Assembly (NCBI GenBank): GCA_044892505.1
Contig: CM097882.1
Span: 298,158,001 to 298,222,000, forward strand
Length of the DNA stretch: 64,000 bases
DNA from: Schmidtea nova
Lineage: Eukaryota
Direction: 5' to 3'
Shown: positions 1 to 64,000 of the stretch, one piece after another
Layout of the letters: each line of letters opens with the position of its first letter
How positions within the stretch are numbered: position 1 is the first letter of the stretch
Notes under the pieces: model-generated
The model's database searches: none
The model's input: the letters and a program-made list of their open reading frames with translations, nothing else
What the model was told of the DNA's origin: nothing
Program-made: the position numbers and the translations under genes

Positions 1-293
1 TGGTTAATCTTGGCTCAAAGTGTGAGTCTCGTGTTAAATCTGGCTCAAATTGTTATCTTCATTGTGTGATGTTATTGTATGTACGTGGATTCAGTTTTTC
101 TGTTCTTATTTCGAATTATATTTTTGAACGGCTTTAGAATTGGTTTTTTTTAATTTTTAGGAGCATGTGCTAGAATGTGTTTTTTGATTAAAGATTTTTG
201 ATTTGGATTAAAAAAATATTTTTGACTCTGAATTCTGCTCATTTTAAATTGATTGCTAATAAATTTTATGTGACATAAAACATTGGTTTAACA

Positions 294-724
294 TTGTTTA
301 GTTTATTTAACCGATTATTCGCTAAGACATCAATGAGAATCCTAATGGTTGGTCTCGACAAAGCTGGTAAAAGAACAGTTATTTATAATTTAAGACTTGA
401 AATTGTTACTGCAATTCTCGCAATTGGCTTTAATGTAGAAACAGTTGAATATAGGGACATTAGTTTCACAGTGTGGTATATAGAAGAACAAGACGAAATC
501 CGACTGTTTTGACGTTTCTATTTTCAGAATACACAAGGAGTTATATTTTCATCGATAGCAATGATGGAGAGAGGATTGGTGAATCTTCAGATGAGTTACA
601 TAAAATAATAGAAGATGAAGACATCAGAGATATAGTGATTCTTGCATTTACCAATAAACAAGATCTACCTAATTCAATGTCCGCTGTAGAAATTAAAGAT
701 ATATATTACGACTACATAATTTAA
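294..724 (+). pseudogene. ARF1: Decayed, intronless ADP-ribosylation factor (class I ARF) copy
   Basis: [26 protein letters not shown] and NKQDLPN motifs. P-loop degraded (DKAGKRT), WDVGGQ replaced by WYIEEQ, TGA at 510-512 where ARF has Trp, and a frameshift in a T run near 546-549. Confidence 0.85.
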
Positions 725-2977
725 GAGTCGGTCCCGAATAATACACACTGCAGTTGACTATCAATCCAAATGCCAACAGAAACAAATGATTCAAAGCATG
801 TTTGTAACTTTCAAGGCTTCAATTACCTGTCTTTTTATGCTTTTAAAAGAACAACTGGTATCATTTTGGATTTAGAATGTTTAGGATTAAATACTTATGG
901 TATATTTTTATTTTTATTTTAAATTATTTTTATTTTTTAGATATTTTATCAATTCTTGATAAAGAAGACGATATATACCTAATCTCAATAGAACAATATC
1001 AAACAAATGAGCCTCCGAGGATAGTGATCATCAAGAGGGAGCCTACAGAATACGTTTTGCCGAATTAGCAACAGGAAACAGAGCTCTAGTACAAAGTCAA
1101 CAATCATCACATTCAGTAATGTCAGAAGAACATTATCAATCCGACTAAGAGTCATCAAAAGAAGAAGAGACGCCATCGTTTGCGTCTAAGAAAGCATGAA
1201 GAAAGGTAAAAAGACCGAGATTACCAACTATGGAGACAAGAAATAATAACGGGAAATCAATCGGAAAGTTTTACCAAAAGAAATTTTTAACTTGTTCTGA
1301 AAATAATCATTTCTTTTGCGAATTGTGTTTTAATTTTTGTGTGTTGTGCTAAATTGATTATATTGAAAAATTTTTTTATCAAAATTTAAGACTTGACTAG
1401 ACATGACAGGCGTTTATTTGTATTTTCTTTATAGACGAAAACTTATAATAATAATCTGAAAGTAACAACAAAAGAGATTAACAGAGAGAAGTTAGAGGCA
1501 GAGTGAACGGCAACAAATTTATTGAAACGTTGCAGAAAATAAGAGAATAAATAGCTCGGTCCAGAGAGCATGAAACCAGCTTAACAGCAAATCGAAGTCC
1601 TACAGAAGCAGGTAAATCAAGATGCAGTTGAAATTAGGGCATTAAAAGTGAGACAATGAGAGTGCTCGTTTTCCAAAAGCTAGAAGGACATTCAAGAGGC
1701 CCTAACAAGAGCAATATAACCATTGAACTATGTGAAATGTGAATTATTACCAAGTGAAAACAAGGAAACTTTAGCCCAAACCAGTCATGAAAGGTGAACC
1801 TTGTAAATCAAATCTGGGAAAGGTGGAGTGGAGAAGACGAAAATTACGGAAAATGGCTCGTGTCGTAGGACAATTCAGATTTCCGGAATAAAGGAACATA
1901 AATGGGTGTAAAATACAAAGTAAAGAATTGAAAAATAAAATTAAATGTATTTCTCTCAGTCTTGCAGTGGTCGTGATTTTATTTTTATTTTTTACGGTTA
2001 ATAAAGATTTTATAATTTGAAATAAATAATTATTCTAATTTTCGAAAAAGTATAAATAAAAGTTAACAAATAAAAAATTAATCTGTTTTGTATACATCTA
2101 AAATAGAATAATTCTGCTTTTTAAATAACTACAGACAGATTAATTTTTAATTATTAATTATAATATAAGAAAACAATTTTTAAATTCTTTAAAAAAATAA
2201 CAGTTTTTCAAAAAGAATTCTTTTCAAAAAGAAATTTTTTTAGAAATTATTTTGCTAATAATTACTGTTTTCTCAGTTAATAACAAAAGAAAATAGTTAA
2301 ATTAAAATTAATTAAAAATAACTGTATTTTTTTCAAATAGAAATTTTTTGAGAAATTATTTTGTAAATAAATTAATAATTTATGTTAGATTGGAAAACAT
2401 ATTGCTAATAATTAGTTTCTCTTTCAGTTAAAAACGAAAAAATAATTAAATTAATTTATAACTTTGAACATTGATGTCAACTGTCAATTTTTGCATTGAT
2501 TTGTCATTAAATCAATATTTAAATGAAAATTCAATGAGAAATATTGATTTGTTGAATATATTGGATTTCTAGAGAACTCTAAAAAAGCAGTTTTAGAATT
2601 TAATTTTCTTTATTGATAATATTTAAAGAAATGTTAATATTAAATTATTTATTCTTTTTTTCTTCAGATCAAAACTTTTTAAAATTTTTCAATTCAGCAC
2701 AAAAGGCAATACAGAAAATTTAAGGAGAATAAAAATTCTTTGATAAAAAAATTAAATCGAAAAACGGTCAAATGCGAAGAAAATTAAAGATCTATTGATT
2801 ATTATCGGGGTTGCAACTTTCGTTGCCGATACCCCTAAAACAAATGTCAATACGATAAAATATAACATTTATATAAAAGGTTTCTTCTTATGCTTCTTTT
2901 AAACTGCTCTCTCTCTCTCTTCGTGTTTATTTAAACAACTTTTTTTAAATATATTTTAATTTTATATATATATATAT

Positions 2978-3477
2978 NNNNNNNNNNNNNNNNNNNNNNN
3001 NNNNNNNNNNNNNNNNNNNNNNNNNNNNNNNNNNNNNNNNNNNNNNNNNNNNNNNNNNNNNNNNNNNNNNNNNNNNNNNNNNNNNNNNNNNNNNNNNNNN
3101 NNNNNNNNNNNNNNNNNNNNNNNNNNNNNNNNNNNNNNNNNNNNNNNNNNNNNNNNNNNNNNNNNNNNNNNNNNNNNNNNNNNNNNNNNNNNNNNNNNNN
3201 NNNNNNNNNNNNNNNNNNNNNNNNNNNNNNNNNNNNNNNNNNNNNNNNNNNNNNNNNNNNNNNNNNNNNNNNNNNNNNNNNNNNNNNNNNNNNNNNNNNN
3301 NNNNNNNNNNNNNNNNNNNNNNNNNNNNNNNNNNNNNNNNNNNNNNNNNNNNNNNNNNNNNNNNNNNNNNNNNNNNNNNNNNNNNNNNNNNNNNNNNNNN
3401 NNNNNNNNNNNNNNNNNNNNNNNNNNNNNNNNNNNNNNNNNNNNNNNNNNNNNNNNNNNNNNNNNNNNNNNNNNNNN
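2978..3477. other. Assembly gap (500 N)
   Basis: Run of N directly in the sequence. Confidence 1.
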
Positions 3478-3712
3478 TAATTTAATATAAGCCAACATGT
3501 AATCCAAAAGGAAATTACAAGTATTTTCTCTTACATCCTTCCAAATTGGTGGTAGTTGAGTTGTTTGTTGAATCACTTTTAAACTTGTTGCTATATCTAT
3601 AATATCCTGTTTGAATTAATAATGGCCCCCTAAATTCAGAAAAAGTCAGCAGTAAAGATGTTAATGTTTTCAACGCATTAGTTAACAAGTCACTAACAAA
3701 TTGACAAGAATC
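3478..3712 (-). pseudogene. Polinton pPolB relic, inverted copy of 5610-5843
   Basis: Reverse complement matches 5610-5843 base for base by eye. Translates as QQTTQLPPIWKDV...LLDYMLAYIKL, cf. LALPPIWKDV...LFDYMMVYLKLD in the polB at 57063-59273. Confidence 0.8.
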
Positions 3713-5045
3713 TAATAAAATTTTTTCTGAAAATGACCTAAACTTCCACTATTAAATAATTTTAAGAATAATTGACATGTCATTTATTCAATATAAATAT
3801 CAACAACTAACTCAAAGTTTCTAGTGGACAAAGTAGCATGTTTCTTCTCAAAAAAAATTAAATTGTTTCTTTTATTATTGTTTTGAAAAGAAAAATAAAA
3901 GTCATTAAATTTCAAAATGAAATAAAGTTTCGACACTAGTCTGAGACTGATTAAAGAAATCCTGAATATAAAGCAATTTAATTCCTATTTATTCTATTAA
4001 TATTTCAGTAAAACCATTATTAATTTTAAGAATTTAATTTAAACAAAAATAAAACAATATCTCATCTAAATAATTTTCGTTTTTTCTCTTGGGTGATTGA
4101 ATAAATTAATGAAAATAAATTTTGAAAACCCGCTCAAATGACAAAATTAAATTTAAATTTAAAATTACTAATGAAATTAAAAAAATTTGAAAATAATTTT
4201 AATCGTATTAATAATTATTAATATTATAATTGTAAATATGCCTTCCCTCAATTAGTGTTAGCACTTTCGGAATATAATAACTAGATTAGATTTTAATAAT
4301 ATTAGCTGGGAAAAAATAATAATATATTTCATTTAATATGCCATTTATTTTAAACATATATTTTCACAAAAATATTTAACTTTGTTTATAATTAAACTAT
4401 TAAATAAAAATGACAATCTATTCAAATAAATAAAAGAACCCATTTTAAAAAATATATTTTTGCAATATATTTCGACAGCTCAACTGTCTTCTTCAGGCAA
4501 TAAACAAATTCAATAAAATTAAGATTCATCCTATTTATACGTTATTTAGTGATTACGTATTCAGTAATAAATTTGAGACGCCATTTAGTCTATGTTCTGA
4601 TCTCGTATAGCGTTTTACTTGTAATGGGTGTAATGCCACATACATTGGAGAGACTTTCTGTCATATTTGTACATGAGTTCAAGAGTAATATTATTCAGCA
4701 TAAAAACACATGCAAAAAAAGCAATAATTTTCTCAAATTAAAAATATTGTCTAGGAGTTTTAAAAATTAATGCGAACGCGTGAATTGTGAAGCTTTGATT
4801 ATAAAATCGTTTAATCATAATCCTAGATGCAATATCTGCATGCATCTTAAGAGGTTTTAATTAATTTTACAAAAGTTAATTAAACTTTTATTTGATTTTG
4901 CACATGTGATTATGTAATCACAAATAAACGTATAGCTAGGATCAATATTTTTGGAGTTTCTCTTTTTATAACTCATCCTTGACTCTTCAACAAATATTTA
5001 CTTTAAGGATAAATGTTTTCTAAGTTAGGCACTGCTTTATAAACT

Positions 5046-5990
5046 TTACCTAAAAATAAAAATCTTCAGTTTAAGAACTTGGCGAAAACTGTGACTCCGC
5101 CTTTCGAAATTTATGCTGACTTTGAGGGGCCAAAAGACACCAAATATTTTCAAAAACAATTGCCCGTCTCAGCTAGTATATTATGTATTATTAACTTTAT
5201 CGTGGCTAATTTATTAAAAAGTTTCCTACAGCTTAGTTGCATTGACGAATTTCTTTTTGATATTTTTCTAATAAGTCAACAAAGAGTTATCCCTATTTTT
5301 ACTAAAAGTTTCAGAAGAAAATGATTTTAAATAGAGATGATTAATTATTATTGTTTTCTTCAACTAAGGGATTACGAAAACTTTCTCGGTAAATCTGTAA
5401 GGCAGCTTGTCATAAATGCAATGATTCCAGACAAATTAAACACACTTTGCCTGTAGTTTTGCATAATTTGAGAGTATATTATCTCCATACTATTCTCATA
5501 TTTAGGTTTTTGAAGTAAAACTCTTGGAATATAGGCTTCATTTCTGTAACCTGCAAAATATTTATTAATTTATTTACAAGATTCGATGGATTTATAGTAA
5601 ATTGTACAGATTCTTGTCAATTTGTTAGTGACTTGTTAACTAATGCGTTGAAAACATTAACATCTTTACTGCTGACTTTTTCTGAATTTAGGGGGCCATT
5701 ATTAATTCAAACAGGATATTATAGATATAGCAACAAGTTTAAAAGTGATTCAACAAACAACTCAACTACCACCAATTTGGAAGGATGTAAGAGAAAATAC
5801 TTGTAATTTCCTTTTGGATTACATGTTGGCTTATATTAAATTAGATGAGTTTTTATTTTCTGAATTTTTGCAGCAGTTGAAAATTTAAACATTTTAGGTA
5901 TTCACAGTATATCATGGAATTTAGCATTAATGACATTATATAGGCCAATTAAATTTATCCAAGACATGAAAATTTATAATTTATTTGAGA
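5046..5990 (+). pseudogene. Degraded Polinton pPolB fragment (third lineage in the window)
   Basis: LPKNKNLQFKNLAKTVTPPFEIYADFE, KYFQKQLPVSA, DSCQFVS, LPPIWKDV and QDMKIYNLFE align collinearly with the Polinton A polymerase. Many stops and frameshifts. Confidence 0.85.
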
Positions 5991-6836
5991 GTTTAGTCAA
6001 TCTAACAATAAATGTTAGATACAGGATCAAGTAAGTACAGGGTAAACGTAAACGTAAAGAAATGGATAATAGATGATGACGCTGAAAACAAGCAAGTGCT
6101 CAACAAATTAATAATTTGTATTGCATCTTATTTTATAAAACTATATACTTAAAAACATTTTATGGGATTTGGAAAAAGTATTTATATGTTAAATAATTGT
6201 ATTTTAAAATTATTTAGAAAATAGTTATTTTTTTATTTTATATATTTGAAAATATTTTAATATTTTAATTTAAAGAAATGAATAATAATAAAATAAATAA
6301 ATTTTTGCATTTTGTTTAAATAACTTATATTTATGTATTACAAAGGTTAGCAAAAGAAAATATTATTTTCATATCCAAGGTTTAAAACAATTCTGTTATG
6401 AAAACAATTTCATTTTATATCAACTGAAGTTGGACAATAACAAACGTTATTTGCAGATTTAGTGCCTTAAAAATTAGTATATAAACTGATTGATTTATCA
6501 GTGAAATCAGCCATAAAATCTTTGCAAAAGAAAAGCTTCAAGTTAGTAACTTGCCTTTGCAGGCAAAATTTTGAGCATACAGATTACACAGCCGAGCTCA
6601 GGTAACTGGAATTAAGGATATAAATCAAAGGACACATAATGTAGAAAAGCTATATAAGATCACTAATTGTTTTGTCACGGTAAATATTTAATATATTATT
6701 ATTATCAATATTATTATTATTATTGCTTTTATTATTATAATTTTAATATTATTATTATAGTTATAATAAGTTCAAAATATTTCATTTAAATAAACATTGC
6801 GGAGAAGGCTTAACATTGTTACCTTATTATTATATT

Positions 6837-6883
<47 letters not shown>

Positions 6884-7869
6884 TAATATTAATATTAAAT
6901 ATATAATTTCATGACCTTAATATAATAAAATTTATGCAAATCCTATTAAATGACAATTTGTAATAATTAAATGTTTATCCCAGGCACGGATTACATGGAA
7001 ATACTTAACAGATTTATCAGAATCCAAATGTTCATATGAAGAGTCTGCAAGCCAACCAGATGCAGATAACAAATAAAACATAAAATATTAGTCCAAACAT
7101 CCCTCGACGTGTATTGATGGGGATAAATCTGGCAAGTGCTGAGGACATGCAATCAAGCTAGAAATCCAATTAAAAACTTACTATCTGAAAATTATCAATT
7201 TCTTAATTTTGTTGTCGAAATTTATGCATTTTATCGTTCGAAGCTGTGCAGATTTTCTATTCTTAAAATCGGGGAAAATAGAGAATTTTTAGGAATTTAT
7301 TGATTAAGTGACGGAATCGTAGATTTTATATCAACAAATAGGAAATAATGGAATATTTGACTTTTTTCCATCGTTTTGTCTCCCAGAAAATTGTGGAGAC
7401 AATCTGTGAAAACAAATGGATTATTAGATCCATTATAGTTTCTGATGAGAATGGGATTTATTTTCAAGTTTTTATAAATAGATATTTGACTATTATAAAT
7501 TGTAAATAGTGATCTCAGGACAGAAAGACAACAGAAGTCCAAGATATTAAGATAATTATTTGATTTATTTATTATTAATGGCTGTGACGCAGTGAGGGTT
7601 GAGGTTTTAAAGGGGTTGAAATACAAAAAAAGATTGAATAAACATTTGAAAAGAGTATTATAAAATTTCATAAAGATATTTTTTGAAGCTCGTTTTTACA
7701 AAATTCTTTTCGTTTTGCTAAGTATTGCTTATGCATCGCATAATAAGTATCAAATGGACAAAACACATTTTAATGTGAAAAATTGGGAAATAATTCCAGA
7801 TTCTACTACTTGGGTTGTAGTAATAAAGCGTGCCGATTAATAATTATTAATTACAATAACAATAATAAT

Positions 7870-8470
7870 AGAGGGTGGAATAGACCTAGCAGACGTCCGC
7901 ACACTAGCTTTGTACTTTAGGACTATTACGTATTTCAGTATGTTTGGGTGTTTTGTTTGCAATTTGCACAATCGCGCTACAGAATATATCATTTTGAATG
8001 TGTTGGCAATAATACTTACGCATAGGTTAGAGTTACTAAGGTTAACTGCATCATCGGCCCATGCTGCTGGTTGCTTGATGTATGCAGAATCATCTGAATA
8101 AAGTATATTTGAACTTTTGCAGCAGCCTAATTCAAACTGCCTATATATAAAGCAGTTCTCTGGAACACCTAGTGACTAGATAGTTAGAGCCAACCTCCCT
8201 TGAAATAGGCGTCTGACTGCACTAGCCTACTCAATAACACTAATCCTGCTACACCAAAGGGCCATGCAGGCAACAATTAAAGTATCTATAATAATAAATT
8301 ATTTTATATATAGAAAAAATATACATACCTACTGCAGATTAGGACAAAGAAAAAAAGCTCAGTTACGGGCCTATACTATAGAAAATAAGAAAAATGAATT
8401 AGTTCAAAATACACACTTACACAACACACAAACAACCTATAATGAAAAGTACAAACACATGGACATAATT
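7870..8470 (+). mobile_element. Possible 3' relic of a non-LTR retrotransposon (L1/Tx1-like)
   Basis: EGGIDLADVRTLALYFR resembles the post-RT GG(L/I)xLxD motif of L1/Tx1 ORF2. The rest is too degraded to confirm. Confidence 0.35.
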
Positions 8471-11159
8471 TAAGTAACAATCTTTAATTAAGGGATTTTA
8501 AAATAAAAAAAATCATGATTTATGAAAATATTTCAGAAGCTCCGTCGGAATCAACTATACCATTTATTGAAGAGGATCAAGGAGAAATGTAAATTTACAA
8601 TTATATTAAAAAATGCAGAAATAAAATATGCAGAAAATGAAACTATAATGCCTCAAATGGCCGAAACTGTAGAAAGAAAACATCGAAAAACGTAAAAAAA
8701 ATTTTAATTTTTAATTTTTAATTTTAAAATTTTATAGATATTCTGAACATGACAAAAAATTACTAAAAGAAGAAAACGGCGTGAAAATTATGAAAAATTT
8801 GCCCGGCAAATGGGTTTTGAACCTAAAAGTATTAAAGACATAGTGTCGAGGTAGAAAGAGCTGGCATTCTTACAGCAGGGAAAAGAGGCAGATAACATGT
8901 TAGCCTAATAATTGAAGAAAATGAAATACAATGAAATGATTTTGTGGACCACAATTATTGAACTGCTTTGGAAGAAATGAAATACTTCTTGGATACAATT
9001 AGCTGCAATGTCTACACAAAAACAATATCCAGATGTTTAAAAAATAAGCTGATAAAATTATAAAGACTTAGTTTTTTCTGTATTTCATAAATATCTAAAA
9101 AATATCTAAAAAAATATTTAGATAAAATAAATTGGTATTTAACTTAAAATATTAAATAAATTTAATATATGCTAAATTGCTTAAATACATAGTTAAAAAA
9201 TTAAATTTAAGAAATAAGTAGGTAATAAATACCAACTGCCCGTATTAAGTGTCTTTTGGCCCTTAGGTACAGACTTTTGGTGTAGTACGCACAAAACAAC
9301 TGAATGAATCGACTCCAGCTGCAATACATACATATGTGTAATACGCTGATAATCATTCACATAAAGGGTTATCCATAAAGAACTTCCGCAAAGAGTGCAG
9401 TTTGTTCAAATGCGGACAAAATATATTGCGTAAGAGGCATATGACAGCTTTTATGTACAACATCTAATAATAATAAAGAACGTTATTTAAAATATATTTT
9501 CACAAAATTTTAACAATTAATAAAATGTATTTATAAAATAAACACTGACTATGTAATCGTATGTGTTAAATAAAACTAATAAAAATACTAGGCAATGAAA
9601 ATCAAATGTAATATAAAAACCACTGCAACTAATTAATTAAAAAAAATTTTTAATTGTTGTGAGAGAATTTTGAACACTAATTTTAGGATCTAAAAATATT
9701 ATCATCAATGCCTCTGAAGAAACTTTTCCCAATAGTTAGACTTTTGATAATATTTTAAAATCAAACATCAATTTTTATTTAACAAGTCTTATTATACTTG
9801 TACAAATTATTTATTTCACTAGAATGGCAATGATCTTGAACTTGGATACAGAGAAAAGGGATAGTTTTGCCTGTGAATGTAACATTACATATTCAGAAAA
9901 GACATTTTCTTAATGCTTAATTTCTTATTAAAAATATTTCTTATTAAAAATATTTGTTTTAAAACAGTTGTTTGAAATTATTAATAAAGAATGTTTTAGT
10001 TATGTGTAGATTTTAAAGATTTTGCTGAATAACATAATTTTCGATTTGGTAATTTTTTAATTTAATATTTTTTCGTAATTTGTAATATTGTTTTCATTAA
10101 AGTCTATATTCGATATCAAAGAGCAAACTAATTTTGACAATAATGGCTATTGTACATATAAATTACCTAAATTAATAGCGAAATTTTTCATATCAACTCC
10201 ACGGCCGCTAGTTTCTGCAATTGCATTGATTGTAAATAAAAATCAAAAATTTTACTATTATTATGAAATCTATTATCGATATTTAATGTTCATATTTCTA
10301 ATTCCACTTTATTGAATGATGGAATTGTTTCCTTTTATGATTACTGCGACTTGTTCTACTTCTATGGCTGTGAGATATTATCGATTAATTCATTTACCAA
10401 TATCAATAACTTTTTTAATCACCACTGCAAGTTGGCAATCCAACAGAATTTGAATGAGAAATGCGAGAAATCTATTTGGATAATTCGCTTATTTTTGAAT
10501 ATTCTTTATTCATTTTTTGGCGAATCCAATACTAATCAGCAACTGTAGGCGTACGCGCGGAATGGAGGCGAGCAAACATTGCTTGCAATCGCGGATGAAT
10601 TCGGAAATTGTAATTTCTAAAAAATGTTGAAATTTTTCTCGTTGATTGGATTGCCGATTGTCAGTTTGGCGATTCTTATTAAACTCTCAAAGATCTGGAG
10701 AATATAAATAAAAACTGACAGGAATCGTATACTCGTGTTCTAATCTAGTACATTGCCATCTTATATTAAATGTGATTCTCATACTTGATGTTGCGCCGTT
10801 ACCAGAACGCAATATGCACATTTACTAACAATATTCCTTGCTTGAACAAGTTGGTCGATAAATCTACAATTCGCAAGCAATCTGTTTAATGATCCATCCA
10901 ATGTGAGACCGTGATCAGATTTGTCAATACATCAAGGATAATGTCCAAGAAAAAATGAACAAATCTACTAAACTGGATTTCAATAAATGCAAATTGGCTT
11001 ATTGTTGCCAAAAAATTCGAAAATTCAGTCGCTCAGCTTTCTGAGAAAGCAAAATAAATTGAAAATAATGATGAAGAAACAATAATGAACTAACACCCAC
11101 TACATGACAATTGATAAACAAGGTCACTATACATGGTACAACGATGAATAACGCCTCCT

Positions 11160-11400
11160 TTATTATTGTTGAGGATACCTAAATTAGAAATAATATAATA
11201 AATAAACAAAATTGCTTGGGGGAAAATCGTCATGGGGAATGACACGATTGATAGGAGCTTGGGAAAGAAAACGGGAATAAAAAGGAATGAGAAATGAGGA
11301 ATGGAAACAAAAGAAAAGAAATCAGACAAGGAAAATGAAATAGATGTCAGCACTAATTAATTAGTGCAAACAGGAAGAAATTCTAAAGTTGGGAAAAATA
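11160..11400 (+). repeat. Dispersed purine-rich repeat, diverged inverted partner of 43130-43390
   Basis: Shared blocks GATACC.AAAT...AATATAATAAATAA, CTTGGGGGAAAA, GAGAAATGAGGAA and ACAAAAGAAAAGAAAT occur on opposite strands at the two loci. Confidence 0.6.
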
Positions 11401-14400
11401 ACAACAAGAATTTTATCTCGACAACCGATCAGACATAACGTGGGCAAAAAATCAAACAAGTCGGAGCGGCAAAAAGGAAACTATGGTTATCTTGACGGCT
11501 GTCGGAGATAACTCCGTTGCTGGAAAAATGAATGGGAAATTATGTTGGAAAAAATGGAATAACAAGTGATAATATTAAGTGCCACAAAGTGAAGAGATAT
11601 AGAAGAAGAAACACAGCAGAATCGATCAGAATTTTAGACATAAGTGAGAAAGTTTGGCCAGGAGTTTCAGAGAAATTTAGAGAGACGTTTTGACAGAATT
11701 AGAGAGAGAAGTTTAGAGAGCAGAATATAATAATCAGAAGTTTGGGAGAAGATTTAAGAAAATACCGAGGAAATTATTGGAGAGATTAAAAGATTGTGTG
11801 AAGCCAGAGGAAACGGAAAAAGAAAATAAAGGACGTGACAGAAAATTGAGTGAAACTCATTGTCATCGATTAATAAAAGAGTAAAACTCAAACAGTAAAC
11901 CCAAGTCAAACCCAGAAGACAACCAGCCAGATTACCAATTGTTATACCCTCAGTGCTGAGTGATCGTCGACCCAAGATTTTACAAAGTGCTATTCTTCAC
12001 CATCGTGTCGTAAAAAGCTCCGTATAATCAGTTGTTGGTCTGTTGATTTTGGTCAAGTCAGTGTTAAAGACAACATTTCTAATATTCAATAAAGTTTCCA
12101 GTGTTAATTAATATTGGGGTCAATTAAAAGGCACGCTTGGAGTCAGATATTTGATTGGTAACTTTTGCCATTTCACCAACAACCCCAGAACCCAACAATA
12201 TATAAAATGAAATTATACTATAGAAATTTCAAACACCCAACTTTATGTTATCGGTGTGCTGACAATGAATAAAATCTTTATTATGTGGTAAACAAAAAGA
12301 GTAGAAAAAATTATAAACCACAATAAGGCACTATATAGTAGAAACTGCATGCAAACTTCTAATGGGTGCAAATTTAATCAATCAATAAAAACCAATAATA
12401 AGTTTTAAACACACAAAAATTTGGTGTGTCTTAAATTGAATTATATTGATTTTTAAATGTAGATTATGAAAAATCTTTTAAAAAATTTATTTTTCAAGAC
12501 TCCACTTTCAATTTATGAGAAAATCAATAGGGCATATTGTAATATGTATTTTTCATTTTATAATTAAAATATATTTTTTACATAAATTCTGATCAACTTT
12601 AAGCTTTCGGAGAAATGATATGTCAAATTTGTAAAAATTATTTTTTTATATATAATTAAATCAAAATTTTCATAGAGTATCATTTATAGAAGGACAATCA
12701 AGTTCTGCAGTGCTTGATTTACAAAGAAAAACTAAAAAAACGTATGTTTTATTGGCTAAAATTTAAAAAAATGTTATATTGTAATAGAATTTCAGAGGCT
12801 GACAAAGCCAAAATTCCGAGTGCCATGGGAAAGATTACCTACAATTTGGAAGACTATGAGAAATCCAAAAAACACAAATCAATTATGTTATAAAATAAAT
12901 AAATTTTACTTTAGTTTCTTACATAATGCTAAAATAAATTCATTATAATGTTTGTAAATTACTAAAAAACGTCATTAATGTAAATTTACTTACTTACTGA
13001 TTACTACATCGTATTTAAAGATATGATGAAGATCATTGATTGGATAACAGTTATTGAATATTATTTGAGAAATGAACCAATAAACATTATAAATAACGAG
13101 GGCATGAGTCGGTACTGAATAAAATAATAGGACGCGCACAACATCAAACTGGCATAGCTTTTATGACCTGTATGATGCCGTCTCTTTAAAAATTTGACCA
13201 ATGATGTGCCTCCGAATATTTTTCTTCTCAACTGGTGAGAAATGTTGATCTTTTGTTAGAAGTATTTTCAAAATTTACGGAAAGAACCTTAAATTTTCGC
13301 AAAGATTTCTCAAAATCTCAAAAGAGTGTTAAAAATAATAAAAATGGCATTTCTATTTACACAATTTTCGCAGAATTTATTTAAATTGATGCAGTAAAAC
13401 AAAAGCTTTTAGAAGGCATTTTTATTTAATTTATTTTAAAAATAATTATTTCATTTTTACTAAAACAAATTTATATTTATACATAAAAGTTTATTCTTTA
13501 CTTTCACAAATTTTATTTTATCAAAATTTTATATTTTACATAAATTTTAATTACTTTAATTTTTCCAATTTACTTTACATTTTTCATATTTAAACTATCA
13601 AAATTATGATAATTAATGATAAAATTCACTGAATTTTTTAATGAATATTTAGTTAATTTGTTATTTTTATGTTTTTCGTGGTTAAAGTTCGTGGTTAAAG
13701 TTCGTGAATTAAAGTTATCCTTCAAAGCTAACTAATTTGAAAATATCTCAAAATCTGCAGTTAGTGACTGAAACATCAATCAGTGTAAAGAATGTACAGG
13801 CACCTTTTATTTATCTCTATAGGTAATAGTGAAATAATATGACAGTTGAAGTAATTGAATACTTATTCAAAAAATTAGGAGAGCAGGCAGCTACTGTAGC
13901 AGTTGTAATTTTAATGGTATTAATCATGATACCAGAGAAAGTTTTATGTTCCTTGTCATTGACGAAAGTGATGCCATACTGTGTCAATTATTGGTCAATC
14001 CATGTTTATAGACAACAATTATATCTATTCAATTTCATGGATCAAAGGTTGTTTCTTGATAGCAGCATTATTTAAAATTTCACAGATTCTAATGCCAATG
14101 TGAATACGAAATAAATTAAATATTCATAGAAATCGTCAAAGAAACAAAACAAAGTCCCAGTAGAATTAATTTTCAGATGTTAGAAGCCGATATATGCGAA
14201 TATGGGGAAATCGTATAAAAATGACAGTTTTAGATCCCTTCGATTCAAATATACAACCTACTTACAAAATTTTCAGTTTAATGCTATTCTTTATTTTTTT
14301 TAAAAATCTTAGTCACATTTCGTTTTAAAAACAATTGGTAGTCACTAGAAAGAGGTTTTTATTTTAAGTCTTTTCCCATTGTAATTACTTTTTAATGAAG

Positions 14401-14835
14401 TAGATTTTAATTTAAAAAAATCTTTTTTAGAATGTACTTGGTATACGAATTTAAACATATAACATGATTCCTGTCCAAAATATGCACAAGTGATCACAAA
14501 CTTCAAAAAGTGAAATTTTAATGTATTTGTTATTAACTTGATATACGAAAAACCCTTGCCAGAGGTATTTTCAACTCCACAATCGAAATATTCTTTCGGA
14601 ATTATTTTATCCTTTTAGCAGGTATAGCTAAATCAAATTAATTGCTAATGGCTAAGTGTGATTGAATTCGAAATTTTGTTGTATTAGATTTAATATCAAT
14701 AAACTTTATACATTGTTGTAAGTTTGTTATTGCTAAAAACAATAGATGAATCAGAACAGCAACCGATAAATATAATCACCTGTAATATTTGCAAAATCCA
14801 TTATATGCCTTATATGATATGTGTAATCATCAATA

Positions 14836-17681
14836 CAGTAGAGCCTCGATTATCCGGATAGTTCAAAATAAACAAAAAACAGTGGACGTGCTGTTTTGCA
14901 CGTCCGCTTTTTAAGTACTTGTTGGAATGCGTTTTATGCATTTGTTCTAACAATAAGTCCCAACAAGTAAAATATTGGCCAATAGTCGTTCGAATTCAAT
15001 ACGCATAGGATGTTTTTTATTGAAAAATTGATCACAATTTAATAGTTATTTATTTTTAATATTACCGATATGTCATCTAAAAGAAGACGTATTGTAGTTT
15101 TATTAAAAGACAAATTAAATATAATCAATGATTTGAAACGCGGTGAATCGGGACATATTTTGTCTAGTGAATATGGTGTCAGAACATCAACGATCTTGGA
15201 TATAAAAAACAAAGCAAAAAATCTTGAAGTTTACAAATTATTTAATGTCAGAAGATGGAAGCTTAAAGTGTAAAGTTATGAAAAAATCAGGAAATTAAGA
15301 AGTTGAAGAGTGTATTTTTGTTCGGTTCGCATCAGTGGCTACGAAGAATACAGATAAACTAATTCGATAATTAATAACTTTAATTGATTATCGGACTCCA
15401 AACGATAATCCTCTTATTTAAATATAAATAAAATATATGTGTTTTGTTGCGTGTAAATAAGAAAACAAGGTTTTGTAAAATAAGTTTTATTAATACAATA
15501 CAATGTACAAAAAGGTGTTTTGATAATAGTGCAATGGTTGCTATGTCTAAAGCTAGATAATCGGTTGTTCAAATCGTCCTCAGATTCAAAAAAACAAAAG
15601 CTGTACCTTAATGGCTCACAGCTCCGACTAAGAGATTGGACAAGAAGATGAGGGATTCCCGGTAGTTTGCGCGATAGTAATAACCCAGAATTGGTTATTA
15701 CTTTTTTCCTAATGAATTTCCCTTCTGATATTTTATTAGTTTATTAGATTTTTCTGAAGGAACAAAATAGTAAATAATACTATTGTTCCGTGATCGCACA
15801 AAATATAATAAAATTAAAATTTACCAAATAGCTAAATAACACCAAAGATTTTTCACTCAATGTAAAATTCTGCCAAATACTTTGACTCACAATTTACGCT
15901 AGAATTTTCTAAATAACTTCTCAAAATTTCTACCAACTCAACTGATTACAATAAGTTTAAATACAAAATTTTTATTATGCGTAGGTCTAGACGACCAAAC
16001 GCGAATAACTACGTGTGGGTCAAATTTGACTTTTAAAAATTACTAAATTTTATTTAAAGTAATTTATTATTACCATAAATAAATTATTATTACTATTTAA
16101 ATCTATCGTCTATTTATTTATTACTAAAATTATTATTTATCTATTTATAGTAATTATTTATTACTATATTTATTTTCTATCTTTTTAAAGTAATTATAAA
16201 TTGCTATTTATATTTATATATTTATTTATAATATTTTTTTATCAACAATGCATACAAAAACCCGAGATCCCTTGATCTCGAACCCAAACATTTTAATGTG
16301 GTTTATACAAAGAAAATCATCTGGAGATCCAACATCTGGCCCATAATGTGTGAAAATGCAATATTTTTCAATTTAAGATAAAATGGAGATTCCACATTCA
16401 AAGCAAGTTTGGGCTGGCTTGAAAAATTCAACAAACGATATATTATTAGGGAACTTGAAATTCATGGCGAAAAGCTTTTTTGCCGACATACCTACAGCAA
16501 ACACTTTCATTGACACATTGAACTTGTTTGAAGAGAAAGAAGGATTCGGCGAAGAATTTATTTATGATGCTGACGATACCTTTTTGAATTGGAAGAAACA
16601 ACCTAATAAATCGTTAGCATCAAAACGTTAAAATACTACACCAGGGTACAAAATGAATAAAGTCTTCCGGTTGAATTTGATCATCAGAAAAACTTCTGGA
16701 TGAATGGCAGAATTTTTCAACGATGGTATAAAAAACAATTCATCATAGAAGTGAAAAAACATCAAAGCTCCATAGGTAAAAGAGGGAAAACGTTATTATT
16801 ACTAGACAATGCACCATCCCACCGATCTAATGAATGTTTAAATCAGATATGTAAAATGTTTACGGTAAAATTTCTTCCACCAAATGTCAGATCGGTAATA
16901 CAATCGATGAATCAAATAGATTCAAACGCTTATATAGAAAATAGATGCTTCGACGATTATTGCTAGCAGACGAAAAGGATGATGAATCAGTCAACAGCTT
17001 CCACAAGAAAATAAATTTAAAAGATTGTTGTTATATGGCAGAAGATAGTTGAAATTCTATAGATGTGTCAACTTTGAAAAAATCATGGAACAACATTTTG
17101 AAAAGACTATCAGTAAGTTTCAGTAACGCAGTAGAAAGTGATATAGGAAACATCGCGGAAACAATAGCTCAAATTTCAAATTGTGCTGCTTGTGATGAAG
17201 AAGATGTAAGTGAGTGGTTAAATTGCGATGCAAACGATCCTCGATTCCAAATTTTGAATGATGAGGAAATAAGTAAAGAAATATCTGCTTCAGAGGAACA
17301 CGATCAAGAAGACGAAGAAGAGATTTGCGAAGAGGGAGATATTGGTCCTACACATTCTGAAGTTTTCAGTGTTTAGATGTCGCGATGAAGGGGTTTGAAA
17401 GTCAAGAAGAGTGTAATTCAGGACAACTTATGTGTCTTAAAAGTTTTCGCGATTTGGCAGCTTCAAAAAAAAAGGTAGCTCTAAGCAGAAATAGATAATT
17501 GATTTTTTTAATAAAATATAATTTAATATTAAAGCTTTTTATAAATGTAAATAAATAAAAATTATTCATACAGAATATATTTGTCTTTTCCTTTCAATTA
17601 GAATTTTATTCGATTATCCGGATTTGTCCTTATCCGAACTATCTTCATCCCCAATTAGTCCGGATAATCAATGTTCTACTG
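14836..17681 (+). mobile_element. pogo/Tigger-family DNA transposon, decayed
   Basis: TA (14834-35) then TIR CAGTAGAGCCTCGATTATCCGGA. Right TIR TCCGGATAATCAATGTTCTACTG ends at 17681, and its TA lies at 40175-76 beyond the hAT insertion. Transposase pieces: CENP-B-type HTH (MSSKRRRIVVLLKDKL, 15070), GPIMCENA, and DDE_1 LLLLDNAPSH (16700-16966). Confidence 0.92.
15319..16290. mobile_element. 972-bp insertion, probable solo LTR, inside the pogo transposase
   Basis: TG...CA ends with short inverted termini (TGTTCGGTTCG / CGAACCCAAACA) and a TTTT 4-bp duplication. Removing it restores the in-frame GAG TGT ATT TTA ATG TGG TTT (ECILMWF). Confidence 0.65.
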
Positions 17682-17812
17682 CAGGCATGCTCAACTTACG
17701 GCCCGCCAACTGTTTTTATCCGGCCCTTTGGCAGCTAGAATGAATAGCCAGTAAACAGGCCCTTCGTTGACCAACAAGAATTATCATTAAAAGTCTTGCT
17801 GTGATTAGTCAG

Positions 17813-18275
17813 AGTAGGAGGATGTGTCAGGTCTGCGTCACTATGAGTTATCGCGCGTTTTTTTTTGGCGCCATTTTTTTAAAGTGTGTTTTGTTTAAAT
17901 GTTTGGAATTTTATTATTTATTTTATTATTAATTTTTTTTTTTTGTGCAGAATTGTCTCATTTTGTTATATGCTTATAATATTTTGATGAGTGCTTTCAT
18001 TGAACGTTTATCATTGAAGTTGTAGAAAAATATTAAGAACAATAATAAATTATATTAACAAAAGTAAATTAATAATATTAAAAAAAAAAAAATAAATAAC
18101 TAATTAATATAAATTAATAAAAAAAAATTATTTAAATAAAAAAAAAAAGAAATAATTTAATAATAAAATAAATAATAAAATTCCAAACATTTAAACAAAA
18201 CACACTTTAAAAAAATGGCGCCAAAAAAAACGCGCGATAACTCATAGTGACGCAGACCTGACACATCCTCCTACT
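17813..18275. mobile_element. 463-bp foldback element made of Polinton-type termini (mini-Polinton)
   Basis: Starts AGTAGGAGGATGTGTCAGG and ends CCTGACACATCCTCCTACT, with long inverted arms. Reading inward from 18275 it aligns over ~310 bp with the terminus at 37236-37545 that abuts a polB gene. No TSD seen. Confidence 0.75.
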
Positions 18276-19053
18276 TTTATAATCTTCTATAATATAGTAT
18301 TTTCAATAATAAAATTATATTCTTTTACATAAAAATTAATTTTGATCGCATGCGTATTTTCAAAATAAACCACACATAAACTATTTGAGCTAATTCGTTT
18401 TGAAATTCGAATACCCAAAATTATAACTAAAATTCCAAATTTTCTTATGAGCAATTTTTTCAGTTAAAGTGGAATTCAGTTGAATAAAATCAAATATTAT
18501 TTTACATAATCTAATACAATCTATATTCTCCATTATGATCTGTTACGCTTTGAGCTTCTAGTTGGACGATCTTTATGAATTTGATTTTCTAATTGACCTT
18601 GCGATTTCTTTCGTGATGTAGTGAAGAAGATGTTCATGTAAGCGAAGGTGATTTACGAGATGGATGCATAGTTTCGATAACGTTTATTATGTTAGAACTT
18701 TCATGTGGTAGTAACAGTTGTATAGGTTGATATAAATATAGATAAATACTATACTCTAATAAAATATTAGTTTGTATCTTTGAAAACCGTATCGTACTTC
18801 GATAAAAATATAATAGGATTCTAGACGTTAAATTATTTTGAACAGATCTTGCGCTTGGCCAAGCCACTACTCCTCATACAGCCAGGTATGAGATGATGCG
18901 ATCATGAATGTTTGCGCTCACTTCAATGAAAAAATGGATCAGAAAGATGAACGAACTTCAGCTAACTGATGATTCACCAAAGTGACTAACGATGGTACAA
19001 CTTATCGTTGGACCATCATCAGACGTAATGGAAGTTTTGATTAATAATAATAA

Positions 19054-19056
<3 letters not shown>

Positions 19057-19102
<46 letters not shown>
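19057..19102. repeat. (TA)n microsatellite
   Basis: Direct reading. Confidence 0.95.
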
Positions 19103-19106
<4 letters not shown>

Positions 19107-19611
19107 ATAGATATTACTGATTGCAATGATTATCAATTTTGAACTTTGGGTTAATGTGATCGAATTTCACTCTTAACCTAGAAGACTTTTGATAGCTAAC
19201 AATCGCATTTTTAAATATTAAACATGAAAATTAAAATAGAAGTATTTCTGAAATACGTACAATTATTAGAAAAAAATTATGAACACGCTAAAATAATAGG
19301 TTAAAAAGGATAAGAATTTCAAATAATAATACAAATGAATAAAAAATAAAAGAAAACGATCGGAAAGGGACAGTCGGAGGCATGAGTCCCAATGCTTCTT
19401 TGCCTTCAAAATGAATCGTTCTTACATCTCTAAGCTAAAATTATGATCTTCGTCAGGTACTAATATACTACTACAGAATTGCGCGGTGGCTTTTCGGTTG
19501 ATTTCTTGACTCCGAGTCTTGAATGAAGATTTTACACAGGGATTCGCCTTATAAAAAGACTCCCGGTAGGAAGGTTAAAATTTTGAATTTATTTATTTTT
19601 ATGGTGGTATT

Positions 19612-19727
19612 AAGTTAAGTTTTGTGTTAAGTTTTGTAAGTGTGTTAAGTTTTGTGTTAAGTTTTGTAAGTGTTAAGTTTTGAAAGTGTTAAGTTTTGTT
19701 AAGTTTTGAGTGTTAAGTTTTGTAAGT
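19612..19727. repeat. Degenerate tandem repeat (TAAGTTTTGTGT/TAAGTTTTGTAAGTGT) downstream of the hATm transposase
   Basis: Repeated TAAGTTTTG units by eye. Confidence 0.8.
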
Positions 19728-19928
19728 ACCACTATTTGAAGCTTGCAATGTTAAATTGCCACAGTTTTCTTGTTTAGTTTACATTTATTCCACACACAGT
19801 CACACACAACAGCTTGTAAAAGTTCAGTTTTCTGTAATATCACTTATTCAGAAATAACTCAAACTGCAAAGTGCAAATGTTAAGAATTATGTCTCTGCCA
19901 GACTGCCAACTGTTCATCCGTATTACTG

Positions 19929-22173
19929 TTATTTCGCAGTGTCCAATTTTTCACCAGTACTAGTACAATTCGCTAGGATTTGTTTGGTACAGTCATGGAA
20001 TATTCGCCTGTGTTGATTCACAATTTGAAGAATAAACTGTAGTTGATCTTCATTTTTGATCAATTTCTTGTTGTAATCCTGAATGAGAGCAACTCCACGT
20101 TCGGCGCTGTCGTTGACAACCGCCAAGCTCTTGACAATGCCCAGTGCTCGTGTGTATGACTCATCCTGTTCCCAGTCTGATGGATCCTTGTCGAGCAGTG
20201 CCTCGGGCAGATCAAGCAACGGGAACAGTTTCTTGGAGTTTGATGTACAGAACTGCTCCAAACCGTGTTTTCCCATGAATGCATCAGACTTTATGCTGGG
20301 TCGCTTCGATGGATGATCCGGAGCTTCTTCGTCCATCGCGGTAATCATCAGTCTCTTTGAGTCATGCGATAATCTGGAGTCAAACAGAACCAGACCAATG
20401 AGCTCCTCGGACAGATACCACAAATGTAGACCAAGCTTCTTGCTGGTTGCAGCAGAAATAGCCGCATGAGGACAGTTCAGAAGTTGTCCCATAAGCTTGA
20501 AGTCATTCAGAGGTGCTTCAACAGCCAGTGGTGCAGTCATCCAGGCTTTGAGGTGGATGATAACGGAAAAGATGGCGACATCACAAATACCACGCTCTTC
20601 TGAAGCAGTCATCTTGAACTGACTGCGAAAAAGCCACATTTTGATGGAATAGAGGACTTTTGCCATCCATCGTGCCCTATGCATTGCACCAGGCATTTGA
20701 AAGCGAATTCCACGTTCAGGAACAGCGCCAAGAAATATGACTGCAAGCTCAAGAAATTCTCTGTTGTCATCTCTTGGCTGTTCAGCTTGCAAATATGTTC
20801 TGGCAAAACTCAGGATATCAGAATGATATGGAGCAACTAGTAACTCAACAGATGGGTCCGATGAAGCAACCTGAAAGCTGTCACGGTCTATGAATGACCA
20901 TTGATCGTGGAACCGCTTGAATATGAGAATGTCTGGTCCTGTTGAAGTGCCAATCGAAGTTTTATCAAATGCTGCCTCGACAATTAGCTCCATAACGTGG
21001 TGACGACAGGCCAGGAATAGAAGATCTTTGTTTAGTTTGTGCTCAATCAGAGAACATGCTCCTGAACGATGACCAGTATTAGATGCGGTCGTGTCAAAAC
21101 AAAGAGCAGCGACCTGATCTTCGACACCCCACTCTCCCAAACATTGAACGACTGCAGATGCTTGGGCTTCACCTGTCCCACCCGACAGCTTTGGGACGCC
21201 AAGTAACTGTTCGACTCCAACACCCGAGATAAGGACTGGAAGACGATTTACATGGTCATGTGTCGATAAATCTTCCGTCAGCTTTCCGTCCCAGTGAACC
21301 GTTAAAGGGACAGTTGATGAAAACTCTGATCGCAAACTGGTTGATCTGGTAGCCCGGTGACTTGCTCTAGCACGATGTATTGAGCTTCGGTTGATGTTTA
21401 AAGCGTTCACATCATGGCCAAGGCTGGAAGCTACTTCACTTAGAACGAAGGTAGCATTCCGTGCTGAAATCTTAGTTCTGTCCAAAGCTGATGTTAAACC
21501 AGGAGAAAGTACATTGATTTTTGCTCTCTTGGTCTTGGGTCCATCTAGTCGACTGCAAGTTTCGCTTCTATCAGTGAACTCGTGTTCATCAACCTCGTCA
21601 TCATCTGAAGATGATGTAGTGTCAAGTGCAGCCTGGCTGGAATATACTTCAATTTCCTCTTGTGATCGCTTATTGCGCTTCAGTTCTGCCTCCTTCCGAT
21701 CCTGGCGACGTTGTCTCTTTAGTTCTTCAACCTTGTCAAGAGCCCCAATTGAGCCTGGTCGACCTTTTTGCCTTTGAGAGAGGAAGAATGCTCTATCTTC
21801 TGGAATAGTCATCAAAGTGAGGGCAATCAATGTCAAAGAGATTGTCAAGGCGTGCGATGAATTCATCCTCCTTCGTCTTGTGTCCACTGGTTTCCCGATT
21901 CTTATGCTTTTGTAGACCTTTCCATTCAACAAAATATGCTTCCAGCTTGTCGATGCAATGTTTGAATGCTCGAACCGGAATACCTGCCTTATTCCAAAAT
22001 CCAAACACCTTTTCTATGGTTTGTCGACTAGAATCACGTACTGCCAGATTGTCAACTTTGTGAAGATGCAGGAAATAACCAAAAGCTTGGCGATATGATG
22101 GTAACTTTGCTCCGAGAATGTCGGACATGGTTGAACCAATCAAGTAGACATTGGATTTTCCTATGGCTTCCAT
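19929..22173 (-). pseudogene. hATm-type transposase, one frameshift near 21815-21830
   Basis: ORF from ATG 22173 (MEAIGKSNVYLIG...LDNLFDI) continues in another frame as ALTLMTIPEDRAF. Motifs VHWDGK, CFDTTASNTG, LACRHH (CxxH) and VNDSAERGV. Confidence 0.85.
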
Positions 22174-22869
22174 GGTAATCTGTAAAAAAATATTATTGAA
22201 ATACTGACAATGCATAATTAAGCATTGCATGTTTACATAAAATAGTGACCAATGAATTGAATAATGAATAATAATTTAACACGTCATAAAACTAAACCAA
22301 TAGACAAATTGGATTAATTATAAAATTTACCTTGAATTCAAGCAATCCAGTTAGACCAATGTAGTGGACTTGTACTGTAATTAAAGCTTAACAGACAGTG
22401 AGATACTGACACAAATAAGTATTGCCTGAGCAATTCAACTGTGCTTTATTATTTATTATATAAGCTTTTTGCAAATTTGCAGACAGTAACACCTTCTTAT
22501 TCTTTGCATAGAATATTTATTATTCATTGAGATGAGGCTGTAATAAGTAAGTAAGTGTCTAACTCTAAAAGTTTTTGTTAATACATGCATAGCTACAATA
22601 CAGCATATTATACAACACGCGAAACAAGTTTCACAACTTTATTTAAATTTAACGGATTTGGTAAAACTTCAAAGCTGGAGGACCACCTCTAAATATTGTC
22701 CAATTCGCAAGATTTTTTGTACATAATTTTATTTCTGTAAGTGGAATACATTGGAGGGGTGCCAGAAAATGATTTCAAACTTTAATTTTTAAGGGCCACC
22801 CTAATATTCATATATATATATATATATACTTATGTTGGGTGTGGTTGACCCCAGCCAGGTGCTTTTGAT

Positions 22870-23130
22870 TTTCTGAATCCTTACATAGCGTTCAGTGTCA
22901 GCTGTCATCTCTGGAATGTCACCTCTCAGTGGCAATGAATAGTTTCCTTCTGATTTTATGAAACCTTTCAAGGCCTCAACGAGAATCCAGAAAGATTTTG
23001 ACTCACGGTTGATGTCAATACGACGAGGATCTTCTAAAAGTGTCCTGACGTTGATTAAAATCTCAGAAAGAAAAACAATCATTGGAATTGAATTCCTTGC
23101 TTCTCTGAAACTCTCTAAATATAGTGACAG
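22870..23130 (-). pseudogene. NAE1: Internal fragment of NEDD8-activating enzyme regulatory subunit (NAE1/APP-BP1)
   Basis: ESFREA...SFWILVEALKGFIKSEGNYSLPLRGDIPEMTADTERYVRIQ matches NAE1 ENFEEA...[41 protein letters not shown]. Truncated just before the hATm terminus. Confidence 0.8.
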
Positions 23131-23186
23131 AGGTAAGTCCTCTTTTGAGGCGCATAATTTTAGATAATCCTCGAGTCTTTTACTGA

Positions 23187-23759
23187 TCATTTCCCACAGA
23201 TATGGTCTGTCTTTATACGAATTTGGCCATTTTCGAACTGAGATTGTAATGAAGTGATTAAATTGTCTTTTCGATTTACGAGCACCAATTTTATATTATC
23301 AATTTTATTAGTATCATTGCCTTCAGATCTATCTTCTATATCATCAAGCATAAGTTTGGGGTTGGACAAAATGCTCGTTCGAAAATTATAATAAAGTTTA
23401 CATATTGGAGAATTTTGAAGTTTTTCTGCAAAAGGTGTTTGACCAACATTCAATTTGCACCAATAATCACTGTCAGATATCGGTGAATTAAATTGCAGCT
23501 TTTCCACAATTACTGAAGATCTCACTTTATCAGAAATGATTGAATCTCGCGAAGACACCACATTAATTAAATCATCAACAAAAGAGCTCTCGATTCCATT
23601 GACCACATTCGAATTAGGATTCTCTTCATAACAAGCAGCTTTATCCAGGCTCTTTATAAAGGGAACTCCCAAGCTATTGGGAAAGTCAGCACTTTCCCAA
23701 AAACTATAATTTGAATCGCTATCAGAATATAGTTCGTTATCATCTTTCAGTTCAGACAT
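23187..23759 (-). CDS. Uncharacterised 190-aa ORF whose stop overlaps the start of the NAE1-containing frame
   Basis: ATG-initiated, stop-free 573 nt in AT-rich DNA, with an ATGA overlap with ORF 22801-23190. No family recognised. Confidence 0.45.
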   Translation of the reverse strand: MSELKDDNELYSDSDSNYSFWESADFPNSLGVPFIKSLDKAACYEENPNSNVVNGIESSFVDDLINVVSSRDSIISDKVRSSVIVEKLQFNSPISDSDYWCKLNVGQTPFAEKLQNSPICKLYYNFRTSILSNPKLMLDDIEDRSEGNDTNKIDNIKLVLVNRKDNLITSLQSQFENGQIRIKTDHICGK

Positions 23760-26700
23760 ACTTAAATATAATGAACGTTTATATTAAATTTTCAAGAAGT
23801 CTTTGCACCGCTTTCGGAGGGAGTATATTTAAATTAAATCACAAGTAATCAATAAGTATGAATGAATAATACCACAAATCAGCTTTTAAATTTCAAAGAA
23901 ATCTACTCCAAATCACACTTCATCAAATTATTTATTTAAATTCCACATCAAATTGTTAAACCCCAAATTACAATTACCAAAATATTACCAAAAAACCAAT
24001 TTACTCCTCAAAATTTTAAAATCCTTTCTCCAAAAAAAATCATAATTGACACAGTAAAACAACACCGAATAAGTCTTAAAGTTTCTAAATAATCCAACAT
24101 AATTTCCATTGATTATTTTTCAACTCCAAGAGAAAATGGAACCACTCGCATCTGTGTGCGCACACCAACCAAGACCTCCACAAATCTCACTAACATCACC
24201 ACTGCGCATACAGACGCGACGAAATGCATCGACAAAATGCTTCCGAATTTGCTAGAGCCATTTAACCCTTTCTTATCTTCTTTATTTTTAGAAGTTGACG
24301 ATTGGCAAGTTGCAATTGGGCATAATCATTGGTCTTCTTTGTAATTTATATTAGCAATTCCTCTGTGAAGAACAACTGAAAGAATCCCAAGAACCGACAG
24401 TGCATTGGAAATAAACTATTCAAAAATAATGTCATTTTTTACAGACAGAGGATAGAATGGTTAATTTTTTTTGTCATATTTTTATAGACACAGGATAGGA
24501 AAGGGTTAAGCCTGTAATACAAATAAAAAGGCTTTATTGAGATTAAATGTCATAAGATTTATATATAGATTTCGATAAGACCGTTTAACGGTTTCAGGCT
24601 CGCTCCACGATCTCTCACAGCAATCAAGCCCCGCTCTCAATCATCTAATTCTTATTTCATTATTTTTAAAATATTTTAATAAGCGGGCGCTACCAGGGTG
24701 GTATGGGTGTTGTTACAAAAATTACTACTGACTTCTAGGGATTAACACAACCCACACCGTAACATAAATATTAGTCCATCATACACGTGTACCCATAGTT
24801 ATTCCCCAAACAACTATGTTGGTACTGTACACGGTGGCGAAAATCTAGTGAGCAGGTGAGCTCCATTGCCGAAACTACTTCTCACTAAATTCTCTCTTTC
24901 GGGTTCTTGTTGCCGATAGAATGACTTACGCATCTACTTTCTGTTCAGTCCTATCGCATGATTTTTCTCCTAGCGTTCCATTACTTTTCTTTATCAACAT
25001 TATTCTTTCTCAATTAATTCACCAAAATGATGAATGCTCCTGGCAATCTCATTTCTTCTCGCCTAAATTTGGTGCGAGCACGCCGCATCGCCTAACCCTC
25101 CGAAGAGAGTCAGGACGAGAGGCCATTTATTGCCCATCAGGTCGCGAGACCATCAGGACATGCCTTTATCGATTTTACCCCAACTGTTATGAGGGTTTAC
25201 CCACAATTAATCATAAAATGTATGATTCGAAATATTTATTGACTACCATTTACATGACATGATTAAATACGATGTACATTACAGCTACCATACACCAAGC
25301 AAACCTACTCACCTACGCGACTGGCTGGCGAAACACGAAATCAAAATTTTTGTGTTAACTTGCAGAAACTAACTGAGTTTTTTCAACTGATTTTTTGTGT
25401 CTATTTATACTAAAATAGACTGACACCCACGCATATTTTTATTCAATTGATTTATATTATGATTGAAACTCAATTTATTTGTTTCAATAACCGATTATTT
25501 ATTTATTTTTTTGTAAATTTTATTTATTTCTAAGATATTTGATTTTAATTCCGATAAATGATGTGTGTCCCCTTTGTTTTTGTACATTTATTGATTGATT
25601 AAAACAATCAAATTTAATTGAATTCTATTTTTGTTCCTACCTCTGTTATTTTTCCGATATTTCAATGTGGATTTTTCCTAAAACTTTTAATAAATTATTT
25701 TCTTTCATTTGATGTCAATTTTATTCTTTGTTCATGCTTTCCTTTATTTTTATACCAGCAATGATCTTCCCTATTTAATTCTCGTGCGGTCTTTCGTGTG
25801 TAACTGCGACCTGCACTCAAATTGTGGGCTCTCTTTTGAGATGCCTCTTTTCTATCGTTTAAGCCCTATCTCGACCGACTTATCGAATGCGGTTCGTATG
25901 ATTACTATTGTACTTTACTGTTTTATTTTCTTTTGTGTTAGTTTTATCGTGCGTTCTTTTTTAATTTTTTATGAATTCAAACAAACTTTTGTTTTCGATT
26001 TCGCCAGCCCAACACTTTTTTCAGACTGTAATTTTTGCTGATGCATTTAAACGAATTGTTCTGGAAGGAATTTTCGATTTTTCCAAAATTAAATTTATTA
26101 ATTTTAAGCAAAATTAAATTATTATTTTTGTGTTAAGTTTTAATAAAACTTTAATTAATTTTTTAATCTAAGATTTTACTTTTAAATTAAAGTTTTTTTC
26201 TAATTTTAATTCAATTTGCTACATTTTATCAAAAGCAATTTTCTTATTAATTTCATGAGTTTTAAGGTAAAAATCGAAATTTTCCTTCAGAAAATATGTT
26301 ACTTTTTTCTTAATTTGTAATTTTTTCCCACAATAGATGTTTTAATGTTATATATGTGTTTTTCACGTGTATATTTGATGCGCTTTTGTTTAGTTTAATT
26401 TTTAAATGGTTTTTATTAATTATCTGTGTTTTTTGTGACTTTGTTTTACTAGATGTTTAAGCTCATAGAATTTTAAACTTACTTCTTGCGTGCTCTTTAC
26501 GTGCTGTATTACCGCGTTATTTAAACAAATTTCAGTTTTTTCCAAAATTAGTAAATAATCAATAAATTAGTATAAAGACAAATGAAGGTACGAAAACGGG
26601 CAAAGTACCTTCTATCAAATACTCTTGAACCCACTCGCTTATTTAGTCAGCGATCACTTTTTGCGAATGTTTATCCATTTGTTGCAGTACCAACGTTACA

Positions 26701-27136
26701 CTGAAGTGGGCAAAAATCAATGTTTTATGTGTGGTTATTGGAAGGGAGCCACATATTTAATTTTCGAGTTTGAACAATAAGCCACCACATGTATATTTTA
26801 GTATAGGGACAAAATTCGAGCATTAAACATTCTGTCGGTAGTTCGTGGATCCGTTAGAATATTCGAGCGTAAACAGTAGTAGAAATGGCATTTAATTTTT
26901 AACAACAATTACTAACAACAATTAGAACTATTTTTTTCTTTTCCAAATGTAACTTTGTCAAATGTAATTAATTTATATTTAATAATTTTCTAATGACCCT
27001 AATCGTTTAATTAATATATTATATAATTAAATATTTAATTTTAAATTTTACAAAACACTACATTTATCTAATTAATAACTCGAAAAAAATAGTTTTTCAA
27101 TTTATAATATCTACGTTTGTTTATATCCATCATTTG

Positions 27137-30100
27137 ATGAAACCATTTATTCGACTGCCTTTGTTTTTAAAAACTAATCATTTTTCTTTCAAAGTTTTAA
27201 AATATTCAATTAGAAAGTTTTCAAATAGCATTCCTAAAATAAACATGTCTGAAGAAAATTTACATCGCCTGCCTCGTGATGTTTTACCGAAAAATTATAA
27301 TTTAACCCTAATACCCAGTTTTGATAATTGGACTTACACTGGTTCTGAAACTGTGGAATTAGATGTAATGAATTATTAAAATTGATTATTCAAATCATGA
27401 AATTTGACTTTTTCTTTCATAGGTCCATAAAGAAGTATGCGAAATAGTGCTCAATGCCACTTCTCTTGTTATTTCCGATGCAATGGTTAATGATGGTTAA
27501 TCATTAAATATATATAATATTACCAGCTAGTTAATTTAAATCAAATTTAGAGAAGTGTACAGTGACATATGTAAATGACTATGATAGAGTAATTATTCCG
27601 CTAAGTAAACCTCTCTTACCGGGAAAAGCCAAATTGAATTTGTTATTTTCTGGAACCTTAAATGATGAAATGAAAGGTTTCTATCGTAGTACTTATAAAA
27701 CAGATAGTAATGAAGAAGTCAGAATGGCTGTTACTCAATTTGAGGTTTTAAATTTTAAAGCAATTATCACAATTAATTTTTATTAGGCTTCTGATGCAAG
27801 GCGAGCATTTCCTTGCTGGGATGAACCAAATATCAAAGCAACATTCGATATAACTCTCGTTGTACCAAAAACTAAAGCAGCTCTATCAAATATGGTAAAC
27901 ATTTATAGTAAAATGGCCAGTTTTACGTTATTTAAAGTTTTATGATTTTTTGCTTTATTGTAATTAATTTTTGAATCTGGACTGGTAATTTCATGATAAT
28001 ATTAATTTACTCTATTTCTTTATAAGGTCAAAATGATTTTGTTTATTTAAAATATATATTATTTATAATATAACTAAAAAAATCATATATTCTAAATGTT
28101 TGTTTTAAATTACTCGTTTTCCTTACGCGGATCATCTCCATTCAGGGAGCGTTATTTACTTTTTAATTTTTTTCGAGTTTATCCAATTTGACTATGAAAT
28201 CGAAATATTTTATAATAAAATATTGTTATTGAACAGAATTATATTCATTTTAACCTGATTAAATAATTTTTAAGTCGATAAGAGAGATAGAATTATAGAT
28301 ACCGAGTAGTTAAAGTTATGAGGGGGGTAAATAGTAACATGATTTAAGTACGTAATATTTAAGATAATTGTATATGAACATTGCTCAGGTTAGAATTCAA
28401 ACTCATAACATTTGTTAAATAATTTCTATTATAGAGAAAAATAAATTTTAGAAAAAATTATACACAAGAAGACAAAACAAATAATCAAATTTATAAAATA
28501 TATTAAAAGTCCATCTATAAACATTTCGACTGTACATAGTAACAGATCAACTAAAGTTATTTTTACAAACAAAACTAATACGAAATCATCAAATTTTTAT
28601 GTATTTACTTTTACTCTGACTATCAGACCAGGGTTCTTTCAATTGTACATTCAACCAAGACCTCTTAGAGACGCTTTATTCCTATCGTCATTTTCTGACC
28701 TAATAATAAAACGACATTTAACAATTTCGCTTACAGCGTATGTAAGAACAATACTGAAAACTCCAACAACACTTTTCGTCATTAAACAAATATGTCTTAA
28801 AACAACAATTGCCGCATTCATGTTTTAACTAGACTACGAGAATTGTAAAGGGTTCTTAATAACACATAACCAAGTGCTCCGAATCTTTTAATGCTAGTGT
28901 TCTGGCGATGAATATGGATACTAGACTTCTGGTCATTAGACCGAGACCACTTTTATTTCTAACTTCAGCTTTTACTTTATCATTCGATGCTAGAGATAAC
29001 AACACAGCAAAAGAAGAATTGACAATCTCTTGCGAGTTAAAGAATCTCTGGTTCCTAAAAATTACTCTACATCTAAAATCACAGGTAGATTATTCAACAT
29101 AAAACAACTTAACAACCTCTTATGATTTCTGATTTATTTGTATTCTGAATGCAAAAACAGCTTTATAATAATTATTGATTGCTATATTTATTGCATGTAC
29201 AAATTTAGTTCAAAGGGGGATTTTTCTGAAAAGGGACACTAGACACAAACAGTTTTCAGACTCTTCTGAACATTTGAACTTAATGCCCAGACTGCTAATG
29301 TGTATGTAAAAAGAAATGAGTGTATCCGTTTCCTGAAATTATTGTACTACAATGATTTTATATTAAGCTATATAACAAAAGTTCCAAAAATGATTCTGTG
29401 AAATTGAATTACAAACACTAATAAAAATAGAAAATAATGGAGTTTAAGTTGTTAACATTGAATTAAAAGGGAAATTATATAAATTATCTTTGCATTCAAA
29501 TAATTTATTAGCCCAAATGATCATAGATTATTTTAAATTTCAATAATATACTTTATTGTAAATGTAGCTTAACTGTAAAAATATATAATAGGCTGGGTAT
29601 ATAATATATAAAATATAAGATAAATTTAAAAAAATGATATTTTTAATAATTATTAACTTTTAATTTCAACTTTTAAAAGTGCCACTGTTTTTATTCTTAA
29701 CCGAAAATAATATATTGTGAAAAAATTACTGATTCATAATTGTTTATAGTAAGCAGGTATGCATCAAATATCCACTAAATTAATGCCTTAAAGCTTTGGG
29801 ATAAAAATATTTCAAATGTATTTTCAAAATTTGGCATATGCTAATTATATTGATAAAAATTGACACCAAGTGATATAATTGCTTCAATTAAGAAATATAA
29901 TAGCGAGAAAATAAAAATGTTGTCAAATGATTTATTATTCACTTGATCGTTTGATTATTTGGTGTTAAAATCATTAATTATCATACATCTGATCTCAAGT
30001 ACGCATTATGATCAATTCCGTAATTATCATTCCATTCATTTTTCTTGATATTTTCATTTTTGAAAAAAATTTTGCGTTCATTTAATTTTTTCATACAATG

Positions 30101-31197
30101 CTATGCAATTACAAGCTATAATGTTGTATTTTATACAATGACATCTGAAAATCTTTGGAACCCACAGTAAATAATATTGAGGCTTTATATGTATATCTTA
30201 CCATAGCTGAGTCTCCACGTGTTTCGGGGCCTTTCAGTAAACACCTGTTCTCACGTATTCTTAGTAGAATTGACTCCATTGTCCTAAAGATGCTGATGAA
30301 TCTCAATGTGAGATATTTTCTTTTGTTATGTCAAGTAGTCAGAAAGACAATTGCAAAGAGAATGAATTGCAAAAATGGGATTTTGAACAATTAGACTATA
30401 AATATCTTATAAACTAGGTCCTATTTCGACGAGACATCGCTATCGAAAGAACTTAGCTATACTGGGAATTAAACGCCTTATTAGTACAGTGTAAACAGCT
30501 GGAGACCTTTAAGTCTCGGGTGGGGGTTGTAGAGTCAATTAATATTTACTAGGGTTTTTGGTGGCAAGTTTTTTCCACAAATTATTTTTGTACTCAAATG
30601 AAACAAATGGCTAACAACATTCACATGAATTGTGCCAGGATTATAATACCATTGTAAGGGCTTTGTGGAATTGTACTCTTGCTCTGATAAATTTCAAAAA
30701 GTCTGATAGCTGGCGATTGCCTGTATATAAAAGCTTTAAGATACCACATGATTTTTAGTTGTATCAATACTTGTAACATTAATCGAGCTATGCTGTCAAA
30801 TTTTTATGGCAAAATGATCTCATGTCGGTTTAACAGTTTGATATGCTAGATACCATAGTATATACAATAAAATCATCCATTCGTCTTTCATGAAATCTTT
30901 CCAATTTAAGCTAATTATAATTTTTACACGAGCATTAATAAATTAGACAGAGGAAATAAAAACTGCTATATAAAACCACATTAATCTCATTTTATTTGAG
31001 TCCCCTAAGAGACTAAAACAATTTTTTCATTAACAGAAAATGTTTTGTAAAAGTTTTGCCTTATACATTACAATTACAAATAAGCTTAAAGTATTTTGTA
31101 ATTGTGATTAGGTAATATAATGTATATAATGCTGTGAACACTCAGTGATAATGGAGAAATTTCGCAATAAGAAAAATCTTTGCTGTATTGTAATATT

Positions 31198-31235
<38 letters not shown>

Positions 31236-34200
31236 ATAATATATTAACTATATCTACGATAATAATAAAAATGCTAATAGTAATAATATTAATGATAGGA
31301 ATGAATAATAACGAGGACAAAAAATAATAACAATAATAATATAGCTAATAATAAAAATAATTATAATGTTATTTTATTTTTAATTTATGAATAATATATT
31401 ATGAATGTAGTATACTATATATAGTTATTGTAATAATAATATTAATATTTGTAATAAATAATAAATTGGCTATCTCATCGATGGATTCAGTTGATGAACT
31501 TGATAAATTTTGCTTGAGCAGCGTTCTCATTATGAACTCGGGAATAATGCGAAGATTAGAGGATTTTTGGTTTTTTTAACACAGACTTGTCTCTGATAGA
31601 TTCTTCCTGGAGATGCATTTCTCTGATTTTTAAAGTTATGCAGATAATACAATTGAGCAAGTGAACTGTAACAAATGTATATGGTGACGTTAAATCAGAA
31701 ATTGTATATTGGCCAAAATAGGTTCCGTCAATGCTATTTTGTTAAGGCTGACTTTGAACGATGTTGCTGAAATAAAAATAAGATCAATCAGAGCACATCG
31801 TTCATGAAAATCGTAAGCAATTTGTCGATGAAGATGATCACAGATTATAATTTATTTGATTAGGTTATTGATAAATTTTGTGACAACTATGAGAAAATGA
31901 ATTTCTCTCCGTGCGCGCATTAATGAATTTCCCTATTTTGTGGGAAATATGATTAATATCTGATAAAATTTCTTATACCATTTTTGGTGGTTGGGTTTTG
32001 ATACCAATTGTGATTGCATACATTATAAGATCACGATTATATCGATAAATATCATGACAGATAACAGTGGATATGAATGTGTCGCATTAAATTAGGAAAC
32101 CAATTGTCCACATTTAATTCGAAAAATTTACCAAGGATTATCAGATTTTAAAACGCCTACGAGAGAAACAATTAACATAATACGAATAATGTTTAACATT
32201 TTGCTTACATTATTAAACTGAATGATACACAATAATACAATCAACGAAGATAAATAGTTAGTTATAAAAGAAATAATAATAATAGCTTCGGTTTAGCAAA
32301 GACAACGAATTAAAAAAATATATATTAATCTGAAAATTTAGCTATGAGTCTATTTTTTAAAAAGGTAACTAGTAAATCAAAAAAAAATTCTTTTTTCAAA
32401 TCCATGCTTTATGCGAGCAGAACTTGGCTGAGAAATTTTTTTTTGCAATTTATATTACATTTACACGCAAAATTTCTCTGAAGACACCAACACATTTACC
32501 TCTCGTCCATTGGGGAAATTCAAATTGTTATTTAGTTAACTTAATTAACTTTTTTTGGTCAAATTTATCAATTTCCATGTATTGTCACCGGAAGTGAGCA
32601 AGTGTGCAAAATTTGAAGTGAATCGGTTGAGAGAAAAGCACTAAAAAATTGATTTGTAATTTTGTGGCACACACATATATATAGAAAGCAACCTTATATA
32701 AAGCATGGAAAAAAAGAAATTACCATAGTTATATTTAAGCAACTACTAAACATGTTTTTAGTGTTATATTAGTGTTTTAATAAGAAAATTTGCAAAATTT
32801 CATCTAAACTAAAAATAAAGATTTTAAATTCTTTTTAAAAAATGTCATGTCATATTTAGATAACTATAGTGTTATTATATAAAATTAACTAATTTCAGAT
32901 TAAATGTAATTCACAAGTGAATTGTTAATGGTATGTGAGATAATAAAATGTGAAAATGTTGAGATTTTTCATACCTGGTTTAATATATTAATAATCTAAT
33001 TGTAGAAATTAACTAAAATTCAGCTATATTTAGATGACATTATTTAATATGAAAAATGCTACTGTTCTAGACTTTACAATTCAATTAAATGATAAAAGAA
33101 TATTTGAATGTCAGTAAATATTTACCTTTAATATTATTATTGGGATTATCAAGACTGCGGAGCTAGTGCTTATTTGTTCAGGCTGCCGCTCCACTAAAAT
33201 TGCTTAGATAATTTTTTTCAAGGTGATATTTTCTCATATAATCGTTTAATAAGAAAAGAAGTACAACTTAGACTAAATTAAAGATTGGAAAAAATGATTC
33301 CACATTTAATTCTATACTAAAAAAAATCATTAATTCAGTTTTTAAACTTCATATTTGATCTTTTTTCCATTTCATTTATTTCAGTCAATAGAAAAAATAT
33401 TTCTACTATTCAGCACTATTTTTGGCACTTCTTTTTTTAAATGCTTGTCAAATAAAAACTTAATAAATGTATTTCCGAAAATTTGTGTTAGATATTGGAA
33501 AAAAATTGATATATTGTTTGAAATAAATATATAGTTAAATTCAATTTCTTTAAAGACATTTAAGTTTTCTCTAATTTTCGTAGTGATTCAAAAATTTAAC
33601 TCGTTTTCGAAAAAAGTGAATTTAAATTTAAAATTATTACGTAAAATGAAAAGATAATTGAAAATGATAGGTTGAATGTTATTAAATAATCAAATTTTAT
33701 TGATTACAATTACTCCAGTAAACATTTTTACAAAAACACTAAAATCAGAAAGTATACTAAGTCAAAAAATGCGATATAGATTTAAATTGTGAGATGACTA
33801 ACTATATGACTAATCTGGTTTTTGAATAGCAGTAAATCAGATGTGAGTGTTCATTTTTATTTCTTTATCATTTATAGTTATTATGTTTTATTTTAAAATT
33901 TTTATTTGATTTTTTGCATATTATTGAAATCTATTTTTTAATATTCAATATCATAACAAAAAAATCAAATGTAACCAAATATTTATTGGTCTAAAAAATA
34001 TTAACTTTAATCAGTATAAATAAATATTATTTTTATCCTGCCCTGATAATATCAAATAGTTTAAAAGGTCAATAAAGATAGAAAATAGTGAATCAAAATG
34101 GGAAGAGTATGCATTATCAGCACTATTAGAGAGTAACATTTAATATTCTGTTTGAGGCACATACTAATTTTGATATCGACATTTCTAAATTTTTAACATT

Positions 34201-37094
34201 TGCTTTAAAATTTAAAACAATTTCTATCTAAATAAATACAATAATTTTTTAAATTACTTACTATTTAAATATTAAAATAATTTCAATTCTGTCTGTTAAT
34301 TTTTTACTCACAGTTACATTGTTAAAGATGACATTTATAAAAATATTATTAATAGTAGTGGTAACACCTTTTTTTCTAGAAATTTTATTATTCCTTGGGG
34401 TATATGGCCAAATCCTGCTTTTAAATCAATATTATACAAGAACTAAACAAAAGGTGTTTAAAACAATATTTATTATATAACAATTAAATTATGCACGAAT
34501 TTTAATATTATTTAAATAGTTTTTAAATATTCATTATTAGATATAACCTTTTAATTTATTTCTTCCTGAAACTTCTTTTTTCTACCATTTCCTGTTTAAT
34601 CGATCTTTATTTTTTTGGTTTGCAAGACATGTGTAAAATTTCTATGATAATAAACGACTAGGAAGAGAAAATGTTTAAAGTTTGGAGTGCCTATGATTTG
34701 AAGAGCAGCAAAATCACCATGACAATTGATATTTTTGTTTGTGGATGTTAGGAGCTATAATTGTTTTAAGAAAGCCAGGATGGAGTAATCTAAATTGTAA
34801 TAAGCGAGGCCGCCAATTTAACACATTGAAGACATTATCATTCCAGTGTTTATCTGATTGCTGATTTGACTGATGAAGGTAAAATGCAGTAGAAAGACGT
34901 GATTAACACAGTCGATGCGATTGGATATGAATATGGAGACAGTTTTTCGATGAGAGCTTAATGACTTAGTACGAGACCTTAGTTTATCGAAAGAGTCATC
35001 TGATCCTTTAGTGTCCAGGTTTAATGAGACATATCTCCTACCTGAAGTTAAGATAATAGCCTATCGGACCAGAGAGCAGGAGTTTCTACGATATTTCACC
35101 CCAGACGAAGCTCTTGCTTATTTTCATGACATATCTGTATTTCTTCATCTCGGATTACGTGAATATCATCAAAAGATTTGATGACTATTTATTGATTGAT
35201 ACCATGAGTTTGAAGTGTGCTTTATTCCACAATAGTAGTCAACCTCCTTTGCTCATTCCACCACACTTAAAAGAACAGTATCAAAAATATCAAAATATTA
35301 CAAAATATTTTCTTATCATGAACACAACTGGTCCCTTTGCGTAGATGATGAACTTTCTCCTCGGACAACAAAGTGGATATACCAAATACTGCTGTTTCAT
35401 ATCTATGTAATATAACAGGGTGAATAAAGACCGTTGGTTGAAAGGTATTTGGTCGGCACAGAAAAGCATGATTGTCGGCACATCATTCATAAACCACTAG
35501 TTGACAGACGGAAAATAATTTTGCCACTACTTCACAATAGACTTGGTTTGTTTAATCAAAAAATAGACTCAATCAAGTAAAACGACAGATAGATTCGGAT
35601 TCAGCATTTTTAAATTACACAAAATTCACTCTAAGATCAGTTGCAATAAAAATTATGTTAACTAGTGTTAATCATTCATAAACTTATTACATATTTATTT
35701 GAAAACTCATGGAATAATATCAGAACCCGCGAATTTAATTGAAATTTACTGTTACTGCAAGTATTTATTAACGTAACATCTTAATAAAACGTTGGTGATT
35801 ATATTTTTCGGTATTTGTTCATTATCGGGACCCCCAGTAAAAAAATCAAACATTCGGTGAAAACATTTAATTCAACAATTACAACTACTGCACCTGAGAC
35901 TCAGGAGGCCAGAAAGCCACAATTGCTTCTAACAAAGCCTCGAAAACATCCTCTCTGGCAACATGCTTGCGCCACATGAACTCAGCCAAATATGACTCCA
36001 AATGATGACGTGCGGTGCCTCGGTGTTTCTTGCGCCACTTGGCCGATCCCAACATACGTTCGAGGGTCTGGGTGTATTAATAATATAGCATTAAACAAAA
36101 AACACTCCCTTTAATTTGGAATATCATAATTAAATATTGTTTAAAAATAACTTCTAAAATTAGACCAATCGATAAAATAAATGCAACTATTTATTTCAAA
36201 TATTCACTTTACAAACTAATATAAAATTTTATTCGTAACTATAACCAAAATAATATTTTGAATTAAAGATTTATTATTAAAATTATTAAAATTTACTGGG
36301 GGTCCCGATAATGAACAAGTACCTATTTTTCATTTTTCATTATTGTTTTGTATTATTACACCACGTAAACATAAATTGTCCCAGTTAACTATTTTTTTAA
36401 AAACAACTCAACGGGTATTCTCCTAACAAATCGCTTCCAAGTTGAAACATAACACATAAAATTTATCATTAATTATTCCGTGACTATTTTTTTGATTTTT
36501 TATAGCCGGAAAAATGTCGAACAGATGTCTCAGATTCATTGGTCAAAATTGAATATGAGAGGTCTCCGATTATGTCGACTTATTTAGTGGCATTTGTTAT
36601 TGGGGAACTTGATTATGTAGAATCCCATGACAGTAATGGTGTACGGGTAATGGCTAATATGAAAAATGTAAAAGTGGTTTGATTAATCAATATTAATCAA
36701 GGTTCGTGTTTACACTGCAAAAGATAAATCAAATCGCGGGAAATTTGCCCTGGACGTGTGTTGTCGAACATTGCCTTTCTACGCGACATATTTTGATATA
36801 GGATGCCCACTTCCTAAAATGGACCTTGTCGCTATACCAGATTTTGCTGCTGGCGCTATGGAAAATTGGGGCCTTGTTACTTATCGGGAAACTATGTTAT
36901 TTGTCGACGAGCATGAATCTTCTACTATTAGCAAGCCAATTGTCGCCCTTGTCGTTGTGCATGAATGTGCTCATATGTGGTTTGGTAATCTTGTCACTAT
37001 GGATTGGTGGACTGATTTACGGTTAAACGAGGGCTTTGCAACTTGGATCGAGTATATATGCGTGGATTACTGCTACCCAGAATTCGATATTTGG
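27137..37094 (+). CDS. NPEPPS: 5' half of puromycin-sensitive aminopeptidase (M1 family), six exons, truncated; probably non-functional
   Basis: Exons 27137(27245)-27364, 27423-27495, 27551-27744, 27787-27894, 36506-36646 and 36702-37094, all GT-AG and in frame. Motifs [43 protein letters not shown] and NEGFA. No downstream exons found after 37094. Confidence 0.9.
34600..35520 (+). mobile_element. Decayed Chapaev3/CMC-type transposase inside NPEPPS intron 4
   Basis: Broken-frame motifs CKTC...KFGVPMI.R...[42 protein letters not shown] and [15 protein letters not shown]. Confidence 0.7.
35810..36323 (-). mobile_element. Merlin (IS1595-like) internal-deletion derivative, 514 bp
   Basis: TIRs GGTATTTGTTCATTATCGGGACCCCCAGTAAA / TTTACTGGGGGTCCCGATAATGAACAAGTACC with an 8-bp TSD TATTTTTC. 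Minus strand encodes HTQTLERML...[18 protein letters not shown], the Merlin C-terminus. Confidence 0.9.
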
Positions 37095-37235
37095 GTAAAT
37101 TTAATTTAATTTTTTAAAATAATAGCTATCAACGTGTCGTACTAACTAGGATTTTGTATTTTTGATTTCTAGGGAGATGTATAATTTATAATTTATAATA
37201 TTCTATAAATGTAACAAAACCCGTCATGATATTCC

Positions 37236-39213
37236 AGTAGGGGGATATGAGGAGTCTGGATCCGTATGAGTTATCGCGCGTTTTTTGGCGACATTTTTAA
37301 AGTGTGTTTTGTTTAAATGTTTGGAATTTTTTATTATTATTTTTATTATTATTTTTATTTTATTATTATTTTATTTATTTTTATTTTTTATTTAATTAAT
37401 TTTTTTTTAATTAGTTATTTATTTTTTAAATATTATTAATTTACTTTTGTTAATATAATTTATTATTGTTATTATAAATTTTGAAACACTTCAATGATAA
37501 ACGTTCAATGAAGGCACTACTCAAAATATTTTAAGAATATATCACATGGTGAAATACGATAAATATTAAACTAATTATTTATTATTATTATTATTATTAA
37601 TATTACTATTATTTCTATGACGTAACCATAGTTTCTAAAAATTATTACCCAAATTATAAAAACAGACTGAAACTAATCTGTACAATATATAACTAAATAA
37701 TTAAAAAACAAAGTTCTTCAATAAATTTTATTTAAACAAAACTTTCATCTTGGAGATATCCAGGTGGATCTTGGAATTGTTGATCTGGATTGATTCTTGG
37801 ATCGGTATGTTGAAATATAAACAAGTCACCTTCCATATAATGGCCATATGCCAAGCTTTTATTTTTCGCCACCCATTTCCTTTTATCATCTGCGTTTGTC
37901 AGTGCAGTCTTTTCATGTTTAATAGTAAAAAGTTGGTGATTTTTACTTGTGATTCTCGTTTGGGGAACAGAAAATATTTGGTTATTATTAAAACAGTCCA
38001 GGTACGACTGATGCTTTATGTCAGTACCCGCTAATGTTGCCCCCTTAGCTTTATTAGTTTCCTCGTCACCTAAAAGACTATAACATTTAGGTCTAAGAAA
38101 CACCCACTCCTCGTATTTAAGCCCTTTATTCTCGTCTTTGAACTTGCCAATGACAGAATCAAGAGAAAGAAAAAGTTTGAGAAGTCTCCAATGAAGAACA
38201 TAGTTCTTCTTGGGATAATGCGTAAGCATCAACTTCTTAACCTTTGAGCCAGGTGGACACATCTTTTCAGCGGCAACTGGCAAATCATCCAGCTTGTCGT
38301 GAATCGAATCAGGAATTTCTAAATCGACTTCTAATGTAAATCCAAATGTTAATACTTCTAAATTAGCAGATTCACAGTAATAAATTATTTTATTTAATTT
38401 TTCCCTATCAGTTACCCATTTAAATTCTTTATAAGGTAGTTTTTGGCTTAAAGCCCACCCATATAAATTATTTATATCTATATAAAGAAGCTCAGTGTCG
38501 TCGGAGGATACTACATGGTGTTTGTTAACAAATGTTAACCCACCACGGATCCCCCCTTCGAAAAAATAATTTTTCTCCATATCTTGAAGCAACTCGATAG
38601 GAGATTTCAAAGTCATCAAAGCTGAATTCCATGACATGCCTGGAATTCCCAAGAAATTAAGAGGCTCAAGTCGGTTATGTGCAATGGATTTTGCCCTAAA
38701 TTGCTGAAAAAAGTCGGCAAGTAAGAAAACATCCAATTTCAGATATAGCATCATATAATCAAACAATGTTTCACAATTAAATTCATCCCATATCTGTTGA
38801 GCTTTTTCATACTCGTCGATTTTAACTCCTTCCCAAATCGGTGGCAACTCGTATGTATTTTGTAAAACCTCTAAAGAAGTTGCAAAATTATATGGGAATA
38901 TGCCTTTGGAAGTAACTATAGTACCTATAAATTCGGATGAAGTAAGAGGAAAATCTGTTAAAGTCTTTACAGCATCGTTTAAGCTACAGCTTACAAATTG
39001 GCAAGAATCGATAAATTTAATAGTTAAACTATCGACTCTTGCATATAAAGTCAAAATCTTTTCACTTGTAGTAGGAATACAACTTATTTCCCATTTATCG
39101 AATTTATTTAAACCATACTTGAGGATATGATGCAAATCATATCCGCGTAAATTATGAAATATTACTAGAATGACCAATCTTATTTGCCGAGAAAAATTGC
39201 ATTTAGAGCAAGC
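37236..39213 (-). mobile_element. Polinton B remnant: one terminus plus the 3' part of pPolB
   Basis: Terminus begins AGTAGGGGG at 37236 and shares its sequence with 17813-18275. The polB ORF ends 180-190 bp inside the shared terminal segment. Confidence 0.8.
37732..39213 (-). pseudogene. polB: Protein-primed DNA polymerase B fragment with in-frame internal deletion
   Basis: ACSKC...IFHNLRGYD, IDSCQF, KGIFPY, YLKLDVFLLAD, GIRGG, YIDINNLYGWA and FLRPKCY. Lacks motif B (KxxxNSxYG) and motif C (DTDS); 5' truncated. Confidence 0.92.
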
Positions 39214-39251
39214 TGTAGCTTAAACGATGCTGTAAAGACTTTAACAGATTT

Positions 39252-39859
39252 TAAATCAACTAGTAAACAATCTTTATGATCATGTGAAAGCATTTCAAGT
39301 CAAACTCAAACTATGGGAATTTCAGTTTTCGAAAGGTGACACAGTGCATTTTCCAAGTCTGACTGGATGCAAAAAAACTAATGAAGATTTGGAGAAAATT
39401 AAGAAGTATACTGAACAAATTTCAGTTCTGAGAACAGAGTTCAGCACAAGATTTTCAGATTTTGCAGCTCATGAACATGATTTCAAATTATTTTCAGATC
39501 CATTCAATTTTAATGCAGAGGCTGCACCAGACTCAGTTCAAATGGAACTGATTGGACTTCAGTGCAACAGTGACCTGCAAAGAAAACATCACGAAATATC
39601 TTTGATTCAATTTTACAAACTTTATGTTTCCTCAACAAAATTTCCTTCAATTCGATTTCATGCGCTTAAAATGGTATCACTTTTTCCTAGCACCTATATA
39701 TGCGAACAGTTTTTTTTAAAAATGAAACTCACTAAAAGCAAAAACAGCTGCAGGCTGACTGATGACAATCTTTCAAATCAACTTCGTGTGGCAACATCAA
39801 ATATTAAGGCAAACATTTCAGAACTGTCACGACAAAAAAAGTGTCAAATGTCACACTAG
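39252..39859 (+). pseudogene. 3' fragment of Buster/Charlie-type hAT transposase (C-terminal dimerisation domain)
   Basis: NNLYDHVKAFQVKLKLWE, FSDPFN, QMELIGLQCN, FPSTYICEQFF.KMK..KSK...RLTDDNL...LRVATS and CQMSH stop. Confidence 0.9.
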
Positions 39860-40917
39860 AGTAGACGGGTGGCGATGATTCATGTTTTAGAATTTTAGAT
39901 GTATGGTAGTATTCTGTAAAACCAGATTTACTAAATAATTCAAATATTTTCATATGCAAAAGTAAAGTAAACATCTTGAAATTTAAAAGAATAGTAATTT
40001 TAAGTTTATACTCTATATGTCTAATATTTAACTTTAGAATTTAGACTTTAATACGTTTTGTTTAAATGTAAATTTTATTGAAACTATCCTTAAGTTTGTT
40101 CCGGCCCTTGACAACATCCCAAAATTAATAACCGGCCCTCAGATCAATACAAGTTGAGCATGCCTGTTCTACTGTATTCTTTATTTTGAGGGGAAATCTA
40201 TCCTAACTGTCACGAGTGCTCAAGCCAGAAACTATAACCCATAATGAGCAATGATGTATTTGTTTTTTTATAAATTTCTGAACTGAAGAAATGATTATGC
40301 AATATGCATATGTGTTTCGATATTTAGTTGTATTTATTTTGATTTCAGCATGTTGATCAATATTTTTATTTAACACAAATTTAGGGCACAATCCTTTTTA
40401 AGTGTTTCTTAAATTAATAAAAATATTGATCTATAAATTGAAAAAATAAAAAAATTAATAATTATAATAATAATTTAATGCTAAAAGAATTAAAGGATTT
40501 TACTTGTAATAATTGTATATTTAAAAATTCAAATTAAAATAACTTTAAAATTTTAAGAATTTATATTACCGAACTAAAATACTCATTAAAAATTATTGAT
40601 TTAATTTGCCAAAAAAATTAAAGAAAAATATAAATCCATTTTTTTTGCAATAATAAATTATTAAACATTGTCAATATAAATTTATATTTAAAAAATTTAA
40701 ACAGAAATTAATATAATTAAATATCAATTATCAAATTGTAAAAATATTTCATATTACAATTGTCAATATAATATTAGAGATTAAAATTACAAATTCATTT
40801 CCTAAATTGAAATTTATAATATATTTGATTTTATAAATATCAATTAAAATTTTTTTTTCAAAAAATTAGTTTAAAAATTAGAAAATTTTTTAGGATAAAA
40901 TTTTTCAAATCAACAAA

Positions 40918-42237
40918 ATGAGATATGAAATGGACAATAAATCTATCCAAAGCGGCACCTTCAGTCAGTACCAAATGAACCTTTCTAAAAGGGTATCTGC
41001 TTATGTTTTCCCTGGCATGGCAAAAGTTCAATTGGACATTGAACGGGTCAATTTGGGGAATTTCTATGAAAAATACACTTTTAAAATAGATGAAGTTAAA
41101 ACCGAGTTGACGAGTCCGAAAAAAATATTCTTTTCAACTCATATGATTTGCCAGCCGACTGAATCGTTCCCACGTGCCGAATTGAATACCTTGAAAAATA
41201 TTTCAAATCGAAATATAATTTCGATAGAATATCTCATTTTTTGCAGGTCGCCTAAGTTGCTACTGCTATACGAATTTTTGCCCGAAGATTTGTGGAGCAT
41301 GATTAAAAGGTTCAAAATGGAAAATTTCCAATTAAAAGACAAAATGATCATGACCCTCTCTCGACAGTTGATGTCCGGTCTGGAATATTTGCACGGCAAG
41401 AATATCGCTCACAGAAATATTAATCCGAAAGATATTCTCATTGATATTGCGGAATTAAGATTAAAAATATCAGGATTTTCTCAATCTCGCCCAATTCATG
41501 CAAACTGTATCAATTCAACTAGCATCGGTACTCAGTAAGTAAATTGTTGGGCTATGGTGTAAAACAATCCCTCTCCCCTTTTGAAGGGAGAGAATATAAT
41601 CAAATTTACATAATTATATACCAATTGTCTTTTTAGACTTCAGTTTATGTTAATGAAAAAAAGACGATTTAAATAAAAAAGATATATTAAGTGGTATAAA
41701 AGATTGAAATATATTTAAATTTAATATATAATAAAAATTATTTCCCTCTAAAAGTGGGAAGGGGTTTGTTTTATACCGTAGCCGATTTTTGCATATGCCT
41801 ATAAAAAGTTAATTACATTAATAATTAGATTATTCAGGGCCCCGGAATTGTTGTACGGAATTCAAAATTACGGAACAGTAATAGACGTGTGGAGTGCGGC
41901 CTGCGTCATTGCGTTTATGATTCTCCAAAAACCAATATTTGAGAGCGATTCAATTGAATCTATCAACAGTTTGATCGGATCACCGATAATAGACAAATTA
42001 TCAAATTATATTTCAAATGATCCGAAAGCGGTGAATAAATTATCAAAAATTATTACAAATAACTATTTTGCGCATTTGCTATCCCTTATGTTTGACTACG
42101 ATTTTAAAAACAGAATAACAGCTAAGCAAGTTCTGGATGATTTAAATAAAAAAATAGCTAAAACAGCTAAGCCAGATCTGGATTATTTAAATAATATAAT
42201 AGTTGATTTTCTGGATGATTTAAATAAAATAGTTTAG
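40918..42237 (+). CDS. Two-exon GSK3/CMGC-like probable pseudokinase
   Basis: Exons 40918-41534 and 41829-42237 (GTAAGT...AG, phase 2) join in frame as GTQ-LFRAPELLYG. DVWSAACV and QKPIF are present. HRD reads HRN, DFG reads GFS, and no Gly-rich loop or VAIK is evident. Confidence 0.75.
41550..41783. mobile_element. MITE-like inverted-repeat element in the kinase intron
   Basis: GGCTATGGTGTAAAACAA...CCCCTTTTGAAGGGA versus TCCCTCTAAAAGTGGG...TTGTTTTATACCGTAGCC. No TSD recognised. Confidence 0.55.
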
Positions 42238-43129
42238 TTTTTTGTTGTATTTAATTTTTCCCCATTTCATTCACAGATTGATAATAATATTTTAATTGTT
42301 TTATTTTTATCAAAGTATTTTTAAGCGAAATTATCATTGAAAAAAGATTCAATTTTAGTAAAATATTTTTACATGTCTTAAGTCTTCTGTTATTAAATAA
42401 AGTTTAGTAACCTCTGTCATAGACTGTTTCGGTAAAAGTAATTTTTTGTCTAAGAATGCATTTGGTTTTAGAAAATATAATTTACATATGCTGAGTTATT
42501 GCGTTGTTGGTGAAGTTTAAAAGTTACCAATCAAATTTCTGACTCAGAATGCGTGCTTTATTAATCAATAGAATAACAATTGCAACAGGAATCTTTATTG
42601 ATATCACAACTCGTTCCACAATTACACTGGTACAATCGATCAATAACCTGACACAATAATACAGTGCTTATTACAACCCTATTGTGAGGACTAGCCCTCG
42701 TGTATAATTTCTGTCTAACGATTACCAACTGCTGATTTAGATTTAATAATGGATAACCAACTATTTGTATTCTTTGTGGTGACTTGAAATTCGGCTTAAA
42801 AACTTTTCAATAATCAATTTACAATAAATTTTCAATAATCAATTTCTCAATAAACTTCTCTCGATCAATGTCTTAATAATTTTTTATCATACAACTTCTG
42901 TTGCAAATTCTCGCCCTAATACTTGTCCACAAATTTCTCCACAAACTTCTGTCTAAAACTGTTGTCTCTCCCTTTTTATAGTTTGCCATTCTACGGCACT
43001 TGTGACGATTTGCTTTTTTCTCAATTCCTGCCGCTGGCATTTCCATGCTATCCACATCCATTTTGGTACGATTTACTTTCCCCCTTTTTTTGATGGCATT
43101 TCCCAATGTTTTTCTCAGTTCCCGTGTTA

Positions 43130-43390
43130 CCTTTGACAGCTGTCAAGATACCAGTTTTGTTTTCGTTTTGGAATTTTGGAATTCCAATTTTGTTTTCTTG
43201 CACTTATTAATTATAAGTGACCTTTCTCTGTTTTATTGTTTTATTTCTTTTCTTTTGTTACCCTTTCCTCATTTCTCAATTTTTGCTTTTCCGTTTCCCT
43301 CTTCAAGTTCCAGAATGCTATCTCAATCACCTATCGGTTTTCCCCCAAGTTATTTATAATATTATTTATTATTTGGGTATCTTCAACACA
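43130..43390 (-). repeat. Dispersed repeat, partner of 11160-11400
   Basis: See 11160-11400. Confidence 0.6.
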
Positions 43391-43978
43391 TATTTTTTGA
43401 GGAATGATAATATATTTTGATGTGCAGGTTTCAATAGTTATCATTATCTTCTTTTTTTGATTTCAATCAGAGCTTTAGAAAATGCTTTGGTGCCTCGTCT
43501 TGGTCTAACCACTCAGCCGAGCGTAACTCATTGTCAAACATGGTTCGTTTCTAGTCACAAGTAAATAAATTGAAATGAAATTGAAATATTTTACTTTTTT
43601 ATATGAAAAATTATTTTCTTTTAACTTAGAAACGATGAAAATTTCAGTCAAAAGAAATGAAAAAAATAATTCACAAAAATTGGAAGGCGATAATTTGACA
43701 GAAAGAGAAAACATCAATATTAGTGTTCAAATAATATTTTAATTGTGTCTGACAGCTAGAAAAATTAATTATTTAGGTAAATTAAAAGATTTTATAAACT
43801 CATTTGTTTTAATCACATAAATTAAGAAAATTGATATTTAAGCAAAGGAAATGCAAAACAAATTTTGACAGTTTTGCGTTTTTTTAGGAAGGGTTTTTAC
43901 AAAGTCAAAAAAAGCATCAAATATTTCAAGTTTTATGAAGTTATTTTTATTTTTGAAAATTAATATTACCACCTAGAT

Positions 43979-44322
43979 CAAGGGTCACCAAACTACGCCT
44001 AATGACCCGGACAAAACTCGCAAAGGTTATTCAAAGAAAAATTATAAATTATAAATGAGTTTTTTATTGAAAGAATAAACACGTAAAACCGATCAAAATT
44101 TGGAACCAAATATTCAAAAAATTACCTCATTAAAACAAGGCACTACACTAAAATGTATTTTTTCGAAAAAAGTATTTTATTAATATTTTTATTTTTGTAC
44201 ACAAACACACACACACATATATATATATTCTAACTTGATTCCGATAAAAATCTTTAAACTGGCCCGTCAAAATCTTTGTAATTTTTATCAGGCCTGTTTC
44301 CCAAAATGTTTTGTGACCCTTG
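43979..44322. mobile_element. Buster-type hAT MITE, 344 bp
   Basis: TIRs CAAGGGTCACCAAAC / GTTTTGTGACCCTTG. Flanks ACCTAGAT and GTGTAGAC both fit the nnnTAGAn target but are not identical. Confidence 0.65.
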
Positions 44323-44575
44323 GTGTAGACGAATAGTCATTACTTTTTTAATTTACTTTTTTTAAAATAAAATAGTACTATAAAAAATAAGATCAAAGGT
44401 GAAAACTGAATGATGTAAATGATAAAGATAGTTAATCTATTTCATGCCAAATAAACTCACCACCTATCTCAAAATATGTATCCTTATTTGGTTTCCCTTG
44501 TTGATATTATATGTTTAATTTCTCTTACCAAACAAGAAACAAGAAATATGGTGTAAAGGGAAATAAATAAAAATG

Positions 44576-46075
44576 AAACCCCAGTGTGGCAAAGGCTTTC
44601 ACTTATCAGACATACAATAAAGTTGTTACACTTTAACTGAACAAAATCTCAAAATCTCAATTATAGACTTGCAAATAATAACGAAACTATAAACTAATAT
44701 TCACTTAACAAGCATGTTTTTATTGGTCCAAAAGTCTTGTAATTAAATTACAAACTGATTGGACGTCATAAACCACAGACAAAAAGATGGGAAGAAGAAT
44801 TCTCAAAATAATTTTTTTCCACAGAAAAATTGGCACAAATGTGTCCTGACAATATTTTCAAAAATTATTTCAATAATTTCAATTTGTCTGAAAATTTAAT
44901 TTTTCTAAACAATACAATATGCGAGTAGGTAGATGTGTGGAGTCAAACACAAAGAAATGAGTCATAATGCGTGGGCGGAAAATTTTAAACAAAGAACTTT
45001 TTTTTTGGAACCCCTCCCCCGGGGGGGGGGGGGGTCAATTTTTTTTTTTTTTTTTCGCGCCAAAAATTTTTGAAATTTTTTTTTGAAATTTTTTTTTTTC
45101 GCGCCAAATTTAAATTTGAAAATTTTTTAACACAAATTTTTTTAACACAAATTTTTTCAACACAAATTTTTTTTTTAACATAAATTTTTTTTTTTAACAC
45201 AAAATTTTTTAACACAAAATTTTTTAACACAAAATTTTTTAACACAAATTTTTTAACACAAATTTTTTCAACACAAAATTTTTCAACACAAAATTTTTCA
45301 ACACAAATTTTTTCAACACAAAATTTTTTAACACAAATTTTTTTTTTTTAACACAAATTTTTTTTTTTTTCAAAATTTTTTTTTTAACAAAGAACTTTTT
45401 AAACAAAGAACTTTTAAATGCGTGGGCGTAAAAATTTTTAAACAAAGAACTTTTTTCGAGACCCCCCATGGGGGGGCTAAATTTTTTTTTTTTTTTTTTC
45501 AAAAAATATTTTTTCGCGCCAAAAATTTTTTAAATTTTAAAAATTTTTTTTTTTCACACCAAATTTATTTTAGTAAATTTTTTTTTTTTGACACAAAGTA
45601 TTTCAACAGAAATAAGAGTCATCAAAAAGTTTGCAACACGCGTGCAACTTAAACAAAGACAATGCAATACACGTGCAACATGAACAAAGACATTCAAAAT
45701 ACAAAATAAAATTTATTTATAAATATATCGTTGTGTACGTGTACAAAATTTAGTTTCAAAATTATTTACATCTGAATTATTACTCGGAATATTATTCATA
45801 GGAATATTATTCATTGTAATATTATTCATCGGAATACTAGTATTTTTCGGAATATTATTCTTTGGAATATTTGACATCTTCTCCAACCGTATGGATGCCG
45901 ATAATATCATTATAATTATTAATATAAATAAACTTATATAATGTAATACAATGGCTGTTTTTTCATTTTCAACTGTTTGATTTTGGTATCTGACTTCATA
46001 TTCTTTTTTAACAAAAGTTTGATTGATACATTTTAATCGTTCAACTATTTTCATCATTATTTTGGCAATCATTTT
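44576..46075 (+). repeat. Left TIR of Polinton A (~1.5 kb)
   Basis: Reverse complement of 61186-62540. Contains ~13-bp AACACAAATTTTT tandem units, C-run/G-run palindromes and the 3' half of the membrane-protein gene. Confidence 0.95.
45053..45523. promoter_or_regulatory. Three TTTCGCGCCAAA E2F-consensus sites in the left TIR
   Basis: Exact 12-mers at 45053-45064, 45097-45108 and 45512-45523; mirrored at 61739-61750, 62014-62025 and 62058-62069. Confidence 0.55.
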
Positions 46076-46294
46076 TTCAATGTCATTATTAATCACATTA
46101 TTTTTGGAAGGACATTGATTACATTGTAATTTTATTTGACTGCATTCAATGTTTGAGTAAAGACATATATCATTATAACTCGCACAAGTACTATCCTGTT
46201 TTCGAAACGGATGGGATGATTGACAATCTTCCAAAGCTTGTTCTCCTTCAGTATTGTGAACACATAATAATAAAATAACTATATTTAATTTCAT
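45713..46294 (-). CDS. Predicted type I membrane protein: signal peptide, Cys-rich ectodomain, TM helix, repetitive tail
   Basis: MKLNIVILLLCVHNTEG, six Cys in 38 residues, TM AIVLHYISLFILIIIMILSASI and IP(K/M/S)NN repeats. Confidence 0.7.
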   Translation of the reverse strand: MKLNIVILLLCVHNTEGEQALEDCQSSHPFRKQDSTCASYNDICLYSNIECSQIKLQCNQCPSKNNVINNDIEKMIAKIMMKIVERLKCINQTFVKKEYEVRYQNQTVENEKTAIVLHYISLFILIIIMILSASIRLEKMSNIPKNNIPKNTSIPMNNITMNNIPMNNIPSNNSDVNNFETKFCTRTQRYIYK

Positions 46295-46360
46295 TTTAAA
46301 AACAAAAACTAATATCAAAACTAAAATTGTTCATACTAAAAAATATTTATTAAAAAACAA

Positions 46361-46777
46361 TTATGCGTATCTTGCATTGTCAACTCTCCAAATTGGAGTA
46401 ACAACATCTTTTTTATCAATCTTGTACCCTTGAATAATAACGGTAACGAACCAATGTTCTTGATCCATGAAATCAATTGTTTGAAACGCATCATGGAACC
46501 GAGTTTTTCTGTTATTGATGTACATGGTTTCTTTACAAGATAAATTAACATTCATCTTTGAAAACAATCGATTTAATGTTATTATATTTTCTTTAGCAAT
46601 AATTATAGCAAGACTGTCATATAAAGATTTTGTTAACTTTACCGGATAAGATAATCGATACGGTATTTCATTAACCAAAAAATAAATTCGGCTGTCGTAG
46701 TATATCTGGACTGGTTTTACCTCAGTCTGATATATTTTTTCTTCGCTTATATCTAAATTTTGTTTTCTTGAATTCAT
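46361..46777 (-). CDS. 138-aa Polinton accessory protein with an LSCKE (LxCxE) motif
   Basis: Intact ATG-to-stop ORF, tightly packed with its neighbours; family unknown. Confidence 0.7.
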   Translation of the reverse strand: MNSRKQNLDISEEKIYQTEVKPVQIYYDSRIYFLVNEIPYRLSYPVKLTKSLYDSLAIIIAKENIITLNRLFSKMNVNLSCKETMYINNRKTRFHDAFQTIDFMDQEHWFVTVIIQGYKIDKKDVVTPIWRVDNARYA

Positions 46778-47031
46778 TTTATAAATTGTGACAATATTTT
46801 ATAAAATGTCTTTGTATTTATACTAATGACTGGATGTCTTTGTCCAATCATATTCATGCATTTATCTTGCACACACTATGCATCTGTATTGCAATGTCTT
46901 TGTTGTATGCGTGCATGTTTAATTAATTTGTATATGTTCAATAATGAGCTTTTACAGATAAAAACAATCACAGAATATGTTCTGCTACTAGGGTTCTGTT
47001 ACCAGGGTTCTGCTCGGAATGTTCTGATACA

Positions 47032-47066
<35 letters not shown>

Positions 47067-47326
47067 GTTTTTGTATTTATTTCATAATTATTATTAATAT
47101 TATTATTCATCAAAAATAAAAACACATTCTTACTTATTCTCATTTAATCAAAACGTTCATAACTAAAATACTTTTTTAAAACCCAAAACACTTTCTTATT
47201 TAATAAAAAGTTGATTAAAATAATTAAAACATTAACATAAAAAGCTATTACAAATAAAGAATTCAAAACTCAAAAATAATTTCAAAAACTTTTATTAAAA
47301 AAAAAAATATATAATAATAATAACAA

Positions 47327-47952
47327 TTACATATCAGATGGTTCACCGCCAAGAGATTGGCAACCATCATTATCATCTACACAATCATCAACCTTTCGGT
47401 GGCACTCATCACAATCAGGTGATTGAGGCGATTCCATAGAAGATTGTTCATCTATAGTTGATGCTTCAATCTCAATTGAATCATCAATTGGTTCGGGAGT
47501 TGAGTTGAGCCATCTCTCTTGTTCCATCTCCTCCTCGATAATCTCCTTCAATTCTTTTGTTTCGAATTGATTGAGGGTATTTCGGAGAACCCATACTTGT
47601 AATTTGCGAATCCTATCCACACAGTGCCCGCATTGATAGGCGCACAATATATGTTCGGCCATAAAAGGCAAATCATTGTTGAGATTTTCGAGGTGTTCCT
47701 TTAGAATCTTATTAACATCTAGTCCCGTCAAAACGTGAATTTTGTATGGGAACAGCTCCGGTGCTGTATAGGTCAGCGTCTGCATCAGATTGGGAAACAT
47801 CTCAGCCAGTTTGGTGTAGATGACGGACATGCGTTTTTCTAAAAATAAAATATATTAAATTTGAAAATATAATAATTTTATTATTTACCATTTTTTAAAT
47901 TCTTTATTTTTTGCGACATAATTGTAGATATAAACTTTGTCAGTTTGTTCAT
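47327..47952 (-). CDS. Two-exon 191-aa Polinton accessory protein with acidic C-terminus
   Basis: Exon 47952-47889 (MNKLTKFISTIMSQKIKNLKN), 50-nt GTAAAT...TTTAG intron 47888-47839, then exon 47838-47327 in frame (E-KRMSVIY...). Confidence 0.7.
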
Positions 47953-48057
47953 AGTTTATATACGAAACAAACACACATGATTTAGAAAACGATACATAAT
48001 GAACCAATCAGAGTGAAGCATGCACAACATGTCTTTATTCTCGAAATACACACAGAG

Positions 48058-48070
48058 CCAATCAGAATCG
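48058..48070 (-). promoter_or_regulatory. CCAAT-box motif CGATTCTGATTGG upstream of the 47952 gene (second CCAATCAG at 48004)
   Basis: Identical 13-mer in the same relative orientation upstream of the pol leader at 54640-54652. Confidence 0.5.
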
Positions 48071-48097
48071 TGCATTTCTAATGCATCGATATTGCAT

Positions 48098-48565
48098 TCA
48101 TGAGTCACATGTTAGTATGAAATCAACAAAGGCTTTATCTTCTATAACTGATTTTATATCGTTAATAATATCATCAACCATAGTTGAATAATCTTTGTTT
48201 TTTAATCCTAATATGACTAATTTCCCACTTGCAAATATATTTACACACATGGGATTATATTTGGTATATCTCAAAGCTGGAAATAATTCTGGCTCGTAAA
48301 CACACGGTATTAATTTCGATAATTCATTCAAATTACAAATAAATCATAAATCCGCAGTTACAGTTATCGATTGTATTGTTAAATCGTAAAACTCAACTTG
48401 TTCGTCACTAATGAATTCCTTGCATCCCATTATTCTATATCTTCCTGTTTTAAAGTATATTTTAGGGTATTTCCCACTTCGATCTACAATTTGCTGGGGT
48501 TTTCCATTTGGAAATTTCATGTGTGATACATCTGTCTTACCCTTGTAATTAATGTTTCTAATCAT
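48098..48565 (-). CDS. TATA-binding-protein-like gene with one in-frame TGA (48346-48344)
   Basis: The two listed ORFs are the same frame. IQSITVTADL*FICNLNELS...YEPELFPALRY...VNIFASGKLVILGLK matches TBP repeat 2 (YEPELFPGLIY...LIFVSGKVVLTGAK). IYFKTGRYRIMGCK corresponds to repeat 1. Confidence 0.85.
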
Positions 48566-48658
48566 TACTGAAAATATTTTTAAATGAAATAATTACTTTG
48601 AGAACCAGTATTTAAAACAAATATAAACAATAATATTAATTAAATATAATTTTTAAAT

Positions 48659-49282
48659 ATGGAATTAAGAAATGATGCAGTATTTCAAATTGTTGGTCCG
48701 AGCGGGAGTGGAAAAACTTTATTTGTTTGTAAATTATTGCAATCGAAATTATTCAAGTCAAAATTTAATAATATTTATTGGCATAGGGGTGCTGACGACG
48801 AAAGTGGAATGACACAAGATCAGTTTTGTAAAGTAAAAATGACAATCATTAAAGGTTTCGATAAAAACTGGTCATCTAGATTAAAACATGGTGATGTGAT
48901 TATCATTGACGACTTGTATCAAGAAGCAAATAAAGAAAAGGATTTCAATAATTTATTTACGAAAATCAGTAGACATAAAGGTGTTACTGTTATTTTTATA
49001 ACTCAGAATTTATTTCATCAGGGCGGTAGTCATCGAACTCGTAATTTAAATGTTCAATATCTTGTTGTTTTTAAAAATCCTAGAGATGCAACAGTTATTG
49101 ATTTTCTGGCAAGACAAGCTTATCTTTCTAATCGTAACTTTTTGATTGAAGCCTTTCAAGATGCTACAAAATCTCCTCATGGATATATTTTCCTGGATTT
49201 TACTCAACAACGCAGTGATGATGTACGCGTTAGAACTGATATTTTTTACCCTGAAGGAGCCATGGTTTATAAACAAAGTTAA
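48659..49282 (+). CDS. A32/FtsK-HerA-like genome packaging ATPase
   Basis: Walker A GPSGSGKT, Walker B VIIIDD, SRH, ITQNLF and FKNPRD; intact 207 aa. Confidence 0.95.
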   Translation: MELRNDAVFQIVGPSGSGKTLFVCKLLQSKLFKSKFNNIYWHRGADDESGMTQDQFCKVKMTIIKGFDKNWSSRLKHGDVIIIDDLYQEANKEKDFNNLFTKISRHKGVTVIFITQNLFHQGGSHRTRNLNVQYLVVFKNPRDATVIDFLARQAYLSNRNFLIEAFQDATKSPHGYIFLDFTQQRSDDVRVRTDIFYPEGAMVYKQS

Positions 49283-49302
49283 TTTAGTTTTCAATCGTAA
49301 TC

Positions 49303-49821
49303 ATGTTAATGAAATCTCGAGTAAAGTTTGAGCCATTGATAAAGGCTAGAACAAAGAAAGCGGGAAAGAAAACAAAGAAACTATTTACAAAGAAATCTAT
49401 AAAGAAATCAAGAAAGAAATCCAAGAAAATACTTATGGATAATATTCCCAAAAATAATCAAATTAATTTGAAATCTAATGCTAAACAAGCACATCATCGG
49501 AGTTTACCGTTTTTTAATGCATTACTTAAAGCCCCTTCCGTTAGAAGAATGGGTATTCTTCAATCGTTTCCTAGTTACGTCATCGATGATTTACTCGCTA
49601 TTTTAATTAAAGTCGTGCGAGGTAAAATGAATCTAACTCCATCTAATCGCCGTGTTTTGAACAGGCATAAAAAACCATTGTTGTCGCTAGTAAACTCAAA
49701 AAATAAAAAACTTATGCGTAAAGTAATATATAAACAACAAGGTGGTTTTATCGCAGCATTGTTACCATTAGCATTATCTTTATTGGGAGGTGCTGGTTTA
49801 TTGGGAAAAAGAAAGTCATAA
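49303..49821 (+). CDS. Basic putative virion core protein ending in QQGG plus a hydrophobic helix
   Basis: Lys-rich N-terminus, LNRHKKPL, and QQGGFIAALLPLALSLLGG; lies between the ATPase and integrase genes. Confidence 0.75.
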   Translation: MLMKSRVKFEPLIKARTKKAGKKTKKLFTKKSIKKSRKKSKKILMDNIPKNNQINLKSNAKQAHHRSLPFFNALLKAPSVRRMGILQSFPSYVIDDLLAILIKVVRGKMNLTPSNRRVLNRHKKPLLSLVNSKNKKLMRKVIYKQQGGFIAALLPLALSLLGGAGLLGKRKS

Positions 49822-49824
49822 ACA

Positions 49825-50046
49825 ATGGGTCAATCATTACCTAATTTAAATTTAAATTGTAAATCTTCTTGTTGTAATGGAGAAGATCTGGACGAACCCA
49901 AAAGACGACGCCGGTTTCGGTGGAGTCGAAAAGCTAAGGAAAAAAGCACAGAAGTCGAAACAACAGACACAAAGTTGGTTATCGGGGCAACTTGCATACA
50001 GTCTAAACAAACCGATGTTGAAACGGTTTCCAACTCGAGCATATAA
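49825..50046 (+). CDS. Candidate overprinted ORF (MGQSL...CKSSCC...PKRRRR) overlapping the integrase 5' end
   Basis: First ATG after the upstream stop, ACAATGG context, 73 open codons, offset from the integrase frame. Confidence 0.4.
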   Translation: MGQSLPNLNLNCKSSCCNGEDLDEPKRRRRFRWSRKAKEKSTEVETTDTKLVIGATCIQSKQTDVETVSNSSI

Positions 50047-50923
50047 AACATATAGAATCAATGATTTGTGGCAAATGGATTTGATGGAAATGATTCCGTA
50101 TTCCAAAATTAACAAGGGGTACAAGTATATTTTAACATGTATTGATGTTTACAGTAGATTTGCTCGAGCAATTGGAGTCAAATCTAAATCTGCTAATGAC
50201 ATGGCAATCGCTATCAAGACTATGATGAAAAAGGATCGGCCAACTAATTTACAAACTGATTTGGGTAAATTTAAATTTAAATTTATACATATTTAATATT
50301 TTTTAGGAAAGGAATTTTACAACAGTAAAGTCAAGGAAGTTATCAAGGGAATAAATCATTATTCGGTATTCTCACAATTCAAAGCCGCTCATGTCGAGAG
50401 ATTTAATCGAACTTTGCGTGATCGATTGAAAAAATACTTTGTTTTTAAAGGCAATAAAACCTGGATTAATGTCTTACCTCAATTGATTCATAGTTATAAT
50501 CATAGTGCTCATCGGGGTATAAATGGCAGGAAACCGGCAGAAGTAGTTGATACTGAAAATATTGTGAGTGAAGTGAAAGTAAAGAAACCAAAATATAAAG
50601 TTGATGATCATGTTCGAATTAGCAAGATTAGTACATCGCCATTCGTTAAAAATTTTGATAATAATTGGAGTGATGAGGTATATCAAATATCGAAAGTCAA
50701 CACAGTGCAGAATCCTGTCATGTATACTATTCGTGACTCTGATAACAATATAATCAGCGGCAAATTCTACGAACAAGAATTACAAGTTATTCCTAAACCT
50801 ACGATATTTAGAATTCAAAAGATTTTGAAGACTAAAATGGTAGGTAAGGATAAACAATACTATGTCAAATGGCATGGATATAAAGAACCATCATGGATCT
50901 CGTCAAAAAATCTAGTAAAGTGA
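49877..50923 (+). CDS. Retroviral-like (rve) integrase with C-terminal chromodomain, one 42-nt intron
   Basis: WQMDL, QTDLG|KEFYN joined across intron 50265-50306 (GTAAAT...TTTAG, contains an in-frame TAA), HVERFNRTL, and chromodomain YYVKWHGY. Confidence 0.95.
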
Positions 50924-51936
50924 ATTTTTACACTATTTTACCGAGCAATAGTTGTCCGAATATCCATCCGGATAATACCGCAAGTAAATTCATGGTGAAT
51001 TTACCTAATCCAATTTATTTAAACGGAAATTGGGAAGTTGCTCTAATGGATTTTACATTTGTTTACCAACCTTTTCCATATTATAGTTATTGTAAAATTT
51101 ATTACTATAAAAAGAAAACAATTGTTGCAAATGCGTTTTTCTCGATATATAATAATAATGGCCATCTGAATGTTCCAACTCACACCATTGATCCTGATAT
51201 CGAATTGTGGCAACGAGGTGGAAGAATATTTCTCACGTGTAATGTTGTTCCGTATACAATTACATTTAATGATCTTGAGATAGCAAAACGAATGGGAAGT
51301 AATAAACTGACAATAACATGTAATGAAGAAGAATGTGAATTCAAAGTTATGCAAAACTTGGCCAGTAATGATGAAGAAATAATTACTTTTACTATATCGT
51401 ATGATCGTGAAGAAGGACATGTATTCACATTCAAGGAAGAGTTGTATATAACGCATCTAGATGAATTACAGAAATATATTAGCGATAATTGTTCGGATAT
51501 TTTTACAGTTGTCGAATTAAATAAATTGTTCAAATTCAAACTCAAAGAAAAAATCACTAAAGTCCGATTTGATAAATACTTGGTCAATACATTGGGATTA
51601 GATAAGGATACATTTACCGATAAAAATATCATTTTTGGTGTTCGTCAACCGAAAATATCTAAACTTCATCAGCAATTATTCGTGTATACAAACATTATCG
51701 AACCCATTATTGTTGGTGATTCCTTGGTTCCTTTACTAAAATCGGTATGGATTGAAAAATACGAGCCAGATGAAATTGTTCAAATAGTAATGGATAATCC
51801 AATGTATTTATCTGTTTCAACATCCTGTATAAACAATATAGAAATAAATATCCGATATGACAGCGGAAGATTTATAAAATTTCCAAAAGATTCAAAAACT
51901 CACTTAACTCTACATTTTCGAAAAAACGATGAGTAA
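50893..51936 (+). CDS. Minor capsid protein (penton, single jelly-roll)
   Basis: FYTILPSNS...NTASKF...LPNPIYLNGNWEVAL, VYTNIIEPIIVGD..VPLLK, IEINIRYDSG and LTLHFR; intact 347 aa. Confidence 0.9.
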   Translation: MDLVKKSSKVNFYTILPSNSCPNIHPDNTASKFMVNLPNPIYLNGNWEVALMDFTFVYQPFPYYSYCKIYYYKKKTIVANAFFSIYNNNGHLNVPTHTIDPDIELWQRGGRIFLTCNVVPYTITFNDLEIAKRMGSNKLTITCNEEECEFKVMQNLASNDEEIITFTISYDREEGHVFTFKEELYITHLDELQKYISDNCSDIFTVVELNKLFKFKLKEKITKVRFDKYLVNTLGLDKDTFTDKNIIFGVRQPKISKLHQQLFVYTNIIEPIIVGDSLVPLLKSVWIEKYEPDEIVQIVMDNPMYLSVSTSCINNIEINIRYDSGRFIKFPKDSKTHLTLHFRKNDE

Positions 51937-52301
51937 TCCCGATATAGTTTCAATGTACAGTGATAGCCAAACTGGTGGCGAATTACCGTATTTTGTCGGT
52001 AAACAGTATGGATCAGGTTGGTTGAAAACTATTGGGAGATTTGCACTTCCAATTCTTAGACGACTAGGTAATATCGGTATGAATACTGCCAAGGACGTTA
52101 TCATGAAAGATAATAAAATATTACCGTCATTGAAAACCAATGCTTAATAAAGCTATACCTGCTGTAACTCAAATGCTTCCTACAATTACAAGTATGTTTA
52201 CAAAAAATAAGGAACCTGAATCTGTACCGGTAGGACCAAGACGTAAACGAAAACGTATAAACAAACGAATGAAAGGTCATGGAACTATATTTGAAGAATG
52301 A
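51929..52301 (+). CDS. Putative virion core/membrane-active protein, frameshifted near 52141
   Basis: SQTGGELPYFVGKQYGSGWLKTIGRFALPILRRLG. An adjacent frame continues LNKAIPAV...GPRRKRKRINKRMKGHGTIFEE to a TGA that overlaps the MCP ATG. Confidence 0.7.
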
Positions 52302-53518
52302 TTTGCGGTAAATCTGAATTATGTCTTTTTGATCGACCATCACCTCAAGCAGTTATTGAATATGGGGCGTTTGAAGATGTGTTTCCAATGAATTCTATTA
52401 CAGATAGTAGAAATGATGTTGAATTTTACATTAATGGTTCTCAAACCGAATATTTGGATTTGAACGATACATTATTGTCCGTTACAATCAAGGTTGTAGA
52501 TAAAGATAAAAAGGCTCTAGTCGATGCGAGTGATGTAATTCCCAATAATTACCTGTTTCATACACTTTTCAAAGATGTAATTCTCGGATTTAATAATATA
52601 AAAATCGAGGGTGGAAACAATACATATGCGCACAAGGCAATAATCGAAACTATTTTAAATTATACGAATGATGCGAAAGAAACATGTCTTACTCCAATGG
52701 GATATGGTTCAGCTGACGATCGGAAAAAATGGATCAAGGGATCTAAACTTTTCAACATGTGTTCGTCATTACAACTGGATTTTATGGATCAACCTAAATA
52801 CTTACTTCCCTGAGTTAATGTACATATTAGATTGAAGCGATCTGATTCTGCATTATCATTGAAATCGGCAGCTGGGAAACCAATAATCCAAATAGTTGAT
52901 GCAAAATTGATGGTAAGAAGAGTTCGATGTGAATCTTCAGTTTTGGCCGGTCATCAAATTGGTTTAAATAAAAAACATGCAATTTATCCATTAAAATCCA
53001 AAGAAATCGTATCGTTTGCAATCGGTAAAGGGGCATCATCATTTTACAAGGAGCAAATATTTGGAGATAGACGAATGCCTAATTTCATTCTTGTGGCTTT
53101 TCAATCCGAAAATCCATATAATGGATCTTATACCGAGTCAACATCTACATTCAAACATTTTAATGTGACTTCATTAACATTGTCGAAAAATACCGATTAT
53201 CGTGAAACATATACCCAGGATTTTGAAAATGATAATTTTAGTGCATCATATATGCAAAGTCTTGTCCGAAATCTAGGTTATTTGGATAAAAACTTGAATT
53301 GTGGTATAGGTTTAGATGAATTTAAATCTAGTTATCCATTCTTTACATTTGTTCTGGCTCCCGATTTTGATTTGAATCAAAGCCAAATCCCTCAAAATGG
53401 AAATTTACGACTCGATATAAAGTTTGCAAAAGCTATTGATGAACCTGTTCATGTAGTTATATATGGAGTTTTTGAAAATGAAGTACAAATTACTGCCAAT
53501 AGAACAATATTGGTTTGA
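52298..53518 (+). CDS. Major capsid protein (double jelly-roll, hexon-like) with in-frame TGA at 52811-52813
   Basis: CGKSELCLFDRPSPQ, YLDLNDT, PNNYLFHTLF, KYLLP*VNVHIRLKRS, FKHFNV, LAPD and GNLRLDIKF. Both listed ORFs are in the same frame. Confidence 0.92.
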
Positions 53519-53571
53519 GCAGAAATCAAACAGTATAAATGATCAAAGTTATTATTTTTATTATTATTATT

Positions 53572-53951
53572 ATGGAGTAAGATTTTTTAATTGATTAATT
53601 ATTTATTTTTTAATTAGTTCTATTCAGGTATTAAAACAAGGTAAAAAACTATTGGGAAATCAATTTATTGGAGTATTTCCTCTGGATAAAATACCTTATT
53701 TGAAAATGAATCAAGCCATCATTGTAAATACTCAGACATCTACGTTGGGCGGTGAACATTGGATTGCAGTTTATGTGAAACCAGATCGAATACATGTATT
53801 TGATCCCTTTGGATATTATTATCCGAATTTACTTGTTCGAAAACTTCAAACTATTGGTAAACCTATTGTGTATAATAGAATTCGGTATCAGCATCCTTTA
53901 ACAATCACTTGTGGTGAACATTGCCTTGCATGGTTAAAATCAATGTTATAA
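53572..53951 (+). CDS. Adenain-like cysteine protease, one 41-nt intron
   Basis: ATG GA|GTAAG...TTAG|T (intron 53577-53617) gives MDSIQVLKQGKKLLGNQFIGVFPLD. Catalytic H (GEHW), D (FDPFG), Q and C (QHPLTITCGEHC). Confidence 0.92.
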
Positions 53952-53983
53952 ACAATTTATTTTAATATATTTTATTTGAAAAA

Positions 53984-54385
53984 ATGTCTTGTTATTTTAT
54001 CGATTTTTATGGTTATAATGAAATGGGTGGAACAACAATTAAGGAATTATGTATTATGAATGTTAATAATATTTTCACACCCCAGTATTATATATACAGT
54101 GATTTATCTTTCTGGCCTGATCGTATAGAATCGTTTGAAGGACAAGATTATTTTTGCCCAAAATGTATAATGGATGATATCACAGATAAAGGAGCTATTT
54201 TCTATGTTACCGATAATGAAAAGATGTATGTTTTGAAGAAGTATTTCCCGAAATTAAGATTAATCAAATATACTTATAAAGAAGTTGAATATGTTCCTGA
54301 AAACATTTCATGTCCCTATAAAGACCATTGTATGTGTGCCTATAAAGGGTGCTTGTCTGCTGTTGTAGATTATTTAAAACAATAA
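53984..54385 (+). CDS. 133-aa accessory protein, DnaQ/DEDD-exonuclease-like N-terminus with Cys/His tail
   Basis: YFIDFYGY...IKELCI and CPYKDHCMCAYKGC; the fold assignment is an inference. Confidence 0.55.
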   Translation: MSCYFIDFYGYNEMGGTTIKELCIMNVNNIFTPQYYIYSDLSFWPDRIESFEGQDYFCPKCIMDDITDKGAIFYVTDNEKMYVLKKYFPKLRLIKYTYKEVEYVPENISCPYKDHCMCAYKGCLSAVVDYLKQ

Positions 54386-54639
54386 ATGTATAATGTGATT
54401 TTATTATTTTTTATTATTATTTTTTAAAATATTATTATTTTTATTATTATTAATATTAAATATTATTATTTTAATCATAAAGACATGACCAGTGCATGAT
54501 CAGTGCGTGATAAGCACATGATGAAACACGTCATATCATGTCTTTGTCACGATACAAAGCAATATCGTGACGTCAAACACACATAAACAAAGGTACATTA
54601 TGTGTGCAGCATGTGTGCATGTATTTGCCTATCCTATCT

Positions 54640-54652
54640 CGATTCTGATTGG
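54640..54652 (+). promoter_or_regulatory. CCAAT-box motif CGATTCTGATTGG ~100 bp upstream of the pol leader ATG
   Basis: Same 13-mer as 48058-48070, followed by a TATA-like TATATAGTATATA. Confidence 0.5.
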
Positions 54653-54752
54653 TCGGTTAATAAAATTCATCTTTATATAGTATATACTTGCATTATTTCG
54701 TCACTTTACTTACAAATTTTTTAAATCAATTTTAAATTAATATCAATCAATT

Positions 54753-57700
54753 ATGAACAATATCCGAATCGTAAAGGAAAGACATCTCGCAGGAGGTGTT
54801 AATGGTAATTTTATTATTATTATTTTTAATTTTATTATAATATATGCTTTCAGAAATGAATATTGCGCGAAATATCGCCACAGTTATGATGCGACAAGAT
54901 GACCAGTCGCCATCTAGAAATGTTGCTCCAAGAATACGAGTTGGAGAACACAATGGTATTAGATTTTTGGGTAATATTTATTTTTATTATTACTATTATT
55001 TTTATTATTATTTTACTTTAGTTAATAATGATCGCAACAACAACAACAATGCCGAAGCATCAAGGATGGGTGCATTTTCTTTAATGGGACGAACTGATTG
55101 TAATTTTATTTATTTATTTTATAAATATTATTTTACAATGAATTTTTCAGATAATATGAGAAATGTGGATATAGATGATGAGCTCCAGAATGACGTTCCG
55201 AATGTTGCCGACGTCCCGAAAGTTGTCCAGAATGATGTCCCGAGTAATGCTCTTGTTAATCCGGATGCCCCAATTTATGGGAAGACAAAATGTAGGCATT
55301 TATCTTTATTTATTTTTTAATTTAGCATATTTTATTTAACTTTTTTATTTAAATAATACTTTTTATATATTATTTTTAAATAATTTAGTAATGGTTTGTA
55401 AAAACAATTACTAAATGATTTAAAAGTATAATATTAAAAGTAATTATAATATGAAATATTCATTTACTTTTTTTTTTTTTTTGATAATTAACATGTTTGA
55501 AATATAGATTTTTGATAAAAAGATACAATTTAGAAATAGAATTTTATATTATGAAATAGTGATTTTTTTTTTGATAGATACAATTTTGAAATATAATTTT
55601 ATATGATGAAATAGTGATTTTTGAAATAGAATTTTATATGATGAAATAATGATTTTTGATAGATACCATTTTGAAATATTATTTTATATGATTAAATAGT
55701 GATTTTTTGATAGATACCATTTTGAAATAGAATTTTATATGATGAAATATTTATTTTTTGATAGATACAATTTTGAAATAGAATTTTATATGATGAAATA
55801 TTTATTTGTTGATAGATACCATTTTGAAATATTATTTTATATGATAAAATAGTGATTTTTGAAATAGAATTTTATATGATGAAATATAGATTTTTGATAG
55901 ATAACATTTTTGAAATAGAATTTTATATGATGAAATAGTGATTTTTGATAGATACCATTTTGAAATAAAAATTTATATGATGAAATATTTATTTTTTGAT
56001 AGATACAATTTAGAAATAGAATTTTATATGATTAAATATTGATTTTTTATATAATATTTGGTTTTATTATCTTATATATTTTGAATTTATTTAAATATTT
56101 ATTTAAATATTTATTTAAATTCAGGTTCAACCTACAAAAATTTTTGCAACAGTAGGTTCCATAATGATTGTCATATCATTATGGAAAAATACTACTCGTT
56201 GCCATATAATACTGTTACCCACCTCATATGCCCCACCTGTAAACTTATCGAAATTTGCCCATATATTGACTTCTTTAATAGGCACTGTAACCATCTTTCA
56301 CAGTTTCAGCCTTCTAAGAAAATTTTATTTAAACAACTTTTTCCTAATTTTATTAATCCTATAAATAATACTATAAATAATAATAATAATAATAATCTAA
56401 ATAATACTATGAATAATACAAATAATATAAATGATACAAATAATATAAATGATACAAATAATCTAAATAATACAAATAATATAAATAATACAAATAATAA
56501 TAATCAAACAAATAATATAAATAATACAAATAATACAAATAATACAAATAATATAATTAATACAAATAATAAACGAAAACATATTAAAATTCCGGATTCA
56601 GTTCCTACTAAAATTCAAATAATAGATCTCACTGATGATGAATTAATAGTCATCAGTGATGATGAAAATTTAAATAATAATGTAAATAATTTAAATAATT
56701 TAAATAATAACCAAATCGGATATGGTGCCGTCGAAATCGTCAATGACCTAAATAACAATCATATAATTGTTAAAATGGATGTAGAAAATCTTAATTTGAA
56801 AACGGTCTCAGTACCGACAATTCTTTTAGATAAATTAACTTTTGAAGTGAACAAATATAAAACTGTCATAATCCAATTCTGTTTGAAGGTGGAATTTGAG
56901 AAGGACGATGAATTACAATCGTTCGTTATCTCAAATTCTGCCAGGGTCTGAAGTGATACCTTCATTGAGGAAGGTATTGCTCTTTTAAATGAAAAAATCA
57001 TCACGATAAATGAGAAAGGTAGTAACTGGACTATCTCAAAAGTTGAATACATTAGCTTTGTCTTGACCAGATACTCTGAAATAACTCGATTAAGCGGAAG
57101 TCAGTTTATCGAAACTCCGAAATCTTTAAGGAAAAAGAAATGTTTAGTAAATGTAGTAAATCAGGACAACTTTTGTTTTTTATATAGTTTCCTTTCTATA
57201 ATTAAATATGAGAGTTTAACAAATGAAACTCGTTGCATTCCTTCCTCTTATAATCTTTCACAATTGAATTATGACCCCAATGATATGCCTATGAGACTTG
57301 GTAATATAAGTAAATTTGAGAGACAAAACCCAGGTTATAGCGTCAATGTTTTGTCATATGATGAAAATCCCTTATTAGATCTTATTGATGAAAATGAGGA
57401 TATTGTCCTTAAACATCCTTTTATTGACTTAATTTACAAGTCAAAAGTTGTAGGTGGTACCCCAATAAATCTGTTATTGCTTCAAAACAGAAAAACTTTT
57501 CATTATATAGGCATCTTTGATTTGAATCGTTTTTTGAATTGCCGTAATAGCGCTATAACCCCTGTAAGGATTTGTAGTAAATGGTGTCCGAGATGCTTAA
57601 ATGGTTTTCGAAATGATGAGGTTTTCAATAGGCATAGGGGTCTTTGTGATAAGAATCAAACTGGTACAACTTTGTACACTTTACCAAAAAATAAGATGCT

Positions 57701-60187
57701 GGAATTTACTGAATGGCGCAAAACAGTGACTCCTCCCTTTGTTATTTATGCCGACTTTGAGGCAATCTTACCTGCGGACACCAGGTATTTCCAAAAGCAT
57801 TTGCCTATTTCAGCCGGTTTGTTATTAATTAACAACTTTACTGGACAAAAATTCTATAAATCTTTTGCCGGCCTTAATTGTGTAGAGGATTTTCTAAATG
57901 AAATAGAGCTTATAAGTCGCCACATAGTAACACCGTACTATTATAAAAACGCTAATAAAACTATGATAATTAGCCATGAGCAACAAATTGAATTTAACAA
58001 CAGCACAATTTGTTATTTATGCAAAAAGCTATTATGTCGACCTGTTAGGGACCATGACCATTTCACCGGTCTTTTTCTTGGAGCAGCTTGCTCAGAATGT
58101 AATAAAAATAGGCAGATTAGACATACCCTTCCTGTCATCTTTCACAATTTAAAGGGGTATGATCTACACCATATTCTAAAATATGGTTTATCTAAATATC
58201 GTAAATGGAATATTAGCTGTATTCCATTAACCAGTGAGAAATTTCTTAGTCTTTTTGCTAGGATTGACTCTTTAACTGTCAAATTCATAGACTCATACCA
58301 ATTCGTCAGCGAGTCTTTAAATAATGCTGTCAAAACTCTTACTTCCTTACCACTCACCGAATCAGAATTTCAGGGCACTATAATTACAGCCAAGGGCATT
58401 TTTCCGTATGATGCTGCAACTTCCTTAGAAGTTTTACATTCTACTTTAGCTCTCCCACCGATCTGGAAAGATGTAAAGCCAGAAGAATATGCAATGGCGC
58501 AAAGAATATGGGTTGAAACATCATGTAATTCACTTTTTGATTACATGATGGTTTATTTAAAACTGGACGTTTTTTTACTTGCTGATTTTTTCCAGCAATT
58601 CCGTTTCAAGTCTATTAATCATAATAGACTTGAACCTCTGAATTTCCTCGGGATTCCAAGTTTATCTTGGAGTTCTGCCTTAATGACCTTAGAATCTCCA
58701 ATCGAGCTCCTCACCGATATGGAAATGTACAATTTTTTCGAGGGCGGTATCCGTGGCGGACTAACTTTTATTAACAAACACTATGTAAAAACAAGCCCGG
58801 ATACCGCATTGCTTTACATAGACATCAATAACTTGTATGGATGGGCCTTAAGCCAACCTTTACCTTGTTCTAATTTTGAATGGGTCACAGATGACCACTT
58901 ATTAAATGAAATCGTTTGTCAGTGCACATCGGTTGATCTAGATGCACTTCATTATGGCTACACCATAGAAGTGGATTTGGAGATACCGGCATCAATTCAT
59001 GACAAACTGGATGATCTTCCAGTTGCCGCTGAAAAGATGTGTGCACCGGGATCCAAGGTTGAGAAGCTGATGCTCACGCATAATCCAAAGAAGAACTATG
59101 TTCTTCATTGGCGGCTTCTGCAACTATTTGTTAAATTAGGCATCGTGATAACAAAGGTCCACAGGGCCATAAAATTTAATCAAAGCAAAATTTTTTTAAA
59201 TTATATTAATACCAACACGACGTTACGATCAGCGTCAACAACTAAATTAGATAGGGATTTTACAAATTATTGAATAACAGCCTTTACGGCAAAACCGTAG
59301 AAAATTTAAAAAAGCGTATTAATTTGCGCCTATGTAATAATCCTGAAAAATTACTTACTTATTGTTCGAAACCTACGTTTCGTAAAACTAATAAAATCGA
59401 TAATGATCTTATTTCTGTCTTGCTGCGAAAGGAGTCAGTATGTTTGGATAGACCCAGCTACATCGGTCAAACTGTACTGGATTTATCCAAACTAAGAATG
59501 TACCAGCTACAGTATGTAGAGTTACAAAAATATCGTGACGACTATAACTGTAAGATTAACATCGTCGCTGGGGATACTGACTCCTTTTTTCTTGAGGTCA
59601 AAAACTGTAGTCTTGACACTCTTTTACCGGCTATGGTTAATGATTGCTTGCTGGACACCTCCAATTATGACCCTATGGATCCTTTATACAACAGAAACCT
59701 TGACTCTGTCATTGGAAAGTTCAAAGACGAGAGTAAAGGGATGTTGTATAAAGAGTGGGTGTTTCTTAGACCGAAATGCTACAGCTTAATGGGTGATGAG
59801 GAAAGTATGAAGGCTAAGGGGATATGCATGAAGGATACTGGACTAACTCATCAGTCGTATCTCGATTGCTATTTAAATAATAAGATCTATACGGTCCCCC
59901 AGTTTAGGATAACATCTAAAAATCACCAGCTTTTTAGTGTGAAAAATAATAAGCGGGCATTAAGCTGTAGAGATGACAAGCGTAATTGGGTAGGGAAAAA
60001 TAAAAGCCTGGCATATGGCCATTATAGAGGGGGTAACAGTATTTTAGATACGGAGCAGCCTCAGCAGAATCAACAACAGCTACAACAACAACAACAACAA
60101 CAACAACAGCTACAACAACAACAACAGCTACAAGATGATGATCCGTATTTCTTTTACGAAGAGCCGGAGCATAATTATTTGCAATGA
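54753..60187 (+). CDS. polB: Protein-primed DNA polymerase B precursor with a predicted four-intron leader; one in-frame TGA and one frameshift
   Basis: Exons 54753-54804, 54854-54970, 55022-55099, 55151-55291 and 56125-60187. TGA 56949-51 is followed in frame by EKGSNW. Motifs YADFE, RDHDHFTG, IFHNLKGYD, YIDINNLYG, LNNSLYGKT, AGDTDS and LRPKCY. One T is missing at ~59256-59261 (expected DFYKLLNNSLYG). Confidence 0.93.
55490..56045. repeat. ~50-bp degenerate tandem array inside the 833-nt pol intron
   Basis: Repeated GATAGATAC(C/A)ATTTTGAAATAGAATTTTATATGATGAAAT units. Confidence 0.9.
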
Positions 60188-60199
60188 TGGCTAGATATA

Positions 60200-60600
60200 A
60201 ATCTAATCCGAAAATCAAAAAAAAAAAAAAATAACCGAAAATCAAAAAAAAAAAATTTAAGAAAATCAAAAAAAAAAAGAAGTTATTCAGAAGGATCAAG
60301 AAAGATATGAGAATGCACAATCGGCCCTCTTCAGGGCCACAATTTATGATTGAAAAACAGTTTTTTGAAATTTTAGATTTCTAGAAAACAGAAAGGAAAA
60401 CAGATTGTTAAAAATGATTATGAAAACAGAAACCGAAAATACTAGTGATTATTAAACCAGAAATAATTTGAAACAGAAACCGAAAATACTATTGATTATT
60501 AAAACCGAAAACAAAATACATAAAAGAAATATGAAAACCGAAAAGAAAAACCGAAAAGAAATATGAAAACAGATAAAGAAACAGATTGAGAATGAAATAA
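60200..60600. repeat. A-rich degenerate repeats (AAAACCGAAAA-containing units) downstream of polB
   Basis: Recurrent AAACCGAAAAT / AAACAGAAACCG units. Confidence 0.7.
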
Positions 60601-60739
60601 TGGTCCTCTTTAGGGCCTTATTTTTTGATTGTAAATAATATTGCGCAATCAATAAAAACTATGAAAATATTTTATTTCGTTTTGTTTCTTTGTGTTTAGC
60701 ATTATTTTTATAAGTTAATATTATTAGTTTTATAAGTTA

Positions 60740-60744
60740 TTATA

Positions 60745-60828
<84 letters not shown>

Positions 60829-60886
60829 AGTTACTATCACTATTATCACTAATATTATCAATATTATTATTATTATTATTATTATA

Positions 60887-60937
<51 letters not shown>

Positions 60938-61137
60938 AGTTACTATCACTATTATCACTANNNNNNNNNNNNNNNNNNNNNNNNNNNNNNNNNNNNNNNN
61001 NNNNNNNNNNNNNNNNNNNNNNNNNNNNNNNNNNNNNNNNNNNNNNNNNNNNNNNNNNNNNNNNNNNNNNNNNNNNNNNNNNNNNNNNNNNNNNNNNNNN
61101 NNNNNNNNNNNNNNNNNNNNNNNNNNNTAATATTATC

Positions 61138-61185
<48 letters not shown>
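60740..61185. repeat. (ATT)n satellite interrupted by a 167-N gap (60961-61127)
   Basis: Direct reading. Confidence 0.95.
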
Positions 61186-61187
<2 letters not shown>

Positions 61188-62540
61188 AATGATTGCCAAA
61201 ATAATGATGAAAATAGTTGAACGATTAAAATGTATCAATCAAACTTTTGTTAAAAAAGAATATGAAGTCAGATACCAAAATCAAACAGTTGAAAATGAAA
61301 AAACAGCCATTGTATTACATTATATAAGTTTATTTATATTAATAATTATAATGATATTATCGGCATCCATACGGTTGGAGAAGATGTCAAATATTCCAAA
61401 GAATAATATTCCGAAAAATACTAGTATTCCGATGAATAATATTACAATGAATAATATTCCTATGAATAATATTCCGAGTAATAATTCAGATGTAAATAAT
61501 TTTGAAACTAAATTTTGTACACGTACACAACGATATATTTATAAATAAATTTTATTTTGTATTTTCAATGTCTTTGTTCATGTTGCACGTGTATTGCATT
61601 GTCTTTGTTTAAGTTGCACGCGTGTTGCAAACTTTTTGATGACTCTTATTTCTGTTGAAATACTTTGTGTCAAAAAAAAAAAATTTACTAAAATAAATTT
61701 GGTGTGAAAAAAAAAAAATTTTAAAAATTTAAAAAATTTTTGGCGCGAAAAAATAATTTTTGAAAAAAAAAAAAAAAAAAATTAGCCCCCCCGGGGGGGG
61801 TCTCGAAAAAAGTTCTTTGTTTAAAAATTTTTACGCCCACGCATTTATAAGTTCTTTGTTTAAAAAGTTCTTTGTTTAAAAAAAAAATTTTGAAAAAAAA
61901 AAATTTGTGTTAAAAAAAAAAAATTTTGTGTTGAAAAATTTTGTGTTGAAAAAATTTGTGTTGAAAAAATTTGTGTTAAAAAATTTTTGTGTTAAAAAAT
62001 TTTCAAATTTAAATTTGGCGCGAAAAAAAAAAATTTCAAAAAAAAATTTCAAAAATTTTTGGCGCGAAAAAAAAAAAAAAAAATTGACCCCCCCCGAGGG
62101 GGGGGGTTCCGAAAAAAAAAGTTCTTTTAAAATTTTCCGCCCACGCATTATGACTCATTTCTTTGTGTTTGACTCCACACATCTACCTACTCGCATATTG
62201 TATTGTTTAGAAAAATTAAATTTTCAGACAAATTGAAATTATTGAAATAATTTTTGAAAATATTGTCAGGACACATTTGTGCCAATTTTTCTGTGGAAAA
62301 AAAATTATTTTGAGAATTCTTCTTCCCATCTTTTTGTCTGTGGTTTATGACGTCCAATCAGTTTGTAATTTAATTACAAGACTTTTGGACCAATAAAAAC
62401 ATGCTTGTTAAGTGAATATTAGTTTATAGTTTCGTTATTATTTGCAAGTCTATAATTGAGATTTTGAGATTTTGTTCAGTTAAAGTGTAACAACTTTATT
62501 GTATGTCTGATAAGTGAAAGCCTTTGCCACACTGGGGTTT
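61186..62540 (-). repeat. Right TIR of Polinton A (~1.35 kb)
   Basis: Inverted copy of 44576-46075 with fewer AACACAAATTTTT units. Includes ORF 61189-61548, a duplicate of the membrane-protein 3' half. Confidence 0.95.
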
Positions 62541-64000
62541 TTACTTTTTATGGAAAACTGTTTTTTTCCAGTTCAGTGAACTGTTGTTTAGTTTTCAACA
62601 ATATTAGTGTCCAAGTAGAGGAAATTCCATGGAAACTTAATATCGCTTGAATATCTTTGTTAAGGTAGGTTTTGTTAGAAATCTACATCTTATATTTATT
62701 AATTTTAATCATTCTTATTTATGAACAAATGTTCAATTAGTTTGTTTAAATATTGAGATTTGGCATTTGTCATAAAATATAATTTAAAAGTGTATTAATG
62801 AATGCAGAGCATCGGCGCCTCTTTCAAAGGGCGCTTATAAAGTAGAATTTTAGTCTCTATTTATTATCTCAAATAAAACGATTAAAAAGAATTTTAGGTT
62901 TTAATGTAATTCATAATGTAATTGATGAATTTGCAAGTTTAAAAGCTAGAAAATTAAATATCAAGAATAATAGTTTTGTCTGTTTTTATACAAAATTTTA
63001 TTCATTGTAAGTCATGTTACAGAATAATATTGTTTCAATCAAATAAAAAAATATATAAACAAAATAAAACCTTTTTTTTTCAGTTGAAAAATAATTATTA
63101 ATTTTTTAATGTTTTTAATTACAAATTTAACATTGACAATTAAATTACGTTAAGTCCAAAAAAAACAATAAAATAGTACTCCTAAAAAATGGGCGTATAA
63201 AATGAATTTTGTATCGGGCGCTACTAATGCTAGAACTATGCTGTTACTAATCATAAACTTTGTTGATCATGGAGTACTCTTTCAAAAATTTATATTAGTA
63301 TCAGTATAAGAGGATAATTTTTAGTTATATTTGTTGGGTTTTGAAAAAAAATTTACGCTGCACTTTCCCGCGTAAGGTTAAGTCTCCCTAATGGAAGATT
63401 GCTTTTTCTGGTACGCGAAATTGATTTGATTTGCTGATACTATCTTTTTTATACCGTCAAGTTCACTAACCCTTTGAAAATTCTCGTATTCACGAAATAT
63501 CTCTCCGAACAATCTGCACGGTTACAAGTTTATTTCCTTCTTTTCCTAATTAAAAGTTTCTCTATTTTGATTTGATTACTGAGCTGCAACTCTCAATCAT
63601 CTATTCTTATTGCAATTTGTCGAGTTTTCTTTTCTTAGTCAATTTGTCTAAAATAAATATGTTTATCTAAAATTCGGATTCCCTTACCTCTCGGATTTTC
63701 CTTTTACCACGGGGTTTCCCTATAGTTAATTTTGTTGGGGTAATTGGATTAAGAACAGTAGAGAAATAATGGCGCATGATTTTTGGAGTGGAAATCTATT
63801 ATATATTGTAAATCTGCTCAATAGGTTTCTTGAGTACTTATTTAGAATTAAGGAAATATATAATTTAAATTTGATTTCCGCTATTTCACAATTCATAAAA
63901 AATACTTTAAAAATAACGGGGTAAGAACCATATTGTCATTTAAATAAAAATCCATCTCTCTTGTAGATTCATCAAATCCATATTCAGTTTTCACACACAA

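Follow-up and report, generated by a model that had tools for sequence, protein, structure and literature searches.

The described systems closest to the locus reported here are the Mavericks of vertebrates, the adintoviruses, the Mavericks/Polintons of nematodes, and the introner-bearing polinton-like elements of dinoflagellates. As set out in passages of Barreat & Katzourakis 2021 (PMC8097293), vertebrate Mavericks span 13-25 kb, have terminal repeats of up to ~1.4 kb with AGT-type ends, and are mostly degraded; integrase, minor capsid, PW, major capsid and protease genes form a module, and PZ adjoins the ATPase gene, atp. Size, repeat length and gene arrangement recur in our locus, which is degraded too, and its probable ends are of the AGT type. 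For adintoviruses, passages of Starrett et al. 2021 (PMC8502044) and Buck et al. 2024 (PMC11071296) describe mixed pairings of Alpha and Beta genes. The nematode elements, in the parts of two preprints that bear on the comparison (Widen et al., bioRxiv 10.1101/2022.07.12.499685; Jeong et al., bioRxiv 10.1101/2023.08.22.554363), resemble ours in their invertebrate hosts, full virion set, cargo near a terminal repeat, and exchange of polB type.

The locus lies in a 64,000-nt stretch of Schmidtea nova DNA, here called the window. We identify it as an endogenous Polinton/Maverick (adintovirus), ~17.3 kb long, in an AT-rich host, with hallmark genes recognizable by Pfam and by fold (Table 1). Between its inner ends it spans 17,268 nt, with repeats of 1152 and 1006 nt, which fits the 13-25 kb and 100-1500 nt ranges used as a criterion. 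The copy as assembled is in our judgement a nearly complete, recently inactivated member of a virus-capable lineage with its own TBP and host-style introns, a reading we consider likely. Its unusual features, namely the introns, the TBP with its promoter box, and an overprinted ORF, are those of the lineage and not of the copy; the initial annotation was silent on all three.

Gene content and order

All six hallmark genes counted in the initial annotation are present, four by Pfam (integrase, ATPase, protease and pPolB) and both capsids by fold, and the strand layout is as it described, with left-arm genes on the minus strand and the morphogenesis and pol genes on the plus strand. By its modelled structure (pLDDT 87.6), the major capsid protein (MCP), for which Pfam gave no match, is a double jelly-roll capsid protein with iridovirus, PBCV-1 and Sputnik capsids as its top PDB matches. 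The minor capsid protein, likewise judged from its model, is a single jelly-roll penton that matches the pentons of mavirus (Z 13.8, rmsd 6.1, 231 aligned) and Sputnik (Z 13.0, 235 aligned) as well as adintovirus and adomavirus pentons in BFVD. The ATPase is 52-72% identical to those of nine relatives and 38% identical to that of L061, and the chromodomain of the integrase (Chromo, E 2e-4) scores below the cut-off in the window copy and above it in L013. The pPolB gene is broken and its catalytic motifs are present; Pfam gave no match in the N-terminal 368 aa, where the family may have an OTU-like domain. The order ATPase, PZ-like, integrase, minor capsid, PW-like, MCP, protease is also seen in relatives among the compared loci, and from integrase to protease it agrees with that of vertebrate Mavericks. 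The search for MCP homologues yielded 129 among 2124 candidates, the best being full length and 84% identical, and with the capsid folds these bear out, for the lineage, the earlier description of the family as virus-capable. In the adintovirus scheme, which goes by PolB and hexon similarity to the Mayetiola or Terrapene references, polB may be Alpha-type and the virion genes Beta-type; the fold search gave distant matches, at no more than 25% identity. Host genes were found near the Polinton.

Eight further ORFs can be counted, in line with the "about eight" reported earlier. Their description as an unusual accessory set was mostly mistaken: six of the eight recur in relatives and two are rare or orphan, and two of the extra ORFs occupy the known Maverick PZ and PW positions. 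The labels PZ/pX-like and PW/cupiennin-like are our presumption, drawn from gene order or position together with general knowledge of the family. Relatives of the PW-like protein are 99-130 aa long, and the match to their tail sits in another frame in the window copy. The 73-aa ORF keeps both its frame offset and its MG...Cys-pair in 12 of the 13 loci with an integrase match, and its product is predicted to be myristoylated/palmitoylated. The 193-aa protein belongs to a rare family with three real homologues (P0158, P0159, P0162); it occurs in none of the 74 compared loci and has no Pfam match. For the orphan acidic protein, whose exon-1 ATG is preceded by TATAAAC at 41 nt, neither the 74 loci nor a further homologue search gave a homologue. 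The 133-aa protein has no Pfam or PDB match, and no ORF of the element gave a match to a fusogen.

Table 1. Features of the element and of other Polinton sequences in the window
Feature	Position	Strand	Remarks
Third polB fragment, heavily decayed	5019..5992	+	Sequence comparison, tree
Mini-element, 463 nt	17813..18275	.	Two ends of second Polinton family
Second-family relic	37236..39219	-	One end (AGTAGG at 37236) and internally deleted polB
Outer 348 nt	44576..44923	+	Inverted at 62192-62540; 0 substitutions, 1 indel between copies
Probable left TIR proper, 1152 nt	44924..46075	+	Begins AGTAGG; 15-nt arrays, internal duplication, 3' part of 193-aa gene
193-aa predicted membrane protein	45713..46294	-	Signal-peptide-like start, six-cysteine domain, hydrophobic segment (from sequence)
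138-aa conserved protein	46361..46777	-	2/74 loci (L018, L026), near TBP in both
Orphan acidic protein	47327..47919	-	Predicted exon 1 47889-47919, intron 47839-47888, exon 2 to 47327
TBP homologue, broken	48098..48565	-	PF00352; head-to-head with ATPase; stop 48344-48346
Packaging ATPase, intact	48659..49282	+	Pox_A32 E 5e-7 (A32/FtsK-type)
Basic core protein, presumably PZ/pX-like	49303..49821	+	9/74 loci; position and C-terminal hydrophobic motif
73-aa ORF	49825..50046	+	Overlaps integrase start in other frame; begins MG, cysteine pair
Retroviral-type integrase with chromodomain	49877..50920	+	rve E 2e-8; predicted 42-nt intron
Minor capsid (penton), intact	50893..51936	+	Model pLDDT 84.6; penton matches Z 11-14.5
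Small virion protein, presumably PW/cupiennin-like	51929..52301	+	52/74 loci; frameshift near 52145
Major capsid (MCP), double jelly roll (model)	52298..53518	+	In-frame stop 52811-52813
Adenain-type maturation protease	53572..53951	+	Peptidase_C5 E about 5e-6 to 8e-6; 41-nt intron 53577-53617
133-aa conserved protein	53984..54385	+	18/74 loci; ~17 residues shorter than 5/6 aligned relatives
pPolB	54753..60187	+	PF03175 (DNA_pol_B_2) E 2e-23; Endonuclease_7; stop 56949-56951; frameshift near 59265
ATT microsatellite	60701..61185	.	167-N assembly gap 60961-61127 within, just inside right repeat
Probable right TIR proper, 1006 nt	61186..62191	-	Truncated copy of 193-aa gene inside
Outer segment, inverted copy	62192..62540	-	Counterpart of 44576..44923

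Ends, breaks and age of the copy

The terminal repeats are, as first reported, nearly identical outside their arrays: a comparison of 44576-46075 with 61186-62540 gave no substitution over the 773 nt that lie outside arrays and homopolymers and 9 over the 506 nt rich in them, and the arrays are of unequal length. The true ends probably lie at 44924 and 62191, about 348 nt inside the original coordinates on each side. Both begin with the motif AGTAGG-NN-GATRTG, and the Polinton-type ends at 17813, 18275 and 37236, whose flanks are unrelated, start exactly at it as well. The motif has five matches in the window against 0.21 expected (at least five in 0 of 100 shuffles), an expectation that flatters it because the pattern was derived from those same five ends. 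The outer 348 nt, of which no further copy was found in the window or in the compared loci, would then probably be flanking DNA copied along with the end. One end, together with its 348 nt of flank, may have been replaced by sequence copied from the opposite end, or mis-joined in assembly, and either event would have removed the target-site duplication; none of 5-8 bp was found at the inner or outer end pairs with small end shifts allowed.

Alternatively, the original ends may be right, the terminal repeat of the family having grown by 348 nt and the inner AGTAGG being a vestige of an older end, with the duplication lost by recombination between two copies or through assembly. The outer 348 nt carry GACGTCA and CCAATCAG motifs whose other occurrences in the window are nearly all within the element, which favours the segment belonging to it; such CCAAT-/CRE-like motifs are shared with the element interior before polB, and the 44.5 kb of window to the left of the element has at most one of each. 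The repeat copies are equally identical on either side of 44924, the AGT trinucleotide is also present at 44583, and no target-site duplication was found for the mini-element either. CCAAT and CRE are, however, generic promoter components, no outer end pair has a duplication, and the three other ends open at the inner motif beside unrelated flanks. We regard an extended repeat as the less probable reading, though one with an appreciable chance, and retain the inner ends. Because identity extends 348 nt beyond these probable termini and a target-site duplication is lacking, repeat identity cannot date the insertion, and the copy serves as a warning that near-identical terminal repeats are no clock when identity passes the ends.

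The element as assembled appears, from its reading frames, to be dead and to have been inactivated recently. The unbroken core frames and the 6-bp target-site duplication of the vertebrate criteria (PMC8097293) are both absent from it: in-frame stops interrupt TBP, MCP and pPolB, and frameshifts interrupt the PW-like gene and pPolB. These five breaks would have accumulated after insertion. An improbable alternative is that faulty assembly produced both the breaks and the right end, and that the real element is intact and active. The assembly is a gapped scaffold with a 167-N gap just within the right repeat, another inverted duplicate (3478-3723 against 5599-5843, 98.8%) adjoins a 500-N gap, and the conserved columns of MCP show little decay. 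Yet in-frame stops account for three of the five breaks; each falls in a different gene, and the reading frame is the same before and after it. ATPase, integrase, penton and protease are free of breaks. The repeat copies, moreover, differ at 9 positions and in array length, and the pattern of the compound ATT array resumes on the other side of the gap, linking this element to its right end.

Recent inactivation of a real element thus seems to us the better account, and it leaves the initial description of a young, near-complete insertion partly standing. The gene set supports near-completeness, qualified by the five breaks and by ends that were probably placed too far out. Youth is suggested by slight decay, since the MCP deviates at 3 of 99 conserved columns, similar to intact relatives; against it stand the five breaks, and repeat identity is of no use as support. 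Relative to the differences between the repeats, gene breaks are in weak excess, with a P value of 0.017, 0.05 or 0.29 according to which repeat differences enter the count.

At least three polB lineages had also been proposed. There are three copies and, from sequence comparison, two clear families, the third copy being apparently a decayed relic. The main element and the copy at 37.7-39.2 kb are 74% identical in polB protein. The relic at 5.0-6.0 kb is 54% and 48% identical to these two, and its distance could be explained by decay because its branch is long and it groups with both in a single clade (99/98). Together with the 463-nt mini-element, the two families and the relic make repeated invasion of the host a reasonable view.

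Introns, TBP and the TATAAAC box

The 41-nt protease intron begins two bases 3' of the start codon, and its position is kept in 14 of 36 loci (20 lack it and 2 are unclear), the 14 including near-duplicates and representing ~10 distinct elements. The window copy, these 14 loci and one intronless row form a clade (100/100), so that the intron is present in 15 of its 16 rows. Its site and GT-AG borders are shared by elements with MCPs 45-58% identical to that of the window while its internal sequence differs, which requires inheritance. It may have been gained once and then passed down through the clade, as a DNA-only replication cycle permits. Six other introns are predicted. The integrase intron (50265-50306, 42 nt) has GT-AG borders, 7% GC and an in-frame stop. 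Four in polB, all phase 1, separate predicted 5' exons (54753-54804, 54854-54955, 55022-55099, 55151-55291) from the main exon starting at 56125 and lead into the polB frame, and 5' introns are also read in L018 and L029. The orphan gene has one of 50 nt, GT-AG and in frame. With these predicted introns, protease, integrase and polB depart from the intronless-core criterion (PMC8097293), and their messages would be spliced by the host spliceosome, intron conservation being computed and splicing presumed. It is doubtful that the predicted introns are AT-rich insertions made after integration, by decay or by host introners, and not viral. Introns were so acquired in dinoflagellate polinton-like elements, according to passages of PMC11957031, and the integrase site is uninterrupted in 13 of 13 relatives; the shared position and diverged interior of the protease intron confine such an origin to the integrase and polB introns.

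The TBP homologue of the window matches PF00352 (E 2.3e-13, 50.2 bits, cut-off 22.9), and that of L026 does so at 65.2 bits in two stretches and also matches PDB TBPs. Homologues occur in 8 of 74 loci. Of the 14 gene starts in the window, 5 have exact TATAAAC 25-60 nt upstream (background 1.0%), and in 41 of 60 loci ATAAAC precedes the start of MCP by that distance (background 5.3%), a count that includes near-duplicate loci and may be inflated by protein-level conservation because the box falls within the PW-like coding sequence. Host RNA polymerase II may transcribe the early genes, polB and TBP, from host-type CCAAT/CRE promoters, after which the element TBP would bind TATAAAC, found 33-42 nt upstream of packaging and virion gene starts, and activate those genes. 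The early/late division is not clean, since polB of L026 is also preceded by the box.

The box could instead be an ordinary TATA box for host TBP, with the element TBP either a non-essential passenger or a decoy by which host transcription is dampened. A TATA-like box is readable by host TBP, and only the second repeat of the element TBP scores strongly against cellular TBPs. TBP location varies (left arm in L001, L018 and L026; after the protease module in L012, L013, L021 and L033), and L022 has the box at five genes with no TBP match within 2.5 kb before its ATPase. On the other hand, seven aligned TBP copies retain 33 invariant columns across elements with MCPs 39-58% identical to that of the window, and the box ends in AC, is tightly spaced, and does not precede TBP itself in the window, L018 or L026. 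We consider a passenger or decoy role the weaker possibility, if a substantial one, and continue with an element TBP that reads the box.

Under the established model of the family, pPolB would copy a linear genome from its AGT ends, the ATPase would fill a jelly-roll capsid, the protease would mature it, and the integrase would insert the genome. To this we would tentatively add, with a little under even confidence, an animal Polinton clade with its own adenovirus-like nuclear programme, in which an inherited intron gates the protease, TBP reads TATAAAC for virion genes, an acylated integrase-overprinted protein ties assembly to membranes, and introns are still gained (integrase, polB 5' exons). 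For the questions of how Polinton gene expression is timed and whether virions are made, the conserved late-promoter box, the element's own TBP and the inherited intron offer concrete, testable handles in the form of transcript starts, splice junctions and DNA binding. Because its genes bear introns, surveys requiring long intronless ORFs, as described in passages of the vertebrate and nematode studies, would miss this clade's protease and integrase or call its members broken.

Comparison with known systems

According to the passages compared, intact vertebrate Mavericks are intronless and flanked by 6-bp duplications (PMC8097293), whereas the window lineage carries a TBP gene, keeps all core genes on one strand and has introns in three of them, protease, integrase and polB; the window copy itself probably ends in AGTAGG in place of (AGT)2 and has no duplication. 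Adintoviruses, in passages of PMC8502044 and PMC11071296, share a PF03175 PolB, an integrase with chromodomain, hexon, penton, an FtsK-type ATPase, adenain and small membrane-active core proteins. Those passages mention no spliceosomal introns in adintovirus genes, and TBP appears in them only as a figure label for viruses from non-animal datasets. Nematode Mavericks, in the portions of the two preprints considered, differ in carrying a fusogen and in being intronless in their core genes, with introns only in host-derived cargo. The dinoflagellate introner-bearing polinton-like elements, as presented in passages of PMC11957031, likewise have spliceosomal introns within integrated viruses. Theirs are mobile introners acquired mostly after integration, whereas the clade described here inherits one intron position.

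Identity and decay of the main element

Judged from its gene content, the Polinton that the initial annotation placed at 44576..62540 belongs to the Polinton/adintovirus kind, and its distinctive side consists of features of its lineage. All six hallmark genes had been claimed for it and all six are borne out, four by Pfam (see table) and the two capsid genes by fold. Neither capsid gene had a match in the Pfam search. In a fold search, the model of the major capsid protein (MCP) is a double jelly roll (pLDDT 87.6) that matches iridovirus, PBCV-1 and virophage capsids, and the minor capsid model is a penton, with Z 11.4-14.5 against PBCV-1, mavirus, Sputnik and adenovirus chains. The strand layout proposed earlier, with left-arm genes on the minus strand and the remaining genes on the plus strand, likewise stands. 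NCBIfam matched 0 of 9 proteins, and among viral contigs none of 3 and none of 15 candidates was confirmed as an MCP relative. The names of ten MCP homologues were uninformative. A sequencing-run search returned five runs from two studies, four of them one organism (share 0.72-0.81) and one a soil metagenome (0.32), with no RNA runs among the matches listed.

The main element is not an intact, active copy, and its stops and frameshifts are collected in the table. With introns allowed for, the ATPase, integrase, penton and protease genes are unbroken, and the MCP differs at 3 of 99 conserved columns (range among 40 homologues, 0-14). Decay is slight. Three stops in ~10.2 kb of coding sites imply ~0.6% change (95% range 0.1-1.6%), an estimate for which the protease (327 of the coding sites) was taken in the wrong frame, to small effect. 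The copy therefore died recently, provided that the assembly is correct.

Features of the main element and its surroundings (window positions)
Feature	Position	Strand	Observation
ATPase			Pfam Pox_A32, E 5e-7
Integrase			Pfam rve, E 2e-8
Protease			Pfam Peptidase_C5, E 8e-6
Polymerase			Pfam DNA_pol_B_2, E 2e-23
TATA-binding protein (TBP) homologue	48098-48565		PF00352, E 2e-13
TBP	48344-48346		in-frame stop
PW-like gene	near 52145		frameshift
MCP	52811-52813		in-frame stop
Protein-primed DNA polymerase B (pPolB, polB)	56949-56951		in-frame stop
pPolB	near 59265		frameshift
158-aa ORF	54844-55320		rejected as gene
Array of 51-nt units	55473-56051		within predicted fourth polB intron
Inverted copies	44576-46075; 61186-62540
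Mini-element	17813-18275		463 nt
Inverted duplicate	3478-3723; 5599-5843		98.8% identical
GC-rich island	19929-22275	-	46% GC; 694-aa and 160-aa frames
Host protein kinase gene (Pkinase)	40894-42237	+	divergent; two exons; ~2.3 kb left of element
Left-flank repeat	43198-43388; 11167-11369		71% identical

Ends and neighbouring relics

Two Polinton-type relics in the window, the mini-element and a second polB-bearing relic, supply three reference ends (17813, 18275 and 37236), each of which opens with AGTAGG-NN-GATRTG in unrelated flanks. The same motif occurs at 44924 and 62191, giving five matches in the window against 0.21 expected, for a pattern derived from these same five sites. Since the motif is common to all five ends, the main element probably spans 44924-62191 (17,268 nt), flanked on its two sides by inverted copies of one 348-nt segment. 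The span annotated initially thus appears too wide, although the inverted copies do reach its limits at 44576 and 62540. In the simplest account, a copy of one end plus its flank would have replaced the other, either in the cell or during assembly. The 773 nt of plain sequence compared between the inverted copies contain no substitutions, versus ~9 expected from gene decay, which is a weak test (P 0.017 to 0.29). The outer 348 nt could instead belong to the element, a reading favored by their CCAAT- and CRE-like motifs, which are otherwise found almost exclusively within it. No 5-8 bp duplication was found at the inner ends, the outer ends or the mini-element. Whichever end pair holds, we reject dating by repeat identity, and the young insertion proposed earlier is only partly supported.

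The inverted duplicate in the table repeats part of the decayed polB relic and adjoins a 500-N gap; it is likely an assembly artefact, a caution for the main element's right end. The mini-element is a non-autonomous Polinton derivative without target-site duplication. It consists of two ends from the second family, and the outer 86 nt of its arms are 97% complementary. At least three polB lineages had been proposed for the window. Two are upheld as distinct families, the main polB and the copy at 37.7-39.2 kb (74% protein identity). The third, a long-branch relic at 5.0-6.0 kb with 54% and 48% identity to these respective copies, groups with both (99/98 in a tree of 7 rows) and is a possible lineage.

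The host is an AT-rich eukaryote, probably an invertebrate animal, and its genes for puromycin-sensitive aminopeptidase and NAE1 lie nearby, as does the kinase gene. The 71% repeat in the left flank suggests that the element sits within older transposon DNA. Frames of the GC-rich island seem to resemble a recent DNA-transposon transposase, with no Pfam or NCBIfam match.

Predicted introns and module orientation

The protease gene contains a predicted 41-nt GT-AG intron two bases past its start codon. We compared it with related elements from a metagenome scan, in which 157 candidates gave 74 loci, mostly short. Of the 36 loci with a protease match, 14 have an interruption at this position, 20 have none and 2 are unclear; the 14 amount to ~10 elements because they include four near-duplicate pairs. 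The window and all of the 14 intron-bearing loci share a 16-row clade (100/100) in a 34-row MCP tree (L048 and L058 omitted for short MCP, L007 unclear and unused; L061 carries no label), and L006 is the one intronless member of that clade. This pattern fits one gain and one loss.

Further introns are predicted. The integrase has one of 42 nt that 13 of 13 relatives lack, the acidic 167-aa gene has another, and four phase-1 introns (49, 66, 51 and 833 nt) would connect a set of four small exons with the polB frame; 5' polB introns can be read in L018 and L029 as well. All seven predicted introns are 6-14% GC. The 158-aa ORF was rejected as a gene because its frame runs across predicted introns. 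Within the clade, the polymerase module has changed orientation: in L004, L006, L008, L018, L026 and L058 polB points toward the virion module, and in the window and L029 it lies behind that module on the same strand.

Accessory genes, the TATAAAC box and known Polintons

The accessory gene set had been called unusual, a description that fits only part of it. Five genes recur among the 74 loci (PW-like in 52, 133-aa in 18, PZ-like in 9, TBP in 8, 138-aa in 2), and the 193-aa and 167-aa genes match in none, although absence says little because most loci are short. The PW and PZ labels for these small virion/core protein genes are our assumption, made from gene position. Three homologues were found for the 193-aa protein, with two of five library matches being repeat matches, no atlas match above 0.77 and no credible PDB match; a likeness to the TNF-receptor cysteine-rich domain found no support. 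For the 167-aa ORF, none of 9 candidates was a homologue. The 138-aa family had no atlas match above 0.86 and a poor structure model, and a nuclease-like reading of the 133-aa family is unsupported because no PDB match fell below E 0.15. Overlapping the beginning of the integrase gene is a 73-aa ORF that opens with MG and holds a cysteine pair, and such an ORF occurs at the same frame offset in 12 of the 13 loci that match the integrase; its protein is predicted to be acylated, judging from the motif. Among the relatives, L024, L025 and L026 carry two penton genes in tandem (e.g. L026 5616-6674 and 6671-7687), and cargo that we take to resemble a ubiquitin-conjugating enzyme, a dual-specificity phosphatase and a RING protein lies at L026 222-719, L022 675-1263 and L001 1710-2171, respectively.

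At 5 of 14 gene starts (ATPase, PZ-like, MCP, 133-aa and the predicted 167-aa gene), exact TATAAAC stands 35-42 nt upstream, against a background of 1.0%, and variants precede the protease, integrase, penton and 138-aa genes. Neither form was found upstream of TBP or polB exon 1 in the window. Among related loci, 41 of 60 have ATAAAC 25-60 nt upstream of the MCP start, against a background of 5.3%, in a stretch where it overlaps coding sequence. L026 has the box upstream of polB too; L022 also has the box, and the DNA examined there shows no TBP. The element's TBP may well read this box.

For animal Polintons, our literature searches brought up no account of an inherited spliceosomal core-gene intron, a TBP/TATAAAC switch or a myristoylated ORF over the integrase; such accounts may exist in supplements and subscription papers, and genome maps in the Starrett and bioRxiv supplements may show introns or TBP. 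A figure covering related viruses from non-animal datasets labels a TBP (PMC8502044), and introns of dinoflagellate polinton-like elements are mostly introners acquired post-integration (PMC11957031). The core genes of a nematode Maverick are described as intronless (10.1101/2022.07.12.499685), unlike the main element with its predicted core-gene introns. Intact vertebrate Mavericks are described as lacking introns and having 6-bp duplications (PMC8097293), whereas the main element has predicted introns and no duplication. The main element shares with vertebrate Mavericks its order of integrase, minor capsid, PW, major capsid and protease and its ATPase-PZ pairing (PMC8097293).

Follow-up and report, generated by a model that had tools for sequence, protein, structure and literature searches.

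A Polinton/Maverick element of Schmidtea nova with putative spliceosomal introns in its integrase and protease genes, probably gained one after another

The window analysed here, a stretch of 64,000 nucleotides from contig CM097882.1 of Schmidtea nova, contains one copy of a Polinton/Maverick element at 44924-62191. Its size and its long terminal inverted repeats, which start with AG, fit what is expected of these elements (15-25 kb). The features of the copy are as follows.

44924-62191, no strand: whole Polinton/Maverick copy, ends AGTAG...CTACT
44924-46100, plus strand: left terminal inverted repeat, inner end approximate
46361-46786, minus strand: open reading frame without a name, also in loci L058, L151 and L156
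47327-47838, minus strand: accessory gene exon 2, with a Cys/His-containing N-terminal half and an acidic tail, no family
47839-47888, minus strand: accessory gene intron (putative), 50 nt, phase 1
47889-47919, minus strand: accessory gene exon 1, 10 codons plus 1 nt
48098-48565, minus strand: TBP-like gene (Pfam TBP, E 2e-9), interrupted by an in-frame stop in the window copy
48659-49282, plus strand: A32-like packaging ATPase, assigned with Pfam
49303-49821, plus strand: basic open reading frame, kept in relatives, no family
49877-50264, plus strand: integrase exon 1, with the first two catalytic Asp
50265-50306, plus strand: integrase intron (putative), 42 nt, phase 1, with an in-frame stop inside
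50307-50923, plus strand: integrase exon 2, with the catalytic Glu region and a chromodomain-like end
50884-51936, plus strand: putative minor capsid gene, assigned by position only
52298-53518, plus strand: double jelly-roll major capsid gene, with an in-frame stop at 52811-52813 in the window copy
53572-53576, plus strand: protease exon 1, start codon plus 2 nt
53577-53617, plus strand: protease intron (putative), 41 nt, phase 2
53618-53951, plus strand: protease exon 2, adenain-like (Pfam Peptidase_C5)
54753-55291, plus strand: second accessory gene, fast evolving, with four or more exons; the exons given exclude the last one
54805-54853, plus strand: second accessory gene intron 1 (putative), 49 nt, phase 1
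54971-55021, plus strand: second accessory gene intron 2 (putative), 51 nt, phase 1
55100-55150, plus strand: second accessory gene intron 3 (putative), 51 nt, phase 1
56085-60187, plus strand: protein-primed family B polymerase, in three pieces in the window copy
61161-62191, minus strand: right terminal inverted repeat, inner end approximate

The terminal inverted repeats are about 1.1-1.3 kb long. Four of the eight sibling copies for which both ends were retrieved carry a 6-bp target site duplication (one of them read by eye), and the window copy has inverted flanks in its place. The integrase is of the retroviral-like DDE type (Pfam rve, E 2e-8), and its chromodomain match (Pfam, E 5e-5) lies below the family cut-off. 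The polymerase, broken in the window copy, belongs to the protein-primed family B (DNA_pol_B_2, E 3e-23), the ATPase is A32-like (Pox_A32, E 5e-7) and the protease is adenain-like (Peptidase_C5, E 5e-6). The major capsid protein is predicted to fold as a double jelly roll (pLDDT 91, modelled from a 111-row alignment with the in-frame stop read through as X), and the Foldseek matches of this model are the capsids of iridovirus, PBCV-1, Sputnik and mavirus (best E 5e-18). The window copy is decayed, with several broken genes. The genome searched (1.25 Gb, 283 contigs) has no fewer than 40 copies with 98-100% identity in the integrase, counted from the 40 candidates scored among 1765; copies were chosen for examination by best score and not at random. 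The scan of viral contigs gave distant matches only for the integrase (23-35%), a single distant match for the protease (27%) and no match for the query P0001.

Three segments of the element begin with GT and end with AG: 50265-50306 on the plus strand (42 nt, 93% AT), 53577-53617 on the plus strand (41 nt, 90% AT) and 47839-47888 on the minus strand (50 nt, 94% AT). The original prediction, made from this DNA alone, had read them as AT-rich GT-AG introns, and its coordinates, ends and base composition are all borne out. Two AT-rich GT..AG segments of 36-60 nt are observed on the plus strand between 48659 and 53951, against a mean of 0.023 in shuffled sequence; none of 300 block shuffles reached two, with filter thresholds that were chosen after the segments were known. 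As in U2-type introns, the GT donor and AG acceptor are kept while the interior drifts, and removal of the segments from integrase and protease gives back the homologous reading frame. Comparative evidence indicates that all three segments are spliceosomal introns. A host aminopeptidase-like gene in the window has introns of 58, 55, 42 and 55 nt (n = 4, read by eye), and the peak for short planarian introns is given as 45-85 bp in the accessible part of PMC13594981. The range of 42-58 nt that had been proposed for host introns is therefore right for these four. The proposed match in size is loose; protease introns across the genome measure 37-42 nt and lie at or below that range.

Read without splicing, the integrase frame contains a stop and a spacer of 17 residues between TD and EF. 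This spacer has 3 residues in 110 of 120 homologues (9 others were unparsed and one has 12 residues), and 79 of the 120 read exactly QTDLGKEF, in agreement with the claim that intron removal restores QTDLG-KEFYN. The GT and AG are kept in 29 of 29 sibling copies, which differ from the window copy by 0.060 per site in the intron versus 0.012 and 0.007 in the two exons. Two further families of the same genome, B and C (75-81% protein identity), have an intron at the same base of the integrase. It is 43-48 nt long in family B (28 GT-AG, one GT-TG and one unparsed among 30 copies) and 44 nt long in family C (28 of 30 copies parsed), and both exons are open in 26 and 23 copies, respectively (n = 30 each). 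The intron lengths in these families are mostly frame-shifting; such a length, when fixed in families whose exons stay open, would be difficult to explain unless the segment is spliced out. The identity of the intron between families (33/44) is uninformative for such AT-rich DNA.

The integrase intron is absent from a fourth family of the same genome (70-75% identity, 33 loci), in which both halves of the integrase are open in 26 of 30 copies, and from all 31 metagenome loci that cover the site (37 loci in total). Intron presence and absence were mapped on a quick integrase tree, as the original prediction had proposed, and the intron-bearing rows form a single branch (support 99) nested among intron-free rows. 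This tree, midpoint-rooted and made without bootstrap, holds 58 rows (6 intron-bearing, 2 of the fourth family, 16 metagenome loci and 34 of the 120 database proteins), and, for its database proteins, the way in which genes were called favours intron-free forms. The simplest reading is a single, late gain of this intron in the ancestor of the three families that carry it. Sites without the intron invariably read G|G, in many cases AG|GT or GG|GT. An origin of the intron by tandem duplication of its flanks was unsupported in 8 of 8 comparisons, with 49-297 of 300 shuffles reaching the observed score.

The protease intron lies after codon 1 and two further bases. At the same site, 10 of 10 sibling copies have an intron of 39-40 nt; among 30 copies of other families, 26 have one of 37-42 nt and the remaining four are damaged. 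The fourth family, devoid of the integrase intron, has the protease intron, as do four of five metagenome loci at 55-58% identity (L054, 39 nt; L058, 37 nt; L062 and L063, 47 nt each and near-copies of each other); it is absent from the metagenome locus L074 (45% identity). Since the protease intron also occurs in the fourth family and in metagenome loci that lack the integrase intron, it appears to be the older of the two, and not peculiar to this host. The proposal of a long co-evolution with the spliceosome of this host accordingly suits the integrase intron, which has so far turned up in no more than three families, all from this genome. It does not suit the protease intron, which metagenome relatives have as well.

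Splicing would place the protease start, as had been predicted, at a Met 17 residues before the FxGVF motif. A Met is found 13-19 residues before this motif in 99 of 174 homologues, and among the others 38 have no Met there, 14 start later and 23 were unparsed. The N-termini of the closest database homologues are mostly truncated or intron-like, and in a weak protease tree these proteins group with seven intron-confirmed loci (clade support 81). P0123 falls inside this clade with a normal Met start and represents an intron loss or a cDNA. Two other gene models for the protease were rejected: an acceptor 10 nt downstream leads to an immediate stop, and the frame of an upstream ATG at 53539 meets a stop inside the intron.

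The accessory gene intron lies in phase 1 after ten codons. Nine of 10 other copies likewise have a first exon that is open and in phase 1, and they belong to two subfamilies that are alike at 55-57 of 88 residues and have introns of 49-53 nt with differing sequence. Exon 2 has an in-frame Met three codons in, so removal of this intron is not strictly needed for a product. The gene gave only a weak Pfam match to Fin (E 0.026) and no lead in the Atlas (best score 0.81). The original inventory of three introns, each of them at its place, missed the gene at 54753, which carries at least three further phase-1 introns (49, 51 and 51 nt), followed by a fourth donor at 55292. Intron 1 of this gene keeps phase 1 in each of 10 other copies, and introns 2 and 3 could be aligned in 3 of 10.

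We consider it likely that these are genuine U2-type introns, gained one after another in a Polinton lineage and routinely spliced by the host. Transcription would be nuclear, by host polymerase II, and the introns would be removed constitutively by the spliceosome; the nuclear expression that had been proposed would follow, because spliceosomal introns need the nucleus. The protease intron would have come first, in an ancestor shared with relatives that are about 40-45% diverged in protein, and the integrase intron would have followed in a single event, at a G|G site, before the three families that now carry it diverged. They may persist because the element replicates only as DNA, with no reverse-transcription step to strip them, and because splice-site mutants would lose the protein. 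That the segments are instead unspliced AT-rich insertions that disable their genes is very improbable: the window copy is indeed decayed in other genes, but the segments have become fixed throughout families made up of many near-identical copies, and their lengths shift by non-multiples of three while GT, AG and open exons are kept.

Two other explanations accept the introns as real and differ in why they are kept. They could be regulated switches, in line with the gating by tissue that the original prediction had suggested, with retention that depends on tissue or on piRNA turning off integrase and protease. The model for such a switch is the third intron of the Drosophila P element, whose splicing is restricted to the germline. 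Retention here would give a stop or a frameshift in both genes, as the unspliced protease would stop two codons past its ATG and the integrase would be truncated beyond the second Asp, and the protease intron has lasted over a long divergence. The polintons of one planarian are moreover repressed by piRNA and desilenced in differentiation in a tissue-dependent manner, according to the accessible portion of PMC8532177. However, any AT-rich intron would give a stop when retained, the intron ends are canonical and strong, and no conserved interior motif was found in the comparison of families. Integrases also exist without the intron, both in the sister family of the same genome (both halves open in 26 of 30 copies, maybe moved in trans) and at all 31 metagenome loci covering the site, and we regard a switch as unlikely. 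We give similarly little credence to retention for a general boost of expression through splicing-coupled export or stability. This would most plausibly concern the protease intron, which is old and lies directly after the start codon, and the first intron is 2-18 codons from the start in three genes; yet this element's ATPase and major capsid genes lack introns, and relatives outside the clade do without. A broader scenario appears about as doubtful, namely a widespread and so far unrecognised animal Polinton clade that has long depended on host splicing for its protease, continues to gain introns in core genes and uses retention to turn integration and capsid maturation on or off, perhaps in response to the piRNA pathway or cell type.

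Other DNA-replicating, nuclear systems also rely on the host spliceosome, among them the P element, other intron-bearing DNA transposases and the spliced genes of adenoviruses. Regulated or alternative splicing is established in those systems and would be a hypothesis for the introns described here. Vertebrate Mavericks/Polintons, in the accessible part of Barreat & Katzourakis 2021 (PMC8097293), are alike in terminal inverted repeats, 6-bp target site duplication, integrase, protein-primed polymerase B, ATPase, protease and capsid genes, but their intact elements are without introns, in contrast to two intron-bearing core genes here. Nematode Mavericks, as far as covered in the available text of Widen et al. 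(10.1101/2022.07.12.499685), also have intron-bearing accessory or cargo genes in a variable region, although their core genes are intronless and their cargo is host-derived; in the Schmidtea nova element the gains would have been in core genes, and no host family is known for the accessory genes. Full-length maverick-polinton-like elements of dinoflagellates also contain spliceosomal-type introns (PMC11957031, accessible part); these introners are mobile families inserted mostly after integration, unlike the single introns here, which appear to be inherited through the element lineage. The introns reported for Polinton-like viruses of cryptophytes (PMC12220804, accessible part) are group I and self-splicing, 309-376 bp long and located in a small gene, and not of the GT-AG, host-spliced kind. 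Intronless core genes, a descriptive rather than defining trait of Mavericks in the available parts of PMC10120064, PMC8097293 and 10.1101/2022.07.12.499685, are not what we find in this element. In the accessible text of the literature searched, no earlier account came up of spliceosomal introns inherited in the core genes of animal Polintons; the accessible parts of PMC8502044, 10.1101/2023.08.22.554363, PMC11296320 and PMC6431247 contain nothing on spliceosomal introns in core genes. What this element adds is the apparent order of gains, with an old, clade-wide protease intron, a more recent integrase intron, and families of the same genome that lack the latter and serve as controls.

A large protist survey uses intron-blind gene callers on the assumption that integrated DNA viruses are intron-free (PMC10120064, available part). 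Such calling misplaces the protease start across a clade, where close database homologues have N-termini that are cut short or continue into intron-like sequence. It would also break the integrase in two, and intact copies would be counted as dead. With these introns, expression would take place in the nucleus and rely on the host spliceosome. This differs from virophages, which use the factory of a giant virus. Families with and without the same intron, present at high copy in one genome, offer a natural test bed for the origin and persistence of introns.

Further candidate introns, AT-rich and bounded by GT-AG, are present in two metagenome relatives (L058 and L062); the one in L062 is a possible intron located at the C-terminus of the protease.

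L058:1745-1787, candidate intron
L058:12562-12610, candidate intron
L058:12860-12909, candidate intron
L062:5651-5698, candidate intron

The control for host introns was a gene of the window that combines short introns with one very long intron and that, judged by its motifs, is probably M1 aminopeptidase-like. The ARF-like small GTPase is likewise a probable name based on motifs.

27240-37100 (+), host M1 aminopeptidase-like gene
330-720 (+), ARF-like small GTPase pseudogene, decayed and intronless
37732-39219 (-), other Polinton polymerase gene fragment
3478-5843, other Polinton polymerase gene fragment

Several genes of the window copy are broken, and its two flanks are inverted duplicates of one another (about 345 bp, 95-100% identity), found in place of a target site duplication (TSD), which suggests that the copy was rearranged later.

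44576-44923 and 62192-62540, flanks
48344-48346 (-), break in the TBP-like gene
52145-52147, break in a small conserved ORF
52811-52813 (+), break in the major capsid gene
56949-56951 and about 59255-59273 (+), breaks in the polymerase gene

A fold-back element family (L149:4808 to L150:9032; L119-L148) is represented genome-wide by numerous paired matches about 7 kb apart. These elements are about 14 kb long and bounded by a 6-bp TSD; each arm carries the genes from ATPase to major capsid, the arms are 99.8% identical, and a single protease lies centrally between them. No polymerase match was found in these elements.

Candidate ATTGG and TATA-like motifs, spotted by eye, lie 5' of three accessory genes of the window copy and are consistent with host polymerase II promoters.

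47920-48010 (-), motifs
46800-46860 (-), motifs
54640-54700 (+), motifs

The window copy also carries a TATA-binding-protein-like (TBP-like) gene.

48098-48565 (-), TBP-like gene (Pfam TBP, E 2e-9)

The gene is recurrent in this Polinton clade, being also detected in L058, L059, L074, L151 and L155; among the paper titles listed, none dealt with TBP in Polintons. Possible roles of the encoded protein are a retuning of transcription in the host or binding to promoters that belong to the element itself.

Follow-up and report, generated by a model that had tools for sequence, protein, structure and literature searches.

The closest described systems are Polinton/Maverick elements of the adintovirus type, the class with OTU and PF03175 'Alpha' PolB (PMC8502044, PMC8097293). 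An element in a stretch of 64,000 nucleotides of the Schmidtea nova genome (the window) resembles them in its inverted repeats, in the 6-bp duplications of its sister copies and in encoding a protein-primed PolB (pPolB), an rve integrase, an A32-type ATPase, an adenovirus-type protease and a double jelly-roll capsid protein. Core genes of vertebrate Polintons are reported to be intron-free (PMC8097293), as are those of a nematode element in the accessible part of its description (10.1101/2022.07.12.499685). Unlike these vertebrate and nematode Polintons, the element in the window has spliceosomal-type introns in pol and, by prediction, in the integrase and protease genes, and it contains a TBP-like gene; intron-free core genes are a reported trait and not part of the Polinton/Maverick definition. 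Spliceosomal introns inside Polinton-like elements are shared with dinoflagellate elements, in which, according to the available text, the introns are mobile introners mostly inserted after integration (PMC11957031). Compared with the introners as that text presents them, the introns described here are inherited by a whole family.

The polymerase shares with pPolB of type TP-vOTU-EXO-PALM a little-finger-like terminal protein with a Ser in a helix-strand loop, followed by a candidate OTU-like segment with a motif Cys (10.1101/2024.03.18.585575, available part). It differs in having an additional N-terminal region, composed of a spliced leader, a double zinc-finger-like domain, a linker and a Gly motif, which the same part of that work does not describe. 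The portions available of PMC10748475, PMC8502044, PMC11296320 and PMC7998265 likewise contain nothing on spliced pPolB. A search of the open literature turned up neither a spliced pPolB leader nor this zinc-finger-like domain, nor the Gly motif in pPolB; multi-exon Polinton genes may be described in subscription papers, in supplements or in repeat-library entries.

In adenovirus E2B, a spliced 5' exon supplies the start of a replication protein, and pTP and the polymerase are made as two proteins through alternative acceptors from a three-codon leader. A sequence-only reading of the window had likened its pol gene to E2B, a likeness that turned out to be loose. Compared by layout and not by sequence, the window gene would encode one polyprotein with a 129-codon leader of four exons, a second acceptor was not found, and the comparative data hold one conserved exon chain only. 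The closer adenovirus parallel is the protease processing of the terminal-protein precursor. In the available part of PMC4246237, the adenovirus protease cuts (M/I/L)xGG/x or (M/I/L)xGx/G, the precursor pTP is trimmed by this protease, in one instance at a site where Gln is accepted at P4, and this processing is proposed to alter nuclear localisation.

The element and its copies

The element was assigned to Polinton/Maverick because of its gene set, its 6-bp target duplications and its repeated 31-nt end. It encodes pPolB (PF03175, E 2e-23; PF02945 was also matched in exon 5), a retrovirus-like (rve) integrase (PF00665, E 2e-8) with a C-terminal chromo domain, an A32-type packaging ATPase (PF04665, E 5e-7) and an adenovirus-type protease (PF00770, E 5e-6). 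The Pfam search of the window gave no match for the capsid protein; its double jelly-roll assignment comes from the top Atlas match (0.98, with PF21738 on 68% of the cluster members), the recognition value of which was below the threshold. A 6-bp target-site duplication was found at 10 of 10 paired sister ends, and the flanks of the window copy are inverted and have no such duplication. The 31-nt end occurs exactly 3,359 times (1,694 + 1,665) in the 1.25-Gb genome. The family, of about 1,700 copies, is both large and young, because about 97 of the 150 best exon-5 matches, counted by hand, keep open frames of at least 1,300 aa. In the window copy, pol is interrupted twice, by a stop codon (56949-56951) and by a frameshift near 59.26 kb, and functional evidence was therefore drawn from the family and not from this copy.

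Several other features of the window were recorded. The TBP-like gene lies inside the Polinton at 48101-48565 on the minus strand (PF00352, E 2e-9); it is stop-broken in the window copy and forms an open frame of 160-164 aa in most of the 150 best sister matches. A literature search on this gene yielded one review, unrelated to it. Short GT-AG introns are predicted in the integrase gene (50265-50306, phase 1), in the protease gene (53577-53617, phase 2) and in a minus-strand gene (47839-47888, phase 1 if the upstream frame is coding). An Asn-rich reading frame is duplicated, one per inverted repeat (45713-46294, minus; 61189-61548, plus). The same flank stands in inverted orientation on both sides of the window copy (44576-44923 and 62192-62540), and six occurrences of this stretch within about 220 kb suggest local rearrangement via element ends. 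A 243-nt inverted repeat at 44576/62540 was considered as the element end and rejected, since it is local flank. The 3' part of a family-B pol gene at 37500-39215 on the minus strand is cut by other sequence, and many family-B matches are paired head to head at distances of 6-41 kb. Fragments of host-like genes, with short introns, lie at 36500-37100 and 40918-42237 and comprise an aminopeptidase-like one (judged by eye) and a protein kinase (PF00069).

Structure and conservation of the pol leader

The sequence-only reading had proposed four GT-AG introns, all of phase 1, at the 5' end of pol (Table 1), and both the sequence of the window and the 99 family copies agree with it. The single frame that it had drawn from the ATG of exon 1 was also confirmed, with 388 + 56 nt giving the 148 codons that precede Met 56181. 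The four introns are 86-92% A+T and the exons 39-43% G+C, and each of leader exons 1-4 of the window copy is stop-free in the spliced frame. The AATAAA of the upstream gene is at 54381. Between this signal and the leader stand what we take to be a CCAAT-type and a TATA-like box; the former lies at most 160 nt before the leader ATG in 94 of 98 copies, and the latter is present in 97 of 98. In the last 250 nt of intron 4, a CCAAT-like box was found in none of 98 copies, and only 13 of 98 have an in-frame ATG within that intron. From its sequence context, pol is likely transcribed from a promoter directly upstream of 54753. Four unlabelled sequencing runs of one study were compared with exons 1-4. 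Introns 1 and 3 were covered, as was the start of intron 4, with no splice joint; the runs therefore behave as DNA and are uninformative on expression.

Table 1 Features of the element and of the 5' part of its pol gene (window positions).
Feature	Position	Strand	Remarks
Polinton/Maverick element, 17.3 kb	44924..62191	+	ends AGTAG...CTACT, long terminal inverted repeats
Likely pol promoter	54645..54680	+	presumed CCAAT-type box 54645, presumed TATA-like box ~54674
Exon 1, 52 nt, start ATG, LAGG motif	54753..54804	+	ATG 98/98, LAGG 97/98, pN/pS 0.19
Intron 1, 49 nt, phase 1	54805..54853	+	GT-AG
Exon 2, 117 nt	54854..54970	+	pN/pS 0.42; lengths always in frame
Intron 2, 51 nt, phase 1	54971..55021	+	GT 38/40 and 59/59
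Exon 3, 78 nt, Asn run of varying length	55022..55099	+	pN/pS 0.57; 16 lengths, all in frame
Intron 3, 51 nt, phase 1	55100..55150	+	GT-AG
Exon 4, 141 nt, Asp/Val/Pro/Asn repeats	55151..55291	+	pN/pS 0.48; last base is T of the Cys codon
Intron 4, 833 nt, phase 1, rich in tandem repeats	55292..56124	+	632-1699 nt across copies
Exon 5, pPolB body	56125..60187	+	PF03175, PF02945; broken in window copy
Double zinc-finger-like domain	56125..56330	+	C-x6-7-C-x4-H-x3-7-C plus C-x2-C-x14-17-H-x2-H
Asn-rich linker	56345..56711	+	presumed basic patch ~56570, presumed SIM-like hydrophobic/acidic motif 56643
QIGYG, predicted adenain-type cleavage motif	56712..56726	+	directly ahead of terminal-protein domain
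Terminal-protein (D1) domain	56757..57065	+	predicted priming Ser 57021

Conservation was followed in two sets of family-A copies. The first consisted of the 40 best leader matches, window copy included, and the second of 60 of the 150 best matches to the exon-5 start, chosen regardless of intactness; 59 of these 60 had the leader within 2.6 kb and one did not have it in that stretch. In the first set, donors of introns 1-4 were GT in 40/40, 38/40, 40/40 and 39/39 copies and acceptors AG in 40/40, 40/40, 40/40 and 39/39, and in the second set all four introns were GT-AG in 59/59 copies with leader. Pooled over these 99 copies, which are kin and recombining and whose counts are not independent, 393 of 395 donors were GT and 395 of 395 acceptors AG, five acceptor-2 sites (three in the first set, two in the second) having been placed at the nearest AG after an alignment slip. 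With the window copy as reference, exon lengths were off-frame in 0, 0, 0 and 1 of 97 sister copies (exons 1-4) and intron lengths in 77, 29 and 65 (introns 1-3); the repeat units of exons 3-4 are multiples of three, which makes in-frame length change there partly automatic. A stop codon occurs in the leader of 3 of 98 copies. The pN/pS ratios of all four leader exons (Table 1), estimated from random disjoint allele pairs, are below 1 with every interval below 0.7, and judging from them the leader exons are under purifying selection. The most conserved stretch of the leader spans the exon 1-2 junction (97/98 and 98/98 copies). Splice sites and leader are thus conserved in sister copies, a check that the sequence-only reading had proposed, and by this comparison the splicing of the four-intron leader is very likely.

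Exon alleles are shuffled among family-A copies (mean r2 0.03-0.09 between exons and 0.08-0.27 within), a pattern that fits recombination with distance and would need no special exon modularity. The leader had been called modular, and the word holds on the evolutionary scale, where leaders vary between families and exon alleles recombine, and not for a special modularity of exons. Four further candidate signals or origins were considered. An apparent depletion of AATAAA in intron 4 (28/98 copies versus 97% under single-base shuffles) was rejected, since it disappeared once dinucleotides were shuffled, where AATAAA ranked 32 of 64 hexamers. That the leader arose when a single exon-intron unit was duplicated in tandem is unproven, exon pairs falling mostly within the shuffle range (best 9/500). 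LAGG is near-invariant in family A and absent from the leaders of the other families, B1, B2 and C; it was dismissed as a general cleavage site and kept as a family-level lead only. A flatworm-type spliced leader ends in AUG, and joined to any of these acceptors it would lose the frame, so this origin was rejected.

Families B1, B2 and C were found from 16 of 42 matches to the second pol fragment of the window, and their pol identity is 66-69%. B1 has three leader exons of 52, 54-66 and 105 nt in 10 parsed copies, one further copy being rearranged. In B2, which is 91% identical to B1 directly after the acceptor, the exons measure 7, 60 and 201-261 nt and include a Met/Pro repeat (6/6 copies). 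In C, a likely untranslated intron is accompanied by a single coding exon, composed of Lys/Pro/Ser/Asn/Met repeats, in 18 of 20 copies, the remaining two being a variant that the anchor missed. In all three, every coding leader intron is of phase 1 and the last one splits the same Cys codon. Introns 1-2 of B1 and B2 can be aligned, and their phases are therefore largely inherited and not independent. Pairwise intron alignments are mostly within the shuffle range, and a common origin of the introns is not clear. In family C, an apparent two-exon antisense gene is nested in the long pol intron (L106 at about 2400-2910; also L117 and L125).

The N-terminal domains and the candidate cleavage motif

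Intron 4 interrupts the first Cys codon of the double zinc-finger-like domain, and the exon 4/5 joint yields Cys in 98 of 98 copies, which bears out the claim that the leader is joined to a Cys/His-rich region. A profile search with the region after this Cys gave 966 relatives (E up to 0.001), and a domain of about 70 residues was defined from the best 150 of them. Among the matches listed, all 16 aligned relatives that span the position have the first Cys, and Met 56181 is a conserved internal residue of the domain in 23 of 24 relatives; the same Met is kept in 97 of 98 family copies, and three conserved Cys and one His lie upstream of it. Structure models gave pLDDT 82-96 over most of the domain. 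Pfam, Atlas and PDB sequence searches named no family for it; from its Cys/His pattern we infer that it is a zinc-binding domain. A word-index search with the N-terminal piece of the window copy gave nothing useful, and IMG/VR scans yielded at most distant relatives that lack the domain.

Six of 89 public loci hold the domain. In all six, which are metagenome relatives, the Cys codon is whole, an ATG stands 2-7 codons upstream, and the protein begins Met-x(1-6)-Cys with no intron there (6/6); a TATA-like box lies shortly upstream in five and an acceptor-like signal directly before the ATG in one (L150). Among the matches listed, 36 database proteins have the domain, with the first Cys at position 4 or earlier in 11, at 5-15 in 3 and later in 2. 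The calls of the other 20 begin at the internal Met or leave out the first Cys in another way, which agrees with the earlier statement that such a leader is hidden from ORF finders. Because relatives have a whole Cys codon near the start Met, the leader is, on this comparison, an addition to an older Met-x-Cys start. As the gene structure of family A reads, its zinc-finger-like domain is completed only via splicing. Some relatives have the Cys/His domain in two or three tandem copies, and one has classical C2H2-like fingers ahead of it (P0046, P0034, P0024, P0020). N-termini that resemble translated intron ends (P0157, P0017, P0061), together with the acceptor-like signal of L150, hint at 5' introns nearby in other relatives.

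The variable linker with its basic patch and SIM-like motif, labels that are our own assumption, is common to the families, and the equivalent region has pLDDT below 50 in a family-B model. QIGYG, directly after the linker, is present in 18 of 19 sister copies. Among the relatives listed with enough upstream sequence, [QM]xGG or [QM]xGxG was found within 60 residues before the terminal-protein domain in 18 of 43, against 0.8 expected, and in 25 of 43 no Gly motif was found in the 60 residues scanned. Each of the 18 has a copy of the motif 16-31 residues from the domain, and four of the 18 form one cluster. The motif also occurs in small basic proteins of the element. The family-B model is disordered up to the Gly motif and continues with a little-finger-like domain, residues 127-240 matching Y-family little-finger domains in ten of the 12 top rows (best Z 7.9 at rmsd 2.6 over 92 aligned), a fold that the accessible part of 10.1101/2024.03.18.585575 reports for the Polinton terminal protein. 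In the OTU-like segment after the terminal protein, a Cys-bearing motif is conserved in alignments; the model truncates this domain.

Leader, zinc finger and linker may form a pro-region that is cut off by the protease of the element, a possibility for which we see about even chances. It is suggested because of the placement and enrichment of the motif, the little-finger fold directly after it, the PF00770 protease and the AVP consensus. What speaks against it is the published model, as given in the available part of 10.1101/2024.03.18.585575, in which the OTU domain and not adenain processes pPolB, downstream of the terminal protein.

A proposed precursor and its alternatives

Our preferred explanation, which we consider moderately probable, is a constitutively spliced, lineage-gained leader on a pPolB precursor with a pro-region. 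The pol gene would be transcribed from a promoter directly ahead of 54753, and constitutive splicing through the four phase-1 introns would give one polyprotein that begins with the low-complexity leader and continues through the predicted double zinc finger, the linker and the terminal protein to the OTU-like protease and the polymerase. The lineage would have gained the leader by insertion behind the ancestral start Met and ahead of the first zinc-finger Cys; the leader's shared phase 1 would be due mostly to descent, and its later divergence to repeat expansion and recombination between copies. Everything ahead of the terminal protein would be a pro-region, with predicted roles in nuclear targeting or host binding, and the adenovirus-type protease would cut at QxGxG, as adenovirus pTP is trimmed to TP. 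Counted against this explanation is that several relatives have no leader and that leaders vary from family to family, so that the leader may carry little function. It also counts against it that introns 2 and 3 could be retained in frame in the window copy, as they could in 24/40 and 15/40 copies. That the constitutive product is the main isoform can be held with good confidence on the comparative evidence.

The same variation between families, together with the absence of the leader in the six metagenome relatives, would also fit constitutive splicing of a leader that is disordered filler, acquired by drift in a nuclear element and tolerated there, with no cleavage before the terminal protein. 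The repeat-rich exons 3-4, with pN/pS of about 0.5, speak in its favour, as do the short introns of the integrase and protease genes, which suggest that intron gain is general here. However, drift does not sit well with the near-invariant stretches of exons 1-2 and the low pN/pS of exon 1, nor with a Gly motif that is fixed in position and enriched across distant relatives, and we regard this explanation as unlikely.

Less probable still is that the symmetrical exons serve regulated alternative splicing and thereby give several polymerase isoforms, which is close to what the sequence-only reading had concluded. All coding leader introns are of phase 1 in four (sub)families, and the chance of four out of four such introns is 0.8-4.5%, before allowing for descent, with a phase-1 intron rate of 30% or with 46% G at codon position 1. 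As that reading had said, any skipping stays in frame, and skipping of exon 2, 3 or 4 singly keeps the Cys as well; yet joining exon 1 or 2 to exon 5 turns this Cys into Gly or Ser, and skipping exons 3 and 4 together loses it. Exon symmetry keeps the frame, yet does not thereby show skipping. The phases of B1 and B2 are largely inherited, as described above, and the integrase intron is likewise of phase 1. At 54956, the site of the proposed alternative in-phase donor, only 14 of 40 copies have GT. The 99 family copies with leader all share the same number of exons, with exon gain or loss in none, and a conserved motif runs across junction 1-2. Alternative splicing as a purpose of the leader thus found no backing, and minor skipping of exon 2, 3 or 4 may occur.

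It is very improbable that pol starts at Met 56181, with the upstream exons being non-coding or forming a small gene of their own. In favour, the Met is kept in nearly all copies, many database relatives are called from it and an ATG frame (54844-55320) runs through introns 2-3 in the window copy. Against it stand the position of the Met inside the domain, downstream of three conserved Cys and a His, a read-through tail behind exon 4 that ranges from 3 to 25 aa, the absence of a CCAAT-like box before exon 5, and off-frame lengths of intron 2 in 29 and of intron 3 in 65 of 97 copies.

A wider form of the precursor explanation is tentative and, taken as a whole, rather doubtful. The animal Polintons of this clade would make a polymerase precursor like adenovirus pTP, in which an undescribed double zinc finger with nuclear-targeting motifs would be cut off by the virion protease at Q/M-x-G-G or Q/M-x-G-x-G. 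In this host, a phase-1 exon cassette would have made the precursor dependent on the spliceosome; exchanged and rearranged between families, the cassette would act as a host-interaction module that evolves fast, and the host would gain a splicing switch on replication of the element.

The earlier interpretation is partly supported. By its conservation across copies the spliced leader is a real, conserved gene structure, and a pTP-like precursor would be a better lead than alternative splicing on the E2B pattern. ORF-based annotation cuts pol of this family short inside a conserved domain. The pol, integrase and protease genes likely depend on the spliceosome, which would tie expression of the element to the nucleus and offer a possible control point to the host. 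The conserved protease-type motif makes polyprotein processing in Polintons testable, including whether the maturation of adenovirus pTP has a Polinton forerunner.
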